Part shown: piece by piece, positions 1 through 58,085 of the stretch
Position numbering within the stretch: the first letter of the stretch is position 1
Layout of the letters: every line of letters begins with the position of its first letter
IMG/VR virus record: IMGVR_UViG_3300043398_000262
Location: 1-58,085 of that record
Reading direction: 5' to 3' (one strand)
Origin: a virus
Taxonomy: Duplodnaviria > Caudoviricetes
Length of the DNA: 58,085 nucleotides
Translations under genes and position numbers: made by a program
The notes under the pieces: generated by a model
The model's input: the letters and a program-made list of their open reading frames with translations, nothing else
Told to the model about the DNA's origin: nothing
The model's database searches: none

Positions 1-24
1 GATTGCGACCAGCAGCTCCAGGGT
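1..24. repeat. Left copy of 24-nt terminal direct repeat (circular overlap)
   Basis: gattgcgaccagcagctccagggt matches 58062-58085 (gattgcgtccagcagctccagggt) at 23/24 positions. Confidence 0.9.
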
Positions 25-179
25 CATTTCTTTTTCGAAGCCAGAAGCCCAATTAAGCTGACCCCGATACCTACTAGGCTAGTCAGAGACATCCAAATCG
101 GCGCGCTCGCTACGATGTTACAAATGAAAGTCCCCACGTTTAGACCTAGCACAACTGCCACGTAGTCTCTAAACGTCAC
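24..179 (-). CDS. Small membrane protein (51 aa, not in ORF track)
   Basis: Hand translation from GTG179: MTFRDYVAVVLGLNVGTFICNIVASAPIWMSLTSLVGIGVSLIGLLASKKK. Two hydrophobic stretches; GTGA/ATGA overlaps with both neighbours. Confidence 0.6.
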   Translation of the reverse strand: MTFRDYVAVVLGLNVGTFICNIVASAPIWMSLTSLVGIGVSLIGLLASKKK

Positions 180-331
180 GGCTTTCTCCTAGTTTCAGCG
201 GCTTCGGCAACGGCGGTCCAAGCCGCACGGCTGGCCAAAGTCAAATCTTTCCAGGCCGGGTATTTCTCCAGGCCCATCATGGTACAGTACGCCTTATAGG
301 CTAGTCGGCCAACGTCGAGCTTAGTGGTCAT
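176..331 (-). CDS. Small hypothetical phage protein (51 aa, not in ORF track)
   Basis: MTTKLDVGRLAYKAYCTMMGLEKYPAWKDLTLASRAAWTAVAEAAETRRKP; ATGA overlap with 328..582. Confidence 0.65.
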   Translation of the reverse strand: MTTKLDVGRLAYKAYCTMMGLEKYPAWKDLTLASRAAWTAVAEAAETRRKP

Positions 332-582
332 ATGCGTCTATTCTTGAGTTGACGCGCACATTGCATGAGTTCAGCGGCTACGCCGTGTAGAGCTTGACTC
401 GCAAAGGCCGCACTGCGGATTTGCCAGCAACTAACTAATTCTTCATCTGATACCGGAACTGATGTGGCGCTATTTAGTGCGGCTTGAAGCGCTGCGCGCA
501 TTGCTTCGCGCGGCATCACCAAGCCGACGTCGATTTCCGCGTCTAGGGCCGCGTCTAGCATTTTATCTGTTACTTTATTCAT
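328..582 (-). CDS. Hypothetical protein
   Basis: 84 aa, translationally coupled within the minus-strand operon; C-terminus resembles that of 2915..3247. Confidence 0.65.
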   Translation of the reverse strand: MNKVTDKMLDAALDAEIDVGLVMPREAMRAALQAALNSATSVPVSDEELVSCWQIRSAAFASQALHGVAAELMQCARQLKNRRI

Positions 583-1715
583 CGCAGCCCTCGCACGATA
601 TTGGTCGCAATCAACGACAACGCGTTGACCAGCACGCTACCGGCCGGCGTGCGGGTATCCAACACAACAGCCGACAACTGACGGTCACGTACGATTTGCG
701 CTGCGTAGTGGCACAGCAGCGCTGCTCCCTGACCGTACTGAACCAGCCGCCAATCGGCGAACTTCATTTGCGGGAACTCGGCGTGAACTAGCTTGTTGGC
801 TTCGTGCTCCACAGAGCCACCAGTCCACAAGCGTCCGCTGTCTAGCGGTGCGCAATCGACGTACAGCGTGAAACCTGTGTCCATGGGCGCCTCTTCTTTT
901 AGACTAGAGCGGTCAATTCCTACGATTCCAAAGTCTTCAAACGAACCAGCGGCTACTGCGATTTTGACGCCTTGTTCGGTCAACTCTTGACTGATTTCGT
1001 CGAATACTCCTCCAGGCGCAGGGGTGAAGTGGGACAAAATATCTGCTTGCTCTTCGGCTGATATTGCGCCCACGTTGACTAGACCTTGTACGATCTCAAC
1101 GATGGATTCGCGAAGAGTTGGGTTCTCAGTCGACTCAGACTTGCCGACAAACACGGGTTTGTCCTCTGCCGATACGAACCCGTGGGCTACCCACCCATCT
1201 ACAGTTGCGGCGCGCTCAGCCCGCTTGGCGCGAATGGCCTTGCGCAACCCCGTCTCCCGCAACTTGGAGCCGGCTGCAAATGCGCCAATCGCCAGCCCGC
1301 ATTCCAGCAATTCGGCCTTGGTCATCGACTCCAAGTCGTCAGTAGTCGGTTGCGGTGCAACGATGCCCTGGATGGCAGCTAGCTCTTCTGGCGTAGCAGC
1401 CAACTGAGCGCCCTCTGGCGAGTTAATGTATCCTGACTCTGGCTTCGGAGGCGTCGTGTCTGGGTTGTACGCCGGTAACTGGGCTGCGATTGCACGCAGC
1501 CGCTCCGCTGCGTCGGTTGCGGGCTGCATGGCGCTTAGCGACGCAACCGGGTCAGGCTCCAGAAATTTTGTGCTTATAAGCGCAGCAACGTACTCATCGT
1601 TTGCCTTCTCCATGCTGGACTTACGCGGTGGCAACGGAGGCGCCTTGCGAGGCGGCAAAGGCGGGGGTGCTTTGGGGCTGCCGGACATAGCGTTCTTGAA
1701 ATCTTCGATGGTCAT
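579..1715 (-). CDS. Hypothetical protein with Pro-rich N-terminus and Rho-N/HeH-like motif
   Basis: 378 aa; repeated PPLPPRK; LESMTKAELLECGLAIG...LRKAIR resembles a helix-extension-helix nucleic-acid binding motif. Confidence 0.6.
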   Translation of the reverse strand: MTIEDFKNAMSGSPKAPPPLPPRKAPPLPPRKSSMEKANDEYVAALISTKFLEPDPVASLSAMQPATDAAERLRAIAAQLPAYNPDTTPPKPESGYINSPEGAQLAATPEELAAIQGIVAPQPTTDDLESMTKAELLECGLAIGAFAAGSKLRETGLRKAIRAKRAERAATVDGWVAHGFVSAEDKPVFVGKSESTENPTLRESIVEIVQGLVNVGAISAEEQADILSHFTPAPGGVFDEISQELTEQGVKIAVAAGSFEDFGIVGIDRSSLKEEAPMDTGFTLYVDCAPLDSGRLWTGGSVEHEANKLVHAEFPQMKFADWRLVQYGQGAALLCHYAAQIVRDRQLSAVVLDTRTPAGSVLVNALSLIATNIVRGLR

Positions 1716-1894
1716 GGCGTCTGACTCCTCTTGCCGCGTTTCTCAGGCGAGACATAAGCAGCACCTTCACGTGCTTTGCGGCGTGCTTCTTTCATCTGAC
1801 GCCGGACATACAACCGGAGCTCTAGATGCTGACCAGGGGTCAATTGGCGCATGATTTCGTACGCATCGTCATTGTCATCAGGCAGCGAGCTCAT
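1712..1894 (-). CDS. Hypothetical protein
   Basis: 60 aa with ATGA overlaps at both ends. Confidence 0.55.
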   Translation of the reverse strand: MSSLPDDNDDAYEIMRQLTPGQHLELRLYVRRQMKEARRKAREGAAYVSPEKRGKRSQTP

Positions 1895-2694
1895 ATTGCA
1901 TCCTCCATACTAAACGAGGCGATTGGCAGGCAACGGTCAAAATAGGCGCAGCGGTCGCGGAACGCATAACAGTAACTGGGGCTCTTGGGCAAGTCGTCAC
2001 CAGAGCGGGCCGAAGCCAACCAAGCCTGCATGACACCAGCTTCGGAGTCCAGCTCAATCATCCGCTCGACGACTTGTGCCAACGTCAGCTCGAACCAAAC
2101 CTCACGCGTTCGACCAGTCGGCTCAACCCATATCCAGCGGCCCAAGACGCGCTTGGCGCCACCCAAAAAGGCCTCCCAGAAATAGATGGCTACGGCCTTG
2201 TCCTGGGTCAGCTCAGCTGCCGTCTTGGCGTTGCTGAGCTGCGAAGTAGTCTTCCAGTCGTGAATTACTGTGACGCCAGTAGTCCCCAGCTCGGCTGGTT
2301 GGCCGGTCACAACGTACGACCGCAACTTGTTACGACTGCGTGGCGTCGGCAGAACGTCTTCCCAGTATGGTTCTGCATCCAGAATCCAGTCATAAGCCAA
2401 GTCAATTCGCGCCGTCCACGGCGACGACGGCGTCTCAAACATCCCCAGCACTTCGACGGCTGCCATACCCAGCGGTGGGTGGTATTCTTTCAGCGCCAGC
2501 GCCATAACAGACTGGGGCTGGATGCCCAGCTTGCCGTACATCTCCAACTCCAGATGCACCGCCGTGCCCTGGGCTGTTGCCTTGGTGTCGCCTTCAGGTA
2601 GACCGTCCAGCTTCCTGTAACCCACACGGGCCTTGCAGCCCTCCCAAGTCTTCAGGGTCGAGGCGCTAGCGCGCACCAGGTGTCGTTTCGTCAC
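1891..2694 (-). CDS. PD-(D/E)XK exonuclease, Cas4/RecB-like
   Basis: SAStlktWegC, GTAVH, RIDL, IHDWKT; C-terminal C-x6-C-x5-C (Fe-S type Cys set). Confidence 0.85.
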   Translation of the reverse strand: MTKRHLVRASASTLKTWEGCKARVGYRKLDGLPEGDTKATAQGTAVHLELEMYGKLGIQPQSVMALALKEYHPPLGMAAVEVLGMFETPSSPWTARIDLAYDWILDAEPYWEDVLPTPRSRNKLRSYVVTGQPAELGTTGVTVIHDWKTTSQLSNAKTAAELTQDKAVAIYFWEAFLGGAKRVLGRWIWVEPTGRTREVWFELTLAQVVERMIELDSEAGVMQAWLASARSGDDLPKSPSYCYAFRDRCAYFDRCLPIASFSMEDAI

Positions 2695-2948
2695 ACTTTA
2701 CCGCCTTGAAGCAACTGCAGAACGGCAACGCCGTGTTTTTCGCCGAACTGTGCGATTGCCGTATTCAGCCACAGCTGACGATACCATGGCGTCTCATAGG
2801 TCGCTTGTTCGATTTTATCGGGTATCGTGTCTAGTTGCCTGGGGGCAGCCTCTCCTGGCTTGCGCATCAGAATACGTCGTCCAATTAGGACGACGTATGA
2901 CGTCTGGGTGCGCTTCACAGCTTGCGCTCCTTGAGTTGTCGGGCGCAC
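2691..2948 (-). CDS. Hypothetical protein
   Basis: ORF within the coupled minus-strand operon; start uncertain. Confidence 0.5.
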   Translation of the reverse strand: MRPTTQGAQAVKRTQTSYVVLIGRRILMRKPGEAAPRQLDTIPDKIEQATYETPWYRQLWLNTAIAQFGEKHGVAVLQLLQGGKV

Positions 2949-3247
2949 TTACGGTAGGCGTTAGCCAACTGCTGAGTTTCGACGAGCCCAGGCATAGACC
3001 GCTCTTGATTTGCACTCTCTTCCCACTCGGCTACTAGTTGTTCGTCGGTTAGAGGCTCCTCGTAAAGCTGCCAGTTGTCGCGACCAATCACGCCGTCCAG
3101 GCCCATGCCCGACACATGGCCGACTTCGTCACCTGGCAACAAACTGTACAGGCTGCAGCCGTTCAGGCGAAATAGAAGACAAGAAAGGCTTGGGCTATGA
3201 ATAGTTTTGCCGTCCGCCAGTGCCTTGAGTGCTTCTCTGCCGTTCAT
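2915..3247 (-). CDS. Hypothetical phage protein
   Basis: MNGREALKALADGKTI...DNWQLYEE is a common small phage protein pattern; coupled overlaps. Confidence 0.65.
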   Translation of the reverse strand: MNGREALKALADGKTIHSPSLSCLLFRLNGCSLYSLLPGDEVGHVSGMGLDGVIGRDNWQLYEEPLTDEQLVAEWEESANQERSMPGLVETQQLANAYRKCARQLKERKL

Positions 3248-3534
3248 TTTGTCTCTCCTACCTTGGTCATATAGGCAATCAACTCATCCGACACAGGCGG
3301 CACTTCGACCGTTGAGATTCGGTGGTACGGCCTAGTGGGTTCATCGTCAACCAGCGTGACGTCGATGTCTAGCTCAGTCTGACGACTGGCCAAATCGGCT
3401 TCAATAGCCATTGGGGTGGCGCGCTTGGGGTCATACTCGACCACAGTCCACGGGTATTGGCTGACCACGGTGAACGCGGGCTGCTCACGGAGCTTGCGTT
3501 CTTTGCGACCGAAGAATTTTGACATCAGTGACAT
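3244..3534 (-). CDS. Hypothetical protein
   Basis: 96 aa, GGAGG upstream, ATGA overlap downstream. Confidence 0.6.
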   Translation of the reverse strand: MSLMSKFFGRKERKLREQPAFTVVSQYPWTVVEYDPKRATPMAIEADLASRQTELDIDVTLVDDEPTRPYHRISTVEVPPVSDELIAYMTKVGETK

Positions 3535-3566
3535 CTTACTTCCTCCAACCGCAATAATAGACGCTC

Positions 3567-4307
3567 TTAAGATTGAGCCGTCAACTTTTTCTTGGCGGCT
3601 TTAGTCTTAGCTATGGCTGCTACTCGCTTGGCTACATGCTCTGGATTTTGAGGACGTCCGACTAGTGACGCTACACGCTTCTTGGCAACATCTGGTGGAA
3701 CTATACGGCCTCTAGCCTTTGCGGCTATTTTTTCTCTGGTTTCGAGGCTGCGCTTGCTGCCTAAGTGCCTAGCCACTACTTTAGCTATCGTCTCAGGGGT
3801 TTGTTTGCGGCCAGTGCCTGCTGCAGCCAGTTTGGCTTTGTGTTCGGGCGAGAGCGGCCTGCCCTTGTTCACGGCAAGTGCGGCCGCTCTTACGTGCTCG
3901 GGTATTTTCTTTCCTTTGTTGGCGGCCTTGATTTTTGCTTTGGTTGCGTCGGACATGCGCCTACCTAAGGCCTTAGCAGACATTTTGGCAAGAATCTCGG
4001 GCGGGTGCACATATCCAGCGGACCCCTCGCCCCCGCCCGTGCGGTTGTAACCGTAAGGCGCTCTACATTCGAGTACGTAGATTGCGTGCATCTCTGCCTG
4101 AAATGCTTCCTGCTCTGAGATGTCTTTCGTTAGGAACCGAAGCTCGAACGCAGCTACGCCATGCTTGCGAATTGCGACACTTAGAATGGACTTCCTAAGA
4201 GCAGAATCTCTCAGGTGAGCGTAGGCTCGGTCTCCCTTGCCCTTGCCGACATACTGCTTTCCGTTAATTCTATTCGTCCAGCAGTAGACGTAGAAGCTAT
4301 TATCCAT
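3567..4307 (-). CDS. GIY-YIG homing endonuclease with NUMOD3 repeats
   Basis: YVYCWTNRINGKQYVG, GYNRTGGGEG, repeated S.ETxAKI/SPEHKAKL motifs. Confidence 0.9.
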   Translation of the reverse strand: MDNSFYVYCWTNRINGKQYVGKGKGDRAYAHLRDSALRKSILSVAIRKHGVAAFELRFLTKDISEQEAFQAEMHAIYVLECRAPYGYNRTGGGEGSAGYVHPPEILAKMSAKALGRRMSDATKAKIKAANKGKKIPEHVRAAALAVNKGRPLSPEHKAKLAAAGTGRKQTPETIAKVVARHLGSKRSLETREKIAAKARGRIVPPDVAKKRVASLVGRPQNPEHVAKRVAAIAKTKAAKKKLTAQS

Positions 4308-7131
4308 GGCGCTCTACCGTAGCCCACGAAAACTCCTTGTCCAACAGCTCTTGACGTTGCGCCGACAGACCTAGCCATAAATCGAAGGCTTCGCCGATTG
4401 GCGGGAAGGCAAGCTCAATCAACGGTTCTCCAGAGGCAATCAATACTTGAACATCATCTTTGGAGCGCCAAAACCACGCATACTCTAGTAGGGCAGACTG
4501 CGTCTCATTATCTTCCTGTGTGAACAGTTCGCTGATGTTATCCTGCGTCCAGGAACTTGGGGCAACATCCCCCTCAACCATCACTGAACAAGATTTGGTT
4601 CGCCTAGGCAGCCTAAGGCGCCCTTGGGCTTGCTCCAGCTCGTTTGCGGCACATTGCACCCATTCAATGTCAGCGGCTTCTCCCACCAGTCCCAGCTGAA
4701 ATAGCGTTGGCTTCAGCGCGAACCGTGGCGTGCCAAACATGTACGCAACCGAGCATTCAGTGGCGCTGCCTTGCTGCCACTGGTTCAGACCGCGCAACGC
4801 TCCGTAGTGTGCCACCTGGACTAATCCGCCACGCAGCCGTACCGGGTCGTTTCTTAGCGCTTCTGCGATAGCGCGGAACGTCACGAACAACACCCTGGGT
4901 GGGTCGTATTGCTGAGCTTCTTCTAGGGCTCGCTCCAACGCTGCATCGACCAACGGCCACGGTATCCCGATTGGCTCTCCTGGCTGCGCCTCGCGTCGCA
5001 CACGGCGGCCCGACGTCTCATCCCAGTAGCTGGTGGTCAGTGCCTTGGAGCCACGACCACCGCGCAGAATCATCACACGCTTGACAGGCGCGCCGTCGGT
5101 GACCGAACAGCTGCGTACAGCAAACCCAGGTAACGCAGCCATCATCGGCGTAGCCGACAGCAACACGCCTTTGCGGGCCACCAACTGCTCGTGACAGGCA
5201 TCAGGCATCATCGCCTGTAGTGGCGTGTGCCCGCGATGCTGTAGCCCTTCTACGGGCTCACCGTCGGCAATACGGGCACCCAGCCGCACAACAGCATCAG
5301 CAGCCCTCAGCAGCTCGGCTTCTGCTGCTGAAGGCCTGGAGTCCTCGCGGACTGACAAACGACGCCACTCACCAGCAAGTGCGATTGCGTTACCCAGCGG
5401 CGTTCCTTCGGGGCCCCAGACAATTTCTCCTGGTTCGGTACCGGTCGACCAGGCGCGTGCCAACTCGCGCACTACTTTGGCGATGGTGGCTGGCGCTGAC
5501 GGCAGCTCTGCCGTCACTAGTGCCTGCAGTTGGTTTGGCGTAACCTGAACTTGCTCATAGGTGCCTGGCATCTCGTCAACAATCAGCTCGATTCCCAAAC
5601 CCTTGTCTTTGCCATCAGCGTCCAGCCCGAACACCTGGTTGATGCCAGCGTGTGAGACAAAAATTACGTTGGCGCTAGCCAAGGAACGTTGGCGTTCTTT
5701 AGCAGCAGCGTAAGCTTCACATTCTTGCCTAAGCGGGCAGCGTGGGCAAATCTTACCCAACAGAGACACGCCGAACTCGAATACCTGCGATTTCAGTTCG
5801 TTGGCGCGGCCGCACACTGGCTCACTGCCGACTTGAATTAGCGGGCTATGCTGGTGCACAGAGCGTGCATAGACGTCTGGCGGCAGATACTGGCGTGTAT
5901 CGTGTGCGACTTCGTGCGTTTGCGTGCAGTAGGCAATCTTGTAGCCGGCTCTGGCGCGCTCTGTAAGAATTATGGCAGCGCTATGACTTTTTCCGACTCC
6001 AGCCGGGTAGTGTATGACAGTCGGCTCTCGGCTAAGAACTGCGTCTCGGATGTCGTCCACTAGCGACAATACGGCCTGGGAGACCGGTACCGACAGCTTG
6101 GGCGAAGCCTGGCGCTGAAGCTGCTCCTCTAGCCGAACCTGGAGCTCGCTGGGGGCACCAAATCGCCCTTGGTCGTCCAGACCCAACGCGGCCAAAATCT
6201 CGCCACGTCGGCAGCTGGCAAAGCATACGACATCGATACCGTTGCCGCTGGCTCGAACGCGAAAACTAGGGGATTTCTGAATACCGTCCGGAGCGCAAGC
6301 TGGACACGGCCCGCGGCGCCAGCCCTCAAAGGCTTCGGCACCCAGCGAGATGCCACGTTGATTGAACACCTTGGTGATGTCCCGTAGAGCTCCTACGGCT
6401 TCGGCCGTCGGCTGCTGATACGGGCGCTGACGTCGACTCGATACCTGGGCGGTAGTCGGGCGACGCAGGATTGCCTCGACATCCAGCGGCCTGCCTGGTC
6501 GAACGTCGAACACAGCCAAATGCGCGCGCTCTGGCGGTGTGCACGGTACGTACCAGCTCTGGGCTGGACGTGCGCTGGCCGGGTCAAATCCACGAGGCTT
6601 AGCCGCTCGCTCTATACCGCTGGCCGTCTCTACGAACCGGCCCAGTACTTCGGCGCGGTATTTTGGGTCATCAACCGGTACTTCGTGGCCGAACAGAGCG
6701 GGCACGAGCACTCGATATTCGTCTGGGGTAACCGGCTTGTCGAACGGTAAGCAGATGCGGTACGCGTCATAAGGGCCACGGGTCCCAGAGTCTGAGTGGG
6801 TTTTGTTTTCATCTCGGTGGCTCCAGCTCGAGTATACGATGAACGCGAGCCCCAAGCCGTCCATGTGGGCTACCGCTGCCTCCAAGTCGCCTATGTCAGC
6901 GCAATCCTTGTCTAGGACGGCCGCATGCAGACACTCCAAGCCAGCCAAGCCACGATTAGCCCCAATACGGTATTCGGCTGCGGCCCACAACTGAACGCTG
7001 TCCTTTGACGGCGCCACCAACTCAGGGAACACAGATTCGACGCCTTCTAGCGTCCAAGGGACGTCGAAAGAGCGGTCTACTTTGGACCCGTGTTTGCCCA
7101 ACGCTTGGAACAAAACGCCCTTGAAGCGCAA
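4300..7131 (-). CDS. AEP-type primase fused to SF2-like helicase
   Basis: N-terminal LDKD, YSSWSH, RICLP, FDPAS..PAQSWYVP; CPAC zinc finger; Walker A PAGVGKS, Walker B IVDE, LSATP, QAQGRLR. Confidence 0.8.
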   Translation of the reverse strand: MRFKGVLFQALGKHGSKVDRSFDVPWTLEGVESVFPELVAPSKDSVQLWAAAEYRIGANRGLAGLECLHAAVLDKDCADIGDLEAAVAHMDGLGLAFIVYSSWSHRDENKTHSDSGTRGPYDAYRICLPFDKPVTPDEYRVLVPALFGHEVPVDDPKYRAEVLGRFVETASGIERAAKPRGFDPASARPAQSWYVPCTPPERAHLAVFDVRPGRPLDVEAILRRPTTAQVSSRRQRPYQQPTAEAVGALRDITKVFNQRGISLGAEAFEGWRRGPCPACAPDGIQKSPSFRVRASGNGIDVVCFASCRRGEILAALGLDDQGRFGAPSELQVRLEEQLQRQASPKLSVPVSQAVLSLVDDIRDAVLSREPTVIHYPAGVGKSHSAAIILTERARAGYKIAYCTQTHEVAHDTRQYLPPDVYARSVHQHSPLIQVGSEPVCGRANELKSQVFEFGVSLLGKICPRCPLRQECEAYAAAKERQRSLASANVIFVSHAGINQVFGLDADGKDKGLGIELIVDEMPGTYEQVQVTPNQLQALVTAELPSAPATIAKVVRELARAWSTGTEPGEIVWGPEGTPLGNAIALAGEWRRLSVREDSRPSAAEAELLRAADAVVRLGARIADGEPVEGLQHRGHTPLQAMMPDACHEQLVARKGVLLSATPMMAALPGFAVRSCSVTDGAPVKRVMILRGGRGSKALTTSYWDETSGRRVRREAQPGEPIGIPWPLVDAALERALEEAQQYDPPRVLFVTFRAIAEALRNDPVRLRGGLVQVAHYGALRGLNQWQQGSATECSVAYMFGTPRFALKPTLFQLGLVGEAADIEWVQCAANELEQAQGRLRLPRRTKSCSVMVEGDVAPSSWTQDNISELFTQEDNETQSALLEYAWFWRSKDDVQVLIASGEPLIELAFPPIGEAFDLWLGLSAQRQELLDKEFSWATVERHG

Positions 7132-7136
7132 GACAT

Positions 7137-7556
7137 CTACTCCTGATGAACGACGGCCACACCGTGCTTCTTCAGCATATCCAGCGGCGCTGGGTCACGG
7201 TACTGAACACCGTACACGACTGAGACGATGCCAGCCACAACCAACAGCTTGGCACATGCGGCGCATGGTGAGTGCGTACAGTAGCAAGTGGCTCCCGTAA
7301 TAGCCACCCCGCGCCTAGAAGCGAAACAGATTGCGTTGGCCTCTGCATGCGCCACTTGGCAGCCTCCGTGTGGACCAATATCGCAGCCAGCATCCAGGCA
7401 GTGCGGTGCACCTGGTAAGGCGCCGTTGTATCCACTGACCAGCAGCTGGTTGTCGGCCACTAGAACACAACCAACCCGAAGGCGCTTACAGGTAGACCGC
7501 GTAGCGGCTAGCTGCGCCATGCCTAGCCAGTACTCAGACCAACTAGGCCGGGTCAT
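7137..7556 (-). CDS. dCMP deaminase
   Basis: RSTC..L.VG, SGYNG, HAEANA, THSPCAAC. Confidence 0.93.
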   Translation of the reverse strand: MTRPSWSEYWLGMAQLAATRSTCKRLRVGCVLVADNQLLVSGYNGALPGAPHCLDAGCDIGPHGGCQVAHAEANAICFASRRGVAITGATCYCTHSPCAACAKLLVVAGIVSVVYGVQYRDPAPLDMLKKHGVAVVHQE

Positions 7557-7804
7557 CAGAACACCACCGTTCGTTGAATAGCTGGCTTGGTGACCGGCTC
7601 CAGTTCGTTCTCCAAATACACCATGCGTGTCGCGTTGTTTTCGACCTGAATCTCCAGGTCATCGACGTCCTTACACAGGGTGGTCAAGTCGACATTGATG
7701 TCAGACCGCAGCTTGTTGACCTTGTGGGACAACAGCCAAGCATGCACCACCAGGCCAATTACGCACAGCGCCAGCAAAACATCGTACAGCTCAATCGTTG
7801 GCAT
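7556..7804 (-). CDS. Small membrane-anchored coiled-coil protein
   Basis: N-terminal hydrophobic segment followed by a heptad-like region. Confidence 0.55.
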   Translation of the reverse strand: MPTIELYDVLLALCVIGLVVHAWLLSHKVNKLRSDINVDLTTLCKDVDDLEIQVENNATRMVYLENELEPVTKPAIQRTVVF

Positions 7805-8352
7805 TTACTACCTCCCTAGATGGCAAAGCCAGTTCAGACTCATGCACGCTATAGTAGTATTGTTCGGGTATCGTCTGGACGAAATAGCGAAACGCCGAGC
7901 CGCCCATGTCGCAGATGATTGTTACCGGCTGATTGACCAGCCCGCAAGCTGTCATCAGTACCGTATCGCCAACCTTCATGGTTGCTCCTGGTTGGAGTGC
8001 TTGACAATGACGGCTCTAAGGAGCTCTTCGGAGTTTGCGTATGCCCGTGACATACCCGCGTCAATTGCTCGCCACTCGGGGCTATCGGTCGCCAAGCATG
8101 CCCTTCGGCTAGACGCCCAACGCCGGTCTAGCTCGTTTGCCAACTCTTCCAGGTCCGTTAGTAGCTTTTTCATACGTCCTCCTGAGATAACAAACGTTGA
8201 GCCGCTAGACAGCTGTCATACGACCCGGCAGCTACCTGGCGCCAGATTCGAATACCGACGCCATCGTCCTCAATTTGCGTCAGCACATAATACTGGTGCC
8301 ATTGACTGCTACAGGAGTATTGCTTGGGCCTGATTTCGTATCGAGTTGTCAT
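7791..8352 (-). CDS. Three small coupled hypothetical ORFs (7791-7979, 7976-8173, 8170-8352)
   Basis: Overlapping start/stop codons; promoter-like sequence just upstream of 8352. Confidence 0.5.
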
Positions 8353-8436
8353 CTAGGAGTATCGTACGGCCACAGCCGGCTAAATGTCCACCAGCATTTT
8401 GCGATATCTAGCTACTCCGCTATTGTGCCACCATTA

Positions 8437-8467
8437 CTGTGACAGTCTGTGACATCTAGCTGTGACA
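8437..8467. repeat. Three direct CTGTGACA repeats in a divergent intergenic region
   Basis: ctgtgaca at 8437, 8447 and 8460. Confidence 0.75.
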
Positions 8468-8676
8468 CCGGAGGCAAGCATGTGGCGGCGAATTGTTGTG
8501 TGGTTACTAGGACTGGTGGCTCCCAAGCGCGAACGTCGGCTGGCCGATATCGCGGCCACCAGGATTGCCGAACCGCCTCCGCTGACTCGCCCCGTGTACT
8601 TCAAGCCGGTCACTATTAGTGAGCTGAAGGAAGGGCTGTACTCCGGTGAAGAGAAATCCGGTGTGCATCGCAACAT

Positions 8677-9036
8677 GTGGAGGAAGCCGTGAGCAAGGAG
8701 CCCGTTCGATTATTGGGTGACCATCTGAAGAGCAATCCACGCCGCAAGCTCGGCCCCCAAAAGGCGACTCTGACTCAGTGCGCTAAGCACGGTCAATTCT
8801 TCCCACGTGATGAGCAATGCTGCTGGTGCGAGCCGCCAGTCCGTACCTTCAGGACTATGGGCGAGCGCTATTTTGACCACTGGTGGGCCAACGGCTGCTT
8901 TGGGTTGGTCAGCGACACATGGGAAGAGCTTAGCGCTGAAGAGCAGCTAAAGTGGAACCGCGACGCAATGAAGGTGATTGATGACACATTGCGGCAGCGC
9001 CTGCCTGCTCCCGATTGGGCGATGATGTACCCGTAA
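8677..9036 (+). CDS. Hypothetical Cys/His-rich protein
   Basis: CAKH...CCWC putative Zn ligands; likely start GTG 8689 overlapping the stop of 8462..8692. Confidence 0.5.
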   Translation: MEEAVSKEPVRLLGDHLKSNPRRKLGPQKATLTQCAKHGQFFPRDEQCCWCEPPVRTFRTMGERYFDHWWANGCFGLVSDTWEELSAEEQLKWNRDAMKVIDDTLRQRLPAPDWAMMYP

Positions 9037-9041
9037 GCCAG

Positions 9042-9767
9042 TTAGCGCTTTTGGAGCCAGCAATCCAAGAACGGCTGGTCCTTGGGCAGCGGCCCATACT
9101 GGCAGTTGACCTGGTTGCTGGCTGCTCCAGTGATGACAACACCGGCAAATGGCAGCTCGACTCGAGAGCAGAACGTTGCCCAAGTGTTGTACGAGCGCAC
9201 TGACGTCCAGAACCAGCCGACCTGCGCCAGCGGCCCTCCTAGGTCCTGTGAGCGCCATTGGCTGGGCACGTCATTCAGCTTCAACGAGCGCGGACACCCG
9301 ACGTCACGGTACTCCTGTCGGGTATTCACGCAGGTAGCGCCCCAGAAGTTGCTGTAGCATCGGAACGTATCCGTAGCTGGAAAGACGTACTTGTTCACCA
9401 ATGACATCTGACGTGGGTCGCGCGCTCGATACCAAGAGCCCCAGCTGAAGCGGTCCCACAGTCCTGTCACACCGATGTTATAAACCCACACGTCGTTGTA
9501 GCTTTCCCAGCCCAAATAGTGCTGAGGCGTCAGCTTCATAGACAGCGGCAGTAGTGCAAAATCTGCATCAGTAGGAATCGCCGTCGGCTCTGCTCGGCTG
9601 CCGTTCTGTTTGTCGGTAATAGCCGGCCCGGCGTCGATGATTGGCTCGCTGTCGTAAATGACTTCGTCCACCTGGTCGTTGTGCATGACGTCCGAATCAT
9701 AGTCGGCGCATGCTACTGAAATCATCATAGATATCGCCACTGCGATGTATTTGTACGTGTTGGTCAT
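9042..9767 (-). CDS. Putative lipoprotein with Cys-rich C-terminal domain
   Basis: Signal peptide ending in SVAC lipobox, acidic DAG linker, six further Cys. Confidence 0.7.
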   Translation of the reverse strand: MTNTYKYIAVAISMMISVACADYDSDVMHNDQVDEVIYDSEPIIDAGPAITDKQNGSRAEPTAIPTDADFALLPLSMKLTPQHYLGWESYNDVWVYNIGVTGLWDRFSWGSWYRARDPRQMSLVNKYVFPATDTFRCYSNFWGATCVNTRQEYRDVGCPRSLKLNDVPSQWRSQDLGGPLAQVGWFWTSVRSYNTWATFCSRVELPFAGVVITGAASNQVNCQYGPLPKDQPFLDCWLQKR

Positions 9768-10006
9768 CCGTGCACACTAGCAGCTTTGCATTCCGGCTGG
9801 TCGACACTTGCTGGGATTCGGTGGATGACCCCATGAAGGCCCTCAGGAAGCGTCTGGAGTCGCCCAAAGGCTTTGGCCAGGGGGACGTAGCCATCGCGAC
9901 CAAGTTCGACTTAGCTAGCACTGCGCTACTGGCAAACCACCAGGGGCGAGGCGTCCGGCGTATCCGCCGCAGCGACCGTACCTTGAAGCCTGTGACAGTC
10001 AACTAG

Positions 10007-10668
10007 CTAGCGAGCTGGGCGCGGGGAGGCGGGCTTATTGGCAGCTCGCATCAGCGCCAGTCCGCACCGGGCACACAGCGGATGGGTGTCGTATCGACTG
10101 ACCAGCACCAAGTCGACCAAGGACGTATGCGTCGACTTGCAGTGCGGGCACCGACTGCCGACCAAACCTCGGGCGTTCTCTAGCGTTTGTAGCTGGGTAG
10201 TCATCTGAACTCCGACGAGACGATTTGCTCGGTTAGCTCTTTCAAGGCCTCTAGTTCCGCAGCCGTGGCATTCCCCAACGAGGCCTTGCGAACCATCTCC
10301 ACATAAGTGGGGAGCCCGTCAGCGCAGGCTGGACAGTACGTTGAGTACAGCAGCGCCTTGTGTGTGCGCCAGTGATTACGACAGAAGCCCATTTGCCTGT
10401 CAGAATACGCCATTTGTTCTCTCCTTGTTGTGCCTAGAACTCAACCAGCCAACCGGCTCATCAGCCGAGCAACCGCGCGCTCAGACGCCTGGTTGACGGT
10501 CTCGGGGGCCAACGCAGCCATGTCCTGCTCCCAACTGCGCGCCAGCTTGCGGTCAGCCAGACGTTCACGCACTCGACGTGCGATGGCCAACCGATAATCG
10601 ACATGGTTGGCTGCGTAGCTGGGGCGTGCGGTCAGTCCGGTCTGGTTGGTCGTTGCTGCGTTGTCCAT
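10007..10668 (-). CDS. Small early-type ORFs (10007-10204 CPHC/CARC, 10201-10413 CRNH/CPAC, 10441-10668)
   Basis: Zn-ribbon-like motifs; GGAGAG RBS before 10413; TTGACG promoter-like sequence before 10668. Confidence 0.55.
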
Positions 10669-10811
10669 GAGTTAATGTTCAGGCATATCGCGCCAGCCGT
10701 CAATAGGTTGTCACATTCCCCTGGTGGACCCGAGCCGGGAGCTGTGGGCGGCAACTTCTTGGCGCGCGGTTTCTTCGGGCTTGGTGTTCTTGGCCAACTC
10801 GCTCAGTGCCA

Positions 10812-11132
10812 TCAACTTGTCGACCTTGGTGTTTTGAGCGCTGTTACGACGCGTTCTTGGAACCAATCAGGCATCTGCTCCATCTGGTCAATACGGCTAT
10901 GGTGCCTGGAGGACAGCCGGTTAAGACGATGCTCGAACACCATGTTGTCGACGGCCTCTGCCATGTCCTCGCCAAACCCGACAGCCACCAGCCGACTGCG
11001 CTGATTGCCATCTGTGCGCATCAGAGCGGCGGATACGGTTTGCACGTACGCATTACCGTTGGGTCCGCGATGAACCTCGGTGCGGCGTACGATGCTGATA
11101 TGGAATGGCTTGAATCGTTTATGGCTGGGCAT
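10812..11132 (-). CDS. Hypothetical protein
   Basis: 106 aa with GGAG RBS. Confidence 0.5.
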   Translation of the reverse strand: MPSHKRFKPFHISIVRRTEVHRGPNGNAYVQTVSAALMRTDGNQRSRLVAVGFGEDMAEAVDNMVFEHRLNRLSSRHHSRIDQMEQMPDWFQERVVTALKTPRSTS

Positions 11133-11233
11133 ATCGTCTCCGTTCTATTGCCAGAATACGCCTAGCTACCAGAAATTCGCCACCAGAAAATGCACGTTGA
11201 CGACTGCGACGTGGTTGGGCGTAGAATAGCTGC

Positions 11234-11632
11234 ATGACCGACAGCACGAACAAGACAAATCCGAGTACGGCCATAAAGGCCCCACCAGGCCGTAGAACCG
11301 TCGACGTAGCCGCGTGGCTAGCGAAGCATGAGCTTCTAGAGGAGCATGGGTTGGACGACGAACAGCCCGCAGAAGCCATTCTGGGGTCATTGCCAGGCAT
11401 TCGCGAGCCTGGGGTTCGTACCGATGCCCAGCGCCCCATCAACGCCACGCGTTCTGCGTCCAAGCTGGCGCCCAACGATTACCAGAAGCGGTGCCGGGTA
11501 GCGATGGAGCGCGAGGAGCAGCGTTCGGTGGTTGGTCAGCGTGGCGTGCGCGCCATGCACACATTGGTCATGGATGGACCCGCAATGCCCACGATGGACG
11601 TACGTATGCGAGGAACGGAGTATAAGCAGTAG
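11234..11632 (+). CDS. Hypothetical protein
   Basis: 132 aa; TTGACG-19-TAGAAT-6-ATG upstream; converges on 11637 without overlap. Confidence 0.55.
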   Translation: MTDSTNKTNPSTAIKAPPGRRTVDVAAWLAKHELLEEHGLDDEQPAEAILGSLPGIREPGVRTDAQRPINATRSASKLAPNDYQKRCRVAMEREEQRSVVGQRGVRAMHTLVMDGPAMPTMDVRMRGTEYKQ

Positions 11633-11636
11633 CTGG

Positions 11637-13043
11637 CTACTTGGCCACGAACTTGGTTCGAACACCCAAAGCTGCGGCTTCGGCATCGACAGCAGCGCAC
11701 AGCTTGGACGCAAACGTGGTCAAGTCAGTCGGGTTTGATGAGCCGATGGTGATACCGTCGTGGCTGTGTATCGCGACATAGCCTAAGTCGCACACCAGCC
11801 GTGCTTCCTCGTAAGCACGCGCCATCAGCCGTAGCTCATATGTCGAGGCGATGAAGTGCGCCAACGTTGACGGGTTCATGTTGCCGAGCTGGGTCGGGAC
11901 GCCGTACGCATCCACCAGATGCCCCATGCGCTTGGCGCGCTGGGCGATGGCTTTACAGGTTGCTCGTAGTTCCTTGGCTAGCGGACTGCGGCTGATGGTC
12001 GAGGCCAGCTCAGACGGGACGTTGTTGGCGACCAATAGCTGAATCATCTTCTGTGCTCTGGCGCCATACATTTGGCTATAGACGGCTTCTTTCAACTGGT
12101 CTTTGTCCAAAGCCGTCCCAGCGTTCAGCAGCTTGATTACCTGGGGCCATACCGAACCATCTGTGGACTCTAGAACGATATCCAGCATGGGCGTCTCCAG
12201 CGCCAAGCGACGGCAGATGACCTGGTGAATTGCCAGATGAGCAGCTCGCAAGTCCAGGTCTACCCAGTCGGGGCGTAGAATGCGGCGCATGGCGCTGGGC
12301 ATTAGCTGCCAGCCTGTATTGGCGTCTCCTAGCCTGGAGGTGTGACGATTGGCAGCTGGGCTGTACCAGGGTAGTTGCCCGTCTTTGCAGGACTGTACCT
12401 GGGCCCCTAGACGCATCAGCGTGACGATGTTCGTATCGGAGTTGTCTGGGTATTGCTGTTCAGCCCAATCCTGAGCAGCGTCGATGTTGTGGGTTTCTAG
12501 GATGTAGTTGCTGGTCCGAGCATGGCGCTTGAAGTAATCCAGTATCCACTTCTGGTCTTGGATGAAGGTAGGTGTTCGTTCTGGCATGGCGTAATTGCCT
12601 CTGGGAAGACCAGTTTTGATATGGACGTCGGAATCGGCCTGAGACCAGCGGCGTCGTGACCTTAGTTTGTACGCAGAAGCCAACGATTTCAACGTGATTG
12701 CTCTGGTTTTGTTGCCGGAGTCGAATGGGCCGTTGAACTGGTAATCGAGCACCTGCTCGCCTTTGGCGGCTGCGTACTGCTGGAGCCAGTCAGCATTGTC
12801 CAGCGTCTGTTTCGCGTTGGCTTTGTGATGCCCCAGGCGACATTGGTTGATGACTTGGTAGGATACTGGGGCCGTTGGTTCACCATCTAGTCGTTCATCC
12901 TCCAGCCGGAAGTGGCCTCGTAGTGCGAAGCTCTCCAAGGCGGCGTAATCGTCGCTAGGGTTCTCGAGCAACAGCTCAGCTCGGACGTCTGGGGCAACAA
13001 ACATCCAATGTGGCTGAGCGGGCAACTTGTCTGGAGGTGACAT
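11637..13043 (-). CDS. Divergent family A polymerase-fold protein lacking an exonuclease domain
   Basis: Motif A WVDLDLRAAHLAI, motif B LKEAVYSQMYGA (K-x7-YG), motif C IHSHDGITI in the correct order in the C-terminal half; no ExoI-III motifs seen. Confidence 0.75.
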   Translation of the reverse strand: MSPPDKLPAQPHWMFVAPDVRAELLLENPSDDYAALESFALRGHFRLEDERLDGEPTAPVSYQVINQCRLGHHKANAKQTLDNADWLQQYAAAKGEQVLDYQFNGPFDSGNKTRAITLKSLASAYKLRSRRRWSQADSDVHIKTGLPRGNYAMPERTPTFIQDQKWILDYFKRHARTSNYILETHNIDAAQDWAEQQYPDNSDTNIVTLMRLGAQVQSCKDGQLPWYSPAANRHTSRLGDANTGWQLMPSAMRRILRPDWVDLDLRAAHLAIHQVICRRLALETPMLDIVLESTDGSVWPQVIKLLNAGTALDKDQLKEAVYSQMYGARAQKMIQLLVANNVPSELASTISRSPLAKELRATCKAIAQRAKRMGHLVDAYGVPTQLGNMNPSTLAHFIASTYELRLMARAYEEARLVCDLGYVAIHSHDGITIGSSNPTDLTTFASKLCAAVDAEAAALGVRTKFVAK

Positions 13044-13281
13044 TAGTCAGAAACTATAGCAGCACCTAGAGCTAGCCGTGGACAACTAAAGACGCCAAAG
13101 AACACTCTCTGAATAAGGCGGCCCCGCCAAGGCTACACACCTCATATAACTACGCGTACTTAGGTGGTCTGTAAACCTGAGTATTGAGAACGCATTCTCA
13201 TCGACTAATCTGTCGTCTTGTTCATCTAGACTACCTCAGCGCACCTCGGTTGCTTTCTACCTAAATTCACCCCTAGAAGAC

Positions 13282-13333
13282 TCTTAGTTCGCTTTTTCCT
13301 AACCGGTTCTTAGTTCGCTTTTTCCTAACCGGT
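13282..13333. repeat. Perfect 26-bp tandem duplication
   Basis: tcttagttcgctttttcctaaccggt at 13282-13307 and 13308-13333. Confidence 0.95.
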
Positions 13334-13686
13334 TCATAAGACGCCCCCTAGCGCGCAAGTGCAACAGTACCCTGGTGATGGCCGATAACGACGGCTTATC
13401 GCTCGCTAGGCTCGCGATGTTCGCTCCTACGGAGCTCACCACGGCTTCGCTACGCTCCAGCCGCTATCGGTGAGCTCGGGCGCCAGCCGACCCCATACCC
13501 CCCGGCCGCTGCCGGCTTTGAGCCGATATGAATACGGTTCCGAAAAATCTGTCTCTGCCGACTAGATGGCATATACTACCCATGCGTACATTACTTGTAC
13601 CGTAAATGCCCGTTGTCGCCGGCTAGCCAACGATGTGCAGATTTTGCACGTAGCCGCTGTAATGACGACTTGGCTCATCAGCGGAA

Positions 13687-13785
13687 CAACACCCCAATGG
13701 GGTGTTGGCCAGTTATATTTTCTTAGTGTGACACTTCTGTCACACCTGGACCTTAGCCTGCAGGCACTGTGACGCCGCTGTCACA
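13687..13785. promoter_or_regulatory. Palindrome cluster (putative operator/origin sites)
   Basis: caacacccca-a-tggggtgttg (13687-13707); gtgtgaca-cttc-tgtcacac (13726-13745); tgtgac-gccgct-gtcaca (13768-13785). Confidence 0.6.
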
Positions 13786-13823
13786 CCGGGCTAGGAGCCG
13801 TCCTGAACCGTCAACATGGCTGG

Positions 13824-14228
13824 ATGGCAGCCGACGACGATACGACGGTCTATGAGCGCTCAATAGCCGACCTACGCCAAGCGTTCCGAGCTATCGACCT
13901 GGTGTTCTTTGGCGGCGCCTGCGGGCTGGATGGAGTGCGCATCAGGTGGCGTCGGTACGTCAAACGCAAGGATGAGTTTCTCTGGGGTCAGTACTTTCCC
14001 GACACCAAGCATATCGAGATAAACGACAGGCTAAGAGAGCACGATGTTCCAGATTACGTTCTGCTACACATCATACATCATGAGTGCTTGCATCACGTAA
14101 TCTCGTTTGACCATGACACCAAGTTCAACGAAGCCGAGTCGCGCTACCCGTGGCATTGGAAAGCCGAGAAATGGGAAGACGAGTTCATGCTGGCGATGGG
14201 AAAGCCTGTTACGCTGAAATTATGCTGA
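13824..14228 (+). CDS. SprT/YgjP-like zinc metallopeptidase
   Basis: WGQY...IEIN..L....VPDYVL..IIHHECLH....H...F. Confidence 0.8.
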   Translation: MAADDDTTVYERSIADLRQAFRAIDLVFFGGACGLDGVRIRWRRYVKRKDEFLWGQYFPDTKHIEINDRLREHDVPDYVLLHIIHHECLHHVISFDHDTKFNEAESRYPWHWKAEKWEDEFMLAMGKPVTLKLC

Positions 14229-14404
14229 CTAAGCCCGTAGAATTGCACCGAACAATCGAGGCGGCTGCCGAAGCTGCGCATGACACGTACTACCATATAA
14301 CACCCGACACGTCGGATATGGGCTATGCTTTTCTCAGCCAACGAGAAAAGCAGCATTGGCGCGAGGTTGTGCTGGCTGTACTGGGCGCAGTCGATAAATC
14401 GTGA
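14222..14404 (+). CDS. Small hypothetical protein
   Basis: Start moved to ATG 14222, which overlaps the upstream gene end. Confidence 0.5.
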   Translation: MLTKPVELHRTIEAAAEAAHDTYYHITPDTSDMGYAFLSQREKQHWREVVLAVLGAVDKS

Positions 14405-14448
14405 TGCCTGCGGGAAGCATACGTCCGGCAATGCCGTATAGTCACAAC

Positions 14449-14673
14449 ATGAACAACATTCTAGTTGCCTGCGTAATCGCAATCTCTGTAACCGCTCTGG
14501 GGTGCCATGGCTGCCCGTTGCTGCCGACTCCGGTCGATGGTGGCGCCGATGCTGGCTCCCAGCCTATGGACGCCTCCACGGAGCTCCTGGACGCCAGCGT
14601 GCCGGCCGACCCGGTCTCCGGCATGGACGCCGGGTTGGAGCAGCCGCCGGTCATCATGGAGCCGGCACCGTGA
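14449..14673 (+). CDS. Small lipoprotein with DAG/DAS repeats
   Basis: MNNILVACVIAISVTALGC lipobox, then DGGADAG..DAS..DAS..DAG; TATAGT 6 nt before the ATG. Confidence 0.65.
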   Translation: MNNILVACVIAISVTALGCHGCPLLPTPVDGGADAGSQPMDASTELLDASVPADPVSGMDAGLEQPPVIMEPAP

Positions 14674-14822
14674 GCCGCTGGAGCTGGGCGACCGTGGTCG
14701 ATGCCTGGACCACGGTCATGGTTGCCGGTATCGCCGGCTTGGCGCTGGGTGAGTGGCTATTGCGGTAATCCGGTACTGGCGGCTAGTTGACTTGCCGGCT
14801 CACCTAGCTACCATACGTTTAT

Positions 14823-15101
14823 ATGGTATCTTGCTTAGCCCGTAACCCCCCCAGGTCAATTAAGTCGATTTGTCGAGCGTCTGGTATTCCGCTGGACGGC
14901 CATTCTCGAGCCGACGTAGCCGCGTTCTTGGATTCGGCGCTGTTCAATCTGTGGGAAGCAGCCTGTAACCAGCACGGCGGCGAATATGCCGCCTGTATGA
15001 TGTGGCTGGTGGTCAGCTGTGACCCACGATTCGCGATTCCTTATTGGCTTCAGTGCCGATTACGTGCACACTCCAGAGCAGTACTTCAACTAGCGGGGTA
15101 G
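14823..15101 (+). CDS. Hypothetical protein
   Basis: TTGACT-16-TACCAT-8-ATG promoter-like sequence upstream. Confidence 0.45.
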   Translation: MVSCLARNPPRSIKSICRASGIPLDGHSRADVAAFLDSALFNLWEAACNQHGGEYAACMMWLVVSCDPRFAIPYWLQCRLRAHSRAVLQLAG

Positions 15102-15438
15102 CGTATGCCTGAAAATTGCACCAAGGTCGCCTTTACGCGAGCCAACGCAAAGAAATGCGCTTTGCTGTGGCGCCAGCGGGCGTATCGGTGACATGGTCAC
15201 GTGCTATTTCCGGGCATACGACAAGCGGCACCAATTCAGCGTCCCCAGCGGCACGGTTGGCCAGCTGGTGGCTATCGACCCGGCGTATTGGGACGGTGTG
15301 CGGTTTCAGGACGTCGCCACGGTGATGTTTGCCCACCACCAGCCGCCCTTCTCGGCGCGCGTTCGGCTGGAGTCGCTACAGTTGGCTGGTGGCGGGCCTG
15401 GGCCGCTATAGTCCGCTCTCTACTAGTGTGATTTGCGT

Positions 15439-15927
15439 ATGACCCAAGCTAAGCAAGCATCGGCACTGCCGGTCGAAGTTACCCCCATGACCCCAGCGGA
15501 CAAGAATTTCGTCCACTCGGCATGGAAAAAGTCTCACCGTCAGGCACCCAAGCAGGCCCAACTGCCGTCAAACGTCTATTATGGGCGCGCAAACCCCGAA
15601 ATTGACGATTTGATTGAGCATTCCAACGTTCTGGTGCTGCGAGACGCCGAGAAACCCGACTTTCTGTACGGTTTTATCGTATACGAGCTGGGCACCGACG
15701 CCATTTGCGTACACTTTACCTATGTAAAGCGCGACTGGAGACGTTACGGGCTGGCCAAGAAGCTGTTGGTGGCCGTCGTCCGTGCCGCTGACCGCGCCGG
15801 ACTGGACGTAGACAGCAGCAATCTGATGTATACGCATGAGTCTAGATTCAACGCAGTTGCCCAACGGCTGGATTTCACCTATGTGAACCCGTATCGCTGG
15901 GCGCGGAATCATCGGATTGTAAAATGA
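15439..15927 (+). CDS. GNAT-family acetyltransferase
   Basis: GFIVYE...VHFTYVKRDWRRYGLAKKLL acetyl-CoA binding motif A. Confidence 0.8.
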   Translation: MTQAKQASALPVEVTPMTPADKNFVHSAWKKSHRQAPKQAQLPSNVYYGRANPEIDDLIEHSNVLVLRDAEKPDFLYGFIVYELGTDAICVHFTYVKRDWRRYGLAKKLLVAVVRAADRAGLDVDSSNLMYTHESRFNAVAQRLDFTYVNPYRWARNHRIVK

Positions 15928-16788
15928 GCACGCAATTCAAGTTCGTTCGGCTGGCGAAGGAAATGCAGGACCCTGGTTTGGTGCGTGGTTCGACCAATAC
16001 CCGTGACGAGTTCTCGGCACCGGCATACGGACTGACGCTGGACGATAATCTACTGACCGTGACGCATATCGAATCCGGTATCACCCACGTTGTGCCGTGG
16101 AGCTGCGTACTGTACGCAATTCGGCTACCGGTTGCCGCTTCCGAGCCAGCCCCCAAGCCCCGAAAGGTCTCCAAATGAACGCAATAGAACAAGTTGTTTC
16201 CGTGCTGGCGACTAGTGATGGCCTAGGTGTAAAGAACGTGGCGTGCAGCTACGCCCCTGAAACCGGCAACATTCACTTTTTTTGCTCGCTTCAAGCCGCT
16301 GACAGGGCCCCAAGAGCGTTAGCGTTCAAGATTGCCCCGCCACATGACGAGCAGTCACTAGTGGACGCCATAACTACTGCGTATGACGAAGCCACTAGGA
16401 GCCTGGCATGAGCAATCAGGACGAACGCAAGAATGCTTTGGTGGGCGTCGACGCTGCCCCCATGATTCGCCAGGCGCAGCGCGAAATAGCCGAGGGTAGG
16501 CGTCAGATTCTTCGGCAAATCGAAGTTGACGGGCCCCGTGCCCAGACCAAGCTGACGCTGGATTGTATGTCGTTCAAGGAGCCGAACGGCGTGTTTCGGC
16601 TCGAGACCATCAAAGAACCGTTTGACGGCTGCGGCAACATTGTCGTACGCGAGCGGAACGAACGATTCCTGGCGGCAGAGATGCGCTGGGCTTTGGTCGC
16701 CAAGATGGTTGAGAACCGGTGGTGCAACGAGGCATCAGCCCGCACCCAGGCCTCGAACGCCGTTATCTTGATTCACGGGTCAGTATGA
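15924..16788 (+). CDS. Three coupled hypothetical ORFs (15924-16178, ~16175-16411, 16408-16788)
   Basis: ATGA overlaps link all three. Confidence 0.55.
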
Positions 16789-16897
16789 CGCTAGTGTTCG
16801 CTTACAGTTTGGTCGTATTGGTGCCTTGGGCGCTGGGCGTGTACCACTGGGCCGCAAACACGCCTGAGTTGTTTTACGGCAAGGACTTATCTCAGTA

Positions 16898-17626
16898 ATG
16901 GCACCCCGAAAGCGCAACCCCAATAGCGACCACCAAGGCGGCAACTACGACGGCACCATCCGTCGTCGTCAGACGGGCGGTAATGGCGGACCGTGGGATT
17001 ATACGGGCCGCGAAGAGGACATGGTGCTGCCCAAGTCCGGGGCAAATGAGGACGTGCCCAAGCCGTCTCTGGAGCACGTCCAGGTCAAGTGGGGCACCGC
17101 CAGCCGCAAAAGCCGTCTGAATCCAGATAACGTCCACCAGATGCAGCTACTGGTGGCAGCTGGTACGCCCATACCCACGGCTTGTACGGCCATCGGAGCC
17201 GGCCAGGCGTGGAAGCGGTGGAACACCGACGCTAGAGACCACGAGCGGCTGGGTATCCAGCCTGGTTGGGATGAGGACTGCAGCCCTGAGTTGTTCTGGC
17301 TGTACGCTATGGAGCAGGCCAAGGCGGCATTCGAGACGTCCATGGTAGCTAGGGTGGGCGCAGCTGCGGTTACCGATTGGCGAGCCGCTGCGTGGCTGCT
17401 GGAGCGTCGCGCCTCACAGCGCTGGTATCCACGCTCCAAGCTGGAGATACATGCCAACGGCGAGAAGCGAGCCGAAATCTCCGCTATGAGCATGTCCAAG
17501 CTGATTGATATTGCACGTGGCGTTATTCCCGACACGTCGGACATTAAGGTGCTACAGTCTGGCGATGACCCAGGGCATTCTGGTGGGCAGCGCGAGATTA
17601 TCGAGGCCGAAATCGACGAAGGGTGA
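16898..17626 (+). CDS. terS: Putative terminase small subunit
   Basis: HTH-like segment plus DWRAAAWLLERR motif typical of phage TerS; upstream of the portal. Confidence 0.65.
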   Translation: MAPRKRNPNSDHQGGNYDGTIRRRQTGGNGGPWDYTGREEDMVLPKSGANEDVPKPSLEHVQVKWGTASRKSRLNPDNVHQMQLLVAAGTPIPTACTAIGAGQAWKRWNTDARDHERLGIQPGWDEDCSPELFWLYAMEQAKAAFETSMVARVGAAAVTDWRAAAWLLERRASQRWYPRSKLEIHANGEKRAEISAMSMSKLIDIARGVIPDTSDIKVLQSGDDPGHSGGQREIIEAEIDEG

Positions 17627-18108
17627 CCAATGAGACCGATGCGTCAACCATCCCCATGCTGTCAGGCGAAGCGCCTTCATTCAGATAAATGGGACCGCTA
17701 CTACTGTTCGCAGTGTTTCGTCTGGCTTGAGAAGGCATGTACTTGCGCACTTGATAGCCGGTGCGAGTACGCTGGGTGCACTGCGGCTGACGCTTCGGAC
17801 CCAGCTGACCAATGAATCGAGGCTGAGTTAGAGGGAGTAGCGGATGAGCCGTACTACAAAGAAAGAGCCACCCAAGAAAGGCAGTGCGTGCCGTGGGTGT
17901 ACGTCTTGCAGTTGGTACCCCAGACGGCTCCAGGCTAACGGTAGGCGGCTAGAGAAGCTTCGCCGGTTGGAGCAGGCCCTGGAGAGCATAGAGGCCTGCG
18001 AATGATTGTCGCCATGGTCGTGGCCGCAATAGGCCTGGCCATGTTCGTCCTCAGGGCGTACCGAAAATAGAGTTGCGGCGCGCGGCTAAATAATCCATGC
18101 TGGTAAGC

Positions 18109-18462
18109 ATGTCCAATATTCTCACCAAGCGCGAAACCCCCCAGGTGCTTAACGCCAAGCGTCGCAAGTGCCTAGATGTCGCCCGCAAGATTCCTGCGCA
18201 GGATTTGCGCATTCTGCCGCTGGCCAACGCCTTTGGCGTCGGTGCCACGACTGTGCGGCGCTGGCTGAACGAAGCCGGCATTCACGTTGCAGCGCGGCGA
18301 GGCCGGCCCAAGGCCGGTCAGTCGATGGGCTTCAAGGAGATTGGCGAGCTGGTTGCCAGCTGCGAATCGATGGGGCAGAGTAACTTCGATTTTGCTGAGC
18401 AGCAGTCGACGTCACCTGACGAATCATGGAATGATGATGCGGACATGGAGCAACCCCAGTGA
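18109..18462 (+). CDS. HTH DNA-binding protein
   Basis: LANAFGVGATTVRRWL helix-turn-helix followed by an RRGRPK AT-hook-like motif. Confidence 0.6.
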   Translation: MSNILTKRETPQVLNAKRRKCLDVARKIPAQDLRILPLANAFGVGATTVRRWLNEAGIHVAARRGRPKAGQSMGFKEIGELVASCESMGQSNFDFAEQQSTSPDESWNDDADMEQPQ

Positions 18463-18677
18463 CTCCTGAGCAATTTGTGGCGCTGTGTAAGGAATTGCAT
18501 GCGCTGGGAGCCAGCGAAGTTCGCTTCGGCGAGAACTATTGTCGTTTCACGGTGGCTGTTCCGGTAGCCACCTTGGCGGCAGCCCGCCCGACGGCTCATG
18601 CCGCCCAGGTGGATGAGGACTTGTCGCCTGAGGACCGCAAGCGCAACCAGCGGCTCAGGGAATTGGGCCGCAAATAG
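18459..18677 (+). CDS. Hypothetical protein
   Basis: 72 aa, GTGA-coupled, directly before the portal. Confidence 0.55.
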   Translation: MTPEQFVALCKELHALGASEVRFGENYCRFTVAVPVATLAAARPTAHAAQVDEDLSPEDRKRNQRLRELGRK

Positions 18678-18701
18678 TACTGACAGGCCATCTTATGGAC
18701 A

Positions 18702-20618
18702 ATGGCCCAAAATGAAATCTGGCATCAGCGAGCCAAAAACGATGCGCACGTCGGCGTTTTTCAGGCCATTCGCTACATAGCGACCCAGCAGTCAGAGCAG
18801 CGCGAAGATGTGCTGCATTACATGTCACTTTACAGCGCAGGCAATATTAGTGGACTAGGCGACGGTATTTCGGCCATTGCCGACCAGCTCGCTGAGTATA
18901 TGTATCGTGCCGACCATTCCACACGGTTCAATCTGTGTGCGGCAGTTGTCGACACGGCTTGTAGCCTGATTGCCCAGTCGCCGGTTGTCCCGATGGTGCT
19001 CACGACCATGGGCGACTTCGGCTTGATTCGCAAGGCTGAGCGGCGTACGCAAGTTCTCCAAGGCCAGTTGAACCGTGACCGGCAAGAAATCATCAAGCGT
19101 GTCTTCTTGGACGCGGCCAAGACTGGTACCGGGCTGGTATTCGGCTACCACGACCCGTTGACGGGGCTGCCCGAAATCGAACGCGTCCACATGCTGGAGA
19201 TGTTCGTTGAGCACCTGGACGGAGCGTACGGCAAGCCCAGGTCCATGCACCGTCGGAAGCTGGTGCCCAAGGCCGTTCTGGCTGGTCAGTTCCCCAAGTA
19301 CGCCACTCAGATTGAGATGGCTGCTTGCGTCGAACATGACAGCATTACCGACTTCTTGCTGGCCAACGTTACCGGTGACTTCCACGATTTCGTTGAGGTT
19401 GTCGAGTCCTGGTGCCTGAGGACTTCTCGCAAGGGCTCCAAGGGTCGCCACACAATTTGTATACCCAACTTAACGCTGCTCGACGAATCGTATCAACACG
19501 ACAAGCATCCGTTCGTCGTCATTCGCTACCGCGACCGCGACTTCGGCTTCTGGGGCGCTGGGCTGGTTGAGAGCGTTCGCTATGCCCAGAATCGCATCAA
19601 TGACTTGATTGCTCGTGTGTCGCGTGCCCAGGATTTGGGCTCGACGATGGTTATCCTGAACCCCAACGGCGAGAACTCGGTTCGCAAGGAAGAGTTCAGC
19701 AACGACCTGGGGCTGGTGCTGAATTACGACCCGTTGGTTGGCCCCCCGCAGCTGGTGACCTGGAATGGCACCATGGACGATTTGCAGCAGCAAATTGACC
19801 TGGAGTACCAGCGCGCGCTGCTGGTCGAGGGACTATCCCAGGAGCAGGTAAACGGCCAGGGCGCAGGGCGCGGCCTTGAGAGTGGCGTCGCTGTGCGCGC
19901 CGCTGATGACGTCCAGAGTCGCCGGCTGGTGCCGTATGTCTCGCGATACCAACAGGGGTGCCTGGAGATTGCCCGCCTGTTCGAGCGGCTGAACGACGAT
20001 GCTGCGGCTCGTGACCCAGATTTCAGTATCATGGGCGAGTCCAAAGCTGGAGCGCGCACGTTCTTGCGTACCTCTAAGTGGGCTGACCTAGATATTCCGG
20101 TTGGCCATGCTAACGTCACTATGTCCCAGATGTCGGCACTACCGACTACACCTGCAGGACGTTGGGCTGCCGCGATTGACTGGGTCCAAAGTGGCTTCAT
20201 TTCAAAGACTTACGCGCTTGATTTGATGGGTATGCCTGATATCGACACGTACGCCGCTATCGAGAATGCGCACATCGACCTGGCTAAATGGCAGGTAGAA
20301 CGCATTCTGGATGGCGAGATGGTCGAGCCGATTCCACGGCAGGACTTGACTGTCGCCATGGATTTAGCGACACGTAGTGAACTCCAGGCAATGGTGATGG
20401 GAGCAGCCCCAGAAGTTATTGACGGGTTTGAAGCGTTCTTGACCTATTGCCAGCAAATGCTAGATAAAGCAACGGCGCAAGCAGCACCGCCCGCTCCTAC
20501 AGGCCCTACACCGACTCCAGTAGCAGGTGGCGCGCCAATGCCGGAACTCGCTCCGGCTATGCAGATGGCCCCGCCTCCACAGGGCACCCAGGCGCTGGGT
20601 CTCTCACCCAACCTTTAG
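18702..20618 (+). CDS. Portal protein
   Basis: 638 aa at the start of the head module; HPFV..RY....FWG.GLVE, ESGVA; Pro/Gln-rich tail as in podovirus portals. Confidence 0.8.
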   Translation: MAQNEIWHQRAKNDAHVGVFQAIRYIATQQSEQREDVLHYMSLYSAGNISGLGDGISAIADQLAEYMYRADHSTRFNLCAAVVDTACSLIAQSPVVPMVLTTMGDFGLIRKAERRTQVLQGQLNRDRQEIIKRVFLDAAKTGTGLVFGYHDPLTGLPEIERVHMLEMFVEHLDGAYGKPRSMHRRKLVPKAVLAGQFPKYATQIEMAACVEHDSITDFLLANVTGDFHDFVEVVESWCLRTSRKGSKGRHTICIPNLTLLDESYQHDKHPFVVIRYRDRDFGFWGAGLVESVRYAQNRINDLIARVSRAQDLGSTMVILNPNGENSVRKEEFSNDLGLVLNYDPLVGPPQLVTWNGTMDDLQQQIDLEYQRALLVEGLSQEQVNGQGAGRGLESGVAVRAADDVQSRRLVPYVSRYQQGCLEIARLFERLNDDAAARDPDFSIMGESKAGARTFLRTSKWADLDIPVGHANVTMSQMSALPTTPAGRWAAAIDWVQSGFISKTYALDLMGMPDIDTYAAIENAHIDLAKWQVERILDGEMVEPIPRQDLTVAMDLATRSELQAMVMGAAPEVIDGFEAFLTYCQQMLDKATAQAAPPAPTGPTPTPVAGGAPMPELAPAMQMAPPPQGTQALGLSPNL

Positions 20619-21357
20619 TAGCCAGGTCTTCGCGAAATACTTCGACAGGACGCCCAGCCCAAGGCGCCAATAGGACTATAAAGTGGTCCTGCTTAGAGGT
20701 ATTGCAGGTCATACACATTGGCTGGATATTGGCTATCCAGTTAGTACCGCCGTGCTTCAAAGGGACGACGTGGTCTACGGTAGCCTTGCGCTTGCCGTCG
20801 ATATCGTCGACAGTACCGGAATCATGCAGCGGTACCCCACACTGAGGGCACTGCCAGCAGTATTTCTCCAGACAAGCAAGCCACTCTGCACCAGAAAACG
20901 AGCCATCGGCGGAACGCACTCTAGCCTTCCTGGCCACCTGGAGCGCCCTAATTTTCTCAGGATACTTCTCTGCGTAGACGCGAGCACGCTTATTATGGAG
21001 CTCTTTCAACGTCGGGTCATTCGCTTTACGTAGACGTCTTGTCTCGTTATCGCGAGCAAGTTTCGCTGTGCGTATTTCTGGGTTCTCTGCTTGGCGCTTC
21101 TTCACGGCCTTGCGTTGTCTCTCGTTACGTCTCGCTCGAGCAACAGGGTCAGTTTGCTGATGTTCTCTATATCTATCGCACTGCTCGTAATGCTTCGCCC
21201 TATTTTCAGGCTTAGCCATCCACTTCTCTCGTGCTTTTGCCGCAGAAGCATTGTGGCTAGCTCGGCCCTTTGGCGTATTGCGCCAAGCCTTAGAAGTTTC
21301 CCTTTTAGTGCAATTTTTGCACGTGCCGCAAAGGCAACTTGGTTTCTTTCCACCCAT
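20557..21357 (-). CDS. HNH endonuclease
   Basis: CPQCG...TVDHVVPL.HGG.N...NIQPMC..CN.SK. Confidence 0.88.
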   Translation of the reverse strand: MGGKKPSCLCGTCKNCTKRETSKAWRNTPKGRASHNASAAKAREKWMAKPENRAKHYEQCDRYREHQQTDPVARARRNERQRKAVKKRQAENPEIRTAKLARDNETRRLRKANDPTLKELHNKRARVYAEKYPEKIRALQVARKARVRSADGSFSGAEWLACLEKYCWQCPQCGVPLHDSGTVDDIDGKRKATVDHVVPLKHGGTNWIANIQPMCMTCNTSKQDHFIVLLAPWAGRPVEVFREDLATKGWVRDPAPGCPVEAGPSA

Positions 21358-21392
21358 AGACCCATTCTAGTGGCTGGACCGTCAACTTTCAA
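21358..21392 (-). promoter_or_regulatory. Sigma70-like promoter, leaderless, for the HNH gene
   Basis: TTGAAA-17-TAGAAT-6 nt-ATG(21357). Confidence 0.6.
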
Positions 21393-21452
21393 GTCATGAC
21401 ACCTTGGTGTTGTCGGGCAACCGACTGAGCCAAGCATGGAGATTTATTACAA

Positions 21453-22616
21453 ATGACGACTGAAGCAGCGGCACCAGCCGCAGAAGCCACTGAAGCGCCC
21501 CAGGCCAAGACGAGCACCGACGACGCAAAGCCCGCGAAGTCTGAGTCAAAGGAAGAGCGCAAGGCCGCTACCAAGAACAAGTTGCGTGAGTATCTGGCCA
21601 ACAAGGCAGCTGCCGAAGAGGCAGAAGCCGACGACTTCGGCAACGATGAACCGCCTGCAAAGCAGCCCTCCAAAAAGGAGCCAGCCAAGGCCAAAGCCGA
21701 AGCTAAGCCTACAGCAAAGACGACTGCCAAGGAAGAGTCCGCTCCTACCAAGGCTGCCGAGCGTGCCGAGGCCAAGGTAGACAAGATTGAAGAGTTGGGC
21801 GGTGATGCTCCCGACCAGAAAAAGAACGAATCGGACAGCCAGTACGACATTCGATTGGCCAAGACGCTGCGTGACTTGCGTGACGCCAAGGCCGAGGCCC
21901 TGAAGGCGACCAAGGAAGCCGCACAGTTCCAAGGCGAGGCCCGCAAGCTCCAAAAGATTCTGGACGAGGGCAAGGCCAACCCGCTGAAGGTTCTTGAGCA
22001 CCTAGGCATTACCTATGAGGACTTGACCAAGGGCATCGTAGAGGAAAAGTACAAGCCGGCACACAAGCGCAACGACTTGCCACCAGAGATTCTCGAAAAG
22101 ATTGAGCGGCTGGAAGCCAAGGAGAAGGAACGCGAAGCCGAGGCTGTTCGAGCTTCCGCCCAGGCCCAGCGGTCCCAGCACGTCAGCGCCGTACAGAAGT
22201 ACATCGATGACAATAGCGAGGACTACCCGCTCGCTGCTACGATGAAGTGGGTTGCCGAAGACGTTGTCGCACGCGGCTATGCCACTGGCGGCGAGTTTGA
22301 CGCGCTGCCGATTCTGCAGGAGCTGGAAAGCAACCTTGCGGCCAACGTCGGCACGTTGCTGGGGTCTGACAAGGCCACCAAGGCGCTGCTGAAGAAGAAT
22401 CCGGCGCTGAAAAAGGCACTAGAAGCCGCTATGGGGCTAGAGGCAGCAGCCAAGAAGCGTGAAGAGGAAGACGAAGAGCTGCCGATTTCGGTTGCTATGA
22501 CGTCAACCGAGGCGCCCACTAGGACTAAGTTGTCGCGGGCCGAAATGAAGGCGCGGCTAGCTGCTGACCTGAAGCGGCGCAATGCCGAGCAGCTGGACTC
22601 GGACGACGAGGACTAG
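21453..22616 (+). CDS. Capsid scaffolding protein
   Basis: Highly charged, A/E/K-rich coiled-coil protein between portal and capsid; GGAG RBS. Confidence 0.7.
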   Translation: MTTEAAAPAAEATEAPQAKTSTDDAKPAKSESKEERKAATKNKLREYLANKAAAEEAEADDFGNDEPPAKQPSKKEPAKAKAEAKPTAKTTAKEESAPTKAAERAEAKVDKIEELGGDAPDQKKNESDSQYDIRLAKTLRDLRDAKAEALKATKEAAQFQGEARKLQKILDEGKANPLKVLEHLGITYEDLTKGIVEEKYKPAHKRNDLPPEILEKIERLEAKEKEREAEAVRASAQAQRSQHVSAVQKYIDDNSEDYPLAATMKWVAEDVVARGYATGGEFDALPILQELESNLAANVGTLLGSDKATKALLKKNPALKKALEAAMGLEAAAKKREEEDEELPISVAMTSTEAPTRTKLSRAEMKARLAADLKRRNAEQLDSDDED

Positions 22617-23545
22617 AGCAGCCCACCTGTGCTGAAAACGTCCACGTCTCGGCTGTAGCGGGCTAGCATCGCAATCGACTTGTGCCCAGTGGTTTTCTGG
22701 ACGTCGATTACGCTGCGGCCCGCCTGTAGAGCAGCCGTGACCATGCCAGCTCGCAACGAGTGACCGCTGAAGCAGTCGACATCCAAGCCGACTGACAACG
22801 CTGCTCGCTTGACGATTCGGGCAATATCGCGCCCATCGATTCGGCTGCCGATGTTGCCGTGCCTGTCAATGCTGCGAAACAGCGGGCCGTAGCTAAGTCC
22901 GCTGACGCTCAGCCAGGCGTTGACTGCCGATACTGGGCACGTCTCGGGCGCCCCGAAACTGACGCCGATTTTGCGACCTTCGCCGGTTTGGTCAGTTTTC
23001 GACCTACGAACGGTAGTGACAATTCCTTGGGTTGTGAACTGCAAGTCCGACACGTCCAGGGCTGCCAACTCCGAGCGCCGGAACGCACCCGCCCACCCCA
23101 GCAGTAGGATGGCCCTGTCGCGGACGCTGGCGTGAGACACCATTGCCTTGAGCTGGTCTATGCTGATTGGCGATTTCTGGGTCTGGGCGGTTCCGTGGGT
23201 GCGCTTGACGCCCTTGAAGACTTCACGCACTACGTTGGCGCCTCTGGGAGACACGTAGCCGGCAATCTCGTGCATCTGGCTGATAGCTGCCAGTGCCTGG
23301 GCCAGGGTGGCGGGTTTGCGGCCCTCAGAGGCGCGAGCTGCCAGATACAATGCCACGGTCTCAGGAGCCGCCGGTAGCGGCACTAGATTCTGGGTGCAGC
23401 ACCAGTCGGCAAAGAATGCCCACTGCTTGCTGTACGCCAGCCGGGTGTTGCTGCTACGGGCTGCGGCTGCATAGGCGGCTGCTTGGCGTCCTACTAGCTC
23501 CAGATTCTCTAGAGTTGCTGCTGAGTGCTGGATGGCTTCGGTCAT
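22613..23545 (-). CDS. Tyrosine recombinase, Cre-like
   Basis: RDRAILLLGWAGAFRRSEL, RSKTDQ, GHSLRAG, TGHKS, RY: full R-K-H-R-H-Y set. Start moved to ATG 23545, behind TTGCGT-18-TACTCT. Confidence 0.9.
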   Translation of the reverse strand: MTEAIQHSAATLENLELVGRQAAAYAAAARSSNTRLAYSKQWAFFADWCCTQNLVPLPAAPETVALYLAARASEGRKPATLAQALAAISQMHEIAGYVSPRGANVVREVFKGVKRTHGTAQTQKSPISIDQLKAMVSHASVRDRAILLLGWAGAFRRSELAALDVSDLQFTTQGIVTTVRRSKTDQTGEGRKIGVSFGAPETCPVSAVNAWLSVSGLSYGPLFRSIDRHGNIGSRIDGRDIARIVKRAALSVGLDVDCFSGHSLRAGMVTAALQAGRSVIDVQKTTGHKSIAMLARYSRDVDVFSTGGLL

Positions 23546-23772
23546 ATACCCAGAGTACGTCCGGACCGTCAGCAGACGCAACTGCTAGTTTTATTTCTGC
23601 CGACTAACTGCAGGCGACGAGAGCAAGTCCTGGTAGGCCACTAGGGCAGTCAAGCGCAGCGAAACGCACACGAGCAAAGCAGTGAGCCCTATGCCTGGCA
23701 GGCGAGCAAAGAAGCGCCAGGGAGACACATCCCAAACGTTTCTACCTCTCAAAACTAGGACATAGACACACA

Positions 23773-25002
23773 ATGGCTAACTCAACTACCAGTACTCTCG
23801 ATTACCTCTATAAGCGTCTTTACGCCAAGGGACTCGACAAGGACATCCTTGAGTCCGGTAACCAGCTTCTCAAGTGGGTGACCAAGGACACGAAGTTCGC
23901 GTCTTCCCAGGGCAAGGTCATTCCGGTTCCGCACACGAACCAGCAGGGCATCGGCAGCACGCACGCTACGGCGGCGACTGCGGCGCGTCCTGGCAAGGGC
24001 GTGGCGTTCCTGGTGACCCAGTCCAAAATGGTGAACAATATCCCGATTGACGGCGATGTGGTCCAGAACGCACAGAACGGCGGCGACGAGGCCCAGTTCA
24101 TCGACGCGTTCATGTTCGAGATTGATGGCGCGACGAAAAATTTCGGTCAGGAACTTAACCAACGCCTGTACGGAGACGTGCTTGGTGGTCGTGCGCTGGT
24201 TCACGCCTCGACGGCGCCCAGCACGACCACGCTGACGCTGGCCAACCCCAGCGACACGCAGTTCTTCGAAATCGGCATGCTTGTGTCGGCGTACGACACG
24301 GCTGCCGGAACCATCCGCAACGCCGGCGCGTCGGTAGAAATCACGGGCGTCAACCCCGTGGCTGGCACGCTGACGGGCTCGACTAGCTGGACCACGACCA
24401 TCGCCGCACTGGCAGTGGGCGACACGCTGGTTCGCGCCAACATGTTCAACGCCTCCATCAGCGGTCTCCGCGGTTGGGTGCCCACGACGGTTGCTGGTGG
24501 CGACTCGTTCTTTGGCGTGAACCGCAGCGTGTACCGTGAGCGTCTTGCTGGCGTGTATTACGATGCGAGCGGCTATAACGTCCGTTCAGGCTTCATCAAC
24601 GCGTTCGCGTTTGCTGAGACCCAGCTGTCGGACGTGACCAGCGGCGAGGCGCCCATCTTCATGCACCCGCTCAACGCTGCGCAGCTTGTGCAGTCGGTTG
24701 AGGGCGTCAAGGTGGTCGATATCAAGCTGACCAACGAGTACAATGTCGGCCTGGATGCAATCCAGGTTCTCGGCCGTACCATCGTCAAGGACCGTCACTG
24801 CCCCGTCAACAATGCATTTATCGTGCCCAAGGGCGCGTTCACGTTGGGCACGGCGGGCAAGTACGACCTTGAGACCAAATCTGGCACGAAATTTTTCTTC
24901 GATCCAGATGTCGGCACTGTCAAGGCGTCGATTCTTATGCTCGGTAACGGCTACTCGACCCAGGTGAACCGTCTTATGCGGTTCGCGCTTCCGACGGTCT
25001 GA
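23773..25002 (+). CDS. Major capsid protein
   Basis: 409 aa after the scaffold; strongly biased codon usage; AGGA RBS; followed by a terminator. Confidence 0.8.
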   Translation: MANSTTSTLDYLYKRLYAKGLDKDILESGNQLLKWVTKDTKFASSQGKVIPVPHTNQQGIGSTHATAATAARPGKGVAFLVTQSKMVNNIPIDGDVVQNAQNGGDEAQFIDAFMFEIDGATKNFGQELNQRLYGDVLGGRALVHASTAPSTTTLTLANPSDTQFFEIGMLVSAYDTAAGTIRNAGASVEITGVNPVAGTLTGSTSWTTTIAALAVGDTLVRANMFNASISGLRGWVPTTVAGGDSFFGVNRSVYRERLAGVYYDASGYNVRSGFINAFAFAETQLSDVTSGEAPIFMHPLNAAQLVQSVEGVKVVDIKLTNEYNVGLDAIQVLGRTIVKDRHCPVNNAFIVPKGAFTLGTAGKYDLETKSGTKFFFDPDVGTVKASILMLGNGYSTQVNRLMRFALPTV

Positions 25003-25022
25003 GCTAACTAGCATCTGAAAGA

Positions 25023-25061
25023 GCGGCCTCCTGCTTGATGGCGGGAGGCCGTTTTGCTTTT
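25023..25061 (+). terminator. Rho-independent terminator after the capsid gene
   Basis: gcggcctcctgc-ttgatg-gcgggaggccgt followed by tttgctttt. Confidence 0.8.
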
Positions 25062-25145
25062 GGGCCGACTACTCGACTAGTTAGCTAGTTTGTCTACCGG
25101 TGCCGCCATTTTCGGCGCGCATGAACACGGAAGGCTACGCTAAAA

Positions 25146-25520
25146 ATGATTGAGAATTACGCACTCTCGCCCATCAAGGGCTACGGCTTTGGGAATCTCG
25201 TCGCTGCCGTCCGGTTCGTGCCGGGCGCCACGCCGACCATCCAGGAGTCCTGGGGCGTCAAGACGGTTGCCCGCAACGGCGGCGCAGGACTGTACCGAAT
25301 CACGCTGGCTGACAAGCCGCCGGGACTCGTGGCGCTGGCCGGCTACAGCGAGAACGATACGACATTGTTCCACTTTGTGCGTGTCGAGGCATTCAGCGCC
25401 GCGAACGGTACCGTAGACATCAGTCACAAGTCGGTGGCGTTCGCGTCCATCGCTTCTGGCCCCACTGCCAGCGATACGGTCGATGACTTGACCGTGTTCG
25501 TGTATAGCCGAGGCCAGTAA
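25146..25520 (+). CDS. Virion structural/decoration protein
   Basis: Beta-rich 124 aa (VARNGGAGLYRITL) directly after the capsid gene, with similar codon bias. Confidence 0.55.
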   Translation: MIENYALSPIKGYGFGNLVAAVRFVPGATPTIQESWGVKTVARNGGAGLYRITLADKPPGLVALAGYSENDTTLFHFVRVEAFSAANGTVDISHKSVAFASIASGPTASDTVDDLTVFVYSRGQ

Positions 25521-25810
25521 TGGCGTTCGGTGGCAAGAAGCCGGGCGGCAAGGGTCCGGCACTGGTGATTTCCGTTGGCCCCTCCAAGGGCCACTCGGAG
25601 CCGCCTATGGGTGACGCGATGGAAGGTGACGATACTGAGTCCATGGACCCTGGTATCGAGGCCTCCAAGGCGTTCATCGCGGCAGTCAAGTCCGGTAGCC
25701 CCGAGGGTGTCTGGGAAGCCTTCCAGGAGCTCCTGGCGAATGCTGACAGCGAAGGCGACCCTCTGGAAGAGCCCACGGACGACTTCGCACCCGACGAAGA
25801 CGCAATCTAG
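25520..25810 (+). CDS. Acidic hypothetical protein
   Basis: 96 aa, TAATG-coupled. Confidence 0.55.
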   Translation: MAFGGKKPGGKGPALVISVGPSKGHSEPPMGDAMEGDDTESMDPGIEASKAFIAAVKSGSPEGVWEAFQELLANADSEGDPLEEPTDDFAPDEDAI

Positions 25811-25846
25811 TTGCACTAACCAGCGCTTGTTTGTACAGTCTAGGGC

Positions 25847-26497
25847 ATGACTAAGTGCTCTGTGACAAATTGCGCTAACAAGCGCTGGGCTCGCGGGCTC
25901 TGCAGTGGACACCTAGCCAGGCTCAAGAAAGGGCTGTCGCTAGACACCCCGCTCGCTACAAAAAGACGATTTCCCGACCCAGCCGAGTTTATCGACGGTG
26001 TTTGGCGCATTCCTTTAGATAAAGGCAGGTGCGTACTTGTCGATGAACAAGACACGCACCTGGCTAAGCACTTTTGGTACGTGCACGGAAAACCAGGCAA
26101 CGAATACGCGGCTCGGAAAGAAGCCAGACGAACCGTTCTGCTACACCGCGAGATAACGAACGTCGCAAATGATGCGTTAGTCGACCACATAAACGGAGAC
26201 GCATTTGATTGTCGCAGAGCCAACTTAAGAATCTGCTCGCACGCGGAAAACACACGGAATGCGAAACTAAGTCGAGCAAACACATCAGGCTTCAAAGGTG
26301 TGTATTTCCACAAACCCAAAAACAAGAAAGGGTCTTGGGCATTTACTGTTCGTGTCAACGGCAAACAGGTCACGAAGACGGGGTTTGAATCCGCTGCAGC
26401 AGCCGACGCAGCTAGACGGCCTGTAATTGAGCGCCTGCACGCAAATTTTGCGAACCACGGGGATGGCTGTGTCATGGGCTCTAGAGCAGCCAAATAG
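25847..26497 (+). CDS. HNH-AP2 homing endonuclease
   Basis: LHREI...VDHINGDAFDCRRANLR...N....SGFKGV; own promoter TTGCAC-17-TACAGT-7-ATG. Confidence 0.88.
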   Translation: MTKCSVTNCANKRWARGLCSGHLARLKKGLSLDTPLATKRRFPDPAEFIDGVWRIPLDKGRCVLVDEQDTHLAKHFWYVHGKPGNEYAARKEARRTVLLHREITNVANDALVDHINGDAFDCRRANLRICSHAENTRNAKLSRANTSGFKGVYFHKPKNKKGSWAFTVRVNGKQVTKTGFESAAAADAARRPVIERLHANFANHGDGCVMGSRAAK

Positions 26498-26514
26498 GCT
26501 AGTGTGCTGAGTAG

Positions 26515-27207
26515 ATGGCCACCGTATTTAGTATAGACAACATCGTCTCGGATGTGGCGCGTAGGTGTAATATACCTACTATCACTTCTAGTACGAATAC
26601 GACTACATCCCAGATTACGTTCTGGATTTGTCAGTCAGCGCGGTCCCTTAGTGCCTTGTTTCGCCAAAAGCATTGCGAAGACAACGACTTAGTGACGTCA
26701 GCCACGCTGACGACCATTCCCGATTTCGAGCTAGTGAGCCTGCCTGCAGATACAGGAGAAATACACGCGCTCATCTGGCAGAAAAGCTCTACCGACTACC
26801 GACTACTGATGCCTTCATCACTAGATGACCTGGAAGACGGTATTGCGCCGACGACGGCTTGGGATTGCGCTCCTACATACCGTCTAGAGGGCAACACCAT
26901 CCGGTTCACGCCTGCCAGCACCGAGGCCGAGACGCTGACGTTGCTGTATACGAACCACATGAACTTGGACGGTGAAACCAACTTCCAGAGTCGGCTTGAC
27001 GCTGACTTGTGGATTACGTTGACGGTATGCGAGCGCGTTCTTGGCGCCAAGGGCCGTGACTACAGCGCCATTTCGGCTGAAAAGCAGCTGCTCGAATTGA
27101 ATCTATTTAGCCCTGCGCGTCGCCGTGACGCCTATGGGCCCAGTACCATCCGGGACACCCGTCAGCGAGCGCGCAACCACACATACCGCAACTACTGGCG
27201 GTACTGA
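26515..27207 (+). CDS. Head-tail adaptor (P22 gp4/T7 gp11-like position)
   Basis: Size and position after the head genes; LPAD...P.YRL.GN.I.F.P pattern. Confidence 0.55.
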   Translation: MATVFSIDNIVSDVARRCNIPTITSSTNTTTSQITFWICQSARSLSALFRQKHCEDNDLVTSATLTTIPDFELVSLPADTGEIHALIWQKSSTDYRLLMPSSLDDLEDGIAPTTAWDCAPTYRLEGNTIRFTPASTEAETLTLLYTNHMNLDGETNFQSRLDADLWITLTVCERVLGAKGRDYSAISAEKQLLELNLFSPARRRDAYGPSTIRDTRQRARNHTYRNYWRY

Positions 27208-27512
27208 TGGATACGCTGGCCGAGCTGCTTCGGCGCCTAAGCATGAGCCTGGCTGACTTGGCCGCGCTGGTGCAACGGGTCAACCAGAACGCCCTCACCA
27301 AGTACAACTTGGTTACCGTCACCATTCCAGCCGGTGAAACAACCGCTATGGCCTACCATGGCCTGGGGCACTCACACAACGGTGCGACCATTGTTGCCTG
27401 TAACGTACCGGTCACAGCTTGCGTTGACGTAGCGGAAGACAGCTTGCGCATTGAAGTGACGCTAGCTAGCGTGCAACTGGTTGACGTTACTCTGAAGGTT
27501 TTGGTGTTCTAA
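27207..27512 (+). CDS. Small tail-associated protein
   Basis: HGLG motif typical of small virion/tail proteins; coupled to neighbours. Confidence 0.5.
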   Translation: MDTLAELLRRLSMSLADLAALVQRVNQNALTKYNLVTVTIPAGETTAMAYHGLGHSHNGATIVACNVPVTACVDVAEDSLRIEVTLASVQLVDVTLKVLVF

Positions 27513-30500
27513 ATGGCGCAAGCGGACCAGAAAACCAGCATTCTCCTGTCGGGAGGCGTTGACCAACAACAAGCTGACGAATTGTTCGGCGCAGTCGTCC
27601 AACAGGGAGCCGCCCCGCCACTGAAAGTCAGCCTGAACACGCGGCTTAGTGTCAAAAAAGGCGTTTGCGTCCGGGCTCCAGAGTGCTCCATTCCGGCTGC
27701 AGGTCAGTTGACCGCGGCGCGTGAGTCCTTTGGCGTTGTTAGTGACGGTCGACTTGAGAAGACAATCGTCTATAGGGCCCCAGATGCAGGCAACTACGTG
27801 TTGGCATCTGATGGCATGTCCGAAGACGGGTCCGGCCTGCTGGTGGATTCCCTGCAAGAGGGTAGGCAGAGCGCGTACTTTCCGCTGCACATCGACGACG
27901 CAGGAGCAATCCCCGGGTGTGAATCAGCGTCACAGGTGGCAACTACCGGCCAGTGGTTTGCTTGGATTCGCTCCGATAACTTTGGAGGAGCTCTCCAACT
28001 CTGGGTGTGCTGTGTAATCGACGGCGTTCTGATTGTTCCGCCTACGCAGCTCCCTGAGGCAGATTTCAGCCCGTCAACGGTCAAAGTCGGGCTGACGGCG
28101 CATGATGAGACCGCAGCCGTTTGGTGGACCGAAGAGCCAGAGGACCCTGAAACAGACGGCGTGCTGCCGGTTGTTTGGTATTCGGTGCTGTCTGTGAACG
28201 GCAATCAGGTGGCCTATGAGACGCCAGTTGAAGCGGCTATTGGCCAGCATGCAGATTGGGACGTTGCTCCGCTAGATAGCGGTTATGCAGTGCTGGCAGG
28301 AGCCGACGAATCAGTTCAGGACGATGGGGCGCTGTACCAGTACGAACTAGCGACTGGCGGGCGCACTCTGGTGGCGACCTTCGCTAACGCGGTCCAAGTC
28401 GGCGGCGATAGCTACGCTGCTGTGACCCATACGCCCAGCGTTGGCGTGGCGGTGGCCTATTCGTCTACTGACGCAAATTCTACTACGTACTGCTTCTATA
28501 CGTACAACGTCCTACTGGCTGAGTTGACGCCAGCCTACGCAGCCGATTCTATCGGCAGCACGTCAGGCCGAGTCGCGGTTCAGTTCTTGGTAGCACCTGA
28601 CGCCGGACTGAGTCATCTGGTTCTGGGAGTCGAGATTCACAGCGGTTCTTGGAGTGACGTAACGCTAGTGAGCGGTATAACGCAGCAATACGTTCAGTTC
28701 TTCACGGTTTCTACAGAGTCCAGCGGAGAGACCAGCTGTGAGACGATGTACTTCAACTCGCTGCAGAACCGAGGCGGGCAAGTAGTAACCGACAACGGCA
28801 CGTACCCGCTGTTCTTCCTGGCCAAGACGTATTCATCGGATTCTGAGACCACGATGCCCGGCGAAGATGACTATGTCGATGACCCGGCAGTAGTCGGGTA
28901 CTTGTTCGGGCCGTCGTATGGGACGCCAATCGCGATGGGCTCCCCGGTGCTGCGGTTCGGTAGCGTCCGTGGCGTAATGGCCCCTGCCTATACGCCCATA
29001 ACGACCATGGCTGGTGGCGCGTTGTCAAACGGTATCGGGACCATGCTAGTCCCTTACCGAAAGCAGTCGTTTGGCACAGAAAACCTGTACGGGCGGTACG
29101 TCAAAATCAGTTACGAAGCCAGGCAACCGGCTGTAGCCATTGATAAGGACGGTGCCGCTCTGGTCGCTGCCGGATTGCCTGTTCAGTGGGACGGTGTTGA
29201 GACAGTCGAAATCGGGGGCCCGCTCCACGCCCCGAAGCTGAAAGTTGTTCTCGATGCCACGGGCGGAATTATCCCCCCAGCCGGCGTCTACAGCTTGGTA
29301 GCGCACTACCAGTGGACTGACGCTGCTGGCCTGGTGCATCGGTCACGACCAAGCCAAATCAAGACTGTGACGGCCAATGGCACAACCGAACGTATCGGCG
29401 CATTGGTAACCCGACCCGATTCGCTGAAAAACTCAGGGTTTCCTTGGGCTGCTGTCGACGTGCTGTTGTACGCAACCGACACCGATGGGCTTACCTATCA
29501 TTTGGTTGACACAGCACCCGTCTACACCAGCGACTACGCCAAATGGGACGGTATCGGGCAGTCCTTGTCTGGCGGCGACCAATTCGTAAATACGTCTAAC
29601 CCGACCATCTACAGCACTGGTACGGCCGGCGAAGAGCTTACGCCACAACCGCCACCTCCCTTGCGCGATATCTGTATTGTCGGGTCGCGCTGCTGGGGCG
29701 TCGATGCTGAGATTCCTACGCGCCTGGTGTACTCCAAGCTCAGAATTTCTGGCGTCGGGTTTGAGTTCTTCCCTGCAGGTGACGTGTTGCTGCCTTCTGA
29801 AGCGGGCAATATCTTGGCTATTCGAGAGATGGCCGGCACCTTGGCGGTGTTCACAGAGCGAGCAGTTTTCCAAGTTGCTGACAGTGGTCCCAATAATACT
29901 GGTACCGGCGGCACCTTCGGTCCGGCTTACAAGATTTCGGACGTCGGGTCATTGTACCGTCTTGCTGTTCAAACAACGCCAGCCGGTATCGTGTTTCTGA
30001 CGACCACGGGCCGCTTCTGTATGCTGGCTGGTGGAGCCGTGACTCAGCTACCAGGTATCGAGCTTACGACTGGTGTGCTCACGCCTGACCAGGTCTCCGG
30101 GTGCTTTGTCCTGGACGATGCTGACGAGGCGGTATTTGTCGTAGAAGACGAAGCCAAGGTCTACAACTTCGCCACCCAGCGTTGGACTACGTGGGAGCTG
30201 CCTACGACTCCCAGCATCGTCGCCCAGTCGAATACTTCGCGCAATGTCGCGCTGCTGTACGAACCTACCGAAGGCGCCATCCGTCGGCTGGAGTCGGATT
30301 CTCTAAGTACCACCGCCAACATGCGTTGGGAGACTGACTGGATTTTGCTTAACGGCGATTTCCAGGACCATGTGCTTATTCGCCAGGTCATTTTGTCGGC
30401 CTATGCCTTGACGCCTTGCGGTGTAACTCTAGAGGTGTATACAAATTACGACAGTACCGCCAGTACGTCATTGAGCTGGTCTGCTGCCGAAATCACTGCG

Positions 30501-30710
30501 CTACTGGCGGGCGGAACGCGATTCTCGGTGCGTATCGAGCCACGCCAGCAGCCCACCAGAGCAGTCAAGTTTGCCGTTATCGAGGCAGCCGACGCGACCG
30601 AAGAGCCAACTGTGCGGCATGGTATGCGGCCCATATCGCTGACCCTGATTCATGCGTTTGAGTCGATGAACTACGAAGAGGCGTTCGGCCCCAACGCCTT
30701 CAAGGGCTGA
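27513..30710 (+). CDS. Tail nozzle/stabilisation protein (P22 gp10/T7 gp12-like)
   Basis: 1065 aa, beta-rich; RLVYSK, LAVFTERAVF, TPAGIVF, VYNFATQRWT propeller-like repeats. Confidence 0.65.
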   Translation: MAQADQKTSILLSGGVDQQQADELFGAVVQQGAAPPLKVSLNTRLSVKKGVCVRAPECSIPAAGQLTAARESFGVVSDGRLEKTIVYRAPDAGNYVLASDGMSEDGSGLLVDSLQEGRQSAYFPLHIDDAGAIPGCESASQVATTGQWFAWIRSDNFGGALQLWVCCVIDGVLIVPPTQLPEADFSPSTVKVGLTAHDETAAVWWTEEPEDPETDGVLPVVWYSVLSVNGNQVAYETPVEAAIGQHADWDVAPLDSGYAVLAGADESVQDDGALYQYELATGGRTLVATFANAVQVGGDSYAAVTHTPSVGVAVAYSSTDANSTTYCFYTYNVLLAELTPAYAADSIGSTSGRVAVQFLVAPDAGLSHLVLGVEIHSGSWSDVTLVSGITQQYVQFFTVSTESSGETSCETMYFNSLQNRGGQVVTDNGTYPLFFLAKTYSSDSETTMPGEDDYVDDPAVVGYLFGPSYGTPIAMGSPVLRFGSVRGVMAPAYTPITTMAGGALSNGIGTMLVPYRKQSFGTENLYGRYVKISYEARQPAVAIDKDGAALVAAGLPVQWDGVETVEIGGPLHAPKLKVVLDATGGIIPPAGVYSLVAHYQWTDAAGLVHRSRPSQIKTVTANGTTERIGALVTRPDSLKNSGFPWAAVDVLLYATDTDGLTYHLVDTAPVYTSDYAKWDGIGQSLSGGDQFVNTSNPTIYSTGTAGEELTPQPPPPLRDICIVGSRCWGVDAEIPTRLVYSKLRISGVGFEFFPAGDVLLPSEAGNILAIREMAGTLAVFTERAVFQVADSGPNNTGTGGTFGPAYKISDVGSLYRLAVQTTPAGIVFLTTTGRFCMLAGGAVTQLPGIELTTGVLTPDQVSGCFVLDDADEAVFVVEDEAKVYNFATQRWTTWELPTTPSIVAQSNTSRNVALLYEPTEGAIRRLESDSLSTTANMRWETDWILLNGDFQDHVLIRQVILSAYALTPCGVTLEVYTNYDSTASTSLSWSAAEITALLAGGTRFSVRIEPRQQPTRAVKFAVIEAADATEEPTVRHGMRPISLTLIHAFESMNYEEAFGPNAFKG

Positions 30711-30760
30711 TGGGCATTTTCTTCTAGGCAGCTTCGCTGGTTTGTGGCGTAATACTGAGT

Positions 30761-31255
30761 ATGAAGTTCGTCGCGCTAGTGCTGGCAGTCCTGGTGGTTG
30801 GTTGTGCCGAGTGGGAGCCGGACCAGTTCCCAGTAGCTGTCAATTTGGATAGCACCCTTAGCGCCGAACAGAAAGACGCCGTAGAAACCGCCGCTGAGCG
30901 CATCAACGATGCAGCTGGGTTTGAAGTCTTACGCACCGAAGAGGACAACGGGCGCCAGATTCAACGCAACCGAATCCAGGTAAATGACCACTCTCCAGAT
31001 AACGGAGCCGTTGGTGTGGCTATCCAAAGACACCGCAGCTGCCGTGTACGTCTGGGAGAGGTGACTATGGCGCCTGTAGATACAGCAACCCACGAAATGC
31101 TACATTGTCTAGGGCTTGAGCATGAAAGGAGCGACCCAGAGTCGATTATGTCTCCGGATGGTTCTGATAAGGATTTCAGCCAACAGATTCGCCCTAGGCA
31201 CGTTGACTATTTGCGTGAACTGGCCGGGCTGGAGCCGATTGACTGGAATCAGTAA
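30761..31255 (+). CDS. Metzincin (matrixin-like) zinc protease lipoprotein
   Basis: LVVGC lipobox; HEMLHCLGLEH; Met-turn SIMSP. Confidence 0.85.
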   Translation: MKFVALVLAVLVVGCAEWEPDQFPVAVNLDSTLSAEQKDAVETAAERINDAAGFEVLRTEEDNGRQIQRNRIQVNDHSPDNGAVGVAIQRHRSCRVRLGEVTMAPVDTATHEMLHCLGLEHERSDPESIMSPDGSDKDFSQQIRPRHVDYLRELAGLEPIDWNQ

Positions 31256-31302
31256 CTCTTCTCCAGGGACCGTAACTACCCCCAGCATGTCAGCTTAGGT
31301 GC

Positions 31303-32415
31303 ATGGCTACTAGAGGCGCAACCAGGCGGCGGAAGGCTCGACAGCTGCGCAAGCAGGGGCCCCAAAAAACTTATTTGGGCGGCACTAAGGAAGCCCAAGA
31401 AAAGTTCATTGACCAGGCCGGAAAAGAACGTGCTGGCGCTCAGACGCGCGAGCGCCAGGCGGACACGGATTCGCGTAAGGAGCTGAACTATCAGCGCCAG
31501 CAAGAGTCCAAGGCCGGGCAAGAATACGACGCTGACCGTCAGACGGCAAGCGGCTCACGAGGCGGCTATGAGAGCGCCATTGGTGGCATTGGCTCAAGCG
31601 CCCAGAACGCCATGGGTATCCGCAACAACGCGCTGGCTCAGAATCAGTTGACTGGTTCTGCAGAGAGCATCCTAGCTCAGCGTCAGGCACAAATGGCTGG
31701 AGTGCCTACTATCGGCCAAGCGACCGATACGGGTATTGCCCAGAACTACAAGAACGCCCAGACGGCGCTTGGGCAGTCCCTGGGGCTCCAGGGTCGTCAG
31801 ATGCGCGGCCAGGCCGCTGGTCTGGGTGAAGGCGGCGCGCTTGCTATGCAGCAAGCGTTGGCTTCGGGTGGGGCCAATGCAGCCGACTTGATGGCTCAGA
31901 ACCAAGCCCAGCAGAACCAGCTTGCGTCTCAGATGCGGTTCAACGCGGCCATGACGCAGAACCAGCAAGATGTTGATGCGGCCAACCAGGCAGTAGATTT
32001 GCGTATGGGCGCAGCTGAGCAAGAACGGCAAGCTGCTCTAGGATTCGCTGACTCTAATGCCGGCATGGCTTACGATGCAGGACTCCAGGGCTTGAATGCG
32101 CGAGGCGCACTCATGCAGCAAGACGCTGCCACTAGAGACACTAGCGGTGGCCGGCAGCTCAACATGCTTGGGATGCGCGGCGATATGACCCAAAATAGAG
32201 CCAGCGCTGCGCAGCAAGGCGTGCGCGACGCCAATCAAAATCAGCAATTCAACTTGGGCACCGCGGCGGGCATCGACCAAACCAACTCCGCGAACGCTTA
32301 CCAGAATGCCATGGCTAACTCGCCAATGGCCAAGCTTACCAACATCGTCGGCGCCCATGACGCAATCAAGGGTTCTGCTCCTCTGTCGAATCTGTTCGGC
32401 TTCGGGAACAAATAA
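31303..32415 (+). CDS. Putative ejection (internal virion) protein
   Basis: A/Q/G-rich helical protein after the nozzle gene. Confidence 0.55.
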   Translation: MATRGATRRRKARQLRKQGPQKTYLGGTKEAQEKFIDQAGKERAGAQTRERQADTDSRKELNYQRQQESKAGQEYDADRQTASGSRGGYESAIGGIGSSAQNAMGIRNNALAQNQLTGSAESILAQRQAQMAGVPTIGQATDTGIAQNYKNAQTALGQSLGLQGRQMRGQAAGLGEGGALAMQQALASGGANAADLMAQNQAQQNQLASQMRFNAAMTQNQQDVDAANQAVDLRMGAAEQERQAALGFADSNAGMAYDAGLQGLNARGALMQQDAATRDTSGGRQLNMLGMRGDMTQNRASAAQQGVRDANQNQQFNLGTAAGIDQTNSANAYQNAMANSPMAKLTNIVGAHDAIKGSAPLSNLFGFGNK

Positions 32416-32417
32416 AA

Positions 32418-32927
32418 ATGTTCGACTTCTCAAGTCTGATGAACATGGGCGGCGGCCAAGGCGGCGGGCTGGGCGGTCTATTTGGCGGCGGTGGCGAAGG
32501 CGGGGGCTCAGTCAACAAAGCGCTGGAAATGACCGGCTCTAAGTACCAACTACCGGACGCCGCAACTTCGGCAACAGGAGCTCCGGCTGATGGGGCTGTT
32601 GCGCCTGCTCAGACACAAGCGACGGTTCCGCCGCCTGAATCAACGCCCATGCTTGAGAACAAGCCTTTGGTCAAACCGAACCAGTCTGACGTCGGAAATA
32701 TCGCCAGTGACGTTGCGAATGTGACGTCTATTGGTGGCGCCGACGGCCAGCAGAACAACCTAATGAACAGCAACTTGCGCAAGACGGTCAAAAAAGTCGC
32801 GAGCGCCGTTGCTTCGTTCTACACAGGCGGTTTGGCGTCAGCTGCAACTAACATGCTTGGTTCGCAAATGGCTGAAAATAACCCCAAGGGCGCTGGCGTC
32901 GTCAGCACAGCAGGGTCGCTTCTATGA
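32418..32927 (+). CDS. Putative ejection protein
   Basis: Gly-rich, with amphipathic VASAVASFYTGG segment. Confidence 0.5.
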   Translation: MFDFSSLMNMGGGQGGGLGGLFGGGGEGGGSVNKALEMTGSKYQLPDAATSATGAPADGAVAPAQTQATVPPPESTPMLENKPLVKPNQSDVGNIASDVANVTSIGGADGQQNNLMNSNLRKTVKKVASAVASFYTGGLASAATNMLGSQMAENNPKGAGVVSTAGSLL

Positions 32928-34774
32928 AATCTAGCTTCGACAAACGTCTAGTTTCAGAGGCGCTAGAGAAGTCTGGCGGCGATAGCTCGTGGCTAGAAGC
33001 AGATAACCAGCAGTCAAAGCCTGAGCTGGTCGACCCGCTAATGTCGATTCCTGAGGAGTCCGAATCGTCGGCTGTTCAGGACTCCGGGCCGCTTGCGTCA
33101 ATTGCACCTCAAATAGAGGAACCGCCCGCTCCCAGTATACCGGCACCCGTTGAAACGCCCTCTACTGTACCTACGTCCAGCAAACGTCCTGCAACCAAAC
33201 AGTCTACCCAGCCCGTCACCACCGACGAAGCGCCAGCATCAACTGTCGTAGAAAAGCCTGTCGACGTCGAAGACCGAACATTCAACCCGAAAGCGTCTAG
33301 TAAAACGCTGCAGACCGACCTGCAGGAGGGTCAGAACCGCCAACTCGATTTGACCGAAGCGACCAAGGGAGGAATTGCGGCCGAAGGCTCGGCGGCCCAG
33401 GCCGATGAATTCGGAAAACTGCGCGAAATTCAGAAGAGTCGGCGGGAAGCAGTAACTAATCGCCTAGACCTAAACCGAAATCAGAAAGAGGTTTTCGAGC
33501 AGCGAATGTTTGCCAAGGTAGACGAAATGTCTAATCGTATGCGCCATCCGCCGCAAGATACTACAAACATTATGCTGAGCATTTTGGGGTCTGCTTTGTC
33601 CTCAAAAGGCGGCGCTGGAGCTGCGATTTCTAAAGGCATAGGCATGGCCATGCAGCAAAAAATGCTGGATTGGCAAGCCGGCGTAGCCGCGGACCAAGCC
33701 GAATTTGCCGGCATTAAGTCGCTCTTCGATTCTCAAAATCAAGACAGCGAATCGGAGCTGAGGCAGGAAGCCAATCTAAGTGCATTGGCTACTTCGGAGT
33801 TCGATTCGGCTCTGAAACAAATCGCAGCCTCCACCCAGTCCAAGGAAGCCAAGGCAGCTGCTGAGGCGGCGCGACTGGAGCTAAGGCAGAAGTTTGTCCA
33901 ACATCAGCTTGACATCCGAAAGCGTGCCGCCACTACAGGTCAGCAAGACGAAATTATTAAGTTCGTTGCTAGTCAGCCGACCCCTGAGCTTCAAGCTGCA
34001 GCAGCAGCAAAGCTGGGCAAGCGTGGGCTCCAGGCCTTGGTCGAGATTCAAAAGGGCGTCAAGGGTGCCGCGGATATCAGTGCTTCGGCACTCGGTGGCG
34101 CCAAGACGGCTGAGGAAATTGCTGGAGTCCAGGCCAACACGGCCAAGACTCAGGCTGAGGCTGCGAAGCTTCAGCAAGAAGCCGGCTTGCTGGGCTCGGC
34201 CCAGGAGCCCTTGTCTGGCTACAAGGTCGACAAGCCGCAGGTGTGGAACAGTCTGGAGAAGTCTGTAAAAGCCGATTTCACCAAGGGCGCCGCCTCCATT
34301 CCAGGGCTTATGCAGCAGCTTAAAGACTACAAGTCTTTGGTCGCTAAATACGGCACCGAGAACCTTCCGACTGAAGCAAAAGCCAAAATGCAGGGGCTTC
34401 ACGCAGGTATCCTCAGTGGTATTAAGGAAGCAGCTGAATTGGGCGCCTTGGACAATGGTGTTATTGGTCTAGTGGAACGCCAAATAGGCGACCCAACCGG
34501 TTGGAATCTCGGGTTTGGCAATGTGTGGGAGCAGGCCGACACTAAGGCCGACACTACAATGCAGACCATTAGAAACTCGGCTGCATCCAAGGCACGCGCC
34601 TACGGCCTGGATATCGGTGAAGGAACTCTTGGGGTAGATGTGTCTACGACGGCGCCTCTGGCTTCTACCTCTGGACCTGTTCCTATGGTAAACCCCCAGA
34701 CGGGTCAAAAACTAGACGTGGACCCTTCCAAGATTGCCAACGCCGAACGGCTAGGCTTTACGCGCGCAAGGTAG
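32924..34774 (+). CDS. Putative ejection protein
   Basis: 616 aa, helical/coiled-coil, within the internal virion block. Confidence 0.55.
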   Translation: MKSSFDKRLVSEALEKSGGDSSWLEADNQQSKPELVDPLMSIPEESESSAVQDSGPLASIAPQIEEPPAPSIPAPVETPSTVPTSSKRPATKQSTQPVTTDEAPASTVVEKPVDVEDRTFNPKASSKTLQTDLQEGQNRQLDLTEATKGGIAAEGSAAQADEFGKLREIQKSRREAVTNRLDLNRNQKEVFEQRMFAKVDEMSNRMRHPPQDTTNIMLSILGSALSSKGGAGAAISKGIGMAMQQKMLDWQAGVAADQAEFAGIKSLFDSQNQDSESELRQEANLSALATSEFDSALKQIAASTQSKEAKAAAEAARLELRQKFVQHQLDIRKRAATTGQQDEIIKFVASQPTPELQAAAAAKLGKRGLQALVEIQKGVKGAADISASALGGAKTAEEIAGVQANTAKTQAEAAKLQQEAGLLGSAQEPLSGYKVDKPQVWNSLEKSVKADFTKGAASIPGLMQQLKDYKSLVAKYGTENLPTEAKAKMQGLHAGILSGIKEAAELGALDNGVIGLVERQIGDPTGWNLGFGNVWEQADTKADTTMQTIRNSAASKARAYGLDIGEGTLGVDVSTTAPLASTSGPVPMVNPQTGQKLDVDPSKIANAERLGFTRAR

Positions 34775-34780
34775 TAATAA

Positions 34781-37700
34781 ATGGCGACTCCCGAAGAGCT
34801 AGTTGACCTGCAGACGCCCGCTTCTCCAGGTTTGCTGGACGCAGAGACAATCGCCGACTTACAAACGCCGGCTGCGCCTACTCGTGTCTATAACGAGATG
34901 ACTGGCGAGCTAGGGTATATCCCTGCATCTCAGACAGACGCACTGGGCGGCAGCTTGCGGCTGGCTACTCCTGAGGAGATTGCCAACCAGGACCGCATTG
35001 ACGAAAACAGTGGATTTGGCTCCAAGATGCTCGGTCGTACCGAGGCGTTCTCGCGGGGCGCTACACTAGGAACCAGTGGCCTGGTTGGTGACCTAGGTGC
35101 AGGGCTGGGCGCGTCTTTGGCTTCGCCCGAAGCCCCCAGGGTTGCCGGTCCAGGAATTGATGCACCCCTAGATGCAACTGGTTCGAACTTCTCACGAGGT
35201 TTTGAGCAGGCAACGCTAGATAGAGAAGCGCGCCAGGCCGCTCTCGGTGGCGAGGCCTATGCTTGGGAGGCCCTAGGGGCAATCGCACCTGCTGCCCTCA
35301 GCGGCGGCGGGACGCTGGGCGCCAAGGCGTTGGCGGCTACTCCAGCAGCTCTGCTAGAGCGAGCTGGAGCCGGTCTAGCCGGCAAACTGGGTGCTGGCGC
35401 AGCCGGCTCTACGGTGCTGCAAAACGCCCTAGGTAGGGCCGCAGGAGGCGCCCTAGAAGGCGCCGTAGGGTCAGCGGTAACGACCGCAGCCGATTTGGCA
35501 CCCGAAGTTGTCGAGGACCCAATCGGCGCAGCCGAAGCTGTTGGTATGTCAGCGGCTACTGGGTTGCTGATTGGCGGCGCGGCAGGTGGACTTTTTGGCG
35601 CTGGTGAGGGGTTGCTGCGGCGTGCTGGCAACCAGCTTGACAACGCTGCTCCTGTTGCGGCAGAACTGGCCGAGCCGCCGCCTGTCCAGGCTACAGCTGA
35701 CGATATCGTCGCAGCCAACACTGTTCGGCCGATGTCAGCGGCAGAGCTTCCGGCTCCTCAGCGAGGTAAAATCCAGGAGCTGGTAGACCGTCAAAATGCG
35801 CTGAACGGCGATTATGACAAGGCAGCCGATGAAGCTAGTCGAAAGCTGTGGCGCGAGATGGAAGCGCAATCGCGCGACCAGGAGCAGTTCGACCTACTGA
35901 CAGGAATCGCAGCCAAGCGGCGAGCTAACGCTGTCCTGTCCGAGGAGCTTCTGGCAGAAGCCGCTGACCCGCTTGACCTGGCTCCAGAAGAGCTAGTCGC
36001 AGCTCAACCGTTCGATAACGGAGTCGTGCGTAGCCAAAGCAAAGGCAATCAGTGGTTCTCTATACCGCAGGAAGGCGCGCCGGCTGATGCGTCTGTCCAC
36101 GACGCGTTGGCGCGCGCGCGAATCTCAGAAACAGAGTTCCCTGACCTTGTTACGGTGAAGTTGATAAACGCTAGGCGGGGAGGGCTTGGCAAGGGTTTCG
36201 GGTCGAGGATATATGCTGACATCGCAGATTTCGCTGAAGAGCGAGGCAAGCGCATGGCCAGCGACGCAACCTCAGACCGTTCTGAGTTTGCAAATGCTTG
36301 GTGGCAGAAGCGAGTAGCCGAGGGTGTTGCGGAGTTCGACGAAGCCAGAGACAGATATGTCCTGACCGGGCGTATTCGCGGGCAGCGTCCGGTCGCTGCT
36401 GAGCAACCAAAGCAGCTCTCGCCTAAGATGGCTGCTAGACGTGATTCAGCGCAACAAATGGTCAAGGGGCTAGTCGACGAAATCAACGGATATCGAGCCG
36501 GTCTGCCGGACGCTGATACCCAGGGCCTAGCGCCGCTCTCCAAGGCGCTTCAGACCGACTTGGACCACGTCTATAGCGCTCTTGACCGCGGAGATTTGGC
36601 CGAAGGTTTCGACATTCTTGACCAACGCGTCCGACGTCGTCTAGGTGAAGTTGCCAACAACGCAAAGGACAAGCATATCAAGGACTTGGCCAAGAAGTTG
36701 TACGGCAATGCCCAGCAGTTCCTAGAAGACGAAGGCTTGTGGGGGCAACTGGCCCAAGCTCAAAAACAGGCTAACCCGACGTGGTCTGACCGCATCACTA
36801 AGTCGCAGGACTCCTATTGGCGTGGCATGTTCAACCAGGGCCTAGAAAAAGGCTCCGATGGTTGGGGTAACATGCGCGACGTGCGGTCAGACGCCGTCAA
36901 TGGGCTTGTGCGGTCTCTAGGGGACCCTGGCGCCGACAGCCTGGAGCGTTCTGTGCGGACGAATCTACGGGCCAGCGTAGCCGATGCTGCGAACCGCTCC
37001 AAAGCTTGGGGCTCGCCCGAAGCCCAGGCACTGGCCGACCGCATGGCCAAGCGAGCGGCTGATATCGAGAATCACCTAGACCGCGTGGCACTGGTGAAGC
37101 GCGACTACTTGGCAGCTCAGACGCCAGACACGCCCTTGAACGCTCTTAGAGCCGCGGTCTCCCAGGTCCCGGTAGTCGGGCCGGTGGCTAGTGCAGCAGC
37201 CAGCGCAGGCGCTAGAGCCAGTATGGGTCTGTTTGCGCGAGCCTATAGGAACGCTGGCAGCGGCATAACCAAGGCAGCCCGCAGCGCCGTCAAGACGGCT
37301 GCTGAGGGCGCCTCCAAGGTGGCGCGGTATGCGCCCATGGCGTCGACGGTAACGGAGTCCAAGCGCCAGGAGCTGGTTAGCGAAGCCCAGGCTCTACAGG
37401 ATATGCGGTCGCCCCAGACTCAGGCACTGTTGCGCCAAGCAGCCCGCATCGAGCAAACCAATCCGGTGCTGGCAGAGGCGATGGTCAACCACAAGTTGAC
37501 CCAGGCAGAATACATTGTCAATAAGCTGCCTACTCCACCTTCTAGTAGCCAGTTCGCACCGCCTGCAAAGCTTGACCCGGTATCAGCTCGCTCGATGAAT
37601 CGGACCGTGGCGGCTATCTCGGACCCAGCCAAGGCTGTCGAGCGCATGGGCAGCGGCTCAGCTAGCCCCGAAGACATTGACGTCGTTCAGAAGCTGTTTC

Positions 37701-37978
37701 CGGCCACATACAGCCGGTTTACCCAGGCTGTTGCGACTGAAATGCAGCGGATGAAGATTCCGCCTAGTTTGCAGCAGCGGCTGCGAATAGGTCGCATAAC
37801 TGGGCTGAACGTTGACTCCAGTTTGGAGCGAGTAGGCGACCTACAGGCGCGAGCCAAAGCACCGGCGGGTGGCGAAGCCGAAGAGGAACAACCCGCCCAG
37901 AGCGGTGCTGCGGTACCACGCATGAATCCAGACGAAGTCTTCGGCACTCGGGCCGACCGAATTCTCAGTGGCTCCTAA
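34781..37978 (+). CDS. Large ejection/DNA-transfer protein with GNAT-like insert
   Basis: 1065 aa; Gly/Ala-rich hydrophobic N-terminal part; internal GKGFGSRIY...GKRMASD...S..A..WW segment. Confidence 0.6.
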   Translation: MATPEELVDLQTPASPGLLDAETIADLQTPAAPTRVYNEMTGELGYIPASQTDALGGSLRLATPEEIANQDRIDENSGFGSKMLGRTEAFSRGATLGTSGLVGDLGAGLGASLASPEAPRVAGPGIDAPLDATGSNFSRGFEQATLDREARQAALGGEAYAWEALGAIAPAALSGGGTLGAKALAATPAALLERAGAGLAGKLGAGAAGSTVLQNALGRAAGGALEGAVGSAVTTAADLAPEVVEDPIGAAEAVGMSAATGLLIGGAAGGLFGAGEGLLRRAGNQLDNAAPVAAELAEPPPVQATADDIVAANTVRPMSAAELPAPQRGKIQELVDRQNALNGDYDKAADEASRKLWREMEAQSRDQEQFDLLTGIAAKRRANAVLSEELLAEAADPLDLAPEELVAAQPFDNGVVRSQSKGNQWFSIPQEGAPADASVHDALARARISETEFPDLVTVKLINARRGGLGKGFGSRIYADIADFAEERGKRMASDATSDRSEFANAWWQKRVAEGVAEFDEARDRYVLTGRIRGQRPVAAEQPKQLSPKMAARRDSAQQMVKGLVDEINGYRAGLPDADTQGLAPLSKALQTDLDHVYSALDRGDLAEGFDILDQRVRRRLGEVANNAKDKHIKDLAKKLYGNAQQFLEDEGLWGQLAQAQKQANPTWSDRITKSQDSYWRGMFNQGLEKGSDGWGNMRDVRSDAVNGLVRSLGDPGADSLERSVRTNLRASVADAANRSKAWGSPEAQALADRMAKRAADIENHLDRVALVKRDYLAAQTPDTPLNALRAAVSQVPVVGPVASAAASAGARASMGLFARAYRNAGSGITKAARSAVKTAAEGASKVARYAPMASTVTESKRQELVSEAQALQDMRSPQTQALLRQAARIEQTNPVLAEAMVNHKLTQAEYIVNKLPTPPSSSQFAPPAKLDPVSARSMNRTVAAISDPAKAVERMGSGSASPEDIDVVQKLFPATYSRFTQAVATEMQRMKIPPSLQQRLRIGRITGLNVDSSLERVGDLQARAKAPAGGEAEEEQPAQSGAAVPRMNPDEVFGTRADRILSGS

Positions 37979-38018
37979 GCCGGTCAACACTCAGACCTAG
38001 GTTGCTAGGCTGTGAAAG

Positions 38019-39509
38019 GTGTATACCGCCAGAGAAGCCGAACGTGAGCTACAGCGCCGAGTCCAAGAAGAGCTGGTCAAGCGGCGTATAAACCAGCCGG
38101 AGCTGTACAAACGTGAGGTAATAGCGGCGCTTCGGGCTGAGTTGTTCCCTCAGCAGCTGGCTGTGATGGATGACCCAGCACGTCGTATCTCGTTGTGCTG
38201 CAGCCGACGTGCTGGCAAGTCCGAGGTAGCCGCCCGCATGATTGCGATTTCGCTGTTATCCAGCAATCGCAACGAATACACGCTGTTCAGCGCTAGGACG
38301 ATGACCCGTGCCAAGCAAATCATATGGGACCTGTTGTCGCGAATTAACGACCAGTTCCAACTCGGCTGGCACATGCAAGCACACATCGGCGAAATAAAAG
38401 CACCGAACGGCGCCATGTTTATGCTGCTGGGCGTAGACGATGCCATTGCTGCCGAGAAGGTGCGCGGTTCCAAGTATCGGTTGGCTGTGTGTGACGAAGC
38501 CTCGACTTACGAAGAGCACCTGGACATGCTGGTCACAGACTGTATAGCGCCGGGGACCCTTGATTTTTCGCCGCCTGGGAAAATCGTCATAGCAGGTACG
38601 CCGGGCAAGGTTCGCAAGGGCTACTGGTATGATGTAGCATGTGGTAACAAGCCGGCCTACAGCAACCATCACTGGACCCTACGGCAAAATCCGCACATCA
38701 GAAACGCTGAGCAGACGCTGGCTGATGAGCGAGCCGCCAACAACTGGACCGAAAACGACCCAGTCTATTTGCGCGAGTACGAAGGCATCTGGGCGGCTGA
38801 CGAGACGACGCTGGTGTACGCCTATAATCAGACGCGCAACGACGTCAAGCAGCTGCCCGAGGCGCCTCTAGGGTCCGATGGCCAGCCGATGCCCATGGAC
38901 GTCTGGATTCGAGAGCAGTGGTTGACTACTGTGGCCGCAGATATCGGATACAACGACGACTTCGCCGTAGTGTGTCTGGGAAGCCCACCGCACTCCAAGG
39001 ACGTCTATGTCATTCACGCCGAGCGGCAGAGCGGGCTCCTGGTAGGCGTCCAGGCCGAACGAATCAAGGCCATCCGCGACAAGTACCGCCCAAGCCGAAC
39101 AGTCATCGACGCTGGCGGTATGGGCAAACTGACGTTCGAAGAGTACACCCAGCGCTACGGCAAAGCCCAGGGCGGGCGTACCATACGCGCCGAGAAGCAC
39201 AATAAAATCGACGCCATAGGTATGTTCAACTCGGACTTGCGGTCCGGAACCATCAAGGTTCTACAGCCGCAGTGCGGCGTCCTTACTGAAGAGTGGCGTA
39301 CTTTGCCGTGGCAGGACGAAAGCCGTGAGAAGGAACATCGTGCGTTCCGCAACAATACAGCGGACGGTTGTCTCTATTGTTGGAGAGCACACAAGGCTTT
39401 CATGGCCATGCCAGCGCCCAACGAAAAGACGCCAGAGGAACGCGAACGCGAAATCGACGAAGAGAGAAATCGCCGGGTGCGCACAGCAATGACCAAGCGA
39501 CGGCGTTAG
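38019..39509 (+). CDS. terL: Terminase large subunit
   Basis: PQQ, Walker A SRRAGKS, Walker B AVCDEA, GTPG, YLREYEG.W, nuclease ADIG...DAGG...NTADG. Confidence 0.92.
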   Translation: MYTAREAERELQRRVQEELVKRRINQPELYKREVIAALRAELFPQQLAVMDDPARRISLCCSRRAGKSEVAARMIAISLLSSNRNEYTLFSARTMTRAKQIIWDLLSRINDQFQLGWHMQAHIGEIKAPNGAMFMLLGVDDAIAAEKVRGSKYRLAVCDEASTYEEHLDMLVTDCIAPGTLDFSPPGKIVIAGTPGKVRKGYWYDVACGNKPAYSNHHWTLRQNPHIRNAEQTLADERAANNWTENDPVYLREYEGIWAADETTLVYAYNQTRNDVKQLPEAPLGSDGQPMPMDVWIREQWLTTVAADIGYNDDFAVVCLGSPPHSKDVYVIHAERQSGLLVGVQAERIKAIRDKYRPSRTVIDAGGMGKLTFEEYTQRYGKAQGGRTIRAEKHNKIDAIGMFNSDLRSGTIKVLQPQCGVLTEEWRTLPWQDESREKEHRAFRNNTADGCLYCWRAHKAFMAMPAPNEKTPEEREREIDEERNRRVRTAMTKRRR

Positions 39510-40101
39510 TCACTGCCACCAGTCGCACAGTCGCCGCCAATCAGGCTCCTTGGCCACCAGCTCAAGCGGTTGGGGCTCCTCTTGGAGCAGTATGGCGATT
39601 GTACGCTCCTGGCGAATCAGGAATGCCACCAGCTCTGGAGGCGTTTCGTACGGAATGACTACAGGCAACGTTGAAGCTTTTTTTGCTTGAATCATGACCA
39701 AGACTCCATTTCAGCTAACAAGTCCGCGTAATCTGCCCAGATTTGCTTCAGCTCGCGCATCGACATAGGGCTAGTGGTCCTGGCTCGTCCCGACGAACCA
39801 AGCGGCTTCAGCGGGCTGTATGGCTCCGTCGCGCTGAACCCAGATACGGGTGGGTTCGTCTTCGTCGATGAGCTCATCGTCTGAATGTACGTCCAGACGG
39901 CATTCACCGAACTGTCTGAGACCTTGCAGAAAGGGGTCGTTGGCCGCAAATGACTCGGCTGTCTTGAAGTCTTCTAGCATTGCTGCGTGTGCGGTTTGCA
40001 TGGCTGGCTGCTCCTGGTCGGCGTCGGGTGTTGATTTATTCTCCATGCCCCAGGTTACGACGTCAACGGGCATTTTCCTTCCCTTGGCTCCGGGCCGATA
40101 T

Positions 40102-40821
40102 TTAGACTCCTGGAGGAACCCACACTGCCGACTTACCGATGCCGCGCACTACCCAGCCTGCGGCTTCTAAAGCTCTAGTTAGAGTCTTAGCGCACATTTT
40201 GTGAGCTTTGGCGTGTTTCCATGCATTGTCGCCTTTGAACGAAGTGACTGCGGCGGCGATGCGAGGTGCGTGCTTAGCACGCATTGCAAGACTACGGGCA
40301 AGACGACAAGCCTCAGACGGTACCCTGCCAACCTGGGCTGCCGAAATCTTGGCCTTCCATTCAGGGGTCTTAGATGCCAAGACGCTTTCTCTGATACGCC
40401 GCTTAGCTTCTGGAGACCTAGCTAAAGCTGCACGTGACATGTTAGCGCGGGCTTCATCTGACCGCGTTGCCCCTAGGTTGGCCCGCCGTAGTTTCTCGGT
40501 ACGCTCAGGTGATGAGACGTAGCCTGACAAGCCGTCTCCACCATCCGTAAGATTGTAGCCCCAACGTCTACAATCGTAGGCCTGAATAGCTGCCACCTCC
40601 AGAGCCACAGCCAACGTCTCGTCTAGACCTAGTGCCAAGTACTGCAGACTGAAGCTATCACGCCCGTATTTGCGGATAGCAGCATAGAACGCCGGGCATT
40701 GAACTCCACCCTTCTCAGCCCACCTCAGATGACAACCGGCCCTGCCTTTTACCCCTTTACCGACATATTTTTTCTTGTTGGTTAGATTGGTCCACACGTA
40801 AACGTAGAAGTCATTCCGCAT
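40102..40821 (-). CDS. GIY-YIG homing endonuclease with NUMOD3
   Basis: YVYVWTNLTNKKKYVG, AIRKYG, GYNLTDGGDG. Confidence 0.9.
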   Translation of the reverse strand: MRNDFYVYVWTNLTNKKKYVGKGVKGRAGCHLRWAEKGGVQCPAFYAAIRKYGRDSFSLQYLALGLDETLAVALEVAAIQAYDCRRWGYNLTDGGDGLSGYVSSPERTEKLRRANLGATRSDEARANMSRAALARSPEAKRRIRESVLASKTPEWKAKISAAQVGRVPSEACRLARSLAMRAKHAPRIAAAVTSFKGDNAWKHAKAHKMCAKTLTRALEAAGWVVRGIGKSAVWVPPGV

Positions 40822-40882
40822 TATATGGTGACTTTAGCATCAACTCGGACCGGGGCACGCACGCATCGTCAATATTTGAGGC

Positions 40883-41269
40883 ATGAGTGTAATAGGCGAT
40901 AAGGCTGATGCTATCCAGGCTCCGACAGTAGCGGCTGACTCGACCGGTCTCTACGGCTGTTGGCGCATTTCCGGCATAACTACAGCGGCTTCGGTCGCCG
41001 TACCCGCAAGGTACCGCAACCATTATTTACGGCTAAAGGCTCGCGACGCCGATATCCAGATTGGTTTCTCGAACGGCGCGGCTGGCGCCACGCTGGTTCT
41101 GAACCAGGCGTCGACGGTGGGAACCGGGCATGTAAGCGCAGGCTTTACACTGACTAACGGCGAGTCCATCGACGTGCTGGTCCCGTATGACGCGACCTTT
41201 CTGAACTACATCGTGGTCAGCGGTACGGGGCGGCTGGAGGGCTTCGTTTCCGAGGCTCGCATTCCGTGA
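40883..41269 (+). CDS. Virion structural protein
   Basis: Beta-rich 128 aa coupled to the tailspike gene. Confidence 0.5.
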   Translation: MSVIGDKADAIQAPTVAADSTGLYGCWRISGITTAASVAVPARYRNHYLRLKARDADIQIGFSNGAAGATLVLNQASTVGTGHVSAGFTLTNGESIDVLVPYDATFLNYIVVSGTGRLEGFVSEARIP

Positions 41270-43710
41270 CGGTATCTACCCTAGAGGTCTACCCGCCAGA
41301 GGGCACCGTGTATCCAGACGCCAATGGCGTTCCGATTACGGCTGCTGGCGCTGTTGTTGACGTCTCCAAGTACATTTTGGATGCGATTCGATTCGGCTAT
41401 TTGGTGTCTCCAGATGACCCGTTGGACATCTACGAACCTGATGACCGTACGGGTACCAATCCAGACGGCGGGTTCGGAGCCGCGCTTCAAACTCAGGCTG
41501 AGCTGGAGGCATCCGCCATTCCGGCCAGCATCGACGCACTGGAGATACTTGGCTGTCTGGCAGCAGGCGACGGCGGGGGCGGAACAGTTAAGCGCATAGC
41601 AGAAGACTCACTCCCACCAATAGGTTTCACCGGCGCAAGTACCGGCACCTTGACGGCTGGTGACGGCTCCAGATGGGTGTACGTGCCCGATTCTAGAGGC
41701 GTCAACGTGCGGTTCTTTGGCGCTCTAGGGGATGACATTTCGTCTCCTGAGGAAAATGCTTTAGGCATCAACGAAGCGCTATTTTTCGATATGTATTACG
41801 CTAGACAAGGGTGTACCTATATACCCGCAGGTACCTACACTCTAGCTGATACAATCCACATTGGCTATGGCGTAACAGCGAGTAGCTATCGGTCAACCAC
41901 TCTGGAAGGTGACGGGAAAATGTACGCAGGGTCCTCTCCTTTTGGAGGAACTGCGTTGATACCTGTAAACACAGACCGGCCAGTGATTGCGGTACAGGGA
42001 ACCCGAAGCCCCAGAATTAAGAGACTGGCTATACAAGGGCCGAATAGAGATTTCATTATCGTCAATAATCTAGGAAACTTCGACCCAGCTGTTGACGATA
42101 CTGACATAAACGAGTGGCTGGGCCCGTCATTGCACGCTAACGCTAATTCTCGATATGCCCCGTTTGCCGCCATCGCAATAGACCCTTATGCAGGGCCGCG
42201 ACCTGCGGTGTCGTACCCTGACGTAGTGTACCCGGAGTCTTTCGGCGCGGTCGCACAATACGATAAGCTATTCTCTAGCGATGTTTCGATGCAAGACTTG
42301 TTCATCGGCGGGGTTGTAGTCCCGATTGTCGTTCAGCCCTGCGACGCGGATGGTAATGCTGATTTCACGTCAATTCGAGACTGCTCTTTTGAGCAAAACG
42401 TCTACGGATTTGTGAGCGCGGGCAACTCTCAATCGCGAATTTTACAGGCTGATAACTGCATCGCGTCGCAATTTCACACAGGGATTGCTAACGCAGTACA
42501 TGGGCGGCAGATTGGGAAGTTTGGCTCAGAATGGCGAAATTGCCACTTTGGTGCCTGTATACAGTGGATTGACCTACCTAACGGCCCGTATGCCGGACCC
42601 ATGCGGTTTGTCGGCTGTTATGGAGAACAGGTATGGCGCATAGGTAACTATGGCAACGTCAGCGCTTCAAACCAGCCGCTGACGTTTGACAACGTGGATT
42701 TCTCTTTCGATTCACAGGACCCCGTCTCGAACGCGTTGCGAGGCGTTCCTCCTGATGTGCTGTCGGTGTCTCTATCCAGCGTCACGTTCAAAGACGTCAC
42801 CTTCACGCACTATGAGTCAACACTGCTGTTTGACGGAGACGCAAGGTTTTTCACGTTCGAAGGAACTCAAACATACTCTGACCATCCCAGGGCGAATATG
42901 TACGAAAAAATCGCGCATAACTTCACTTGCGATGGGATAATGTTTGCTATTTCGCAGACTATCGACCGGCCGAGCCGGTTCAAGAACAAAATGGCCAAAC
43001 GTTATAATCTTTCAACTGGCGGAGACTTGTTGACTGATGTGGTTTCTGACGTAGCCGTTAGCTCCAGGGCCATAGGCTTTCCTGCTTGGGCTCGCACCGC
43101 AGTAGCCGAGTCGACGCCGGACTACACAGCCGATGCCCCAAGTCCTTGGATTATGGTTCTGGCCAAATCGTCGCTGTCGTTTTCAATGAGCGGGCTGACT
43201 CTTACTGTCACCAGTTGGCCACTCAATACGTATCAGAATTCGCTGGGTGGGATGCCTGGTGATGTTATTTACGATAGCCAGAGTGGCTCTATTTTTTTCG
43301 TGCGTTCCTATAGTGCCGGAACGTTGATTGCTGAGTTGCAGAACAACTACATCGGGACAACCCCCCGCGTAGCTATTTCGCCTACGAGCGGAGATTTCTA
43401 TGTCGGTTTGTCTCGAATTTATTTACCGGGCTCTTACTTGAGCGCAACTTTTTCGGCCTCGACAACTGTGTCTAACGTCGCCAGGGCAGATGGAGTCGGT
43501 ACTAACTTGACGTCGCTGATTTCTGACGGGGACCGTATGTACGCTGGGCTAGGGCATGTGAAACTAGACTTCACATACGTTGACTCTACTAACGTAATCT
43601 CCAGCGTAACCAACGGCTCCCCTGGGTCTTTCGTCATCGGGGCTAACCCAGCCACGACAGGGACTCGCCCTATAGGGTTCTTAGTGAGACAGGCGCCAGC
43701 CAATGTCTAG
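41266..43710 (+). CDS. Tailspike/receptor-binding protein with probable pectin-lyase-like beta-helix
   Basis: AGDGGGG, VNVRFFGALGD, YIPAGTY motifs typical of phage tailspikes. Confidence 0.78.
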   Translation: MTVSTLEVYPPEGTVYPDANGVPITAAGAVVDVSKYILDAIRFGYLVSPDDPLDIYEPDDRTGTNPDGGFGAALQTQAELEASAIPASIDALEILGCLAAGDGGGGTVKRIAEDSLPPIGFTGASTGTLTAGDGSRWVYVPDSRGVNVRFFGALGDDISSPEENALGINEALFFDMYYARQGCTYIPAGTYTLADTIHIGYGVTASSYRSTTLEGDGKMYAGSSPFGGTALIPVNTDRPVIAVQGTRSPRIKRLAIQGPNRDFIIVNNLGNFDPAVDDTDINEWLGPSLHANANSRYAPFAAIAIDPYAGPRPAVSYPDVVYPESFGAVAQYDKLFSSDVSMQDLFIGGVVVPIVVQPCDADGNADFTSIRDCSFEQNVYGFVSAGNSQSRILQADNCIASQFHTGIANAVHGRQIGKFGSEWRNCHFGACIQWIDLPNGPYAGPMRFVGCYGEQVWRIGNYGNVSASNQPLTFDNVDFSFDSQDPVSNALRGVPPDVLSVSLSSVTFKDVTFTHYESTLLFDGDARFFTFEGTQTYSDHPRANMYEKIAHNFTCDGIMFAISQTIDRPSRFKNKMAKRYNLSTGGDLLTDVVSDVAVSSRAIGFPAWARTAVAESTPDYTADAPSPWIMVLAKSSLSFSMSGLTLTVTSWPLNTYQNSLGGMPGDVIYDSQSGSIFFVRSYSAGTLIAELQNNYIGTTPRVAISPTSGDFYVGLSRIYLPGSYLSATFSASTTVSNVARADGVGTNLTSLISDGDRMYAGLGHVKLDFTYVDSTNVISSVTNGSPGSFVIGANPATTGTRPIGFLVRQAPANV

Positions 43711-44452
43711 TAGACGCGCACGAAGGTCACGAGCAGGGCTAAGAGTTATCCCGAGTTTGCAGAACGCGTTCCGCCGTCTGTTCAGCGCGGGGGATGTCTG
43801 GTTTGATGCAAGCAATGTTACGCCAGACGGCGTGTCCGGCAAAATGTTGTCTATGGTCGACTATATCGATTCGACGCATTTGCTCACGCAGGCCGACACT
43901 ACAAAACAGTACGCTTTACCTTCGGCCAACGCTAATTTCGGAGGCGCCTTGACCGTCACAGGTACTGGGTCGACTTGGCATCGGTCGAATCGCTCGAACG
44001 CTTCTTGGGCTTTTGCCGACAGGGCCGGAACCCTAGTTTGTGTGTTTAGACCTACTTCTGATGCATTGCGAATAATGCTAAGTACAAGCGCCAACACGGC
44101 TGCAGGCGGGCTTGATTTGACGCGGTCCGCTGCCGACTCGCTTCGTTTGCGAGCGGTAGGACCTAGCTCCAGTACAACAACCGGCTGGACGGTAAACACT
44201 GCCACATATGTAAGAACGTCGTTGGGCTCGGCGGCCTGGGAAGTATTCAGAAAATCCGCTTCTGTAGCTAGCGGAACTGGGACACTGTCAACGGATACCG
44301 CCAACGTCAGACCGTTGACGACAGGCGAAGGAACAACCTTTAATTTCGAGGGCGAAATTAGAGCTATTTACGCCTTTCAACGTGTCATCGACGCAGCTGA
44401 CTGGTTGACAGTGCAGCAGTTCATACAAGCTGATACAGGTATCACTCCGTGA
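43703..44452 (+). CDS. LamG/ConA-like lectin-domain virion protein
   Basis: WFDAS...Q....Q....FEGEI.AI..F.R pattern. Confidence 0.6.
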   Translation: MSSRRARRSRAGLRVIPSLQNAFRRLFSAGDVWFDASNVTPDGVSGKMLSMVDYIDSTHLLTQADTTKQYALPSANANFGGALTVTGTGSTWHRSNRSNASWAFADRAGTLVCVFRPTSDALRIMLSTSANTAAGGLDLTRSAADSLRLRAVGPSSSTTTGWTVNTATYVRTSLGSAAWEVFRKSASVASGTGTLSTDTANVRPLTTGEGTTFNFEGEIRAIYAFQRVIDAADWLTVQQFIQADTGITP

Positions 44453-45132
44453 CGAAATCTGTACACGCCTTATTCGTCCATGGTATTGGCCAACAAGACT
44501 CCAAGTTTGCTGACCAAGCACAGAAGCGTCTGGCGGCAGCTCTGAGCCCCCGTGGCGTCACGCTGTATGGGCGCAGTGTTCATTGGGCTCCGCTGCTTGA
44601 TACCGTTGAGGCCAAGGCGCTGCGACAAACCAAGCGGCTGGGGGCGCACGGCAAGCTGATGCAGCGTGTGACAATGGGCACGCTGGCGGACGCACTCAGC
44701 TATAGACACCACCAGGTCGGCATCAACTATTTGATGGACTACGAAACCAAGCAACTGCGTGCTGACGAGATTCATATCTTCGGACATTCGCTGGGCTGTT
44801 TGCTGGTCGCCGACTATCTAAGAAGCCGCACAGGGGTCAAAGTTGCCCATCTGTATACAATGGGTTGCAACCTCCAGCTGTTCTTCCTGGGCGCCGAGGA
44901 CCAGTTCGACTGCCCGCAACAGCTCAAAGCAACCGGCAAGTGGACGAATCTGTTCAGTCCCAACGACGCAATCGGCTTTCCACTACGGGCCTGGCTGCCC
45001 CAAGTCCGAGACGTCGAAGTGTCTGTAGGCAACATCTTCACAAAGTGGTGGGGCGCAGCACATGGGGCCTACTGGGGCGACAAGCGGCTTTGGTCTGATA
45101 CCATACCAGGACTGTTGCTAGGGGAAACATGA
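44449..45132 (+). CDS. Alpha/beta hydrolase (lipase/esterase-like)
   Basis: FVHGIG oxyanion motif, GHSLG nucleophile elbow, N.FSP.D, AHGAYW. Confidence 0.85.
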   Translation: MTKSVHALFVHGIGQQDSKFADQAQKRLAAALSPRGVTLYGRSVHWAPLLDTVEAKALRQTKRLGAHGKLMQRVTMGTLADALSYRHHQVGINYLMDYETKQLRADEIHIFGHSLGCLLVADYLRSRTGVKVAHLYTMGCNLQLFFLGAEDQFDCPQQLKATGKWTNLFSPNDAIGFPLRAWLPQVRDVEVSVGNIFTKWWGAAHGAYWGDKRLWSDTIPGLLLGET

Positions 45133-45138
45133 CAGTTT

Positions 45139-45579
45139 ATGGTCATGCCGCCCACTGACCGTAGCATCCTAATCAGTCTAGCCAAAATCGGCGAGCGGCA
45201 AGAGTCGTTGGCCAAAGCCATGGAGGCTAGAGACGACCACAACGCCGAGCGTTACGAGTCCCTGGTGGCTCGACTGGATGAAAGGCACGAGACGCTGCTC
45301 CAGCGCCTAGAGGCCCAAGAAGAGGCCTTCTTGGAGCGTCTAGAGGCGGCCAAGGGCCGAGTGACCGACAGCATCCGTGCTGAGATGTCTTCAATGCTTG
45401 AGCCGCTGAGTCGCCGAGTCGCTGACCTGGACAAGGCGCGTACCAAACTGGTGGCCATGGGTAGCGGTGCAGGCATGCTTGCTACTGTAGCAGCCTGGGT
45501 AATCGACCACTTCCTGAAGATTCTGCCGGTCATAATCCTGTGCGGGCTGGGCGCTGCGCGTTGGCTTCTTTCCGGTTGA
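45139..45579 (+). CDS. Coiled-coil membrane protein, holin-like candidate
   Basis: Coiled coil plus two C-terminal hydrophobic segments, near the endolysin. Confidence 0.45.
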   Translation: MVMPPTDRSILISLAKIGERQESLAKAMEARDDHNAERYESLVARLDERHETLLQRLEAQEEAFLERLEAAKGRVTDSIRAEMSSMLEPLSRRVADLDKARTKLVAMGSGAGMLATVAAWVIDHFLKILPVIILCGLGAARWLLSG

Positions 45580-45703
45580 CGCACTGCGTCGCTCTGGGTA
45601 TTCTCGGGCTGTTCAGTTATGGGCCCATCGCAGGGCGAAAGAGGCTGGGGCAATGGTGCTCTGGCCTCTTCCTTTTTTGCTTCGTCTGTTATACCGTTAC
45701 TGG

Positions 45704-46171
45704 GTGGCATTCAAAAATCTAAGCGCCCAGGTGGCCGAAGAGTTTGGCGAGTTTACTGAAAACGCTTTCAGCTTGCACCAGGAGCTTCTGCTTCGGCGCA
45801 AGCAAGCGCTGGCCCTAGATAGGCAGGCAGGGCTGGTACCGGAGCCCAGTAAGCGTACGAAGCCGCCCGAAACAGCCGACCAGGCCGAGAAGCGTCGCGA
45901 GTATAACCGGGCCTGGATGCGTATGCAGCGAGGCAAGGAGAAGGCTAATCGTCCTGCCGTGTCACCTTCCGAGACTGCCAGGCGTGCCGCCAAGAAGCTG
46001 CCCCACAGGCTTACGCCTGACCAGCGTCGTCTGGTGTTGAACCTGGAGGTTCCGGCCAGCGCCGTGGCTAAAAAACTGAAACTGGCCGAGTCGACGGTAT
46101 TTTACCACCGGCGGCGAGCCGCCCAGGGTGTACAGCCTTGGGCCAGGAAACCCGTCCTAGGAGCAAAGTAG
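45704..46171 (+). CDS. Basic HTH protein
   Basis: ASAVAKKLKLAESTVFYHRRR HTH; start placed at GTG 45704. Confidence 0.55.
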   Translation: MAFKNLSAQVAEEFGEFTENAFSLHQELLLRRKQALALDRQAGLVPEPSKRTKPPETADQAEKRREYNRAWMRMQRGKEKANRPAVSPSETARRAAKKLPHRLTPDQRRLVLNLEVPASAVAKKLKLAESTVFYHRRRAAQGVQPWARKPVLGAK

Positions 46172-46175
46172 TCGT

Positions 46176-46613
46176 ATGGTGAACGGCGATTCAGATACCC
46201 CCAGCTGGCTGGCCCGCGCCAGACGCGAACTAGGCGTGCGTGAAGGTAAGGACGATACACGTATTCTGCAGTACCACCAATGCACAGGGCTCAAAGCCCG
46301 CAGCTCAAAGGTCCCTTGGTGCGCCAGTTATGTGTGTTTTTGCTTGGAGCAAGAAGGCGTCAAGTCGACGCGTTCAGCGGCTGCCGCCAGCTACAAGATG
46401 TTCGGCAAAGAGTCCGAAGTACGTCCAGGGGCGATTATCGTATTTGGGCCCAAAGACTTAGACTCCGGACACACAGGCCACGTCGGGTTCGTTAACGCGA
46501 CCCCTAAAGGTCTATATGTACAAGTCGTCTCGGGGAATCAAAATAATAGAGTGACCCTTAAAAACTATAGAATATCTGATGCCGTTGCAATTCGTTGGCC
46601 GGAGTTTCCTTAG
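46176..46613 (+). CDS. Endolysin, TIGR02594/CHAP-like peptidase
   Basis: W...A..ELGV.E, PWCASYV, GHVGF, SGNQ, RWP. Confidence 0.85.
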   Translation: MVNGDSDTPSWLARARRELGVREGKDDTRILQYHQCTGLKARSSKVPWCASYVCFCLEQEGVKSTRSAAAASYKMFGKESEVRPGAIIVFGPKDLDSGHTGHVGFVNATPKGLYVQVVSGNQNNRVTLKNYRISDAVAIRWPEFP

Positions 46614-47566
46614 TGGCACAAGTCTACTTAGTGACCTGTTTACCGACCGGTAAACGTTATGTCGGGTTCACTTCGCGGTGCTTTAAGGAACGCTGGGCGC
46701 GGCACAAGCTAGATGCCAAGAAAGGTTCTGGCTATCTGTTGCATCGCGCCATACGCAAGCACGGCGAGGCGAACTTCACAGTTCGTTTGCTGCTTGAGTG
46801 CACAGAATCTGATTTGGCTCTAAAGATGGAGAAGTTATGCATTTCTGAGCTAGATAGCCTTGCGCCTTCAGGACTGAATTTAGCTTCTGGCGGTCAGCGC
46901 CCTGAATGGCACCCTAGCTCTAGAGCAAAAATAGGGGCCAGGACTAAAGCCAACTGGCGCAAGACTTCATACAGGAATAAAATCCTGGCAGCTAGAGCGA
47001 CTCCAGAGGATAGGGGTCGCGCCAGAGCCGCGAATTTGGCGGCGCAGGGCAACCCTGAACTACGAAAACGAATCGCGGAAAAGCTGAAGGCGCTATCAGC
47101 CACTCCTGAAGTGCGTGAACGCCTTAGTAAGCAAGCCACAATGGCCTGGGCGTCTGCTGTCTACAAAACCCGGCAGGCGGAAGGTTTGCGCAAACACTAC
47201 GCCGACCCTGCGATTCGCCTGGCCGCATCGATTAGAGCAAAGCAGGCTTGCACCTCTACGCTTCGGCAAAAACTGTCAGAAAGTCACGGAGTCTCCGCTG
47301 CAACCAGAGAAGCTATAGTTGCCCAATTAGCAGATGGCGCCAAGCCGCAAGTCGTAGCAAAGGCTCTAGATATTTCACCCGGTGTGGTCTTGAGATGGGG
47401 TCGAGAGTACGGCGTTTACCCACCTGCTAAACCGCGGCGTAACCTACGCCCAAGTATAGAGACGCTGCTCTCTGAAGGCCTCAAGCAAGCCGAAGTATGC
47501 AGGAAACTATCTGTAGCCCCTGGCTACGTATCTAGAGTGGCAGCAGCCATGAGAGGGGCACCATGA
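46613..47566 (+). CDS. GIY-YIG homing endonuclease with C-terminal HTHs
   Basis: VYLVTC..TGKRYVG.T....RW..H, AIRKHG, GLNLASGG. Confidence 0.88.
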   Translation: MAQVYLVTCLPTGKRYVGFTSRCFKERWARHKLDAKKGSGYLLHRAIRKHGEANFTVRLLLECTESDLALKMEKLCISELDSLAPSGLNLASGGQRPEWHPSSRAKIGARTKANWRKTSYRNKILAARATPEDRGRARAANLAAQGNPELRKRIAEKLKALSATPEVRERLSKQATMAWASAVYKTRQAEGLRKHYADPAIRLAASIRAKQACTSTLRQKLSESHGVSAATREAIVAQLADGAKPQVVAKALDISPGVVLRWGREYGVYPPAKPRRNLRPSIETLLSEGLKQAEVCRKLSVAPGYVSRVAAAMRGAP

Positions 47567-47756
47567 GGGCCAGCGACAGTGCGGACTATTTGGTTGCGGC
47601 CATTGAGGCTGACTTGCCGACGCTGCATTGGAGCACTGAGCGCAAGCAGCTGGTAGAAGCCAGCTACAAGCGCTACTTGGTCCAGGCCGTGACGTCGGGG
47701 CTGGTGGGCGAAGAGCTGGCTATCCGGCTGAGCGCTTACCGCGCTGCTATCGGCTA

Positions 47757-47927
47757 CTAGGAGCGAGACTTCGGCTTGCGGCTCTTGCGGCAAGCTCTGT
47801 TCTCGGCCCGTAGCTCAGTGACAAACGCCTCCAGCTCAGCTGGGTCGATGTTGTAGCATTCGGCTGTCATCTCGATTGAGGCGCCGCCGCTGATGACATC
47901 GTTTGCCGCTTCGTACATCTTTGCCAT
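47757..47927 (-). CDS. Small HTH-like protein (56 aa, not in ORF track)
   Basis: MAKMYEAANDVISGGASIEMTAECYNIDPAELEAFVTELRAENRACRKSRKPKSRS; GGAGAG RBS; TTGCCA-18-TATATT upstream. Confidence 0.55.
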   Translation of the reverse strand: MAKMYEAANDVISGGASIEMTAECYNIDPAELEAFVTELRAENRACRKSRKPKSRS

Positions 47928-48001
47928 GTTGCTCTCCGGGCTCGTTGCTGACTTGATAAATATACGTCAACGCCCTGGATGCTGGCAAGCGTTATCGGAC
48001 G

Positions 48002-48187
48002 CTAACGACGCCAGCCAAGTTTCTCTACAGCCTCTTCGGCCGATAGCGCCACCATTAGCATCTTGTCCGGACCGAAGTGCACACAGCACACGTCGTCGGA
48101 CTCGGGCTGAATCATGAACACCTGGGTAGCATCCACATAGACGAACTCATCTGGGATAGTACGCGGGAGCTTGACAAACTTGCTCAT
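48002..48187 (-). CDS. Hypothetical protein
   Basis: FVKL...VYVD...V..I pattern; AGGAG RBS. Confidence 0.55.
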   Translation of the reverse strand: MSKFVKLPRTIPDEFVYVDATQVFMIQPESDDVCCVHFGPDKMLMVALSAEEAVEKLGWRR

Positions 48188-48397
48188 CTGATTCTCCTAG
48201 TTGCGCTGCTTCAGGTCATCGACATTTTCTAGGTAAGCTTCGCGGACGTCCACTAGGAATTCATCGCGGTACCTGGCGAACAGACCAGCGTCCATGTTGC
48301 CGATACACAGCAAGTCTCCCTGGGCTTCGTACGTAAAGGGCACGTCGAACGATGCACCCAGACTCAATCATCAAGTCGACGTACGAATAACTGCCCA

Positions 48398-48901
48398 TTA
48401 TTTCGACTTCCTTTTGCGTGCCTGCTTGATTGTACGTGGCCTGCGGCGCGCCGTCACTGCCTTTTTGCGACCTGATTTGGCTTGGCGCTTCTCCATTTTG
48501 CGTTCGTGCGCCAGACGGTATTTCTCGGCTTCCTTGGGTGTGAGCTCCTGGAGCACTTCGACGGTGATACGCGTCCGTGGAGACGCCTTGTCATAGTGAC
48601 GAGTTGCCTCCATCTCGGTGACCATAACGTCGTCAAAGAAGGCGGCTCCGTTCAACCCATCGAGGGCCGCCTTGCAATAGTTATCCACGTCGCCAAATCT
48701 ACGCGAACCGCAGAAGAATGCCATCGTGACTCGATACACGGCAGCCATCGGCCAACCGTCTTCTCTAGCCTGGGAACACGCTTCGTTGATGCGCATCTCC
48801 TGGTCTATGGTCTTCTGTGGTGTGAATACACGTCCACCCCTACCTAGGCGTGGTCTCTGTTTGACTGCTGGCTCCCCAGCTACTACGAAGCTTAGTCTCA
48901 T
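48398..48901 (-). CDS. rusA: RusA-family Holliday junction resolvase
   Basis: GEP..KQRPR, DVDNYCKAALDGLNG..F.DD..V. Confidence 0.9.
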   Translation of the reverse strand: MRLSFVVAGEPAVKQRPRLGRGGRVFTPQKTIDQEMRINEACSQAREDGWPMAAVYRVTMAFFCGSRRFGDVDNYCKAALDGLNGAAFFDDVMVTEMEATRHYDKASPRTRITVEVLQELTPKEAEKYRLAHERKMEKRQAKSGRKKAVTARRRPRTIKQARKRKSK

Positions 48902-49530
48902 ACGCGGCCACCAACGATTTCATAGACACTGCTTGTCGACAACTCAACCCAGGACGCTACGTCAGCGACTGTGGCGCCTAGAGCTCGCAACATTCGCACC
49001 GTTTCAGCGTGTCTTGTCATCTTGTTGCGCTTCTGTCGTTTGCCAACGTCCCCCTGAATTTCGTTAGGGTTAGCAAAGCTGCCGTGCAAAGCTACAGCCG
49101 CCCTGTCGTAGGCTGCCGCTGCGTCCTCCTTTGTCGGGAAGTGCCCCAGCGCGTATTTGACCTTGTTGAATTGAATCTGGGCTATCCAGCTGTTGCACTT
49201 GGCGGACCAATGCACCCCTTTGATTCCTGACTTGCTGGACAGGTATGCAGGCTTGTTGCAATTGTTCCCTGTCCTATCACTGACGCGTAGATTCTCTCTG
49301 CGGTTGTCTAGGCCATCACCGTTGATGTGGTCAATTTCCACCTTGGGGTCAGTCACTCCTAGTACCACTCTGTGCAGTCTGGCAGGTTTCCCAAACATCC
49401 TGCCGCACATGGCGTATCGAGTTCGCATCCCGGGACGCGCCCAAGAGCACCAAGTGAAGTCTTTGACTTGCTCGAAAACGTCATCATCCACCAGGGCCAC
49501 ACGTCCGCAAGATAGCTTTAGCTCTTTCAC
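48898..49530 (-). CDS. HNH-AP2 homing endonuclease
   Basis: LHRVV...IDHINGDGLDNRRENLR, SGIKGV.W....WIAQI...LG.F...AA.AYD.AA..LHG.FA. Confidence 0.92.
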   Translation of the reverse strand: MKELKLSCGRVALVDDDVFEQVKDFTWCSWARPGMRTRYAMCGRMFGKPARLHRVVLGVTDPKVEIDHINGDGLDNRRENLRVSDRTGNNCNKPAYLSSKSGIKGVHWSAKCNSWIAQIQFNKVKYALGHFPTKEDAAAAYDRAAVALHGSFANPNEIQGDVGKRQKRNKMTRHAETVRMLRALGATVADVASWVELSTSSVYEIVGGRV

Positions 49531-51434
49531 TTTCTAAGCTCCCAAGGTATTAGCACCCCGTTCTCGTATACTGGGTCAGAAGCGGCTTTTGTCCAGCGCA
49601 ACATGGCTGATGGTTCTGCAGTCATCGGAACCTCCTTCACTACTGAATCCGCCCCAGAACAGAACAAATCTCGGATGTGGTGAGACTTTTCATGCAGACC
49701 CTCTAAAGGTACTTCTCCAAGCCATTCGTCGTGAAGCCACCCCTGCATACGGCAGCCGTAGACAGGAGATTCTGGGTCTGCATAGCAGGCATACATGACC
49801 TTTACGAAGCCTGCTTTGCCTGCGTCTGCAGCTAAACCCTGGAATAACGAGTTAGCGAATTCACAGTAGGACACGTCCCCCCGGACGCGTTGCGAGACGA
49901 AGTGCGTTACTTCCCCCCTAGCTCCACGCCTGCCTAGTTGGTCCGCGACCCACTCAAGGTACGGGGCTGCCTCTCTCCACTTCCTTTTCCAGGCCGCGAT
50001 TACTTCGGCTGCTCTGGCTTCGGTTATTTTGACTCCGTAGGTGGTAGCTGCGTACTCTATGAACGTCTTCTTACCCAACCCACCTGGCAGTCCGAAGCCG
50101 GCTGCCTTGGCTAGTTGCCGGAGTTCCTTGAACTTGGGCTTGTCCGTTTTCTTGAGTGCATACGCTTCATCGACGCTCAACCCATAAATCAACGCCCCCA
50201 GCTCGACGTGGGGGTCTCTGGCAGGGTCCTTCAGAACTTCTCCCAGGTCAGAAAAGTCAAAGAGCCACTTGCACACAGCTGCCCACGTTCTAAGCTCCGC
50301 TTGGTTGAAGTCGATACTCACAAAGGCGTACCCGGGTCGTGCCACGAAGCATTCGCGTACACCTTCGGCTCTCGGCGGATTCTGTATCTGGCATACATAC
50401 GCGCTATACGGCTGTCCAGGCTTCGGGTCATCGCCTTGGCGACATGACGTTCGGCCAGTAGCCACCAACGTGTTCATCGACGGTTGAATCAATGGGTGTT
50501 GAAGACGCTTGATTTTGCTTAGAAGAGTGTTTGCTTGCCCATAGCGGGTGTAGGCCGCCAGGATTTCATCCTCGGCTCCCAGACACGCCTCTTCGTCGAG
50601 CTTGACGTTCCCCGGCTTGCCGGCGGCCAGCATCTTCTCTGTTGGCTCTCCGCGTGGCTCAGACTTGCCCAGGCGCCTATAGGCGTCCACCAGCATCTGC
50701 TCAGCCTTGGCTTTGTCCTTAGAGCAAGAGCCGTCTGGCTTGAACTTCAGCAGTCCAGCTTGTGCCAGGACTTTGCGGTCCAGCTCAATCTCTGTCACTG
50801 TGGCGTCGTACAGCTTGCTTGCTGCGACTGGGTCTGTCCTGAGACCCCATGCACTAGACAGCGCCAGTGCTACGGCTGCCTCCACCTGTGGGTGCTCGTT
50901 GACGAACCAGCGGTCTCCCTGGGCTGCCTGGGCTCGCCACAGGTCGCGTACGGCGATATCCCCCTTGGCATAGTCGACTGCCTCTTGGGGCCATTGCTCG
51001 ACGTCCAGCCCATATAGAGAGCCAAACCGCACCCGCCAGGAGCACTGCTTGTCCAGCTTGATGGGGATACCGTGCGCCTCGAGGCAGTCATCCAGACCAA
51101 AGCCCTCACGCCGGTCGCCCTTGCCGATCCTCAGGAGCTTTTCGCGCAGCATCGTACAGCTGAAACCGCCTGCCTTCAACTTGGCGAACACCAACGGACG
51201 CCAGTCGACACTATGTGCCAGCATGGTCAGGATTTCGTAGGACGCGTTGTGGGCGACTATTTGTACCTGTGGGTCCTTGAGGGCCTCTGTCAACAGCTTG
51301 CCCAGACGTCCATCGCGTACGTGCCACAGCTCCGTGGGGGCATCGTCGATGGCGAACGACATGCACACCAACGGAGGAGCCTGTAGGCCAGGAGCTGTTA
51401 GAAACGTCTCAAAATCAACCCACAGCTTAGTCAT
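49527..51434 (-). CDS. polA: Family A DNA polymerase with 3'-5' exonuclease
   Basis: ExoI DFET, ExoII HNASYE, ExoIII YAKGD; TGRTS; motif A DFNQAELR; motif B RQLAKAAGFGLPGG; FQG.AAD; motif C HDE. Confidence 0.92.
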   Translation of the reverse strand: MTKLWVDFETFLTAPGLQAPPLVCMSFAIDDAPTELWHVRDGRLGKLLTEALKDPQVQIVAHNASYEILTMLAHSVDWRPLVFAKLKAGGFSCTMLREKLLRIGKGDRREGFGLDDCLEAHGIPIKLDKQCSWRVRFGSLYGLDVEQWPQEAVDYAKGDIAVRDLWRAQAAQGDRWFVNEHPQVEAAVALALSSAWGLRTDPVAASKLYDATVTEIELDRKVLAQAGLLKFKPDGSCSKDKAKAEQMLVDAYRRLGKSEPRGEPTEKMLAAGKPGNVKLDEEACLGAEDEILAAYTRYGQANTLLSKIKRLQHPLIQPSMNTLVATGRTSCRQGDDPKPGQPYSAYVCQIQNPPRAEGVRECFVARPGYAFVSIDFNQAELRTWAAVCKWLFDFSDLGEVLKDPARDPHVELGALIYGLSVDEAYALKKTDKPKFKELRQLAKAAGFGLPGGLGKKTFIEYAATTYGVKITEARAAEVIAAWKRKWREAAPYLEWVADQLGRRGARGEVTHFVSQRVRGDVSYCEFANSLFQGLAADAGKAGFVKVMYACYADPESPVYGCRMQGWLHDEWLGEVPLEGLHEKSHHIRDLFCSGADSVVKEVPMTAEPSAMLRWTKAASDPVYENGVLIPWELRK

Positions 51435-51442
51435 TCATGTAC

Positions 51443-51994
51443 CTATAAATATTCAGCCAGCCTATCGACCAGGTACAAAACCTCTGCATAGTCAACAGCT
51501 CTGAAGGCATTCTGTCCCTCGGCATTCCGATTCCACGGCCGGTCAAGCAGAATACCGACTCCACCAGCGTCTACGAACGCCTGGACGTTATCGGGGTGGT
51601 CATCAATCAGAACGTCGCCACGCACCAGTGCCTTGTCCGACGCAAAGACGATTTGCCTACTAGTAAACCTACGGTCGCGTAACCACTGAGCACGTTCGTA
51701 GCACCAACGTGGTGTATTCGCTGGACTCGTAACTGCTACAACCTGCCCGCGAGTTCTTAGCGCCTCTAGAAACACCATGGCGCCTGGGTACTCCTCTAGC
51801 CTAGAGACGACGTCAGGACGCTCAATTAGGTGCCAGACTTGGGCGTCTTCCTCTGGGCTGGCCACGGACTTCGAGAAGTCCCACGTAGTGACTTCGTCTT
51901 CAGAGTGAATGCGTCCGGTCAATACCACTAGACATTCCAGATACGTCTGAGCGAACCGACAAATAACGCCGTCGATGTCTAGCAGAATTCTCAC
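51443..51994 (-). CDS. 5'(3')-deoxyribonucleotidase, HAD/NT5C family
   Basis: LDIDGV, VTS, K...GDVLIDD...N, RPWN. Confidence 0.88.
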   Translation of the reverse strand: MRILLDIDGVICRFAQTYLECLVVLTGRIHSEDEVTTWDFSKSVASPEEDAQVWHLIERPDVVSRLEEYPGAMVFLEALRTRGQVVAVTSPANTPRWCYERAQWLRDRRFTSRQIVFASDKALVRGDVLIDDHPDNVQAFVDAGGVGILLDRPWNRNAEGQNAFRAVDYAEVLYLVDRLAEYL

Positions 51995-52326
51995 TTGGGC
52001 TCCTTCAAGGCGCGTCGTCCCCAGGCCTTGATGTCAAACCACAGCACGAATAGCGTGTTGGTGGCCAGATGAGCAGCCACCAAATATCCGCTTTCATCAT
52101 CCCACACCTTGCCGTCAAGTAGCTCGGCCCAGTGGCGACCAGCAGCCGCTACGTACGTGTCTCGGGTGAACGGCAGCCGCTGCCAGCTGCGTGGCTCGTG
52201 CTTCTTGGCGCCGAACGTCAGAATCTCGGCAATCGCCACCAGCGGCTCGCCTGGGAGCAAGTCCATCCTGGGCTTCTCAGCCTTGGCGGCTGCGGTCTGA
52301 ATCACGTGGTCGGACGCCGTGCTCAT
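51991..52326 (-). CDS. dATP/dGTP diphosphohydrolase-like (DUF5664) protein
   Basis: KPRMDLLP...LTFGAKK....W....AA.RH....D.ESG....HLA.N. Confidence 0.75.
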   Translation of the reverse strand: MSTASDHVIQTAAAKAEKPRMDLLPGEPLVAIAEILTFGAKKHEPRSWQRLPFTRDTYVAAAGRHWAELLDGKVWDDESGYLVAAHLATNTLFVLWFDIKAWGRRALKEPK

Positions 52327-52841
52327 TTCTGTCTCCAGGTCAAGGCTTCTTTTACTAGGACGGGAGCGGCTCTGTCGCCATCTACAACTAGGTGAATGCG
52401 TTGCATTATGCTGGCGTGCATCCGCCGGCCGATTTCGTCGGCTTCAGTTTCAGACTGAGACCGCCCATAAGCCGCATACGGCTTGGTCCTGCGAACCCAG
52501 ACGTTGAAGTTGTCGTAAAAATCGAACAGTCGCGAGATGTGCCCGCGATATTCGTCGCTATCGTACACCCCTCGGACGTAGAACAGCGATTTCAGCAGGG
52601 GCGCGTCAGTAAGTATGTAGTCTACCTGGCCCACTAGGCGTCGCAGCCGACGGTCTTGTTCCGCCAGCATGAACATCTCATTTTCCATCGTCTGCCAAGC
52701 ACCGTCGTAAGTCAGCTCCTTGGCAAACTCTTCTACGACTTCGACTTTGAAGCCGGCCAACTTCATCTCGAAAAACAGACCTGCCTTGGTTGTGGATTTA
52801 CCCGCACCTGGACCTGCGAAAAAATTGACGACTACAGTCAT
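52323..52841 (-). CDS. P-loop NTPase/kinase, NadR-AAA_28-like
   Basis: NFFAGPGAGKST, EFAK, TD.PL, GR.Q.E.EA; start at ATG 52841 (ATGA overlap). Confidence 0.8.
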   Translation of the reverse strand: MTVVVNFFAGPGAGKSTTKAGLFFEMKLAGFKVEVVEEFAKELTYDGAWQTMENEMFMLAEQDRRLRRLVGQVDYILTDAPLLKSLFYVRGVYDSDEYRGHISRLFDFYDNFNVWVRRTKPYAAYGRSQSETEADEIGRRMHASIMQRIHLVVDGDRAAPVLVKEALTWRQK

Positions 52842-53662
52842 CGGATGGCTCTCGAGACTTGGGCAAGCATAGACTCGCCGCTTACAATCGGGACGTTGAT
52901 ATGGATGAACCGGCCGGACTTCGAAACTACCTCCAGCCCGTAGCCGTGCGCCCACTGAGAGACGTTTGTGTGCATATACAGCGGCTGAATACGAGCCAGC
53001 GTGCCGGGCGACCACGCGCCGAACAGACCCTTGTCGACTGACCTGCCGTGAACGCTGACAGCACGATGGATATGCCCGAAAACAACGTTTGCGCCGAACT
53101 TACTCAGGTGCACAGCAGCTGCGTGTGCCGAGGCACTTAGCCCATGCGTCACGTACACCGACGTTCCGCCAACGGTCAGTTTCAGCGTACCTGGGATACT
53201 GCAGCCCGGCATGAACTCGTTACGCTCAATGTAGCGAATACCGCGCGTCTTCAACTTCAGCGCCGCGGCGGGGCCCATAGCCGCCAAGTAGCTATCGGCG
53301 TCTTTCTTGTTGAAGAAAGTGGATGTAGCCCATTTCTCTACCCGAAATTCGTGGTTCCCAGCCACGTACCAAATACGTGCCTTGGGTGCCGCCTTGTGGA
53401 TTGCGTCCAGAAATTTGTTGGTGAACGCGACATCGTCTTCGTAAGACTCAGCCATTTCGTTGGTATATGACCGACTGTGCGTCGTAAAAATACCGCCACA
53501 ATCTAAATGGTCGCCCAGCATGACGATTTCGTCAGGAGCCAACCGCTTCAAGTCGGCTAAGAACGCAGCTTCTGCTGCTGGGTCGATATGAGCGCCATGG
53601 CTGTCAGGAATGAACACCCTGGTGACGTCTTTCGATTGAACTGCTTTTGCTCTAGTCGCCAA
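52838..53662 (-). CDS. Calcineurin-like metallophosphoesterase
   Basis: DSH, GDHLD, GNHE, THG, GHIHR; start position uncertain. Confidence 0.88.
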   Translation of the reverse strand: MATRAKAVQSKDVTRVFIPDSHGAHIDPAAEAAFLADLKRLAPDEIVMLGDHLDCGGIFTTHSRSYTNEMAESYEDDVAFTNKFLDAIHKAAPKARIWYVAGNHEFRVEKWATSTFFNKKDADSYLAAMGPAAALKLKTRGIRYIERNEFMPGCSIPGTLKLTVGGTSVYVTHGLSASAHAAAVHLSKFGANVVFGHIHRAVSVHGRSVDKGLFGAWSPGTLARIQPLYMHTNVSQWAHGYGLEVVSKSGRFIHINVPIVSGESMLAQVSRAIR

Positions 53663-53694
53663 AGTGTAACTCCAATTCTTGGGGTAAAGACAGG

Positions 53695-54201
53695 TTATGG
53701 TGACACGCCACGACTCTTGGGCCAGCTAGTTCTGGCGAAACTGCCGTGCAAAGCTTTTCTCGCCTCACGAACAGCTGCAATAGCGTCGTCTTTGTTCTCA
53801 AAGTACCCGACAAAGACCCGTTTTCCTTTGAACCCAACGCGGGCGAGCCATTTGCCGTACAGCGGGAACCAGCAAACACCCTTTTCGCCTGAAGTATTGT
53901 TCTTAGGAGCGCCTTTGTTCCAGACATTCTCGGCATTAGAACAGAGCCGCAGATTCTCTCTGCTGTTGTTAAGCCCATTGCCGTCTATGTGGTCAACTTG
54001 CAGACCCTTAGGCGCATTTAGTAGGAATCGGTGAAGATACTGGGTAGAGTCTCTGCCGTTTACCCTAATGTGCCGCAAAACATAGGCTGAGTATTTATTA
54101 GGCTTCTTTTCCAGATGCCAAGGGCCCGCTTCTTTGACTGCCTCTAAGTCAGCGTCATCCACGATGACCACGAAGCCTGAACGTATTTCGAAGCTAGCCA
54201 T
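53695..54201 (-). CDS. HNH-AP2 homing endonuclease
   Basis: LHRFL...VDHIDGNGLNNSRENLR, SGEKGV.W....W.A....VGYF...A..A....LHGSFA. Confidence 0.92.
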   Translation of the reverse strand: MASFEIRSGFVVIVDDADLEAVKEAGPWHLEKKPNKYSAYVLRHIRVNGRDSTQYLHRFLLNAPKGLQVDHIDGNGLNNSRENLRLCSNAENVWNKGAPKNNTSGEKGVCWFPLYGKWLARVGFKGKRVFVGYFENKDDAIAAVREARKALHGSFARTSWPKSRGVSP

Positions 54202-54480
54202 TGAACTTGCCTCCTGGCCACCTAGCTTAGTTTGGCGATATTCTTTGTCAGCAAAGACTGAATGGTCTCACCAATGTCGGCTGCGTCCATCGCAACCTGA
54301 CACAGATATGCCTGAATTGCATCCAGCCACTGGTCAGGCATCACCACTTTGCCGTGCCACGTAGACTTCTTGACCAGCTCGGCCAAACGCCCCGCCAGCA
54401 CCGGCAACGTGCCCTGGTGCATTGGCACCACCAGAGGCAGCTGGGCGTCAGTAATGCCGGCATTTATCACGAGGCGACTG
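54194..54480 (-). pseudogene. 3' remnant of a MazG-like pyrophosphohydrolase
   Basis: LAGRLAELVKKSTWHG...TIQSLLTKNIAKL, then ARWPGGKFNG in a shifted frame; no own start. Confidence 0.6.
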
Positions 54481-54930
54481 CGGCTCTGAGATGGTTCCGC
54501 GCATTGCAAACGCCGCAGATTCCACCTCGCGCTGCGCAGCACTCGCGTCAAACCGTGCCCTTGCTACGCGAAGGATCCAGGGGAACGTTCGGACGATCCT
54601 TAGTAGCGCGAGCCCTGCCGCGGAAGTCTCTCCAGCCTTCCAGCGAGCAATGGTACGCGGCGCCAAGCCAAGCGCGCGCTCCATGTACGCCATCGTAACT
54701 CGCTCCTTTTCGAGCGACTCGATGATGAGCCTCAAGGAAGCCTTATCGGCTTCGGCGATGGCTTGTCGGACAACCTCTGTTGCGCCGTCGTCCTGGTACC
54801 CTTCGTCGCAGTTCCGGCACTTCACCATGGGAACTTCATAATTGACGGCGGTTCCATAGGGAGGCTCATAGCGGCGGCGATCCAGCCTGCGCTCGACTTG
54901 AGTTGAACCGCATATGCGACACTTTTGCAT
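54448..54930 (-). CDS. MqsA/YgiT-type zinc-ribbon HTH antitoxin (orphan)
   Basis: CRICG...VPMVKCRNCDE zinc ribbon plus MAYMERALGLAPRTIARWKAG HTH; GAGG RBS. Confidence 0.82.
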   Translation of the reverse strand: MQKCRICGSTQVERRLDRRRYEPPYGTAVNYEVPMVKCRNCDEGYQDDGATEVVRQAIAEADKASLRLIIESLEKERVTMAYMERALGLAPRTIARWKAGETSAAGLALLRIVRTFPWILRVARARFDASAAQREVESAAFAMRGTISEPQSPRDKCRHY

Positions 54931-54938
54931 CTCTACCT

Positions 54939-55088
54939 CTACGCCCGTGGCCCATGCAAAGACTTGAGGGCGTGTTCGGCTTCAGCTGACTCGCCACACA
55001 GCCCCAGGGCACACTGCTCCAGCGGAATGAACTGACCGTCCTTGCGGCCCATAGCCAGCACCATTTCGTTGTACTCGAATCCGAACAT
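54939..55088 (-). pseudogene. 5' remnant of a MazG-like gene (49 aa, not in ORF track)
   Basis: GGAGG RBS, then MFGFEYNEMVLAMGRKDGQFIPLEQCALGLCGESAEAEHALKSLHGPRA; ALGL.GE..E is the MazG first helix. Confidence 0.65.
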
Positions 55089-55106
55089 TGCTTGCCTCCA
55101 AACACA

Positions 55107-55367
55107 CTAAAGAAGTCACCAAATGTACCGCAGCTGCCGCAGGGATTAGTCCCGATTGCCGTGGTTTGGTGGCTTCTTTAGGGCGACGACTCAGCAGCTG
55201 TTTCATGCGGCGAAACAGTAAAAACACCTGTCGCAGGCTCTCCCTGCGCACCATGGCTGCTGAGTCGTTGCAAAATAATAGAGTCAACCGCGCAAGTATT
55301 CGCCGGCCGGGGCATGCTGCAGCTGTTTCCCGACTACTGTAGGCAGCGTACTTGGACGCGGTTGGCT
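55107..55367 (+). ncRNA. Candidate structured RNA/ssDNA: three tandem stem-closed domains
   Basis: Closing stems 55107-55123/55165-55181, 55184-55201/55253-55270 and 55282-55298/55349-55367, each with internal hairpins; mismatches are G-U compatible on +. Confidence 0.5.
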
Positions 55368-55418
55368 AAGCTAAACCCGGCGGCTTGCTGAGAACAACCC
55401 AGCACGCAACCCGTGGAA

Positions 55419-56084
55419 CTAAGCCGAAACTCCGAAGCGGGCCTTGAACTCGGCCAGCTCAATGCACTCTGACGTAGCCTCGTTGAACACGAAGCTGGAG
55501 TCATCAGGATGCACCTGGAAACCTTGGGCCACTAGCTCGTTGGCCAGCGTCTTGACGACGGCAGCACGCGTTGGCAGCGCCGGCTTTGCCTTGACGGGCT
55601 CGGCCGTCGCTGGCTCGTTAGCCGAGTGCGGATAGAACTCGTAAAAGACAGTCGGATTGCCTTCCTTGTTCGTCCACGGAACCGCCTCAACCACCACACG
55701 ACGCCCCTTGAGAGGGCTGACAGGGCGGCTGATTGCACTCTGGTACCGCACGTTGTCGATTTGGTTGGCGTCACCAGCCTCTAGACCGCAGATAGCGGCC
55801 ACGGTGCGCTTGATTTTCCCAAGCTCACGCTGATAGGCGCTATCGCGCGGCATGCGTCCGCCACCCTTGGCGTCGTGCGGATAGACCTTGAAATCAGCGC
55901 GCAAGCCAGCGGCACTGGGGCCGGACTCAACGGTGAACTCGACGATGAACCCCTTGCCCTGGAGACCAGTGTGCTCCTTGACGTCCTGGACGATTACCAC
56001 GTGCGTGCCGGGCTTGAGCTTTTCCTTGGCCGTCTTGTTGCCAGGAATATACGCGCTACCCATATCAAAGCTGTCGTTACCCAT
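55419..56084 (-). CDS. Putative single-stranded DNA-binding protein
   Basis: Position between helicase and nucleotide genes; OB-like beta pattern (LKPGTHVVIV...FIVEFTV...LKGRRVVVEA); GGAG RBS before ATG 56084. Function inferred. Confidence 0.5.
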   Translation of the reverse strand: MGNDSFDMGSAYIPGNKTAKEKLKPGTHVVIVQDVKEHTGLQGKGFIVEFTVESGPSAAGLRADFKVYPHDAKGGGRMPRDSAYQRELGKIKRTVAAICGLEAGDANQIDNVRYQSAISRPVSPLKGRRVVVEAVPWTNKEGNPTVFYEFYPHSANEPATAEPVKAKPALPTRAAVVKTLANELVAQGFQVHPDDSSFVFNEATSECIELAEFKARFGVSA

Positions 56085-56192
56085 CTGCGGAGTGCTCCAT
56101 TTCAGTTCTAATTGGTGCCAAATGCGGTTAGCCAGAAGCACGATGCACTAGGGAAAATCTACGTGCAAAATGTTTCTTGCAGTAGCCTGTCA

Positions 56193-58085
56193 CTATTTGG
56201 TCCAGCGTGGTCCGCCCAGCTCGGCCAACGCCTCCAGCGACGGTAGTTCGCCTTCTGCGTAGACCAGCTTCTGCTCAGTCTGGGTGAATATTTGCTGGAA
56301 GACGGCTTTGCTGTCCTTGGCTTTGAGCAAGCTGGCGAGATGCTGACGGCACCCAATATACAGCCAGGACTGGACAGCAGCGGCTTCTTGACCAGGACGA
56401 TGTAGCCGCCCCAGCGCCTGTTCATCGGGTACCGTCATAAATAGCTGCTTGGACCAGAATTTCTGCAGATTGCGTCCACGTCGGTTCGATTGAACGGAGC
56501 ACACGGCTGGGCCGCCCTGATGTTTCATGATGAACTGCTTGGTTTTGGCGTCAGTTCCCTTGGCTCCGTAGTACGGGCACCCGACACGTTCGGCTATACG
56601 TTCACCCAACTCAACGCCTCGGACCCAAATCAACCCACCGTGTTCGCGTGCCCAGTCGCCTGCGGCTATGACTGCGTCGTCAGCCAACCAAACTACTTCG
56701 CTGGGGGGCTCCTCCAGCCCCGTCTCGGCCGTGTAGCGCTTCTGGGCAGCGTCCCATGCCGCCAGCTTTCCCTTGTCGTTATACAGGCGCCTACGGACAG
56801 CCCGCTCCATACGAGCAACCGAGTCGATGCCACGGCGGTTACTGGCAATCGCGTCGCGGCACCACTTCTGCCATTCGCGTCTGGCATCTAGGAACCACTT
56901 GGGCGGCTGTGGGTCGCTGAACCGCCCCCAGTAGCCATAGCCAGCCGTTTCCTGGTGCCGTCCGACGGCGAATTTATCCTCGAGAATGGTCCCGTCAGGC
57001 AACTGCTTCTTTTTGATGCAGCCGAAGAATTCGTCGATAGCGTCGTTCTGGGGCTCAGCTATCAACGACAACATTTCCAAGCCAATCTCTCGGCCCGAAT
57101 CGTCGACCAGCCGACCCTCCTGGGAGCTGATGACACCGGCCGTATTGTAGATGCGCCGAGAGACTGCGGTCCGCACAATATTCCGCTTGTCCTCGTATCC
57201 AGGCGTGGCGTCGTATTCAGCCCGCTCAGCAGCGTTCAAGAAATGCAGCAGAGCACCGACTTCGGTGTTGCTGGGTGCGACGTCCAAATAGGACGCCCAC
57301 GCCCGAAGCTCGGTGTAGCCGACGGCTGGACGTGGCAGCGGAGATTTGTCACCCAGCGCCATTTCCAGCAACACGGCCGGACCGTAAATCGAGTCCTTGA
57401 ACGGCGTACCCGTCAAGACGATGACTGGTGTGCCTGGGTATTTACGCAGATACGCTCGAATGCGCTTCAGTGCGACGGCTGCGTGTGCTCCGTGGGCCTC
57501 ATCCAGCAGCAGCATGTCGGGCCGAGCCCGCTCCAGAATCGACTGCCTAGAGATGCTGCCGTCGTCGCCCAGCTCTTCGCCACCAGTTGGCGCGCTCAGC
57601 ATTTCGTAGCTGAGGAACGGTAGCTGAGGTATCTGCCAGTGCTGGCGCAGCCGGGCAAACTCGCCGATGTCACCTTTTCTAGGATTGCCCATGACGTCTT
57701 CGCGCAACGAAGCAGGCGCGATATACAGCGGATTGCGAGCTCCAAGCACAGTCGGCAGCAAACCCGCCGTAAGCGTTTTGCCGGCGCCTACGCGCAAGAA
57801 TCCAGCAAGCCCGCGACACTGCCAAGCCTCGTGAAGAGCGGCTGCCTGCATGGGGCGCAGTCCACCTGGATAAGGCATCTGGGTGGTCGCTAGACGCTGG
57901 GTCAAGAACGCCCCCAAGTCCACTAGCTCTGGATTGCTGGGCGCTGGAGGAGGACGCTTGGCCAACGCCAAAATGCGCATCAGCTCTGGTCCCTCAGGGA
58001 CTACAGGGAAGCTGATGGTCTCAGCGTCGCCACTGCCGCCCATCTCCTCCAGCGTTGCCCCGATTGCGTCCAGCAGCTCCAGGGT
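56193..58085 (-). CDS. SF2 (SNF2/DEAD-like) helicase; true start at window position 27 across the circular join
   Basis: LRPMQ, VGAGKT, LLLDEAH, LTGTP, QALGRLHRPGQ; frame is open to 58085 and continues to the ATG at 27..25. Confidence 0.88.
   Translation of the reverse strand, partial: TLELLDAIGATLEEMGGSGDAETISFPVVPEGPELMRILALAKRPPPAPSNPELVDLGAFLTQRLATTQMPYPGGLRPMQAAALHEAWQCRGLAGFLRVGAGKTLTAGLLPTVLGARNPLYIAPASLREDVMGNPRKGDIGEFARLRQHWQIPQLPFLSYEMLSAPTGGEELGDDGSISRQSILERARPDMLLLDEAHGAHAAVALKRIRAYLRKYPGTPVIVLTGTPFKDSIYGPAVLLEMALGDKSPLPRPAVGYTELRAWASYLDVAPSNTEVGALLHFLNAAERAEYDATPGYEDKRNIVRTAVSRRIYNTAGVISSQEGRLVDDSGREIGLEMLSLIAEPQNDAIDEFFGCIKKKQLPDGTILEDKFAVGRHQETAGYGYWGRFSDPQPPKWFLDARREWQKWCRDAIASNRRGIDSVARMERAVRRRLYNDKGKLAAWDAAQKRYTAETGLEEPPSEVVWLADDAVIAAGDWAREHGGLIWVRGVELGERIAERVGCPYYGAKGTDAKTKQFIMKHQGGPAVCSVQSNRRGRNLQKFWSKQLFMTVPDEQALGRLHRPGQEAAAVQSWLYIGCRQHLASLLKAKDSKAVFQQIFTQTEQKLVYAEGELPSLEALAELGGPRWTK
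58062..58085. repeat. Right copy of 24-nt terminal direct repeat
   Basis: Matches positions 1-24 with one mismatch. Confidence 0.9.

What the first reader, a model, noticed from the sequence alone, without database searches (positions are those of the whole stretch)
11637..13043. Second, minimal family-A-fold polymerase with altered steric gate: best candidate for an undescribed system
Seen: the 468-aa protein has motifs A (DLRAAHL), B (KEAVYSQMYG) and C (HDG), no exonuclease domain and an unrecognised ~200-aa N-terminus. It has its own extended -10 promoter and abuts a repeat/hairpin-rich non-coding region. The genome already encodes a full PolA and an AEP primase. Established: in Pol I motif A (DYSQIE) the Glu is the steric gate excluding rNTPs; here that position is His. 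Superfamily A also includes T7/N4-type RNA polymerases and the TV-Pol primase-like family. Inference: an origin-specific primase/replication initiator (possibly for a plasmid-like prophage state, together with the Cre-like recombinase), a minimal RNA polymerase, or a template-specific polymerase acting on the adjacent structured DNA/RNA.
Basis: partly seen in the sequence, partly recalled or inferred. Interest (0 to 1): 0.85.

Follow-up and report, generated by a model that had tools for sequence, protein, structure and literature searches.

The report
Second, stripped-down TV-Pol phage polymerase
This phage gene encodes a real, probably active, miniature relative of DNA polymerase I without proofreading; it belongs to the 'TV-Pol' group that was predicted in 2008 to start DNA replication in mobile elements, so it is a new example of a known but never-assayed kind.

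Summary
The ORF at 11637-13043 (-) is real. Its AlphaFold2 model (pLDDT 89) matches Klenow, Taq and T7 DNA polymerases (Foldseek E about 1e-6). A HMMER search found 234 metagenomic cluster representatives. Among 150 aligned sequences the catalytic residues are almost invariant: hairpin Arg 148, motif A Asp 149, motif B Lys 149, motif C Asp 150. The Pol I steric-gate position is never Glu (Gln 96, His 44, Tyr 8, Gly 1), and motif C is HDG, not HDE. There is no exonuclease fold. The 155-residue N-terminal domain has no significant structural match.

This is not an undescribed system. Architecture, motifs, a profile match to the Microcystis phage Ma-LMM01 ORF and recombinase or transposase neighbours in relatives place it in the TV-Pol family (Iyer, Abhiman, Aravind 2008), which are predicted primase-polymerases. 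It is not CcPol-like, divPolA2-like or an evident RNA polymerase.

The link to a repeat-rich non-coding region holds only in the one syntenic relative, which carries 11 iteron-like repeats there. The other contexts lack it.

Earlier follow-ups in this scan reached the same family assignment on other genomes.

Verdict: a new member of a known, biochemically untested kind, most likely a replication-starting primase-polymerase. Interest 0.35.

The parts
11637..13043 (-). TV-Pol-type family A polymerase gene (468 aa plus stop)
   Evidence: ORF and translation. 234 relatives at E <= 1e-3. AF2 pLDDT 89.3. Foldseek best match Klenow, E 1.3e-6.
12579..13043 (-). N-terminal domain, residues 1-155. Mixed alpha/beta and conserved in length across the family. 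Function unknown; a winged-helix-like DNA-binding role is only a weak lead.
   Evidence: The segment before the hairpin Arg is 173-327 aa long, median about 235 aa, in 60 sequences; R114 is shared by 54 of 60. Domain model pLDDT 79.1. Foldseek PDB: 0 matches at E <= 0.001; best E 0.43 (4pql_B), followed by RepE54, ORC and Cdc6 winged helices at E about 1-4.
12378..12578 (-). Thumb, residues about 156-222: three helices (160-174, 184-197, 203-220)
   Evidence: DSSP on the model. Corresponds to the bi-helical thumb of the TV-Pol description (PMC2579912).
12333..12335 (-). Arg237 in the beta-hairpin before the palm (strands 227-229 and 238-240)
   Evidence: Arg in 148 of 150 aligned sequences; the other 2 are gaps. 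Strands.
12228..12254 (-). Motif A, D264-I272 (DLRAAHLAI). Catalytic Asp264. His269 sits at the Pol I steric-gate position.
   Evidence: Asp in 149 of 150. Gate column: Gln 96, His 44, Tyr 8, Gly 1, gap 1, Glu 0. Aligned to Taq motif A.
12063..12104 (-). Motif B / O-helix, K314-G327 (KDQLKEAVYSQMYG)
   Evidence: K318 in 149 of 150. K/R314 in 146 of 150. Y322 in 141 of 150. G327 in 144 of 150. Aligned to Taq motif B.
11754..11762 (-). Motif C, H428-D429-G430, at the turn between strands 422-427 and 430-434
   Evidence: Asp in 150 of 150. Gly in 149 of 150, where Pol I has Glu. Strands.
13053..13061 (-). Extended -10-like motif TGCTATAGT, 9 nt before the ATG, with no Shine-Dalgarno sequence. It would give a leaderless or nearly leaderless mRNA. 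Function untested.
   Evidence: Read directly. Not called by the consensus scan. L002 has TGCTACAAC 12 nt before its ATG.
13044..13823 (.). Non-coding strand-switch region between the polymerase gene and the rightward operon. Candidate control and/or origin region; its link to the polymerase is unproven.
   Evidence: No convincing ORF: the 13566-13772 ORF scores -0.031, and one run carries an 8-nt insertion inside it. Repeats.
13282..13333 (.). Perfect 2x26-nt tandem repeat
   Evidence: Contigs of two runs (X1 and X3) end or begin at it, and a separate 54-nt contig of X1 spans it.
13727..13785 (.). Two TGTGAC-N6-GTCACA palindromes, 41 nt apart, 39-97 nt before the start of the rightward gene at 13824. 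They look like operators of the rightward promoter.
   Evidence: 3 sites in the window against 0.08 expected. Their role is inferred.

Best explanation
The gene encodes a catalytically competent, proofreading-less family A polymerase of the TV-Pol (transposon-virus polymerase) family.

Architecture: a 155-residue N-terminal domain, a helical thumb, a beta-hairpin with an invariant Arg, and a palm with two invariant Asp that is interrupted by a fingers module carrying K/RxxxK...Y...[YF]G.

Proposed action: it is not the phage's bulk replicase, which is the ordinary PolA at 49527-51434. It most likely acts as a primase-polymerase. It would start DNA synthesis de novo on phage DNA, possibly at a site in the adjacent 780-nt non-coding region recognised by the N-terminal domain, then extend a short way and hand over to the replicative PolA.

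Shown: the fold, the motif conservation, the family membership and the absence of an exonuclease domain.

Inferred from the family's published prediction and from gene contexts: primase activity and a role in initiation.

Speculative: site-specific action on the neighbouring repeats, and any change in sugar selectivity from Gln/His/Tyr at the steric-gate position.
For: Fold.
- AF2 model pLDDT 89.3.
- Foldseek PDB best match Klenow at E 1.3e-6. All 50 listed matches are family A DNA polymerases.
- BFVD best matches are viral PolAs and unnamed proteins of about 500 aa.
- The family profile matches Taq at E 1.6e-5 across motifs A and B.

Selection on the active site, in 150 aligned sequences: Arg237 148, Asp264 149, Lys318 149, Glu403 150, Asp429 150, Gly430 149.

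TV-Pol membership.
- All four synapomorphies listed in PMC2579912 are present.
- The profile finds exactly one place in Microcystis phage Ma-LMM01: a 506-aa 'hypothetical protein' beside two transposase genes.
- hhalign against that ORF gives probability 83.9% and E 7.8e-6 over 172 columns spanning the hairpin Arg to QHDG. That ORF also has His at D+5.

Contexts like those published for TV-Pol.
- L002: an HTH gene (weak HTH_17 hit, E 0.0059) and a tyrosine integrase directly downstream.
- L006: a serine resolvase directly upstream, and AbiJ plus a tyrosine integrase downstream.
- Deinococcus plasmid: an HTH gene upstream and IS630 fragments 3.7 kb away.

Retention. The syntenic phage contig L002 keeps the gene at the same place at only 33% identity. 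Contigs of four other runs show no differences inside the gene where they cover it.

Origin-like neighbour.
- L002 has TTCAACAT 11 times in one orientation within 272 nt of its roughly 900-nt upstream non-coding region, and once elsewhere in 12.5 kb.
- The window has a 2x26-nt tandem repeat.
Against: - No biochemistry exists for any TV-Pol of this type. Bebel et al. 2020 say so (passage), and my searches found none.
- The only assayed relative, CcPol, needs an OB-fold partner to prime. No such partner was identified here.
- The window has no recombinase or D5-like helicase next to the gene. The nearest tyrosine recombinase is 9.6 kb away.
- The repeat-rich neighbour is not a family trait. No repeat arrays were found beside the gene in L006, the Deinococcus plasmid or Ma-LMM01. 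L010 has only one 12-nt pair. The prophage locus L011 was not scanned for repeats.
- The window lacks an iteron array like that of L002.
- The palindromes at 13727-13785 sit by the rightward promoter and look regulatory.
- The winged-helix resemblance of the N-terminal domain is not significant (best E 0.43).
- The identification of the Ma-LMM01 ORF as the paper's TV-Pol is my inference, because the paper's alignment and supplement were not visible to me.
Confidence: 0.6

Rival explanations
1. Selfish cargo. The gene is the replication gene of a small TV-Pol mobile element, or the remnant of one, that lodged in the phage. It serves that element, or nothing, rather than phage replication.
For: - Sporadic distribution. 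In 400 scored genomes of one bacterial class, only the centre genome had a true member. The 6 other matches are 900-1150-aa host Pol I-sized ORFs at E about 1e-6.
- The clusters looked up are tiny, 1-2 members in 10 of 10.
- Recombinases or transposases lie within about 4 kb in 4 of 6 informative contexts: L002, L006, Ma-LMM01 and the Deinococcus plasmid.
- In the Aquaspirillum MAG prophage the gene sits between a lysis amidase and tail and terminase genes, like an inserted moron.
- A mosaic breakpoint lies at 10840, downstream of the gene, in other runs.
Against: - The gene is kept at the same position in the syntenic relative L002 although the proteins have diverged to 33% identity.
- No recombinase, inverted repeats or target duplication were seen around it in the window.
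- No contig in four runs joins across it (table 5: none).
- The active site is under strong constraint. This is also expected for a live selfish element.
Confidence: 0.2
2. RNA polymerase. It is a minimal single-subunit DNA-dependent RNA polymerase for transcription of phage genes, or it makes RNA rather than DNA, because the steric-gate Glu is missing and motif C is HDG. From recall, T7-type RNA polymerases have HDS.
For: - No Glu at D+5 in 0 of 150 sequences, and Gly in place of the Pol I motif C Glu in 149 of 150.
- PMC2579912 proposes an ancestral primase, that is RNA polymerase, activity for TV-Pol-like enzymes.
- Yutin et al. raise the same idea for the unrelated divPolA2.
Against: - All 50 listed PDB fold matches are DNA polymerases, none an RNA polymerase.
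- The gate residues are bulky (Gln, His, Tyr), not Gly. From recall, Tyr and Phe act as steric gates in B- and Y-family polymerases and reverse transcriptases.
- No repeated promoter-like motif of 18 nt or more is spread over the genome.
- The protein has no counterpart of the large N-terminal and specificity modules of T7-type enzymes (size alone, inference).
Confidence: 0.1
3. Repair or specialised-template polymerase. It fills gaps, bypasses lesions or copies a particular structured DNA or RNA, for example the adjacent hairpin-rich region, without a role in initiation.
For: - It is exonuclease-less and small, like many low-fidelity polymerases.
- It is a second polymerase beside a complete PolA.
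- Yutin et al. suggest repair as one option for second divergent PolAs in phages.
Against: - No repair genes are linked to it in any of the contexts I looked at.
- The recombinase-linked contexts and the published contextual argument point to element replication.
- The adjacent structures are not conserved across the family.
Confidence: 0.1

Closest known systems
TV-Pol family (Iyer, Abhiman and Aravind 2008, Biol Direct 3:39, PMC2579912), the subset with an N-terminal globular domain that is linked to resolvases, integrases or transposases. Example: the 506-aa ORF BAF36121.1 of Microcystis phage Ma-LMM01.
   Same: - Minimal polymerase core: thumb helices, Arg hairpin, a palm with two Asp, fingers with K/RxxxK.
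- No nuclease domain.
- Length 400-600 aa.
- Carried by phages, prophages and plasmids, with recombinase or transposase neighbours in relatives.
- The Ma-LMM01 ORF shares His at D+5 and QHDG, and aligns at hhalign E 7.8e-6.
   Different: - In this window no recombinase or D5 helicase is adjacent.
- The paper predicts an all-helical N-terminal domain, whereas the model here is mixed alpha/beta.
- The N-terminal regions did not align with Ma-LMM01.
- The family-wide Gln/His/Tyr at the gate and Gly in motif C are not discussed in the text I read.
CcPol-MP / PolA-SSB primases of SCCmec and other Bacillota elements (Bebel et al. 2020, PMC7581432; Front Mol Biosci 2023, PMC10061031)
   Same: - An exonuclease-deficient family A polymerase on a mobile element.
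- It is the only assayed case showing that such an enzyme can prime de novo, and it does so with dNTPs.
   Different: - CcPol keeps the steric-gate Glu and the Phe of Pol I.
- It keeps part of the exonuclease domain.
- It is closest to the CHEAP PolA subfamily.
- It needs an OB-fold partner encoded next to it and a helicase in the same operon.
- None of these features was found here.
divPolA2 (Yutin et al. 2024, Virol J 21:200, PMC11348598; representative AUR84708 of Vibrio phage 1.063.O)
   Same: - A second, divergent, exonuclease-less PolA-like protein with an unknown N-terminal domain.
- Found in a phage that already has a replicative polymerase.
- Variable neighbourhood.
   Different: - No detectable sequence relationship: hhalign probability 0.3%, and the family profile finds nothing in that genome at E <= 1.
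- The model here has a helical thumb, which divPolA2 is said to lack.
Canonical phage or bacterial Pol I (PF00476), including the phage's own PolA at 49527-51434
   Same: Same fold and the same order of motifs A, B and C.
   Different: - No Pfam hit.
- No 3'-5' exonuclease domain.
- Gate Glu replaced by His.
- Motif C is HDG rather than HDE.
- The phage's own PolA has DFNQAE and HDE, and aligns to the family only at E 0.012.

Membership tests
TV-Pol (PMC2579912) | Thumb built on antiparallel helices N-terminal to the palm | tested here: met
   Predicted helices at 160-174, 184-197 and 203-220. This is a model, not a solved structure.
TV-Pol (PMC2579912) | [quoted passage not shown] | tested here: met
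   Strands 227-229 and 238-240. Arg237 in 148 of 150 sequences; 2 gaps.
TV-Pol (PMC2579912) | RRM-like palm with two conserved metal-binding Asp | tested here: met
   Asp264 in 149 of 150 and Asp429 in 150 of 150. They lie at a strand end and at a hairpin turn. I could not measure the Asp-Asp distance.
TV-Pol (PMC2579912) | Fingers inserted after the first palm strand, with an RxxxK motif | tested here: met
   K314xxxK318. Position 314 is Lys in 137 and Arg in 9 of 150. Lys318 in 149 of 150.
TV-Pol (PMC2579912) | Never fused or linked to nuclease domains | tested here: met
   No Pfam domain. The N-terminal domain has no exonuclease-like fold match. The nearest nuclease genes, the PD-(D/E)XK at 1891-2694 and the GIY-YIG at 3567-4307, are more than 7 kb away.
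TV-Pol (PMC2579912) | Sequence relationship to a named member | tested here: met
   Ma-LMM01 ORF beside transposases: profile E 0.003 for that genome; hhalign probability 83.9%, E 7.8e-6. That this ORF is the paper's member is inferred from the paper's text. Its alignment figure and supplement were not visible.
TV-Pol (PMC2579912) | Neighbourhood with a D5-like helicase, or with a resolvase, lambda-type integrase or transposase | tested here: inconclusive
   Not in the window: the nearest recombinase is at 22613-23581 and no D5-like helicase was found. Present in relatives L002, L006 and Ma-LMM01, and within 3.7 kb in the Deinococcus plasmid. Absent in the L011 prophage.
TV-Pol (PMC2579912) | N-terminal TV-PolN domain (predicted all-helical) | not testable with these tools
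   The TV-PolN alignment is in Additional file 1, and supplements are closed. The model here is mixed alpha/beta. The N-terminal regions did not align with the Ma-LMM01 ORF.
Canonical PolA (PF00476) | Reaches the Pfam gathering score | tested here: not met
   No Pfam family even at E <= 10. 6 of 60 relatives hit PF00476, best E 1.7e-5.
Canonical PolA (PF00476) | Steric-gate Glu at D+5 and HDE in motif C | tested here: not met
   His269 and H-D-G430 here. Family: Glu in 0 of 150 at the gate, Gly in 149 of 150 in motif C.
CcPol-MP / PolA-SSB primase | Remnant of the 3'-5' exonuclease domain, and the gate Glu kept | tested here: not met
   No exonuclease-like fold. The gate is His. CcPol keeps E and F (passage).
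CcPol-MP / PolA-SSB primase | OB-fold partner gene and helicase in the same operon | not tested
   The ORF beyond the gene's 3' end (11234-11632, +) is convergent and has no Pfam or PHROG hit. I folded no neighbour.
divPolA2 (PMC11348598) | Sequence relationship to the representative AUR84708 | tested here: not met
   hhalign probability 0.3%, E 0.19. The profile gives no match in MG592441.
T7-like single-subunit RNA polymerase | Closest structural relatives are RNA polymerases | tested here: not met
   None among the 50 listed PDB matches. I could not see the matches below rank 50.

The most novel reading that the evidence does not exclude
TV-Pols of this type would be one-protein origin-specific initiators. 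The N-terminal domain would bind direct repeats beside the gene, such as the 11 TTCAACAT copies in L002 or the 26-nt tandem repeat here. The polymerase core would then prime there without a separate Rep protein, helicase-linked primase or OB-fold partner. The family-wide Gln/His/Tyr gate and the Gly in motif C would relax sugar selection for the first nucleotides. That would be a third route to replication initiation in phages, merging initiator and primase in a family A polymerase.
Probability: 0.15. Interest if true: 0.75.

Novelty: new member of a known kind. Interest (0 to 1): 0.35.

Why it matters
Primases are known from two families, DnaG and AEP, with few exceptions. TV-Pols were predicted in 2008 to be a further class, and the only assayed relative (CcPol) is an atypical one. 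This window adds:
- a well-modelled, clearly constrained member that sits beside a regular PolA in a phage;
- a family-level statistic, with no steric-gate Glu in 150 of 150 sequences and Gly for the motif C Glu in 149 of 150, which gives a simple, testable question about sugar selectivity;
- one syntenic pair in which the gene sits next to a large non-coding region, iteron-rich in one of the two, which gives concrete DNA substrates for a priming and binding assay.

The family has no Pfam, NCBIfam, PHROG-function or PADLOC model hit, and it is labelled 'hypothetical protein' in the two annotated records I saw. An HMM for it would improve phage annotation.

Tried and rejected
Searches with the single protein that gave nothing useful:
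- Pfam, no hit.
- PHROGs, only E 0.018 to a family of unknown function.
- PDB sequences, best E 0.14 and irrelevant.
- tblastn against phages, no match.
- Word-index protein search, which found only the window's own copy. With the alignment it found 3 proteins, none named.
- NCBIfam and PADLOC on 60 members, no consistent family.
- Atlas look-up of the N-terminal part, best score 0.84, which is below the lead level.

Other blanks:
- Rfam and tRNA scans of the window found nothing.
- tblastn of relative P0013 against phages found nothing.
- Single-protein locus scans with P0019 and P0023 in viral contigs found nothing.
- Cluster look-up gave no names.

Rejected hypotheses:
- divPolA2 membership.
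- Recent paralogy with the phage's own PolA.
- Orthology of the window's recombinase with the L002 integrase, BLASTP E 0.13.
- A dedicated-promoter set for a phage RNA polymerase, because no multi-copy motif was found. This is weak evidence only.

Further points:
- GC skew turns near 10-11 kb, but it follows the coding strand, so I did not use it as origin evidence.
- Sequencing runs: no RNA holder was listed, so nothing can be said about expression. Parts of the stretch without contig cover in X4 and X5 are not evidence of absence.
This is not proof of absence.
- The script mis-indexed the columns because I used --trim. Its numbers are void, and repeats it correctly.
- Alignment A1 holds the query plus 59 of the first 73 hits. 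I left out the window's own copy P0002 and 13 shorter or partial hits (P0005, 12, 20, 22, 31, 47, 51, 55, 59, 61, 65, 69, 72).
- One search uses the query plus 149 of the 150 listed hits (P0002 dropped), out of 234 hits in all.
Full report
OBSERVATION. The window is an IMG/VR virus record of 58,085 bases. The ORF 11637-13043 on the minus strand gives a 468-aa protein. Its codon usage resembles that of the long phage genes (0.213 bits per codon). The ATG at 13043 is the likely start because conservation with relatives begins before Met14. The public gene call starts at Met14.

FOLD AND FAMILY.
- The single sequence hits nothing in Pfam, NCBIfam or PDB sequences.
- An exhaustive HMMER search of 1.84 billion cluster representatives gave 234 proteins at E <= 1e-3, 14 at <= 1e-10 and 5 at <= 1e-30 (one of the five is the window's own copy). 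The median length of the 150 sequences used is 472 aa.
- A profile of 60 of them matches Taq and Klenow-type Pol I at E 1.6e-5. Motif A aligns on motif A and motif B on motif B.
- 6 of 60 members weakly hit PF00476.
- With that alignment AlphaFold2 gives pLDDT 89.3 and pTM 0.80.
- Foldseek against the PDB gives 153 matches at E <= 0.001. The 50 listed are Pol I, T7 DNA polymerase, Pol theta, Pol nu and apicoplast polymerase, with Klenow 1kfd best at E 1.3e-6 and TM about 0.44 over some 340 columns.
- Against predicted viral structures, the best matches are viral PolAs and unnamed proteins of about 500 aa.
- In the model Asp264 ends a beta-strand, and His-Asp-Gly 428-430 sits at the turn of a beta-hairpin. 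This is the canonical palm layout. I could not measure distances.

MOTIF STATISTICS. I aligned the query and 149 listed hits to the family HMM (one search was mis-indexed and is void). Counts out of 150:
- Hairpin Arg237: 148 (2 gaps).
- Asp264: 149.
- Lys318: 149.
- Tyr322: 141.
- Phe or Tyr at 326: 145.
- Gly327: 144.
- Glu403: 150.
- Asp429: 150.
- Gly430: 149.
- The position aligned with the Pol I steric-gate Glu: Gln 96, His 44, Tyr 8, Gly 1, gap 1, and never Glu.

The enzyme is therefore under strong constraint. The phage's own PolA (49527-51434) has the ordinary DFNQAE and HDE. It aligns to the family only at E 0.012, so the two are not recent paralogues.

N-TERMINAL PART.
- The roughly 235 residues before the hairpin Arg are conserved in length across the family.
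- Residues about 156-222 are three helices, the thumb.
- Residues 1-155 form a mixed alpha/beta domain. Modelled alone it reaches pLDDT 79.1.
- It has no significant PDB match: 0 at E <= 0.001. The best is E 0.43, to an entry titled 'N-terminal domain of DNA binding protein'. Then come RepE54, ORC and Cdc6 winged-helix domains at E 1-4.
- It is not an exonuclease remnant. A winged-helix, initiator-like DNA-binding role is only a lead.

WHAT IS KNOWN. I read the whole main text of Iyer, Abhiman and Aravind 2008 (PMC2579912), but not its supplement.
- It defines the TV-Pol family by four features: a bi-helical thumb, a hairpin with an invariant Arg, a palm with two Asp, and fingers with RxxxK.
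- It adds the absence of nuclease domains and a length of 400-600 residues.
- It describes two contexts: fusion or linkage to D5-like helicases, or an extra N-terminal domain together with resolvase, lambda-type integrase or transposase genes.
- It names cyanophage Ma-LMM01 as a carrier.

All four structural features are met here.

The family profile finds exactly one place in the 162-kb Ma-LMM01 genome. It is a 506-aa 'hypothetical protein' next to two transposase genes. hhalign gives probability 83.9% and E 7.8e-6 over 172 columns, from the hairpin Arg through motif A to QHDG. That protein also has His at D+5. That this ORF is the member meant in the paper is my inference.

Other known kinds fit worse.
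- CcPol. I saw passages of PMC7581432, and the introduction and part of the results of PMC10061031. It keeps the gate Glu and a piece of the exonuclease domain, and it needs an OB-fold partner. By passages of PMC10201439 it is closest to the CHEAP PolAs.
- divPolA2. I read section 13 of PMC11348598. It shows no detectable relationship.

1. The window. The gene is the first gene left of a 780-nt strand-switch region. The next recombinase is 9.6 kb away.
2. L002, a viral contig syntenic with the window over the capsid, portal and neighbouring genes.
   - The protein is 33% identical and sits in the same position.
   - About 900 nt of non-coding DNA lie upstream.
   - An HTH gene and a tyrosine integrase lie directly downstream.
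3. L006, another viral contig. A serine resolvase lies directly upstream, and AbiJ and a tyrosine integrase downstream.
4. A Deinococcus megaplasmid. The gene is annotated 'hypothetical protein', with an HTH gene upstream and IS630 fragments 3.7 kb away.
5. Ma-LMM01, next to transposases.
6. A prophage in an Aquaspirillum MAG. The gene lies between a lysis amidase and tail and terminase genes, with no recombinase among the ORFs scanned.
7. A 2.3-kb contig, too short to judge.

In 400 scored genomes of that MAG's class, only the MAG itself had a true member. The six other matches are Pol I-sized ORFs. The family is thus rare and sporadic, as expected of mobile-element genes.

THE NON-CODING NEIGHBOUR. 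Region 13044-13823 contains:
- a perfect 2x26-nt tandem repeat at 13282-13333;
- a 10-1-10 palindrome at 13687-13707;
- two TGTGAC-N6-GTCACA palindromes at 13727 and 13768. The window has 3 such sites (the third at 27399, one mismatch) against 0.08 expected.

The palindromes lie just before the rightward gene at 13824 and look like operators. One run carries an 8-nt insertion inside the only ORF of the region, which supports its being non-coding.

L002 has TTCAACAT 11 times in one orientation within 9089-9360, in pairs 10-11 nt apart, and once elsewhere in 12.5 kb. That is an iteron-like array. It lies next to the divergent gene, not next to the polymerase gene, and the window has no equivalent.

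No repeat arrays flank the gene in L006, the Deinococcus plasmid or Ma-LMM01. L011 was not scanned for repeats.

The motif TGCTATAGT lies 9 nt before the ATG, without a Shine-Dalgarno sequence. L002 has TGCTACAAC 12 nt before its ATG. The consensus scan called neither a promoter nor a terminator there.

OTHER SAMPLES. The stretch occurs in freshwater and other aquatic metagenome runs of several studies. Contigs of four runs show no differences inside the polymerase gene where they cover it, and no joint that skips it. They do show a mosaic breakpoint at 10840. No RNA holder was listed, so expression is unknown.

MECHANISM. My preferred reading is a TV-Pol primase-polymerase that starts DNA synthesis for the phage or its episomal or integrated form and hands over to the regular PolA.
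- Shown: the fold, the constraint on the active site, the membership and the lack of proofreading.
- Inferred from the published contextual argument and from the contexts I saw: priming and a role in initiation.
- Speculative: action at the neighbouring repeats through the N-terminal domain, and altered sugar selectivity.

Gln, His and Tyr are bulky. From recall, aromatic residues are the steric gates of B- and Y-family polymerases and reverse transcriptases, and T7 RNA polymerase has Gly at the equivalent place. So the loss of Glu does not by itself predict rNTP use.

Rivals are a selfish-element cargo gene (0.2), a true RNA polymerase (0.1) and a repair or special-template polymerase (0.1).

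NOVELTY. This is a new member of a known kind. Bebel et al. state that no other TV-Pol had been characterised biochemically (passage). My three literature searches found no later assay. Other follow-ups in this scan reached the same family assignment on other genomes. I arrived at it independently before reading them.

LIMITS.
- Only 7 contexts were examined.
- Membership rests on one named member and on features read from a predicted structure.
- The supplement of the 2008 paper was not available.
- The host is unknown.

Noticed in passing
window 1-24 and 58062-58085: The first 24 bases recur at the very end with one mismatch. The contig may therefore be a circular or terminally redundant, essentially complete genome of about 58.06 kb, although it is classed 'linear' with CheckV completeness 32%.
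   Followed up: no
window 13727-13744, 13768-13785 and 27399-27416: TGTGAC-N6-GTCACA palindromes: two perfect copies 41 nt apart just upstream of the rightward operon, and a one-mismatch copy before the 1065-aa gene at 27513. That is 3 sites against 0.08 expected. They are probably operators of a dimeric regulator.
   Followed up: partly
L002 9089-9360: Iteron-like array. TTCAACAT occurs 11 times in one orientation, in pairs 10-11 nt apart with three pairs at 46-nt spacing. It lies directly upstream of a divergent zinc-ribbon/coiled-coil gene (8596-9096, -) and 640-900 nt upstream of the TV-Pol gene.
   Followed up: partly
window 10840: Contigs of two runs (X1, X3) break or diverge exactly here, with alternative flanking sequence. 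One X1 contig carries 14 substitutions clustered in 10893-11013. This is a mosaic or recombination boundary between strains, downstream of the polymerase gene.
   Followed up: no
window 22613-23581 versus L002 about 1366-1715: The tyrosine recombinase between the scaffold-like and capsid genes looks like an insertion relative to the syntenic L002. L002 has only about 350 nt there and instead carries an unrelated integrase next to its TV-Pol gene.
   Followed up: partly
window 48898-49530 and 53695-54201: Two HNH endonuclease genes share an 88-nt, 70%-identical segment (49253-49340 and 53915-54002). One abuts the PolA gene. A GIY-YIG/NUMOD3 endonuclease lies at 3567-4307. These are likely homing endonucleases in the replication module.
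   Followed up: no
window 4300-7131 (-): A 943-aa ORF with no Pfam hit at E <= 0.01 (only IstB_IS21 at E 0.25), no PHROG hit and nothing relevant in PDB sequences (best E 0.44). It has a weak P-loop-like hint at residues 372-406.
   Followed up: partly
L006 12019-13251 (-): An AbiJ N-terminal-domain protein (E 3.9e-43) sits between the TV-Pol gene and a tyrosine integrase in this viral contig, with a serine resolvase on the other side. The TV-Pol gene lies in a recombinase and defence hotspot there.
   Followed up: no
BFVD match A0A7M3UP97 (Pyramimonas orientalis virus, 1019 aa): A 'replication origin-binding protein domain-containing protein' of a giant virus is among the best structural matches (rank 10, E 2.4e-6). 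It may be a TV-Pol-helicase fusion of the kind described for virophages.
   Followed up: no

Follow-up and report, generated by a model that had tools for sequence, protein, structure and literature searches.

Among the closest described counterparts of the locus reported here is the type II MqsR/MqsA toxin–antitoxin pair of Escherichia coli (structure 3hi2), in which the toxin gene comes first and the antitoxin consists of an N-terminal four-cysteine zinc ribbon followed by a helix-turn-helix (HTH) domain. The three-gene MqsRAC system is reported to protect E. coli against phage T2 (PMC9519451), and the antitoxin of a toxin–antitoxin–chaperone (TAC) system is reported to be independent of its chaperone once the tail has been removed (bioRxiv 10.1101/2024.02.24.581848). 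Orphan antitoxins are also found in phages: T4-like phages are reported to use orphan DarG-like NADAR antitoxins as counter-defence (PMC11825919). Dmd of T4 is a further phage-borne orphan antitoxin used in this way. These cases, which have been proven experimentally, resemble the present one in that an antitoxin homologue is carried by a phage without its toxin. They are, however, enzymatic (type IV) antitoxins or unrelated proteins, whereas the antitoxin described here is MqsA-type, of the type II protein-binding class, is a putative counter-defence factor, and has been caught in acquisition, as a polymorphism inside another gene. Our literature searches, which covered their sources in part, found no example of an MqsA-type orphan antitoxin in a phage.

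The antitoxin gene lies between the two halves of a MazG-like gene in the window, by which we mean the whole 58,085-nt stretch of Caudoviricetes DNA that was analysed (IMG/VR record IMGVR_UViG_3300043398_000262). The features of the locus, in the direction of transcription, are as follows.

54971-55088, minus strand: 5′ portion of the MazG-like gene (codons 1-39 and one further nt), common to the insert-free allele
54470-54970, minus strand: foreign block, 501 bp in place of 102 bp of the MazG-like gene
54939-54970, minus strand: insert-encoded tail (A)LKSLHGPRA and stop, an in-frame fusion to the MazG N-part (three-frame translation)
54448-54930, minus strand: MqsA-type zinc-ribbon/HTH antitoxin ORF, 160 aa
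54222-54469, minus strand: 3′ portion of the MazG-like gene, sharing the frame of the 5′ portion, with a premature TAG at 54224-54222
54194-54229, minus strand: old MazG C-terminus (ARWPGGKFNG-stop), now out of frame
53695-54201, minus strand: free-standing HNH endonuclease gene, its ATG overlapping the old MazG stop

Judged by its profile scores, the antitoxin is a distant relative of MqsA and not a curated member of TIGR03830. It matches the YgiT zinc-finger model TIGR03831 at 23.7 bits, over the cut-off of 20.2, and aligns with the MqsA family model TIGR03830 over residues 4-117 at E 3.8e-8, the score of 33.2 bits lying under that model's cut-off of 61.8; this distance sets it apart from the E. 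coli protein. No MqsA chain was reached when the antitoxin family profile was compared with PDB sequences, and the match to Pfam HTH_3 (E 0.011) falls under the cut-off. The zinc ribbon of the E. coli antitoxin is shared: the cysteines C4, C7, C38 and C41 of its CxxC...CxxC pattern are invariant in all eight aligned sequences. A C-terminal HTH domain probably follows, its core M-A-Y-x-E-R...R-T-x-x-R-W-K being likewise invariant and the most conserved part of the antitoxin family. The phage copy further differs from MqsR/MqsA in lacking a toxin and in its cut C-terminus. The original prediction, made from the sequence of the window, had proposed a ribosome-binding site followed by a complete antitoxin; the former stands (GAGG, 5 nt ahead of the antitoxin ATG), the latter does not. 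The foreign DNA stops at 54470, where the antitoxin's own 3′ end has been cut off, so that only residues 1-153 are insert-encoded; from there the ORF continues out of frame through MazG DNA, which supplies the last seven codons and the stop (54469-54448). The original prediction would have the gene driven by the phage operon; a promoter scan found no sigma-70-like site within 53600-55500.

The metal-binding motifs of the MazG family are ExxE and ExxD. An intact homologue is P0012, a protein of 165 aa that matches phrog_229 ('MazG-like pyrophosphatase') at E 1.3e-16; against Pfam MazG (PF03819) it scores 17.1 bits, under the 22-bit cut-off, and L031, a homologue of identical architecture, scores 26.8 bits, over it. 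The ORF list gives an N-half ORF at 55088-54939 on the minus strand (49 aa) that reads ...ALGLCGESAEAEHALKSLHGPRA-stop, so that the MazG N-half indeed runs into LKSLHGPRA-stop; its residues 2-43 align with P0012 residues 3-45 (27/43 identical, 63%; pairwise E 9e-17) and keep the ExxE motif (G-E-S-A-E). The C-half expected after the antitoxin was found at 54469-54222, and a library-wide phmmer search with it recovered P0012 (E 5.7e-9), with 42% identity between query residues 2-81 and residues 76-155 of P0012. Reading CTAA as one step yields ...NIAKL-ARWPGGKFNG-stop, ending at 54194, and the C-half mended in this way aligns with P0012 ...NITKLRARWPNG over P0012 residues 100-162 (33/63 identical, pairwise E 1e-19), in agreement with the frameshift that had been proposed for the ARWPGGKF end. 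The old C-terminus is one residue short of the homologue's KLRARWP, which fits a 2-nt deletion. This frameshift is not a sequencing error, since contigs of four runs from two studies show no differences there (the letters of the 3′ part are identical in runs X1, X3, X4 and X5), and it is also carried by the insert-free allele.

Both flanking fragments thus align to one MazG-like protein. P0012 residues ∼42-75 have no counterpart anywhere in the window, as the original prediction had held for the central segment, and these include ELGD, which is the ExxD segment in P0012, L031 and L032. Because this segment is absent and replaced by the insert, the window holds a disrupted MazG member, and the MazG-like gene has been destroyed by the exchange. 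In comparison with phage MazG-like pyrophosphatases (phrog_229; PF03819), the flanks match both ends of the phrog_229 protein and ExxE is kept, whereas the window gene is broken by the replacement of the ExxD segment and the frameshifted C-terminus; the form of the family found here (155-165 aa, shared by L031) exceeds in length the common form of ∼130 aa, of which L032 is an example. Searched directly, the MazG fragments of the window gave no notable Pfam or PHROG match and phrog_229 was not found in the window; the best PHROG rows are MazG-like families, at E 0.12 and 0.24 only. An ESM Atlas search with the C-part returned MazG/PRA-PH clusters at 0.85-0.86, no more than a lead, the sole return of word-indexed protein searches with the same part was the window's own 66-aa call, and in the GenBank phage collection blastn of the region was empty and tblastn of both MazG fragments gave nothing useful.

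Loss of the MazG-like gene might itself have been selected, for example if a host defence responds to the enzyme or to its central helix, in which case the insert would be incidental filler. Such an account would fit the removal of the ExxD motif and the 3′ frameshift that is fixed in the gene, and a second NTP-pyrophosphatase-type gene in the window (dGTP_diPhyd_N, 52027-52296) might make the MazG-like gene dispensable. However, a simple deletion or point mutation would do equally, nothing in our analysis shows MazG-like proteins triggering defence, and it would be left unexplained why the filler should be an antitoxin gene that is intact and points the right way; we consider this account very unlikely. 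Relatives reached via the metallophosphatase gene (L011-L017) have the helicase and the phosphatase in common with the window, and between these two they carry a dGTP_diPhyd_N gene and no ortholog of the MazG-like gene; BLASTP against that dGTP_diPhyd_N gene was negative. Weak tblastn matches of the MazG fragments in L011 and L012 lie inside apparent portal and small-terminase genes and were dismissed. Neither the 240-aa neighbour nor the helicase retrieved any relative from IMG/VR, and the helicase has one distant match in the GenBank phage collection.

The exchange is seen most directly by comparison with an 871-nt contig of run X3, from another study. It agrees with the window letter for letter over 54261-54469 and 54971-55530 (0 differences in 209 + 560 bases) and has 102 other letters where the window has the 501-bp block. 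These letters keep the frame and, with the two split codons, make 35 codons, against ∼34 residues missing relative to P0012; the size of the segment matches that of the ExxD segment, a comparison of length alone. Because an independent contig with identical flanks carries other letters, the difference is a recent replacement of 102 bp by 501 bp that is still polymorphic, and no assembly artefact. The capture into MazG that had been predicted is therefore upheld, although not as a plain insertion. A repeat scan found neither terminal repeats nor a target duplication at the junctions, and a search of IMG/VR and the JGI metagenomes for the insert-free pattern (the two flanks separated by a gap of 90-115 nt) returned nothing. 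The insert-free allele with identical flanks, the foreign GATC sites (see below) and the lack of repeats at the junctions agree with the recent illegitimate recombination suggested originally, and a recent, non-homologous exchange is supported by these sequence comparisons. On the evidence of the assembled contigs, phages from before and from after the exchange both persist in nature.

As the window is a single metagenome contig, its junctions might exist in no real molecule, and the possibility of a chimeric assembly had been raised from the start. We find this hardly credible. A contig of run X4, from the same study as X3 and a different sample, bridges 54469/54470 in the insert form (174 + 58 letters, no differences), which contradicts a chimera at that junction, and in Logan's separate assembly of run X1 a single contig of 44,750 nt runs through the whole region. 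This run may represent the source sample, and all assemblies that span the 54970/54971 junction possibly derive from that sample. No contig of X4 crosses 54970/54971 and none of X5 crosses either junction, which reflects gaps in coverage and carries no weight.

The composition of the block is consistent with an outside origin. The window has six GATC sites against ∼181 expected, and three of the six (54574, 54595 and 54879) fall inside the 501-bp insert, where 1.3 are expected; outside the insert the ratio of observed to expected sites is 0.02. The binomial probability of finding at least three of the six sites inside the insert is 1.3e-5, which bears out the insert of about 0.5 kb with three GATC sites described in the original prediction, and by this compositional measure its GATC content marks the insert as foreign DNA. 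Its GC content is 0.60, compared with 0.57 for the window. The donor need not be the host, because the closest antitoxin homologue is only 57% identical, and speaking of a 'host' donor is an assumption. The toxin gene is absent from the window, where at most 10 codons of one remain. The insert-encoded ...LKSLHGPRA may be the end of the gene, a toxin gene, that preceded the antitoxin in the donor; its stop lies 8 nt ahead of the antitoxin ATG, with like spacing in relatives, and the toxin-family profile showed no similarity to the N-fragment.

The relatives of the antitoxin point to the kind of operon from which the insert came. The count was confined to the 76 homologue loci for which 450 nt or more of upstream sequence was available; in 63 of them an MqsR-fold toxin gene (A2 family) lies directly upstream of the antitoxin homologue, the same gene order as in E. 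coli. The A2 model (pLDDT 88.5) superposes on the E. coli MqsR chain 3hi2_D with Z 11.1 and an rmsd of 2.2 Å over 89 of 91 residues, the runner-up having Z 6.0; MqsR was reached by this fold comparison alone, as the toxin family profile did not reach it among PDB sequences. A toxin–antitoxin operon as the insert's family of origin is supported by these gene neighbourhoods, as had been predicted, and the antitoxin homologues do have toxin partners. In the remaining 13 of the 76 loci no toxin was detectable, so that members of the antitoxin family can stand alone for other reasons. This, together with the HTH core being the most conserved part of the family, would suit a zinc-ribbon/HTH protein whose function is to bind DNA and regulate genes of the phage or the host, and not to neutralise a toxin. 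Against such a role, we identified no operator, the family is as a rule paired with a toxin, and the toxin-binding zinc ribbon is fully conserved; we hold a regulatory function of this kind to be very unlikely.

Many relatives add a third gene, DUF6941, which is a further difference from the E. coli pair and gives the three-gene layout of the MqsRAC and TAC systems. As in those systems, the antitoxin has a long tail when the third gene is present (median 78.5 against 37 residues; Mann-Whitney p 2.7e-7, not corrected for relatedness). The third protein of the relatives is different, however: the DUF6941 model is an all-beta sandwich (pLDDT 89.2) whose nearest folds among the 50 Foldseek matches listed are RhoGDI, PDE-delta and UNC119, at E ∼2e-3 and with no strong match, and no SecB-like match is among them. 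No PADLOC model matches the toxin, antitoxin or DUF6941 proteins, and no mention of DUF6941 was found in the literature searched. A more speculative idea, which we think rather doubtful, is that the MqsR-fold toxin, the long-tailed MqsA-type antitoxin and DUF6941 form an undescribed TAC-like phage-defence system in which a non-SecB third component would control the antitoxin via its tail, and that the tail-less antitoxin of the phage would escape this control as a constitutively active antidote. If this is true, the two natural alleles would be a live record of counter-defence acquisition.

Binding of the phage antitoxin to an MqsR-like toxin through residues 3-58 is predicted by co-folding. 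With the toxin of a relative the window antitoxin scored 0.75, against 0.00 for the best control, a mark reached by 58 of 80 solved complexes and by 2 of 110 mismatched pairs; three runs agreed in at least 82% of contacts and the partner pLDDT was at least 85. The predicted interface, residues 3-58, would place the contact in the N-terminal domain, as in E. coli MqsR/MqsA. The toxin used is a surrogate, and its own antitoxin shares only 38% identity with that of the window; because a like complex (3hi2) has already been solved, the score may reflect that known structure and shows likeness, not binding by the phage copy.

As a whole, these observations are best explained by the recent capture of an antitoxin that is used to escape a host MqsR-type toxin–antitoxin defence, a reading in which we place roughly even confidence. 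The ancestral phage, of freshwater or aquatic metagenomes, carried an intact MazG-like pyrophosphatase gene of ∼155 codons, and in one lineage the central 102 bp (by their length, the ExxD helix) were exchanged non-homologously for 501 bp of a bacterial-type mqsR/mqsA-like operon. The captured piece, which probably opens with the final codons of the gene upstream, includes the ribosome-binding site and 153 codons of the antitoxin and ends within the variable C-terminal tail. It retains the four-cysteine zinc ribbon and the predicted HTH domain and is oriented in sense with the surrounding phage genes. The adjoining HNH endonuclease (PF13392, HNH_3, E 5.3e-10, 39.2 bits against a cut-off of 24.8; phrog_99, E 7e-41) is a possible source of the DNA breaks behind the exchange and may have supplied a double-strand break that was repaired with foreign DNA. 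The infecting phage would then make an antitoxin without a toxin, the N-terminal zinc-ribbon domain of which would bind and neutralise the MqsR-type RNase toxin of the host defence, so that the phage would escape growth arrest or abortive infection. We infer that the antitoxin gene is kept for anti-defence, and the capture plausibly serves to disarm a host suicide defence.

Alternatively, the 501-bp block may be neutral or slightly harmful debris of illegitimate recombination, perhaps of HNH-break repair, that has not yet been purged, in which case the antitoxin ORF would be useless to the phage. Both alleles coexist with identical flanks, and the event is therefore very young and a sweep not visible; indeed, no sweep is evident because the insert-free allele persists in the same study, and because the event is so recent the intact antitoxin ORF says nothing on selection. 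The antitoxin's 3′ end is cut, and the MazG-like C-terminus is already lost in both alleles, so that the locus may have been under relaxed constraint. It is less easily reconciled with mere debris, however, that the insert form occurs in two studies (the X1 sample and X4), and has therefore spread past a single sample, that the retained piece is exactly the antitoxin with its ribosome-binding site, in sense orientation, with all its conserved domains intact and without the toxin, and that the ORF, although truncated, is predicted to retain a surface for toxin binding. We regard a useless passenger as somewhat unlikely, and capture for counter-defence remains the preferred reading.

Current opinion holds that phages steal their counter-defence genes from hosts, a theft that, to our knowledge, is almost never caught in the act. 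In the present case every element can be identified, namely the operon of donor type, the gene that received the insert, the two junctions and the insert-free allele. The foreign DNA still bears GATC sites, which are otherwise avoided by the phage genome. The locus also points to a widespread three-gene MqsR/MqsA/DUF6941 cassette, and its two alleles provide a natural near-isogenic phage pair, with and without an MqsA-type antitoxin, that is directly testable.

Every gene surrounding the insert locus lies on the minus strand of the window, which is the entire IMG/VR record (58,085 bases; completeness estimate 32%).

Features around the insert locus
58043-56193, minus strand, helicase-like gene
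56141-55419, minus strand, 240-aa ORF
55089-55418, ~330 nt that precede the MazG-like start and contain no notable ORF
55088-54971, minus strand, N-part of the MazG-like gene
54970-54470, minus strand, insert of 501 bp
54469-54222, minus strand, C-part of the MazG-like gene
54201-53695, minus strand, HNH endonuclease gene (PF13392, 39.2 bits; phrog_99, E 7e-41)
53662-52838, minus strand, metallophosphatase gene
52027-52296, minus strand, dATP/dGTP diphosphohydrolase N-terminal domain gene (dGTP_diPhyd_N, PF18909, 79.7 bits)

A terminator-like hairpin (55238-55226, minus strand) lies within the ORF-free stretch, where no sigma-70-like promoter was found. The dGTP_diPhyd_N gene is a second nucleotide-pyrophosphatase-type gene near the broken MazG-like gene and is present too in the relatives L011, L012 and L014.

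Neither flank of the insert alone reached a Pfam or PHROG family, and six-frame searches of the window gave zero matches to PF03819, PF12643 and phrog_229. An exhaustive phmmer search of the 82-aa C-part against 1.84 billion representatives returned four matches: the window's own gene call, two long multi-stretch proteins that were taken as noise, and P0012, an intact 165-aa homologue (E 5.7e-9, query 2-81 aligned to its residues 76-155). P0012 matches phrog_229 ('MazG-like pyrophosphatase') at E 1.3e-16 and three more MazG-like PHROGs; its Pfam MazG score of 17.1 bits is below the 22-bit cut-off, and its best PDB sequence matches are weak ones to MazG-type pyrophosphohydrolases (5ie9, E 0.044; 2gta, E 0.9). 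The homologue on viral contig L031, with a long architecture like that of P0012, scores 26.8 bits against Pfam MazG, above the cut-off, and L032, a classical form of shorter length, reaches 36.4 bits. The N-fragment is identical to P0012 residues 3-45 at 27 of 43 positions (pairwise E 9e-17), and the C-part, with a +1 reading, at 33 of 63 (E 1e-19) out to the C-terminal end, where KL-ARWPGG in the window stands against KLRARWPNG in P0012. The counterpart of P0012 residues ~42-75, which contain ELGD, the ExxD motif, is absent from the window. On these alignments both flanks belong to a single MazG-like gene; the two halves, N and C, the absent centre and the frameshifted end of the original prediction are borne out, and P0012 provides the intact relative matching both.

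Relative to P0012, the window is one residue short and its frame shifts after ...NIAKL, with a premature TAG at 54224-54222 and ARWPGGKFNG-stop out of frame (54194-54229, minus strand). The HNH gene starts 20 nt beyond the shift, and its start codon overlaps the old MazG-like stop. The site is identical in Logan contigs of four sequencing runs from two studies (X1, X3, X4 and X5), the insert-free allele included; the frameshift is therefore fixed in the population, and sequencing error is ruled out as its cause. Impairment of the MazG-like gene may predate the capture.

The insert-free allele was seen when contigs of these runs were compared over 53400-55900. An 871-nt contig of X3, which belongs to a different study than X1, the possible source sample of the window, shows 0 differences from the window at 54261-54469 and 54971-55530, and where the window has 54470-54970 it carries 102 other letters. 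Since 54971 is a first and 54469 a second codon position, the frame is preserved across the 102 letters, which amount to 35 codons once the two split ones are counted, compared with ~34 residues missing relative to P0012. We infer the content of these letters, and an insert-free gene of ~155 codons, collinear with P0012, would result. Neither IMG/VR nor the JGI metagenomes yielded a copy of this allele in pattern scans. The insert form is carried by a 44,750-nt contig of X1 that covers the whole locus, and by a 232-nt contig of X4, from another sample of the X3 study, that crosses the 54469/54470 junction. The insert is therefore real and not a chimeric assembly, and it occurs in at least two studies. 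It is polymorphic, on a background identical over 769 compared flanking bases.

Counts confirm the earlier observation of three GATC sites in the insert of a genome almost free of them. The window has 6 sites against ~181 expected; the observed/expected ratio outside the insert is 0.02 (sites at 1092, 24901 and 51126), while the insert holds 3 against 1.3 expected, a normal frequency (binomial P 1.3e-5). Judged from its sequence, the insert is foreign. The extreme avoidance in the window suggests a host with GATC-directed restriction; GATC counts are ordinary in related phage contigs that were found via the metallophosphatase gene (L011, for instance, has 160 in 16.8 kb). The insert junctions bear neither inverted nor direct repeats, a result that speaks against a transposon and in favour of illegitimate recombination, as originally proposed; the adjoining HNH gene could plausibly have supplied a break. 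That a 501-for-102 bp non-homologous replacement took place is, in our view, very likely.

In gene orientation, the insert opens with 10 codons that continue the frame of MazG codon 39 up to a stop (...LKSLHGPRA-stop); 8 nt including GAGG follow, and then a 160-aa ORF (54448-54930, minus strand). The N-terminus of this ORF, first CxxC included, aligns with homologues; P0001, the database entry for a 126-aa product from Met35 without that zinc-ribbon CxxC, is therefore too short, and the 160-aa start is supported. The product of the 160-aa ORF scores above the cut-off for a YgiT-type zinc finger; over residues 4-117 it also matches the MqsA family model, clearly though below threshold. Homologues were rare in a word-indexed protein search, which gave seven besides the window's own call (best 57% identity). 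The antitoxin had been described as complete, but foreign DNA stops after codon 153, and the last 7 codons and stop are MazG sequence read in another frame; 35 of the 42 tail residues after the [FY]PW motif are insert-encoded.

The expected toxin partners of the homologues were found. Among 89 homologue loci (2 viral, 7 genome and 80 metagenome contigs, not dereplicated; L002 and L035 are one contig), a profile of the upstream protein matches an adjacent same-strand gene in 63 of the 76 with at least 450 nt upstream, and 13 lack it. Sequence searches of this protein against Pfam, PADLOC and the PDB gave no match. Its AlphaFold model (pLDDT 88.5) has E. coli MqsR as top Foldseek match (3hi2_D, E 0.022, probability 1.00, target TM 0.71), and superposes on MqsR (VIA) with Z 11.1 and an rmsd of 2.2 A over 89 of 91 residues (runner-up Z 6.0). 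The homologue family is a true antitoxin family. The viral contig L002 (5413-6841) is a second phage-type contig with an MqsA-type gene and no MqsR-like partner; a SocA/Panacea-domain protein (PF13274, E 2e-18) lies upstream and a 151-aa ORF with an H-E-x-x-H-like motif downstream.

A third gene, encoding DUF6941 and often translationally coupled to the antitoxin gene, is present in 41 of the 71 loci whose downstream sequence reaches 700 nt or more.

Three-gene cassette
L003:5576-7010, L008:5580-6984, L004:5562-7013 and 38 more loci, MqsR-fold toxin, MqsA-type antitoxin and DUF6941 beta-sandwich

The DUF6941 model (pLDDT 89.2) is an all-beta sandwich, and its best Foldseek matches, to folds of the RhoGDI, PDE-delta and UNC119 type, are weak. 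Where DUF6941 is present the antitoxin tail is ~40 residues longer: the median after the [FY]PW motif is 78.5 residues (n=34) versus 37 without it (n=22; Mann-Whitney p 2.7e-7, kinship ignored and dereplication solely by identical C-terminal sequence). ORFs running off a contig end, those missing the motif and unmatched loci with <500 nt downstream were excluded. The cassette proteins have no PADLOC match, and a literature search found no mention of DUF6941. In the gammaproteobacterial MAG locus L010 (5986-8036), the cassette appears disrupted by a mobile element: the antitoxin is cut to 152 aa by a 401-aa ORF that has inserted behind it, and beyond this ORF the DUF6941 gene is inverted.

A co-fold paired the window antitoxin with the toxin of L003, a locus with an antitoxin 38% identical to that of the window. 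The score was 0.75 against 0.00 for the best control; 58 of 80 solved complexes attained that mark, as did 2 of 110 mismatched pairs. Three runs share at least 82% of contacts, with partner pLDDT at least 85, and the predicted interface is formed by antitoxin residues 3-58, the zinc-ribbon domain. Because the MqsR:MqsA N-domain complex is already solved, this shows likeness to that complex and not binding by the window copy.

The captured gene lies in sense orientation, with its ribosome-binding site kept, all conserved domains intact and the toxin absent. Antitoxin made during infection would neutralise the MqsR-type toxin of a toxin-antitoxin or three-gene system in the host, and toxin-mediated arrest would thereby be prevented. 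We put this anti-defence function forward tentatively, at close to an even chance; the main rival, in which the insert is a neutral and very young passenger, we consider less likely. MqsRAC protects E. coli from T2 (PMC9519451), antitoxins of TAC systems become chaperone-independent once the C-terminal tail is deleted (bioRxiv 10.1101/2024.02.24.581848), and T4-like phages carry orphan DarG-like antitoxins (PMC11825919). Phage-borne orphan antitoxins are already known; that of the window is a new member, type II and MqsA-type, and literature searches showed no MqsA-type phage example. The DUF6941 cassette resembles toxin-antitoxin-chaperone logic but without a SecB-type chaperone among the 50 Foldseek matches listed for its third protein. 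The locus is of unusual value in that the before-and-after alleles are both preserved, and the finding points to an uncharacterised three-gene cassette of MqsR-fold toxin, MqsA-type antitoxin and DUF6941.

Follow-up and report, generated by a model that had tools for sequence, protein, structure and literature searches.

A viral contig of 58 kb (58,085 nucleotides, analysed here in full and called the window) carries a 330-nt gap between two minus-strand genes, and within it positions 55107-55367 are arranged as three stem-closed domains. The question raised by this locus is what such an intergenic structure does and on which strand it does it. The structured gap begins 3' of the stop codon of a gene for a 221-aa protein, so that the operon runs through domain 3 first and domain 1 last (Table 1). 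A sequence-only reading had described the domains as a tandem set, selected as a single-stranded structure with wobbles specific to the plus strand, antisense to the operon, and had suggested a processed small-RNA array, an antitoxin or defence decoy RNA next to a captured antitoxin, or a priming signal beside an SSB-like gene. We observed that the domains themselves are real: a repeat finder recovered 17-nt arms at 55107-55123/55165-55181 and 16-nt arms at 55183-55198/55256-55271, both 94% complementary, and 11-nt arms at 55282-55292/55357-55367 that are 91% complementary. The folding advantage that this reading had expected was also found. Against dinucleotide shuffles, the 330-nt gap gave a z-score of -4.59 on the plus strand (0/100 shuffles as good) and of -3.01 on the minus strand (2/100 shuffles as good). 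Taken singly, domains 1 and 2 are clearly non-random; domain 3 is marginal and barely above shuffles.

The region had further been put forward as a candidate novel element, provided that no conserved overlapping protein explains it, and annotation agreed with this. Rfam 15 gave no match in the window at the gathering score and none over the domains at E <= 10 (54900-55600), and the ORFs that overlap the gap, of 84 aa on the plus strand and 101 aa on the minus strand, have no Pfam or PHROG match. The same two databases returned nothing for the 221-aa, 49-aa or 160-aa proteins. By eye, the 160-aa protein reads as a zinc-ribbon and helix-turn-helix (HTH) protein without a family match, and together with the 49-aa ORF (54448-55088, minus strand) it has a layout reminiscent of small anti-defence gene/regulator pairs. 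ARAGORN found no tRNA or tmRNA gene in the window, and a scan of both strands of 54400-56200 gave no promoter-like site. Relatives of the locus were sparse, and the phage is an orphan. The 221-aa protein had only three among 497 candidates, and a metagenome scan yielded three short contigs; neither flanking protein had relatives in viral contigs or phage records, the 160-aa protein had none in viral contigs, the helicase of the window gave one weak match in the relatives search, and blastn of the whole gap against GenBank phages gave none. DNA contigs that match the stretch are near-identical to it, apart from a single low-depth difference at 55255. Another sample gave a contig that equals the window exactly from 54971 rightwards and continues into unrelated sequence to the left; position 54971 looks like a mosaic breakpoint inside the region of the 49-aa ORF.

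Table 1. Features of the structured gap and its flanks, in window coordinates. Fold z is given against shuffles for each strand.
Feature	Position	Strand	Basis
Upstream gene, 221 aa, family-less	55419-56084	-	ORF list; start as in the 221-aa database form P0001
Domain 3, stem-closed hairpin	55282-55367	-	Inverted repeat I6; fold z -1.81 (+, 11/200 shuffles as good), -2.49 (-, 5/200); no R1 match
U-rich tract CUAUUAUUUU directly 3' of domain 3	55272-55281	-	Sequence reading and fold
Domain 2, copy of the three-way-junction motif	55186-55268	-	Model R1, 83.1 bits, E 1.8e-19; fold z -5.65 (+), -4.51 (-)
P1 of the motif	55256-55268 paired with 55186-55198	-	
CAUG paired with CAUG	55252-55255 with 55204-55207	-	
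GUG	55249-55251	-	
P2	55243-55248 paired with 55232-55237	-	
Loop GAGAG of P2	55238-55242	-	
AC	55230-55231	-	
P3 region	55208-55229	-	
AAACA bulge	55199-55203	-	
Domain 1, hairpin closed by 17 bp, 2 nt past the motif, then UGUGUUUGG	55107-55181	-	Inverted repeat I2; fold z -6.27 (+), -4.80 (-)
U-rich spacer, ribosome-binding site (GGAGG) and start codon (ATG) of the 49-aa ORF	55086-55106	-	Sequence reading
Downstream 49-aa ORF	54939-55088	-	ORF list
160-aa protein after the 49-aa ORF	54448-54930	-	By-eye reading

The identity of domain 2 emerged from a comparison with one short contig (L019). Downstream of the gene homologous to that of the 221-aa protein, this contig has another stem-closed hairpin, a U-tract and then a stretch that can be aligned with domain 2 on the minus strand. 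The inner hairpin of that stretch keeps the GAGAG loop of the window but differs by compensatory changes in its stem, CGCAGG/CCUGCG in the window and CCUGGG/CCCAGG in L019; the contig stops before the motif is complete. A 21-nt pattern made from the core of the window and L019 returned five viral stretches, all five of which contained a GAAACAG box that the pattern had not requested, together with a closing helix of unrelated sequence. With a looser pattern there were at least 120 matches in viral contigs, and among the matches listed at least 118 loci combined the pattern with a P2 helix of at least 4 bp, in at least 91 distinct cores. A genome scan gave 40 stretches. Both helices were present, by inspection, in five of these (L030, L032, L043, L044 and L056), which belong to three Streptomyces genomes, one Actinomycetota MAG and one Acidimicrobiales MAG; the remainder were mostly apparent coding-sequence matches, and three were ambiguous (L031, L065 and L068).

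We built a covariance model, R1, from 12 copies. At E <= 0.001 it gave 99 matches in 99 sources, two of the matches listed being second copies (L103 and L172). The 99 collected copies come mainly from viral contigs, span 32-70% GC and include a few actinobacterial genomes. Within the genus Streptomyces the motif was sporadic, occurring in 2 of 151 genomes sampled, for each of which only 31 candidates were scored. Homology between copies ends at the edges of the motif. No copy was found when four different copies were compared by blastn with 50,697 GenBank phage records, a kind of search that the short variable helices limit.

Several sources hold more than one copy or show other peculiarities. 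L172 has two tandem copies 2 nt apart (6612-6791, minus strand), L103 has two copies 1.7 kb apart on opposite strands (8342-8420, plus; 10169-10249, minus), and L092 and L146 are two loci of one viral contig. Upstream of the Streptomyces copy L077, positions 1350-1500 contain several near-repeats of a ~12-nt word (GGCGGATGCCAC-like) that resemble iterons or operator sites, and the genome from which it comes (G001) contains four motif copies, two of them on one contig 65 kb apart.

Read 5' to 3', the consensus runs through the 5' strand of P1, CAUG, GU, a bulged G, P2, AC, P3, a second CAUG, an unpaired AAACA and the 3' strand of P1. The 5' CAUG pairs with the 3' CAUG; P2 is a 6-bp helix (NNNNGG, a GAGAN loop, CCNNNN) closed by AC, and the helices meet in a three-way junction with zero unpaired junction bases. 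Some ten unpaired bases are conserved, namely the bulged G, the GAGA-N loop and the AAACA bulge, and the junction pairs are conserved too; this conservation is partly circular, as the search patterns fixed the boxes and left free the helices and the GAAACAG box of the first searches. The fifth loop base varies, being U in 60, G in 25, A in 9 and C in 4 of the 99 copies.

The minus strand of domain 2 is one copy of this widespread and structurally constrained class of three-way-junction RNA. Every consensus box is present at 55199-55255, the GAGAG loop is the variant found in 25 of the 99 copies, and P1 consists of 13 Watson-Crick pairs. As required of family members, P3 starts right after AC and ends right before the 3' CAUG; in the alignment row its GGUG is paired to CGCC, and the junction position holds an A-G mismatch. 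A window-specific hairpin, CUGUUUC/GAAACAG, competes with P3 in the minimum-free-energy fold. The motif lies ~150 nt past the stop codon of the 221-aa gene, with domain 3 in between, and has the orientation of the operon. R1 finds it as the single significant match in the window, the next best scoring 13.7 bits; domain 1 scores 9.4 bits on the plus strand and contains no R1 copy on the minus strand. With no second copy found by the model, domains 1 and 3 are of another kind than domain 2, and an array of three related units is not supported. The repeat finder detected only an 11-nt direct repeat between domains. The recurrence of GCAGCTGTTTC in domains 2 and 3, reported from the sequence earlier, was reproduced (55194 and 55319). 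On the minus strand, the 11-nt word at 55194-55204 and 55319-55329 equals the GAAACAGC box of the motif plus the first bases of the 3' strand of P1; this shared word could be the leftover of a duplication or could permit an alternative pairing.

To assess the structure we examined covariation across the 99 matches. In the R1 alignment, which is fitted to the model and so favours pairing, 89.8% of cells were paired, compared to 61.6% in shuffles, and the covariation score was 0.654, compared to 0.162, with 0/500 shuffles reaching it. Sliding the partners by 1-3 columns as a control lowered the score to 0.09-0.12. Changes on both sides were seen in 13/13 P1 pairs, of which 82.7% of cells were paired, and in the four variable P2 pairs. 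P3 is absent from the model, yet mutual information recovered the pairing of columns 45-48 with 80-83; this and the slid controls offset the favouring of pairs only partly. For the variable fifth loop base, the highest-ranking mutual-information pairs gave no tertiary covariation. Compensatory changes occur in each of the three helices over the 99 copies and lend strong support to a selected single-strand structure in domain 2. To this extent the sequence-only reading was right; for domain 1 no relatives were found in which covariation could be followed, and the plus-strand array that it had built on the same structure did not hold.

Which strand is functional was judged from the family. Across P1 and P2, read in motif orientation, G-U wobbles outnumber A-C mismatches by 102 to 52, and the P3 pairs 45/83 and 46/82 show G-U in 22 and 15 copies versus A-C in 7 and 4. 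On a crude ORF map, and among the matches listed, the upstream ORF is co-directional with the motif in 68/83 loci and the downstream ORF in 50/82. A co-directional upstream ORF ends within 80 nt of the motif in 69/99 copies, and in 40 of these 69 P1 lies at most 10 nt past the stop codon or overlaps it. Because of this wobble bias, the co-directional ORFs and the closeness of P1 to the stop, the minus strand, sense to the operon, is favoured as the functional strand of domain 2. The window's own mismatches point the other way: the three in the closing stems are G-T on the plus strand and A-C on the minus strand, as first noticed from the sequence and now confirmed. They amount to three pairs only, that of domain 2 lies outside the 13 conserved P1 pairs of the family, and the choice of the plus strand that was founded on them is not upheld by the family count.

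Next to the motif, the genes differ from phage to phage. Among the matches listed, 111 of 165 neighbour proteins were singletons and the most frequent neighbour family occurred in at most 8/97 loci. Helicase (6), replication initiation protein (5) and HNH endonuclease (5) were the most frequent PHROG annotations among 142 adjacent proteins, Erf-like annealing protein and SSB families matched 2 each, and other neighbours were terminase, endolysin, portal and dNMP kinase. Because the neighbours vary in this way, the link to an antitoxin-like or SSB-like gene that had been suggested for the window is not borne out. Four near-complete phage genomes of 94-187 kb contain exactly one copy each, as does the window, and these five are connected by only 7 pairwise protein links, none of which extends across three genomes; they have no replication protein in common. 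The class thus occurs usually once per genome, in phages that share no proteins, and typically a few nucleotides past the stop codon of a co-directional gene.

Among the matches listed, a tRNA gene lies within 20 nt of the motif in 4/118 loci, twice in the same and twice in the opposite orientation. The tRNA shares the orientation of the motif and follows it within 2-6 nt in L081 (motif 142-221, tRNA 227-299) and L119 (motif 616-536, tRNA 533-462); the tRNAs next to the motif in L118 and L141 lie on the opposite strand. The 187-kb motif-bearing phage genome (G156) has an ARAGORN tmRNA call at 143109-143475.

Three other roles were considered and set aside. A fixed terminator partner was not apparent, terminator-like sites lying downstream in 13/97 loci on the sense strand and in 11/97 on the antisense strand (among the matches listed); in some loci, e.g. 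L103, L149 and L181, a strong terminator is found within ~20 nt past the motif. A recoding signal (SECIS or readthrough) was rejected because the preceding stop codons are mixed (TGA 26, TAA 22, TAG 11) and their spacing is variable (2-39 nt). TANNNT hexamers occur upstream of P1 in several loci, with a good -35/-10 pair in L027; a promoter at the motif was dropped, as the hexamer abuts the upstream stop in L023 and L029 and the window gap has no promoter-like site.

The two flanking hairpins are lineage-specific. Domain 3 with its U-tract looks terminator-like for the upstream gene. The terminator scan missed domain 3 and CUAUUAUUUU because the inner loop exceeds the 8-nt loop limit of the scan, and the minus-strand fold of the domain is only modestly better than shuffles (Table 1). 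At the same place L019 has an unrelated hairpin followed by UCUUUUAG, in the same layout as the window. Domain 1, the other of these hairpins, lies upstream of the next ribosome-binding site. Its 17-mer had 17 matches in viral contigs, none extending beyond ~24 nt, and we rejected these as chance. Domain 1 might be another terminator or an insulator or, by analogy with Aca-bound leader hairpins, a site at which the small-ORF/HTH pair is regulated. In the accessible text of PMC13551039, Aca-bound hairpins are placed in the 5' UTRs of acr-aca operons, and domain 1 is likewise a phage hairpin in the leader of a small ORF and an apparent HTH regulator; unlike the situation described there, the 160-aa protein gave no match to an Aca, Pfam or PHROG family and domain 1 has no relatives. 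In a third relative, L021, the homologous gene is followed by two different stem-closed domains and not by the motif. The layout indicates that stem-closed domains after the 221-aa gene are a habit of the lineage and that the motif is an optional module. One of the domains of L021 (165-245, 3' of the C-terminal homologue of the 221-aa gene) forms a stem of ~25 bp, perfect apart from wobbles, in which the sense strand has three G-U pairs.

We then compared the motif with known RNAs. Rfam 15 gave no match at the motif in 11 plus 8 further loci at E <= 1, and a search of the accessible literature by sequence strings and by topic, within the text of articles, did not return a description of it. 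On the available evidence, the motif makes a good candidate for a new class of functional RNA, of which the window holds one well-formed member. To our knowledge, few small RNA folds are so conserved across unrelated phages, and most of these proved to be ribozymes or tRNA-like. The hammerhead, twister-sister, pistol and hatchet ribozymes are scattered through phages and have a similar size and junction architecture. Like such small self-cleaving ribozymes, the motif is ~55-90 nt long and multi-stemmed with ~20 conserved bases, and it occurs in unrelated phages without a fixed gene partner, mostly in sense intergenic positions and sometimes in tandem. In contrast to them, it matches no Rfam ribozyme model at E <= 1, and its conserved bases are mostly paired or confined to one loop and one bulge; by inspection, its junction strands lack what we take to be the hammerhead core.

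With phage tRNAs and tRNA-like RNAs the motif has in common that it is a small helix-closed unit, that a genome carries one or a few copies and that it can lie directly beside tRNA genes; the motif differs in that it is called neither by ARAGORN nor by the Rfam tRNA model, has three helices instead of four and carries a 5-nt loop. Type III toxin-antitoxin RNAs are a poorer comparison, as the window has only the 11-nt shared repeat and one R1 copy, and no toxin family was found among the window neighbours scanned with Pfam and PHROG. As far as the accessible text of PMC9378689 describes it, the put RNA of phage HK022 is a cis-encoded structured RNA of ~70 nt that acts on a universal host machine without a phage protein, and consists of two stem-loops in a V shape downstream of early promoters. 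Judged from that text, the architecture is different, since the motif is a helix-closed three-way junction that follows the stop codons of varied genes. In functional terms, put sets a precedent for a phage RNA that works on a host machine without a phage protein.

How would such an RNA act in this operon? We see about an even chance that the gap carries a sense-strand (minus) RNA module on the operon transcript, and not an antisense noncoding RNA array. No phage protein travels with the motif and the same core is kept at 32-70% GC, which argues that the RNA acts alone or with a universal host component; our best guess is an RNA device that is complete in itself, be it a ribozyme or an RNA that binds a host factor. 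Processing of the RNA at the motif site, by self-cleavage or by cleavage directed by a host RNase, would be the likeliest single mechanism, and we propose it tentatively. It is placed first because small self-cleaving ribozymes are similar in size, junction architecture and distribution among phages. Processing could separate the message of the 221-aa protein from the downstream small-ORF and HTH genes, or could release a small stable RNA. Domain 3 and its U-tract would then serve as a leaky intrinsic terminator upstream of the motif, and domain 1, immediately ahead of the next ribosome-binding site, would be a further hairpin with the role of a terminator, an insulator or a regulator site. 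The boldest form of this account, which we regard as rather speculative, is that the motif may be a new catalytic (e.g. self-cleaving) or ligand- or host-machine-binding RNA class that needs no phage protein and has passed horizontally between unrelated tailed phages whose hosts belong to many phyla, the window copy lying between two insulating hairpins of an early/replication operon.

An unlikely but serious alternative to processing within the message is a trans-acting small RNA or decoy, a small stable RNA comparable to a phage tRNA that is cut from the transcript and binds a universal component of the host, for instance RNA polymerase, the ribosome, a defence protein or an RNase. This would fit the single copy in each of the four near-complete genomes, the lack of a conserved phage protein, the long closing helix, the tandem copies of L172 and the tRNA genes within 20 nt of the motif, two of them (L081 and L119) in its orientation. 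A small RNA with its own promoter and terminator is less readily accommodated: the -10-like hexamers of L023 and L029 overlap stop codons, and P1 is not followed by a U-tract, with a mean of 2.4 T in the next 10 nt.

Two further explanations seem improbable to us. The first is that the motif is an element of single-stranded DNA, folding during replication or recombination as a priming or origin signal. One copy per genome and the helicase, replication initiation, Erf-like annealing and SSB proteins among the neighbours would suit it (the HNH endonucleases counted with these have no replication function), as would the position of the window motif beside a helicase gene and a possible ssDNA-binding gene; G-T wobbles are tolerated in DNA too. 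Against it, other neighbours are portal, terminase, endolysin and dNMP kinase genes, the five compared genomes have no common replication protein, and the position after stop codons together with the co-orientation of genes suits a transcript better. The second, to which we give no greater credence, is plain mRNA punctuation, in which terminator or stabiliser hairpins have no specific activity and the conserved bases reflect shared ancestry. The gene followed by a hairpin and U-tract in the window and in L019, and the strong terminators shortly past the motif in L103, L149 and L181, are what it would predict; yet punctuation elements occur many times per genome and the motif once, and identical boxes in phages without common proteins at 32-70% GC argue for selection on the bases themselves. 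Least probable of all is a plus-strand antisense array, processed to small RNAs or to an antitoxin or decoy RNA, since the slightly better plus-strand fold of the gap and of domains 1 and 2 and the three G-U pairs in its closing stems are outweighed by the family wobble bias and gene orientation, the absence of homology between domains and of a promoter-like site on either strand, and an antitoxin-like neighbour that is not conserved beside the motif.

For the motif there are now an exact consensus and a covariance model, its strand is defined and some hundred natural variants are at hand, so that the reading as a sense-strand RNA device can be tested in vitro at once. If the class has already been described elsewhere, the window adds one more member to it. 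If the motif is catalytic or binds a universal host machine, it would represent a new class of RNA and a new route by which phages shape their transcripts.
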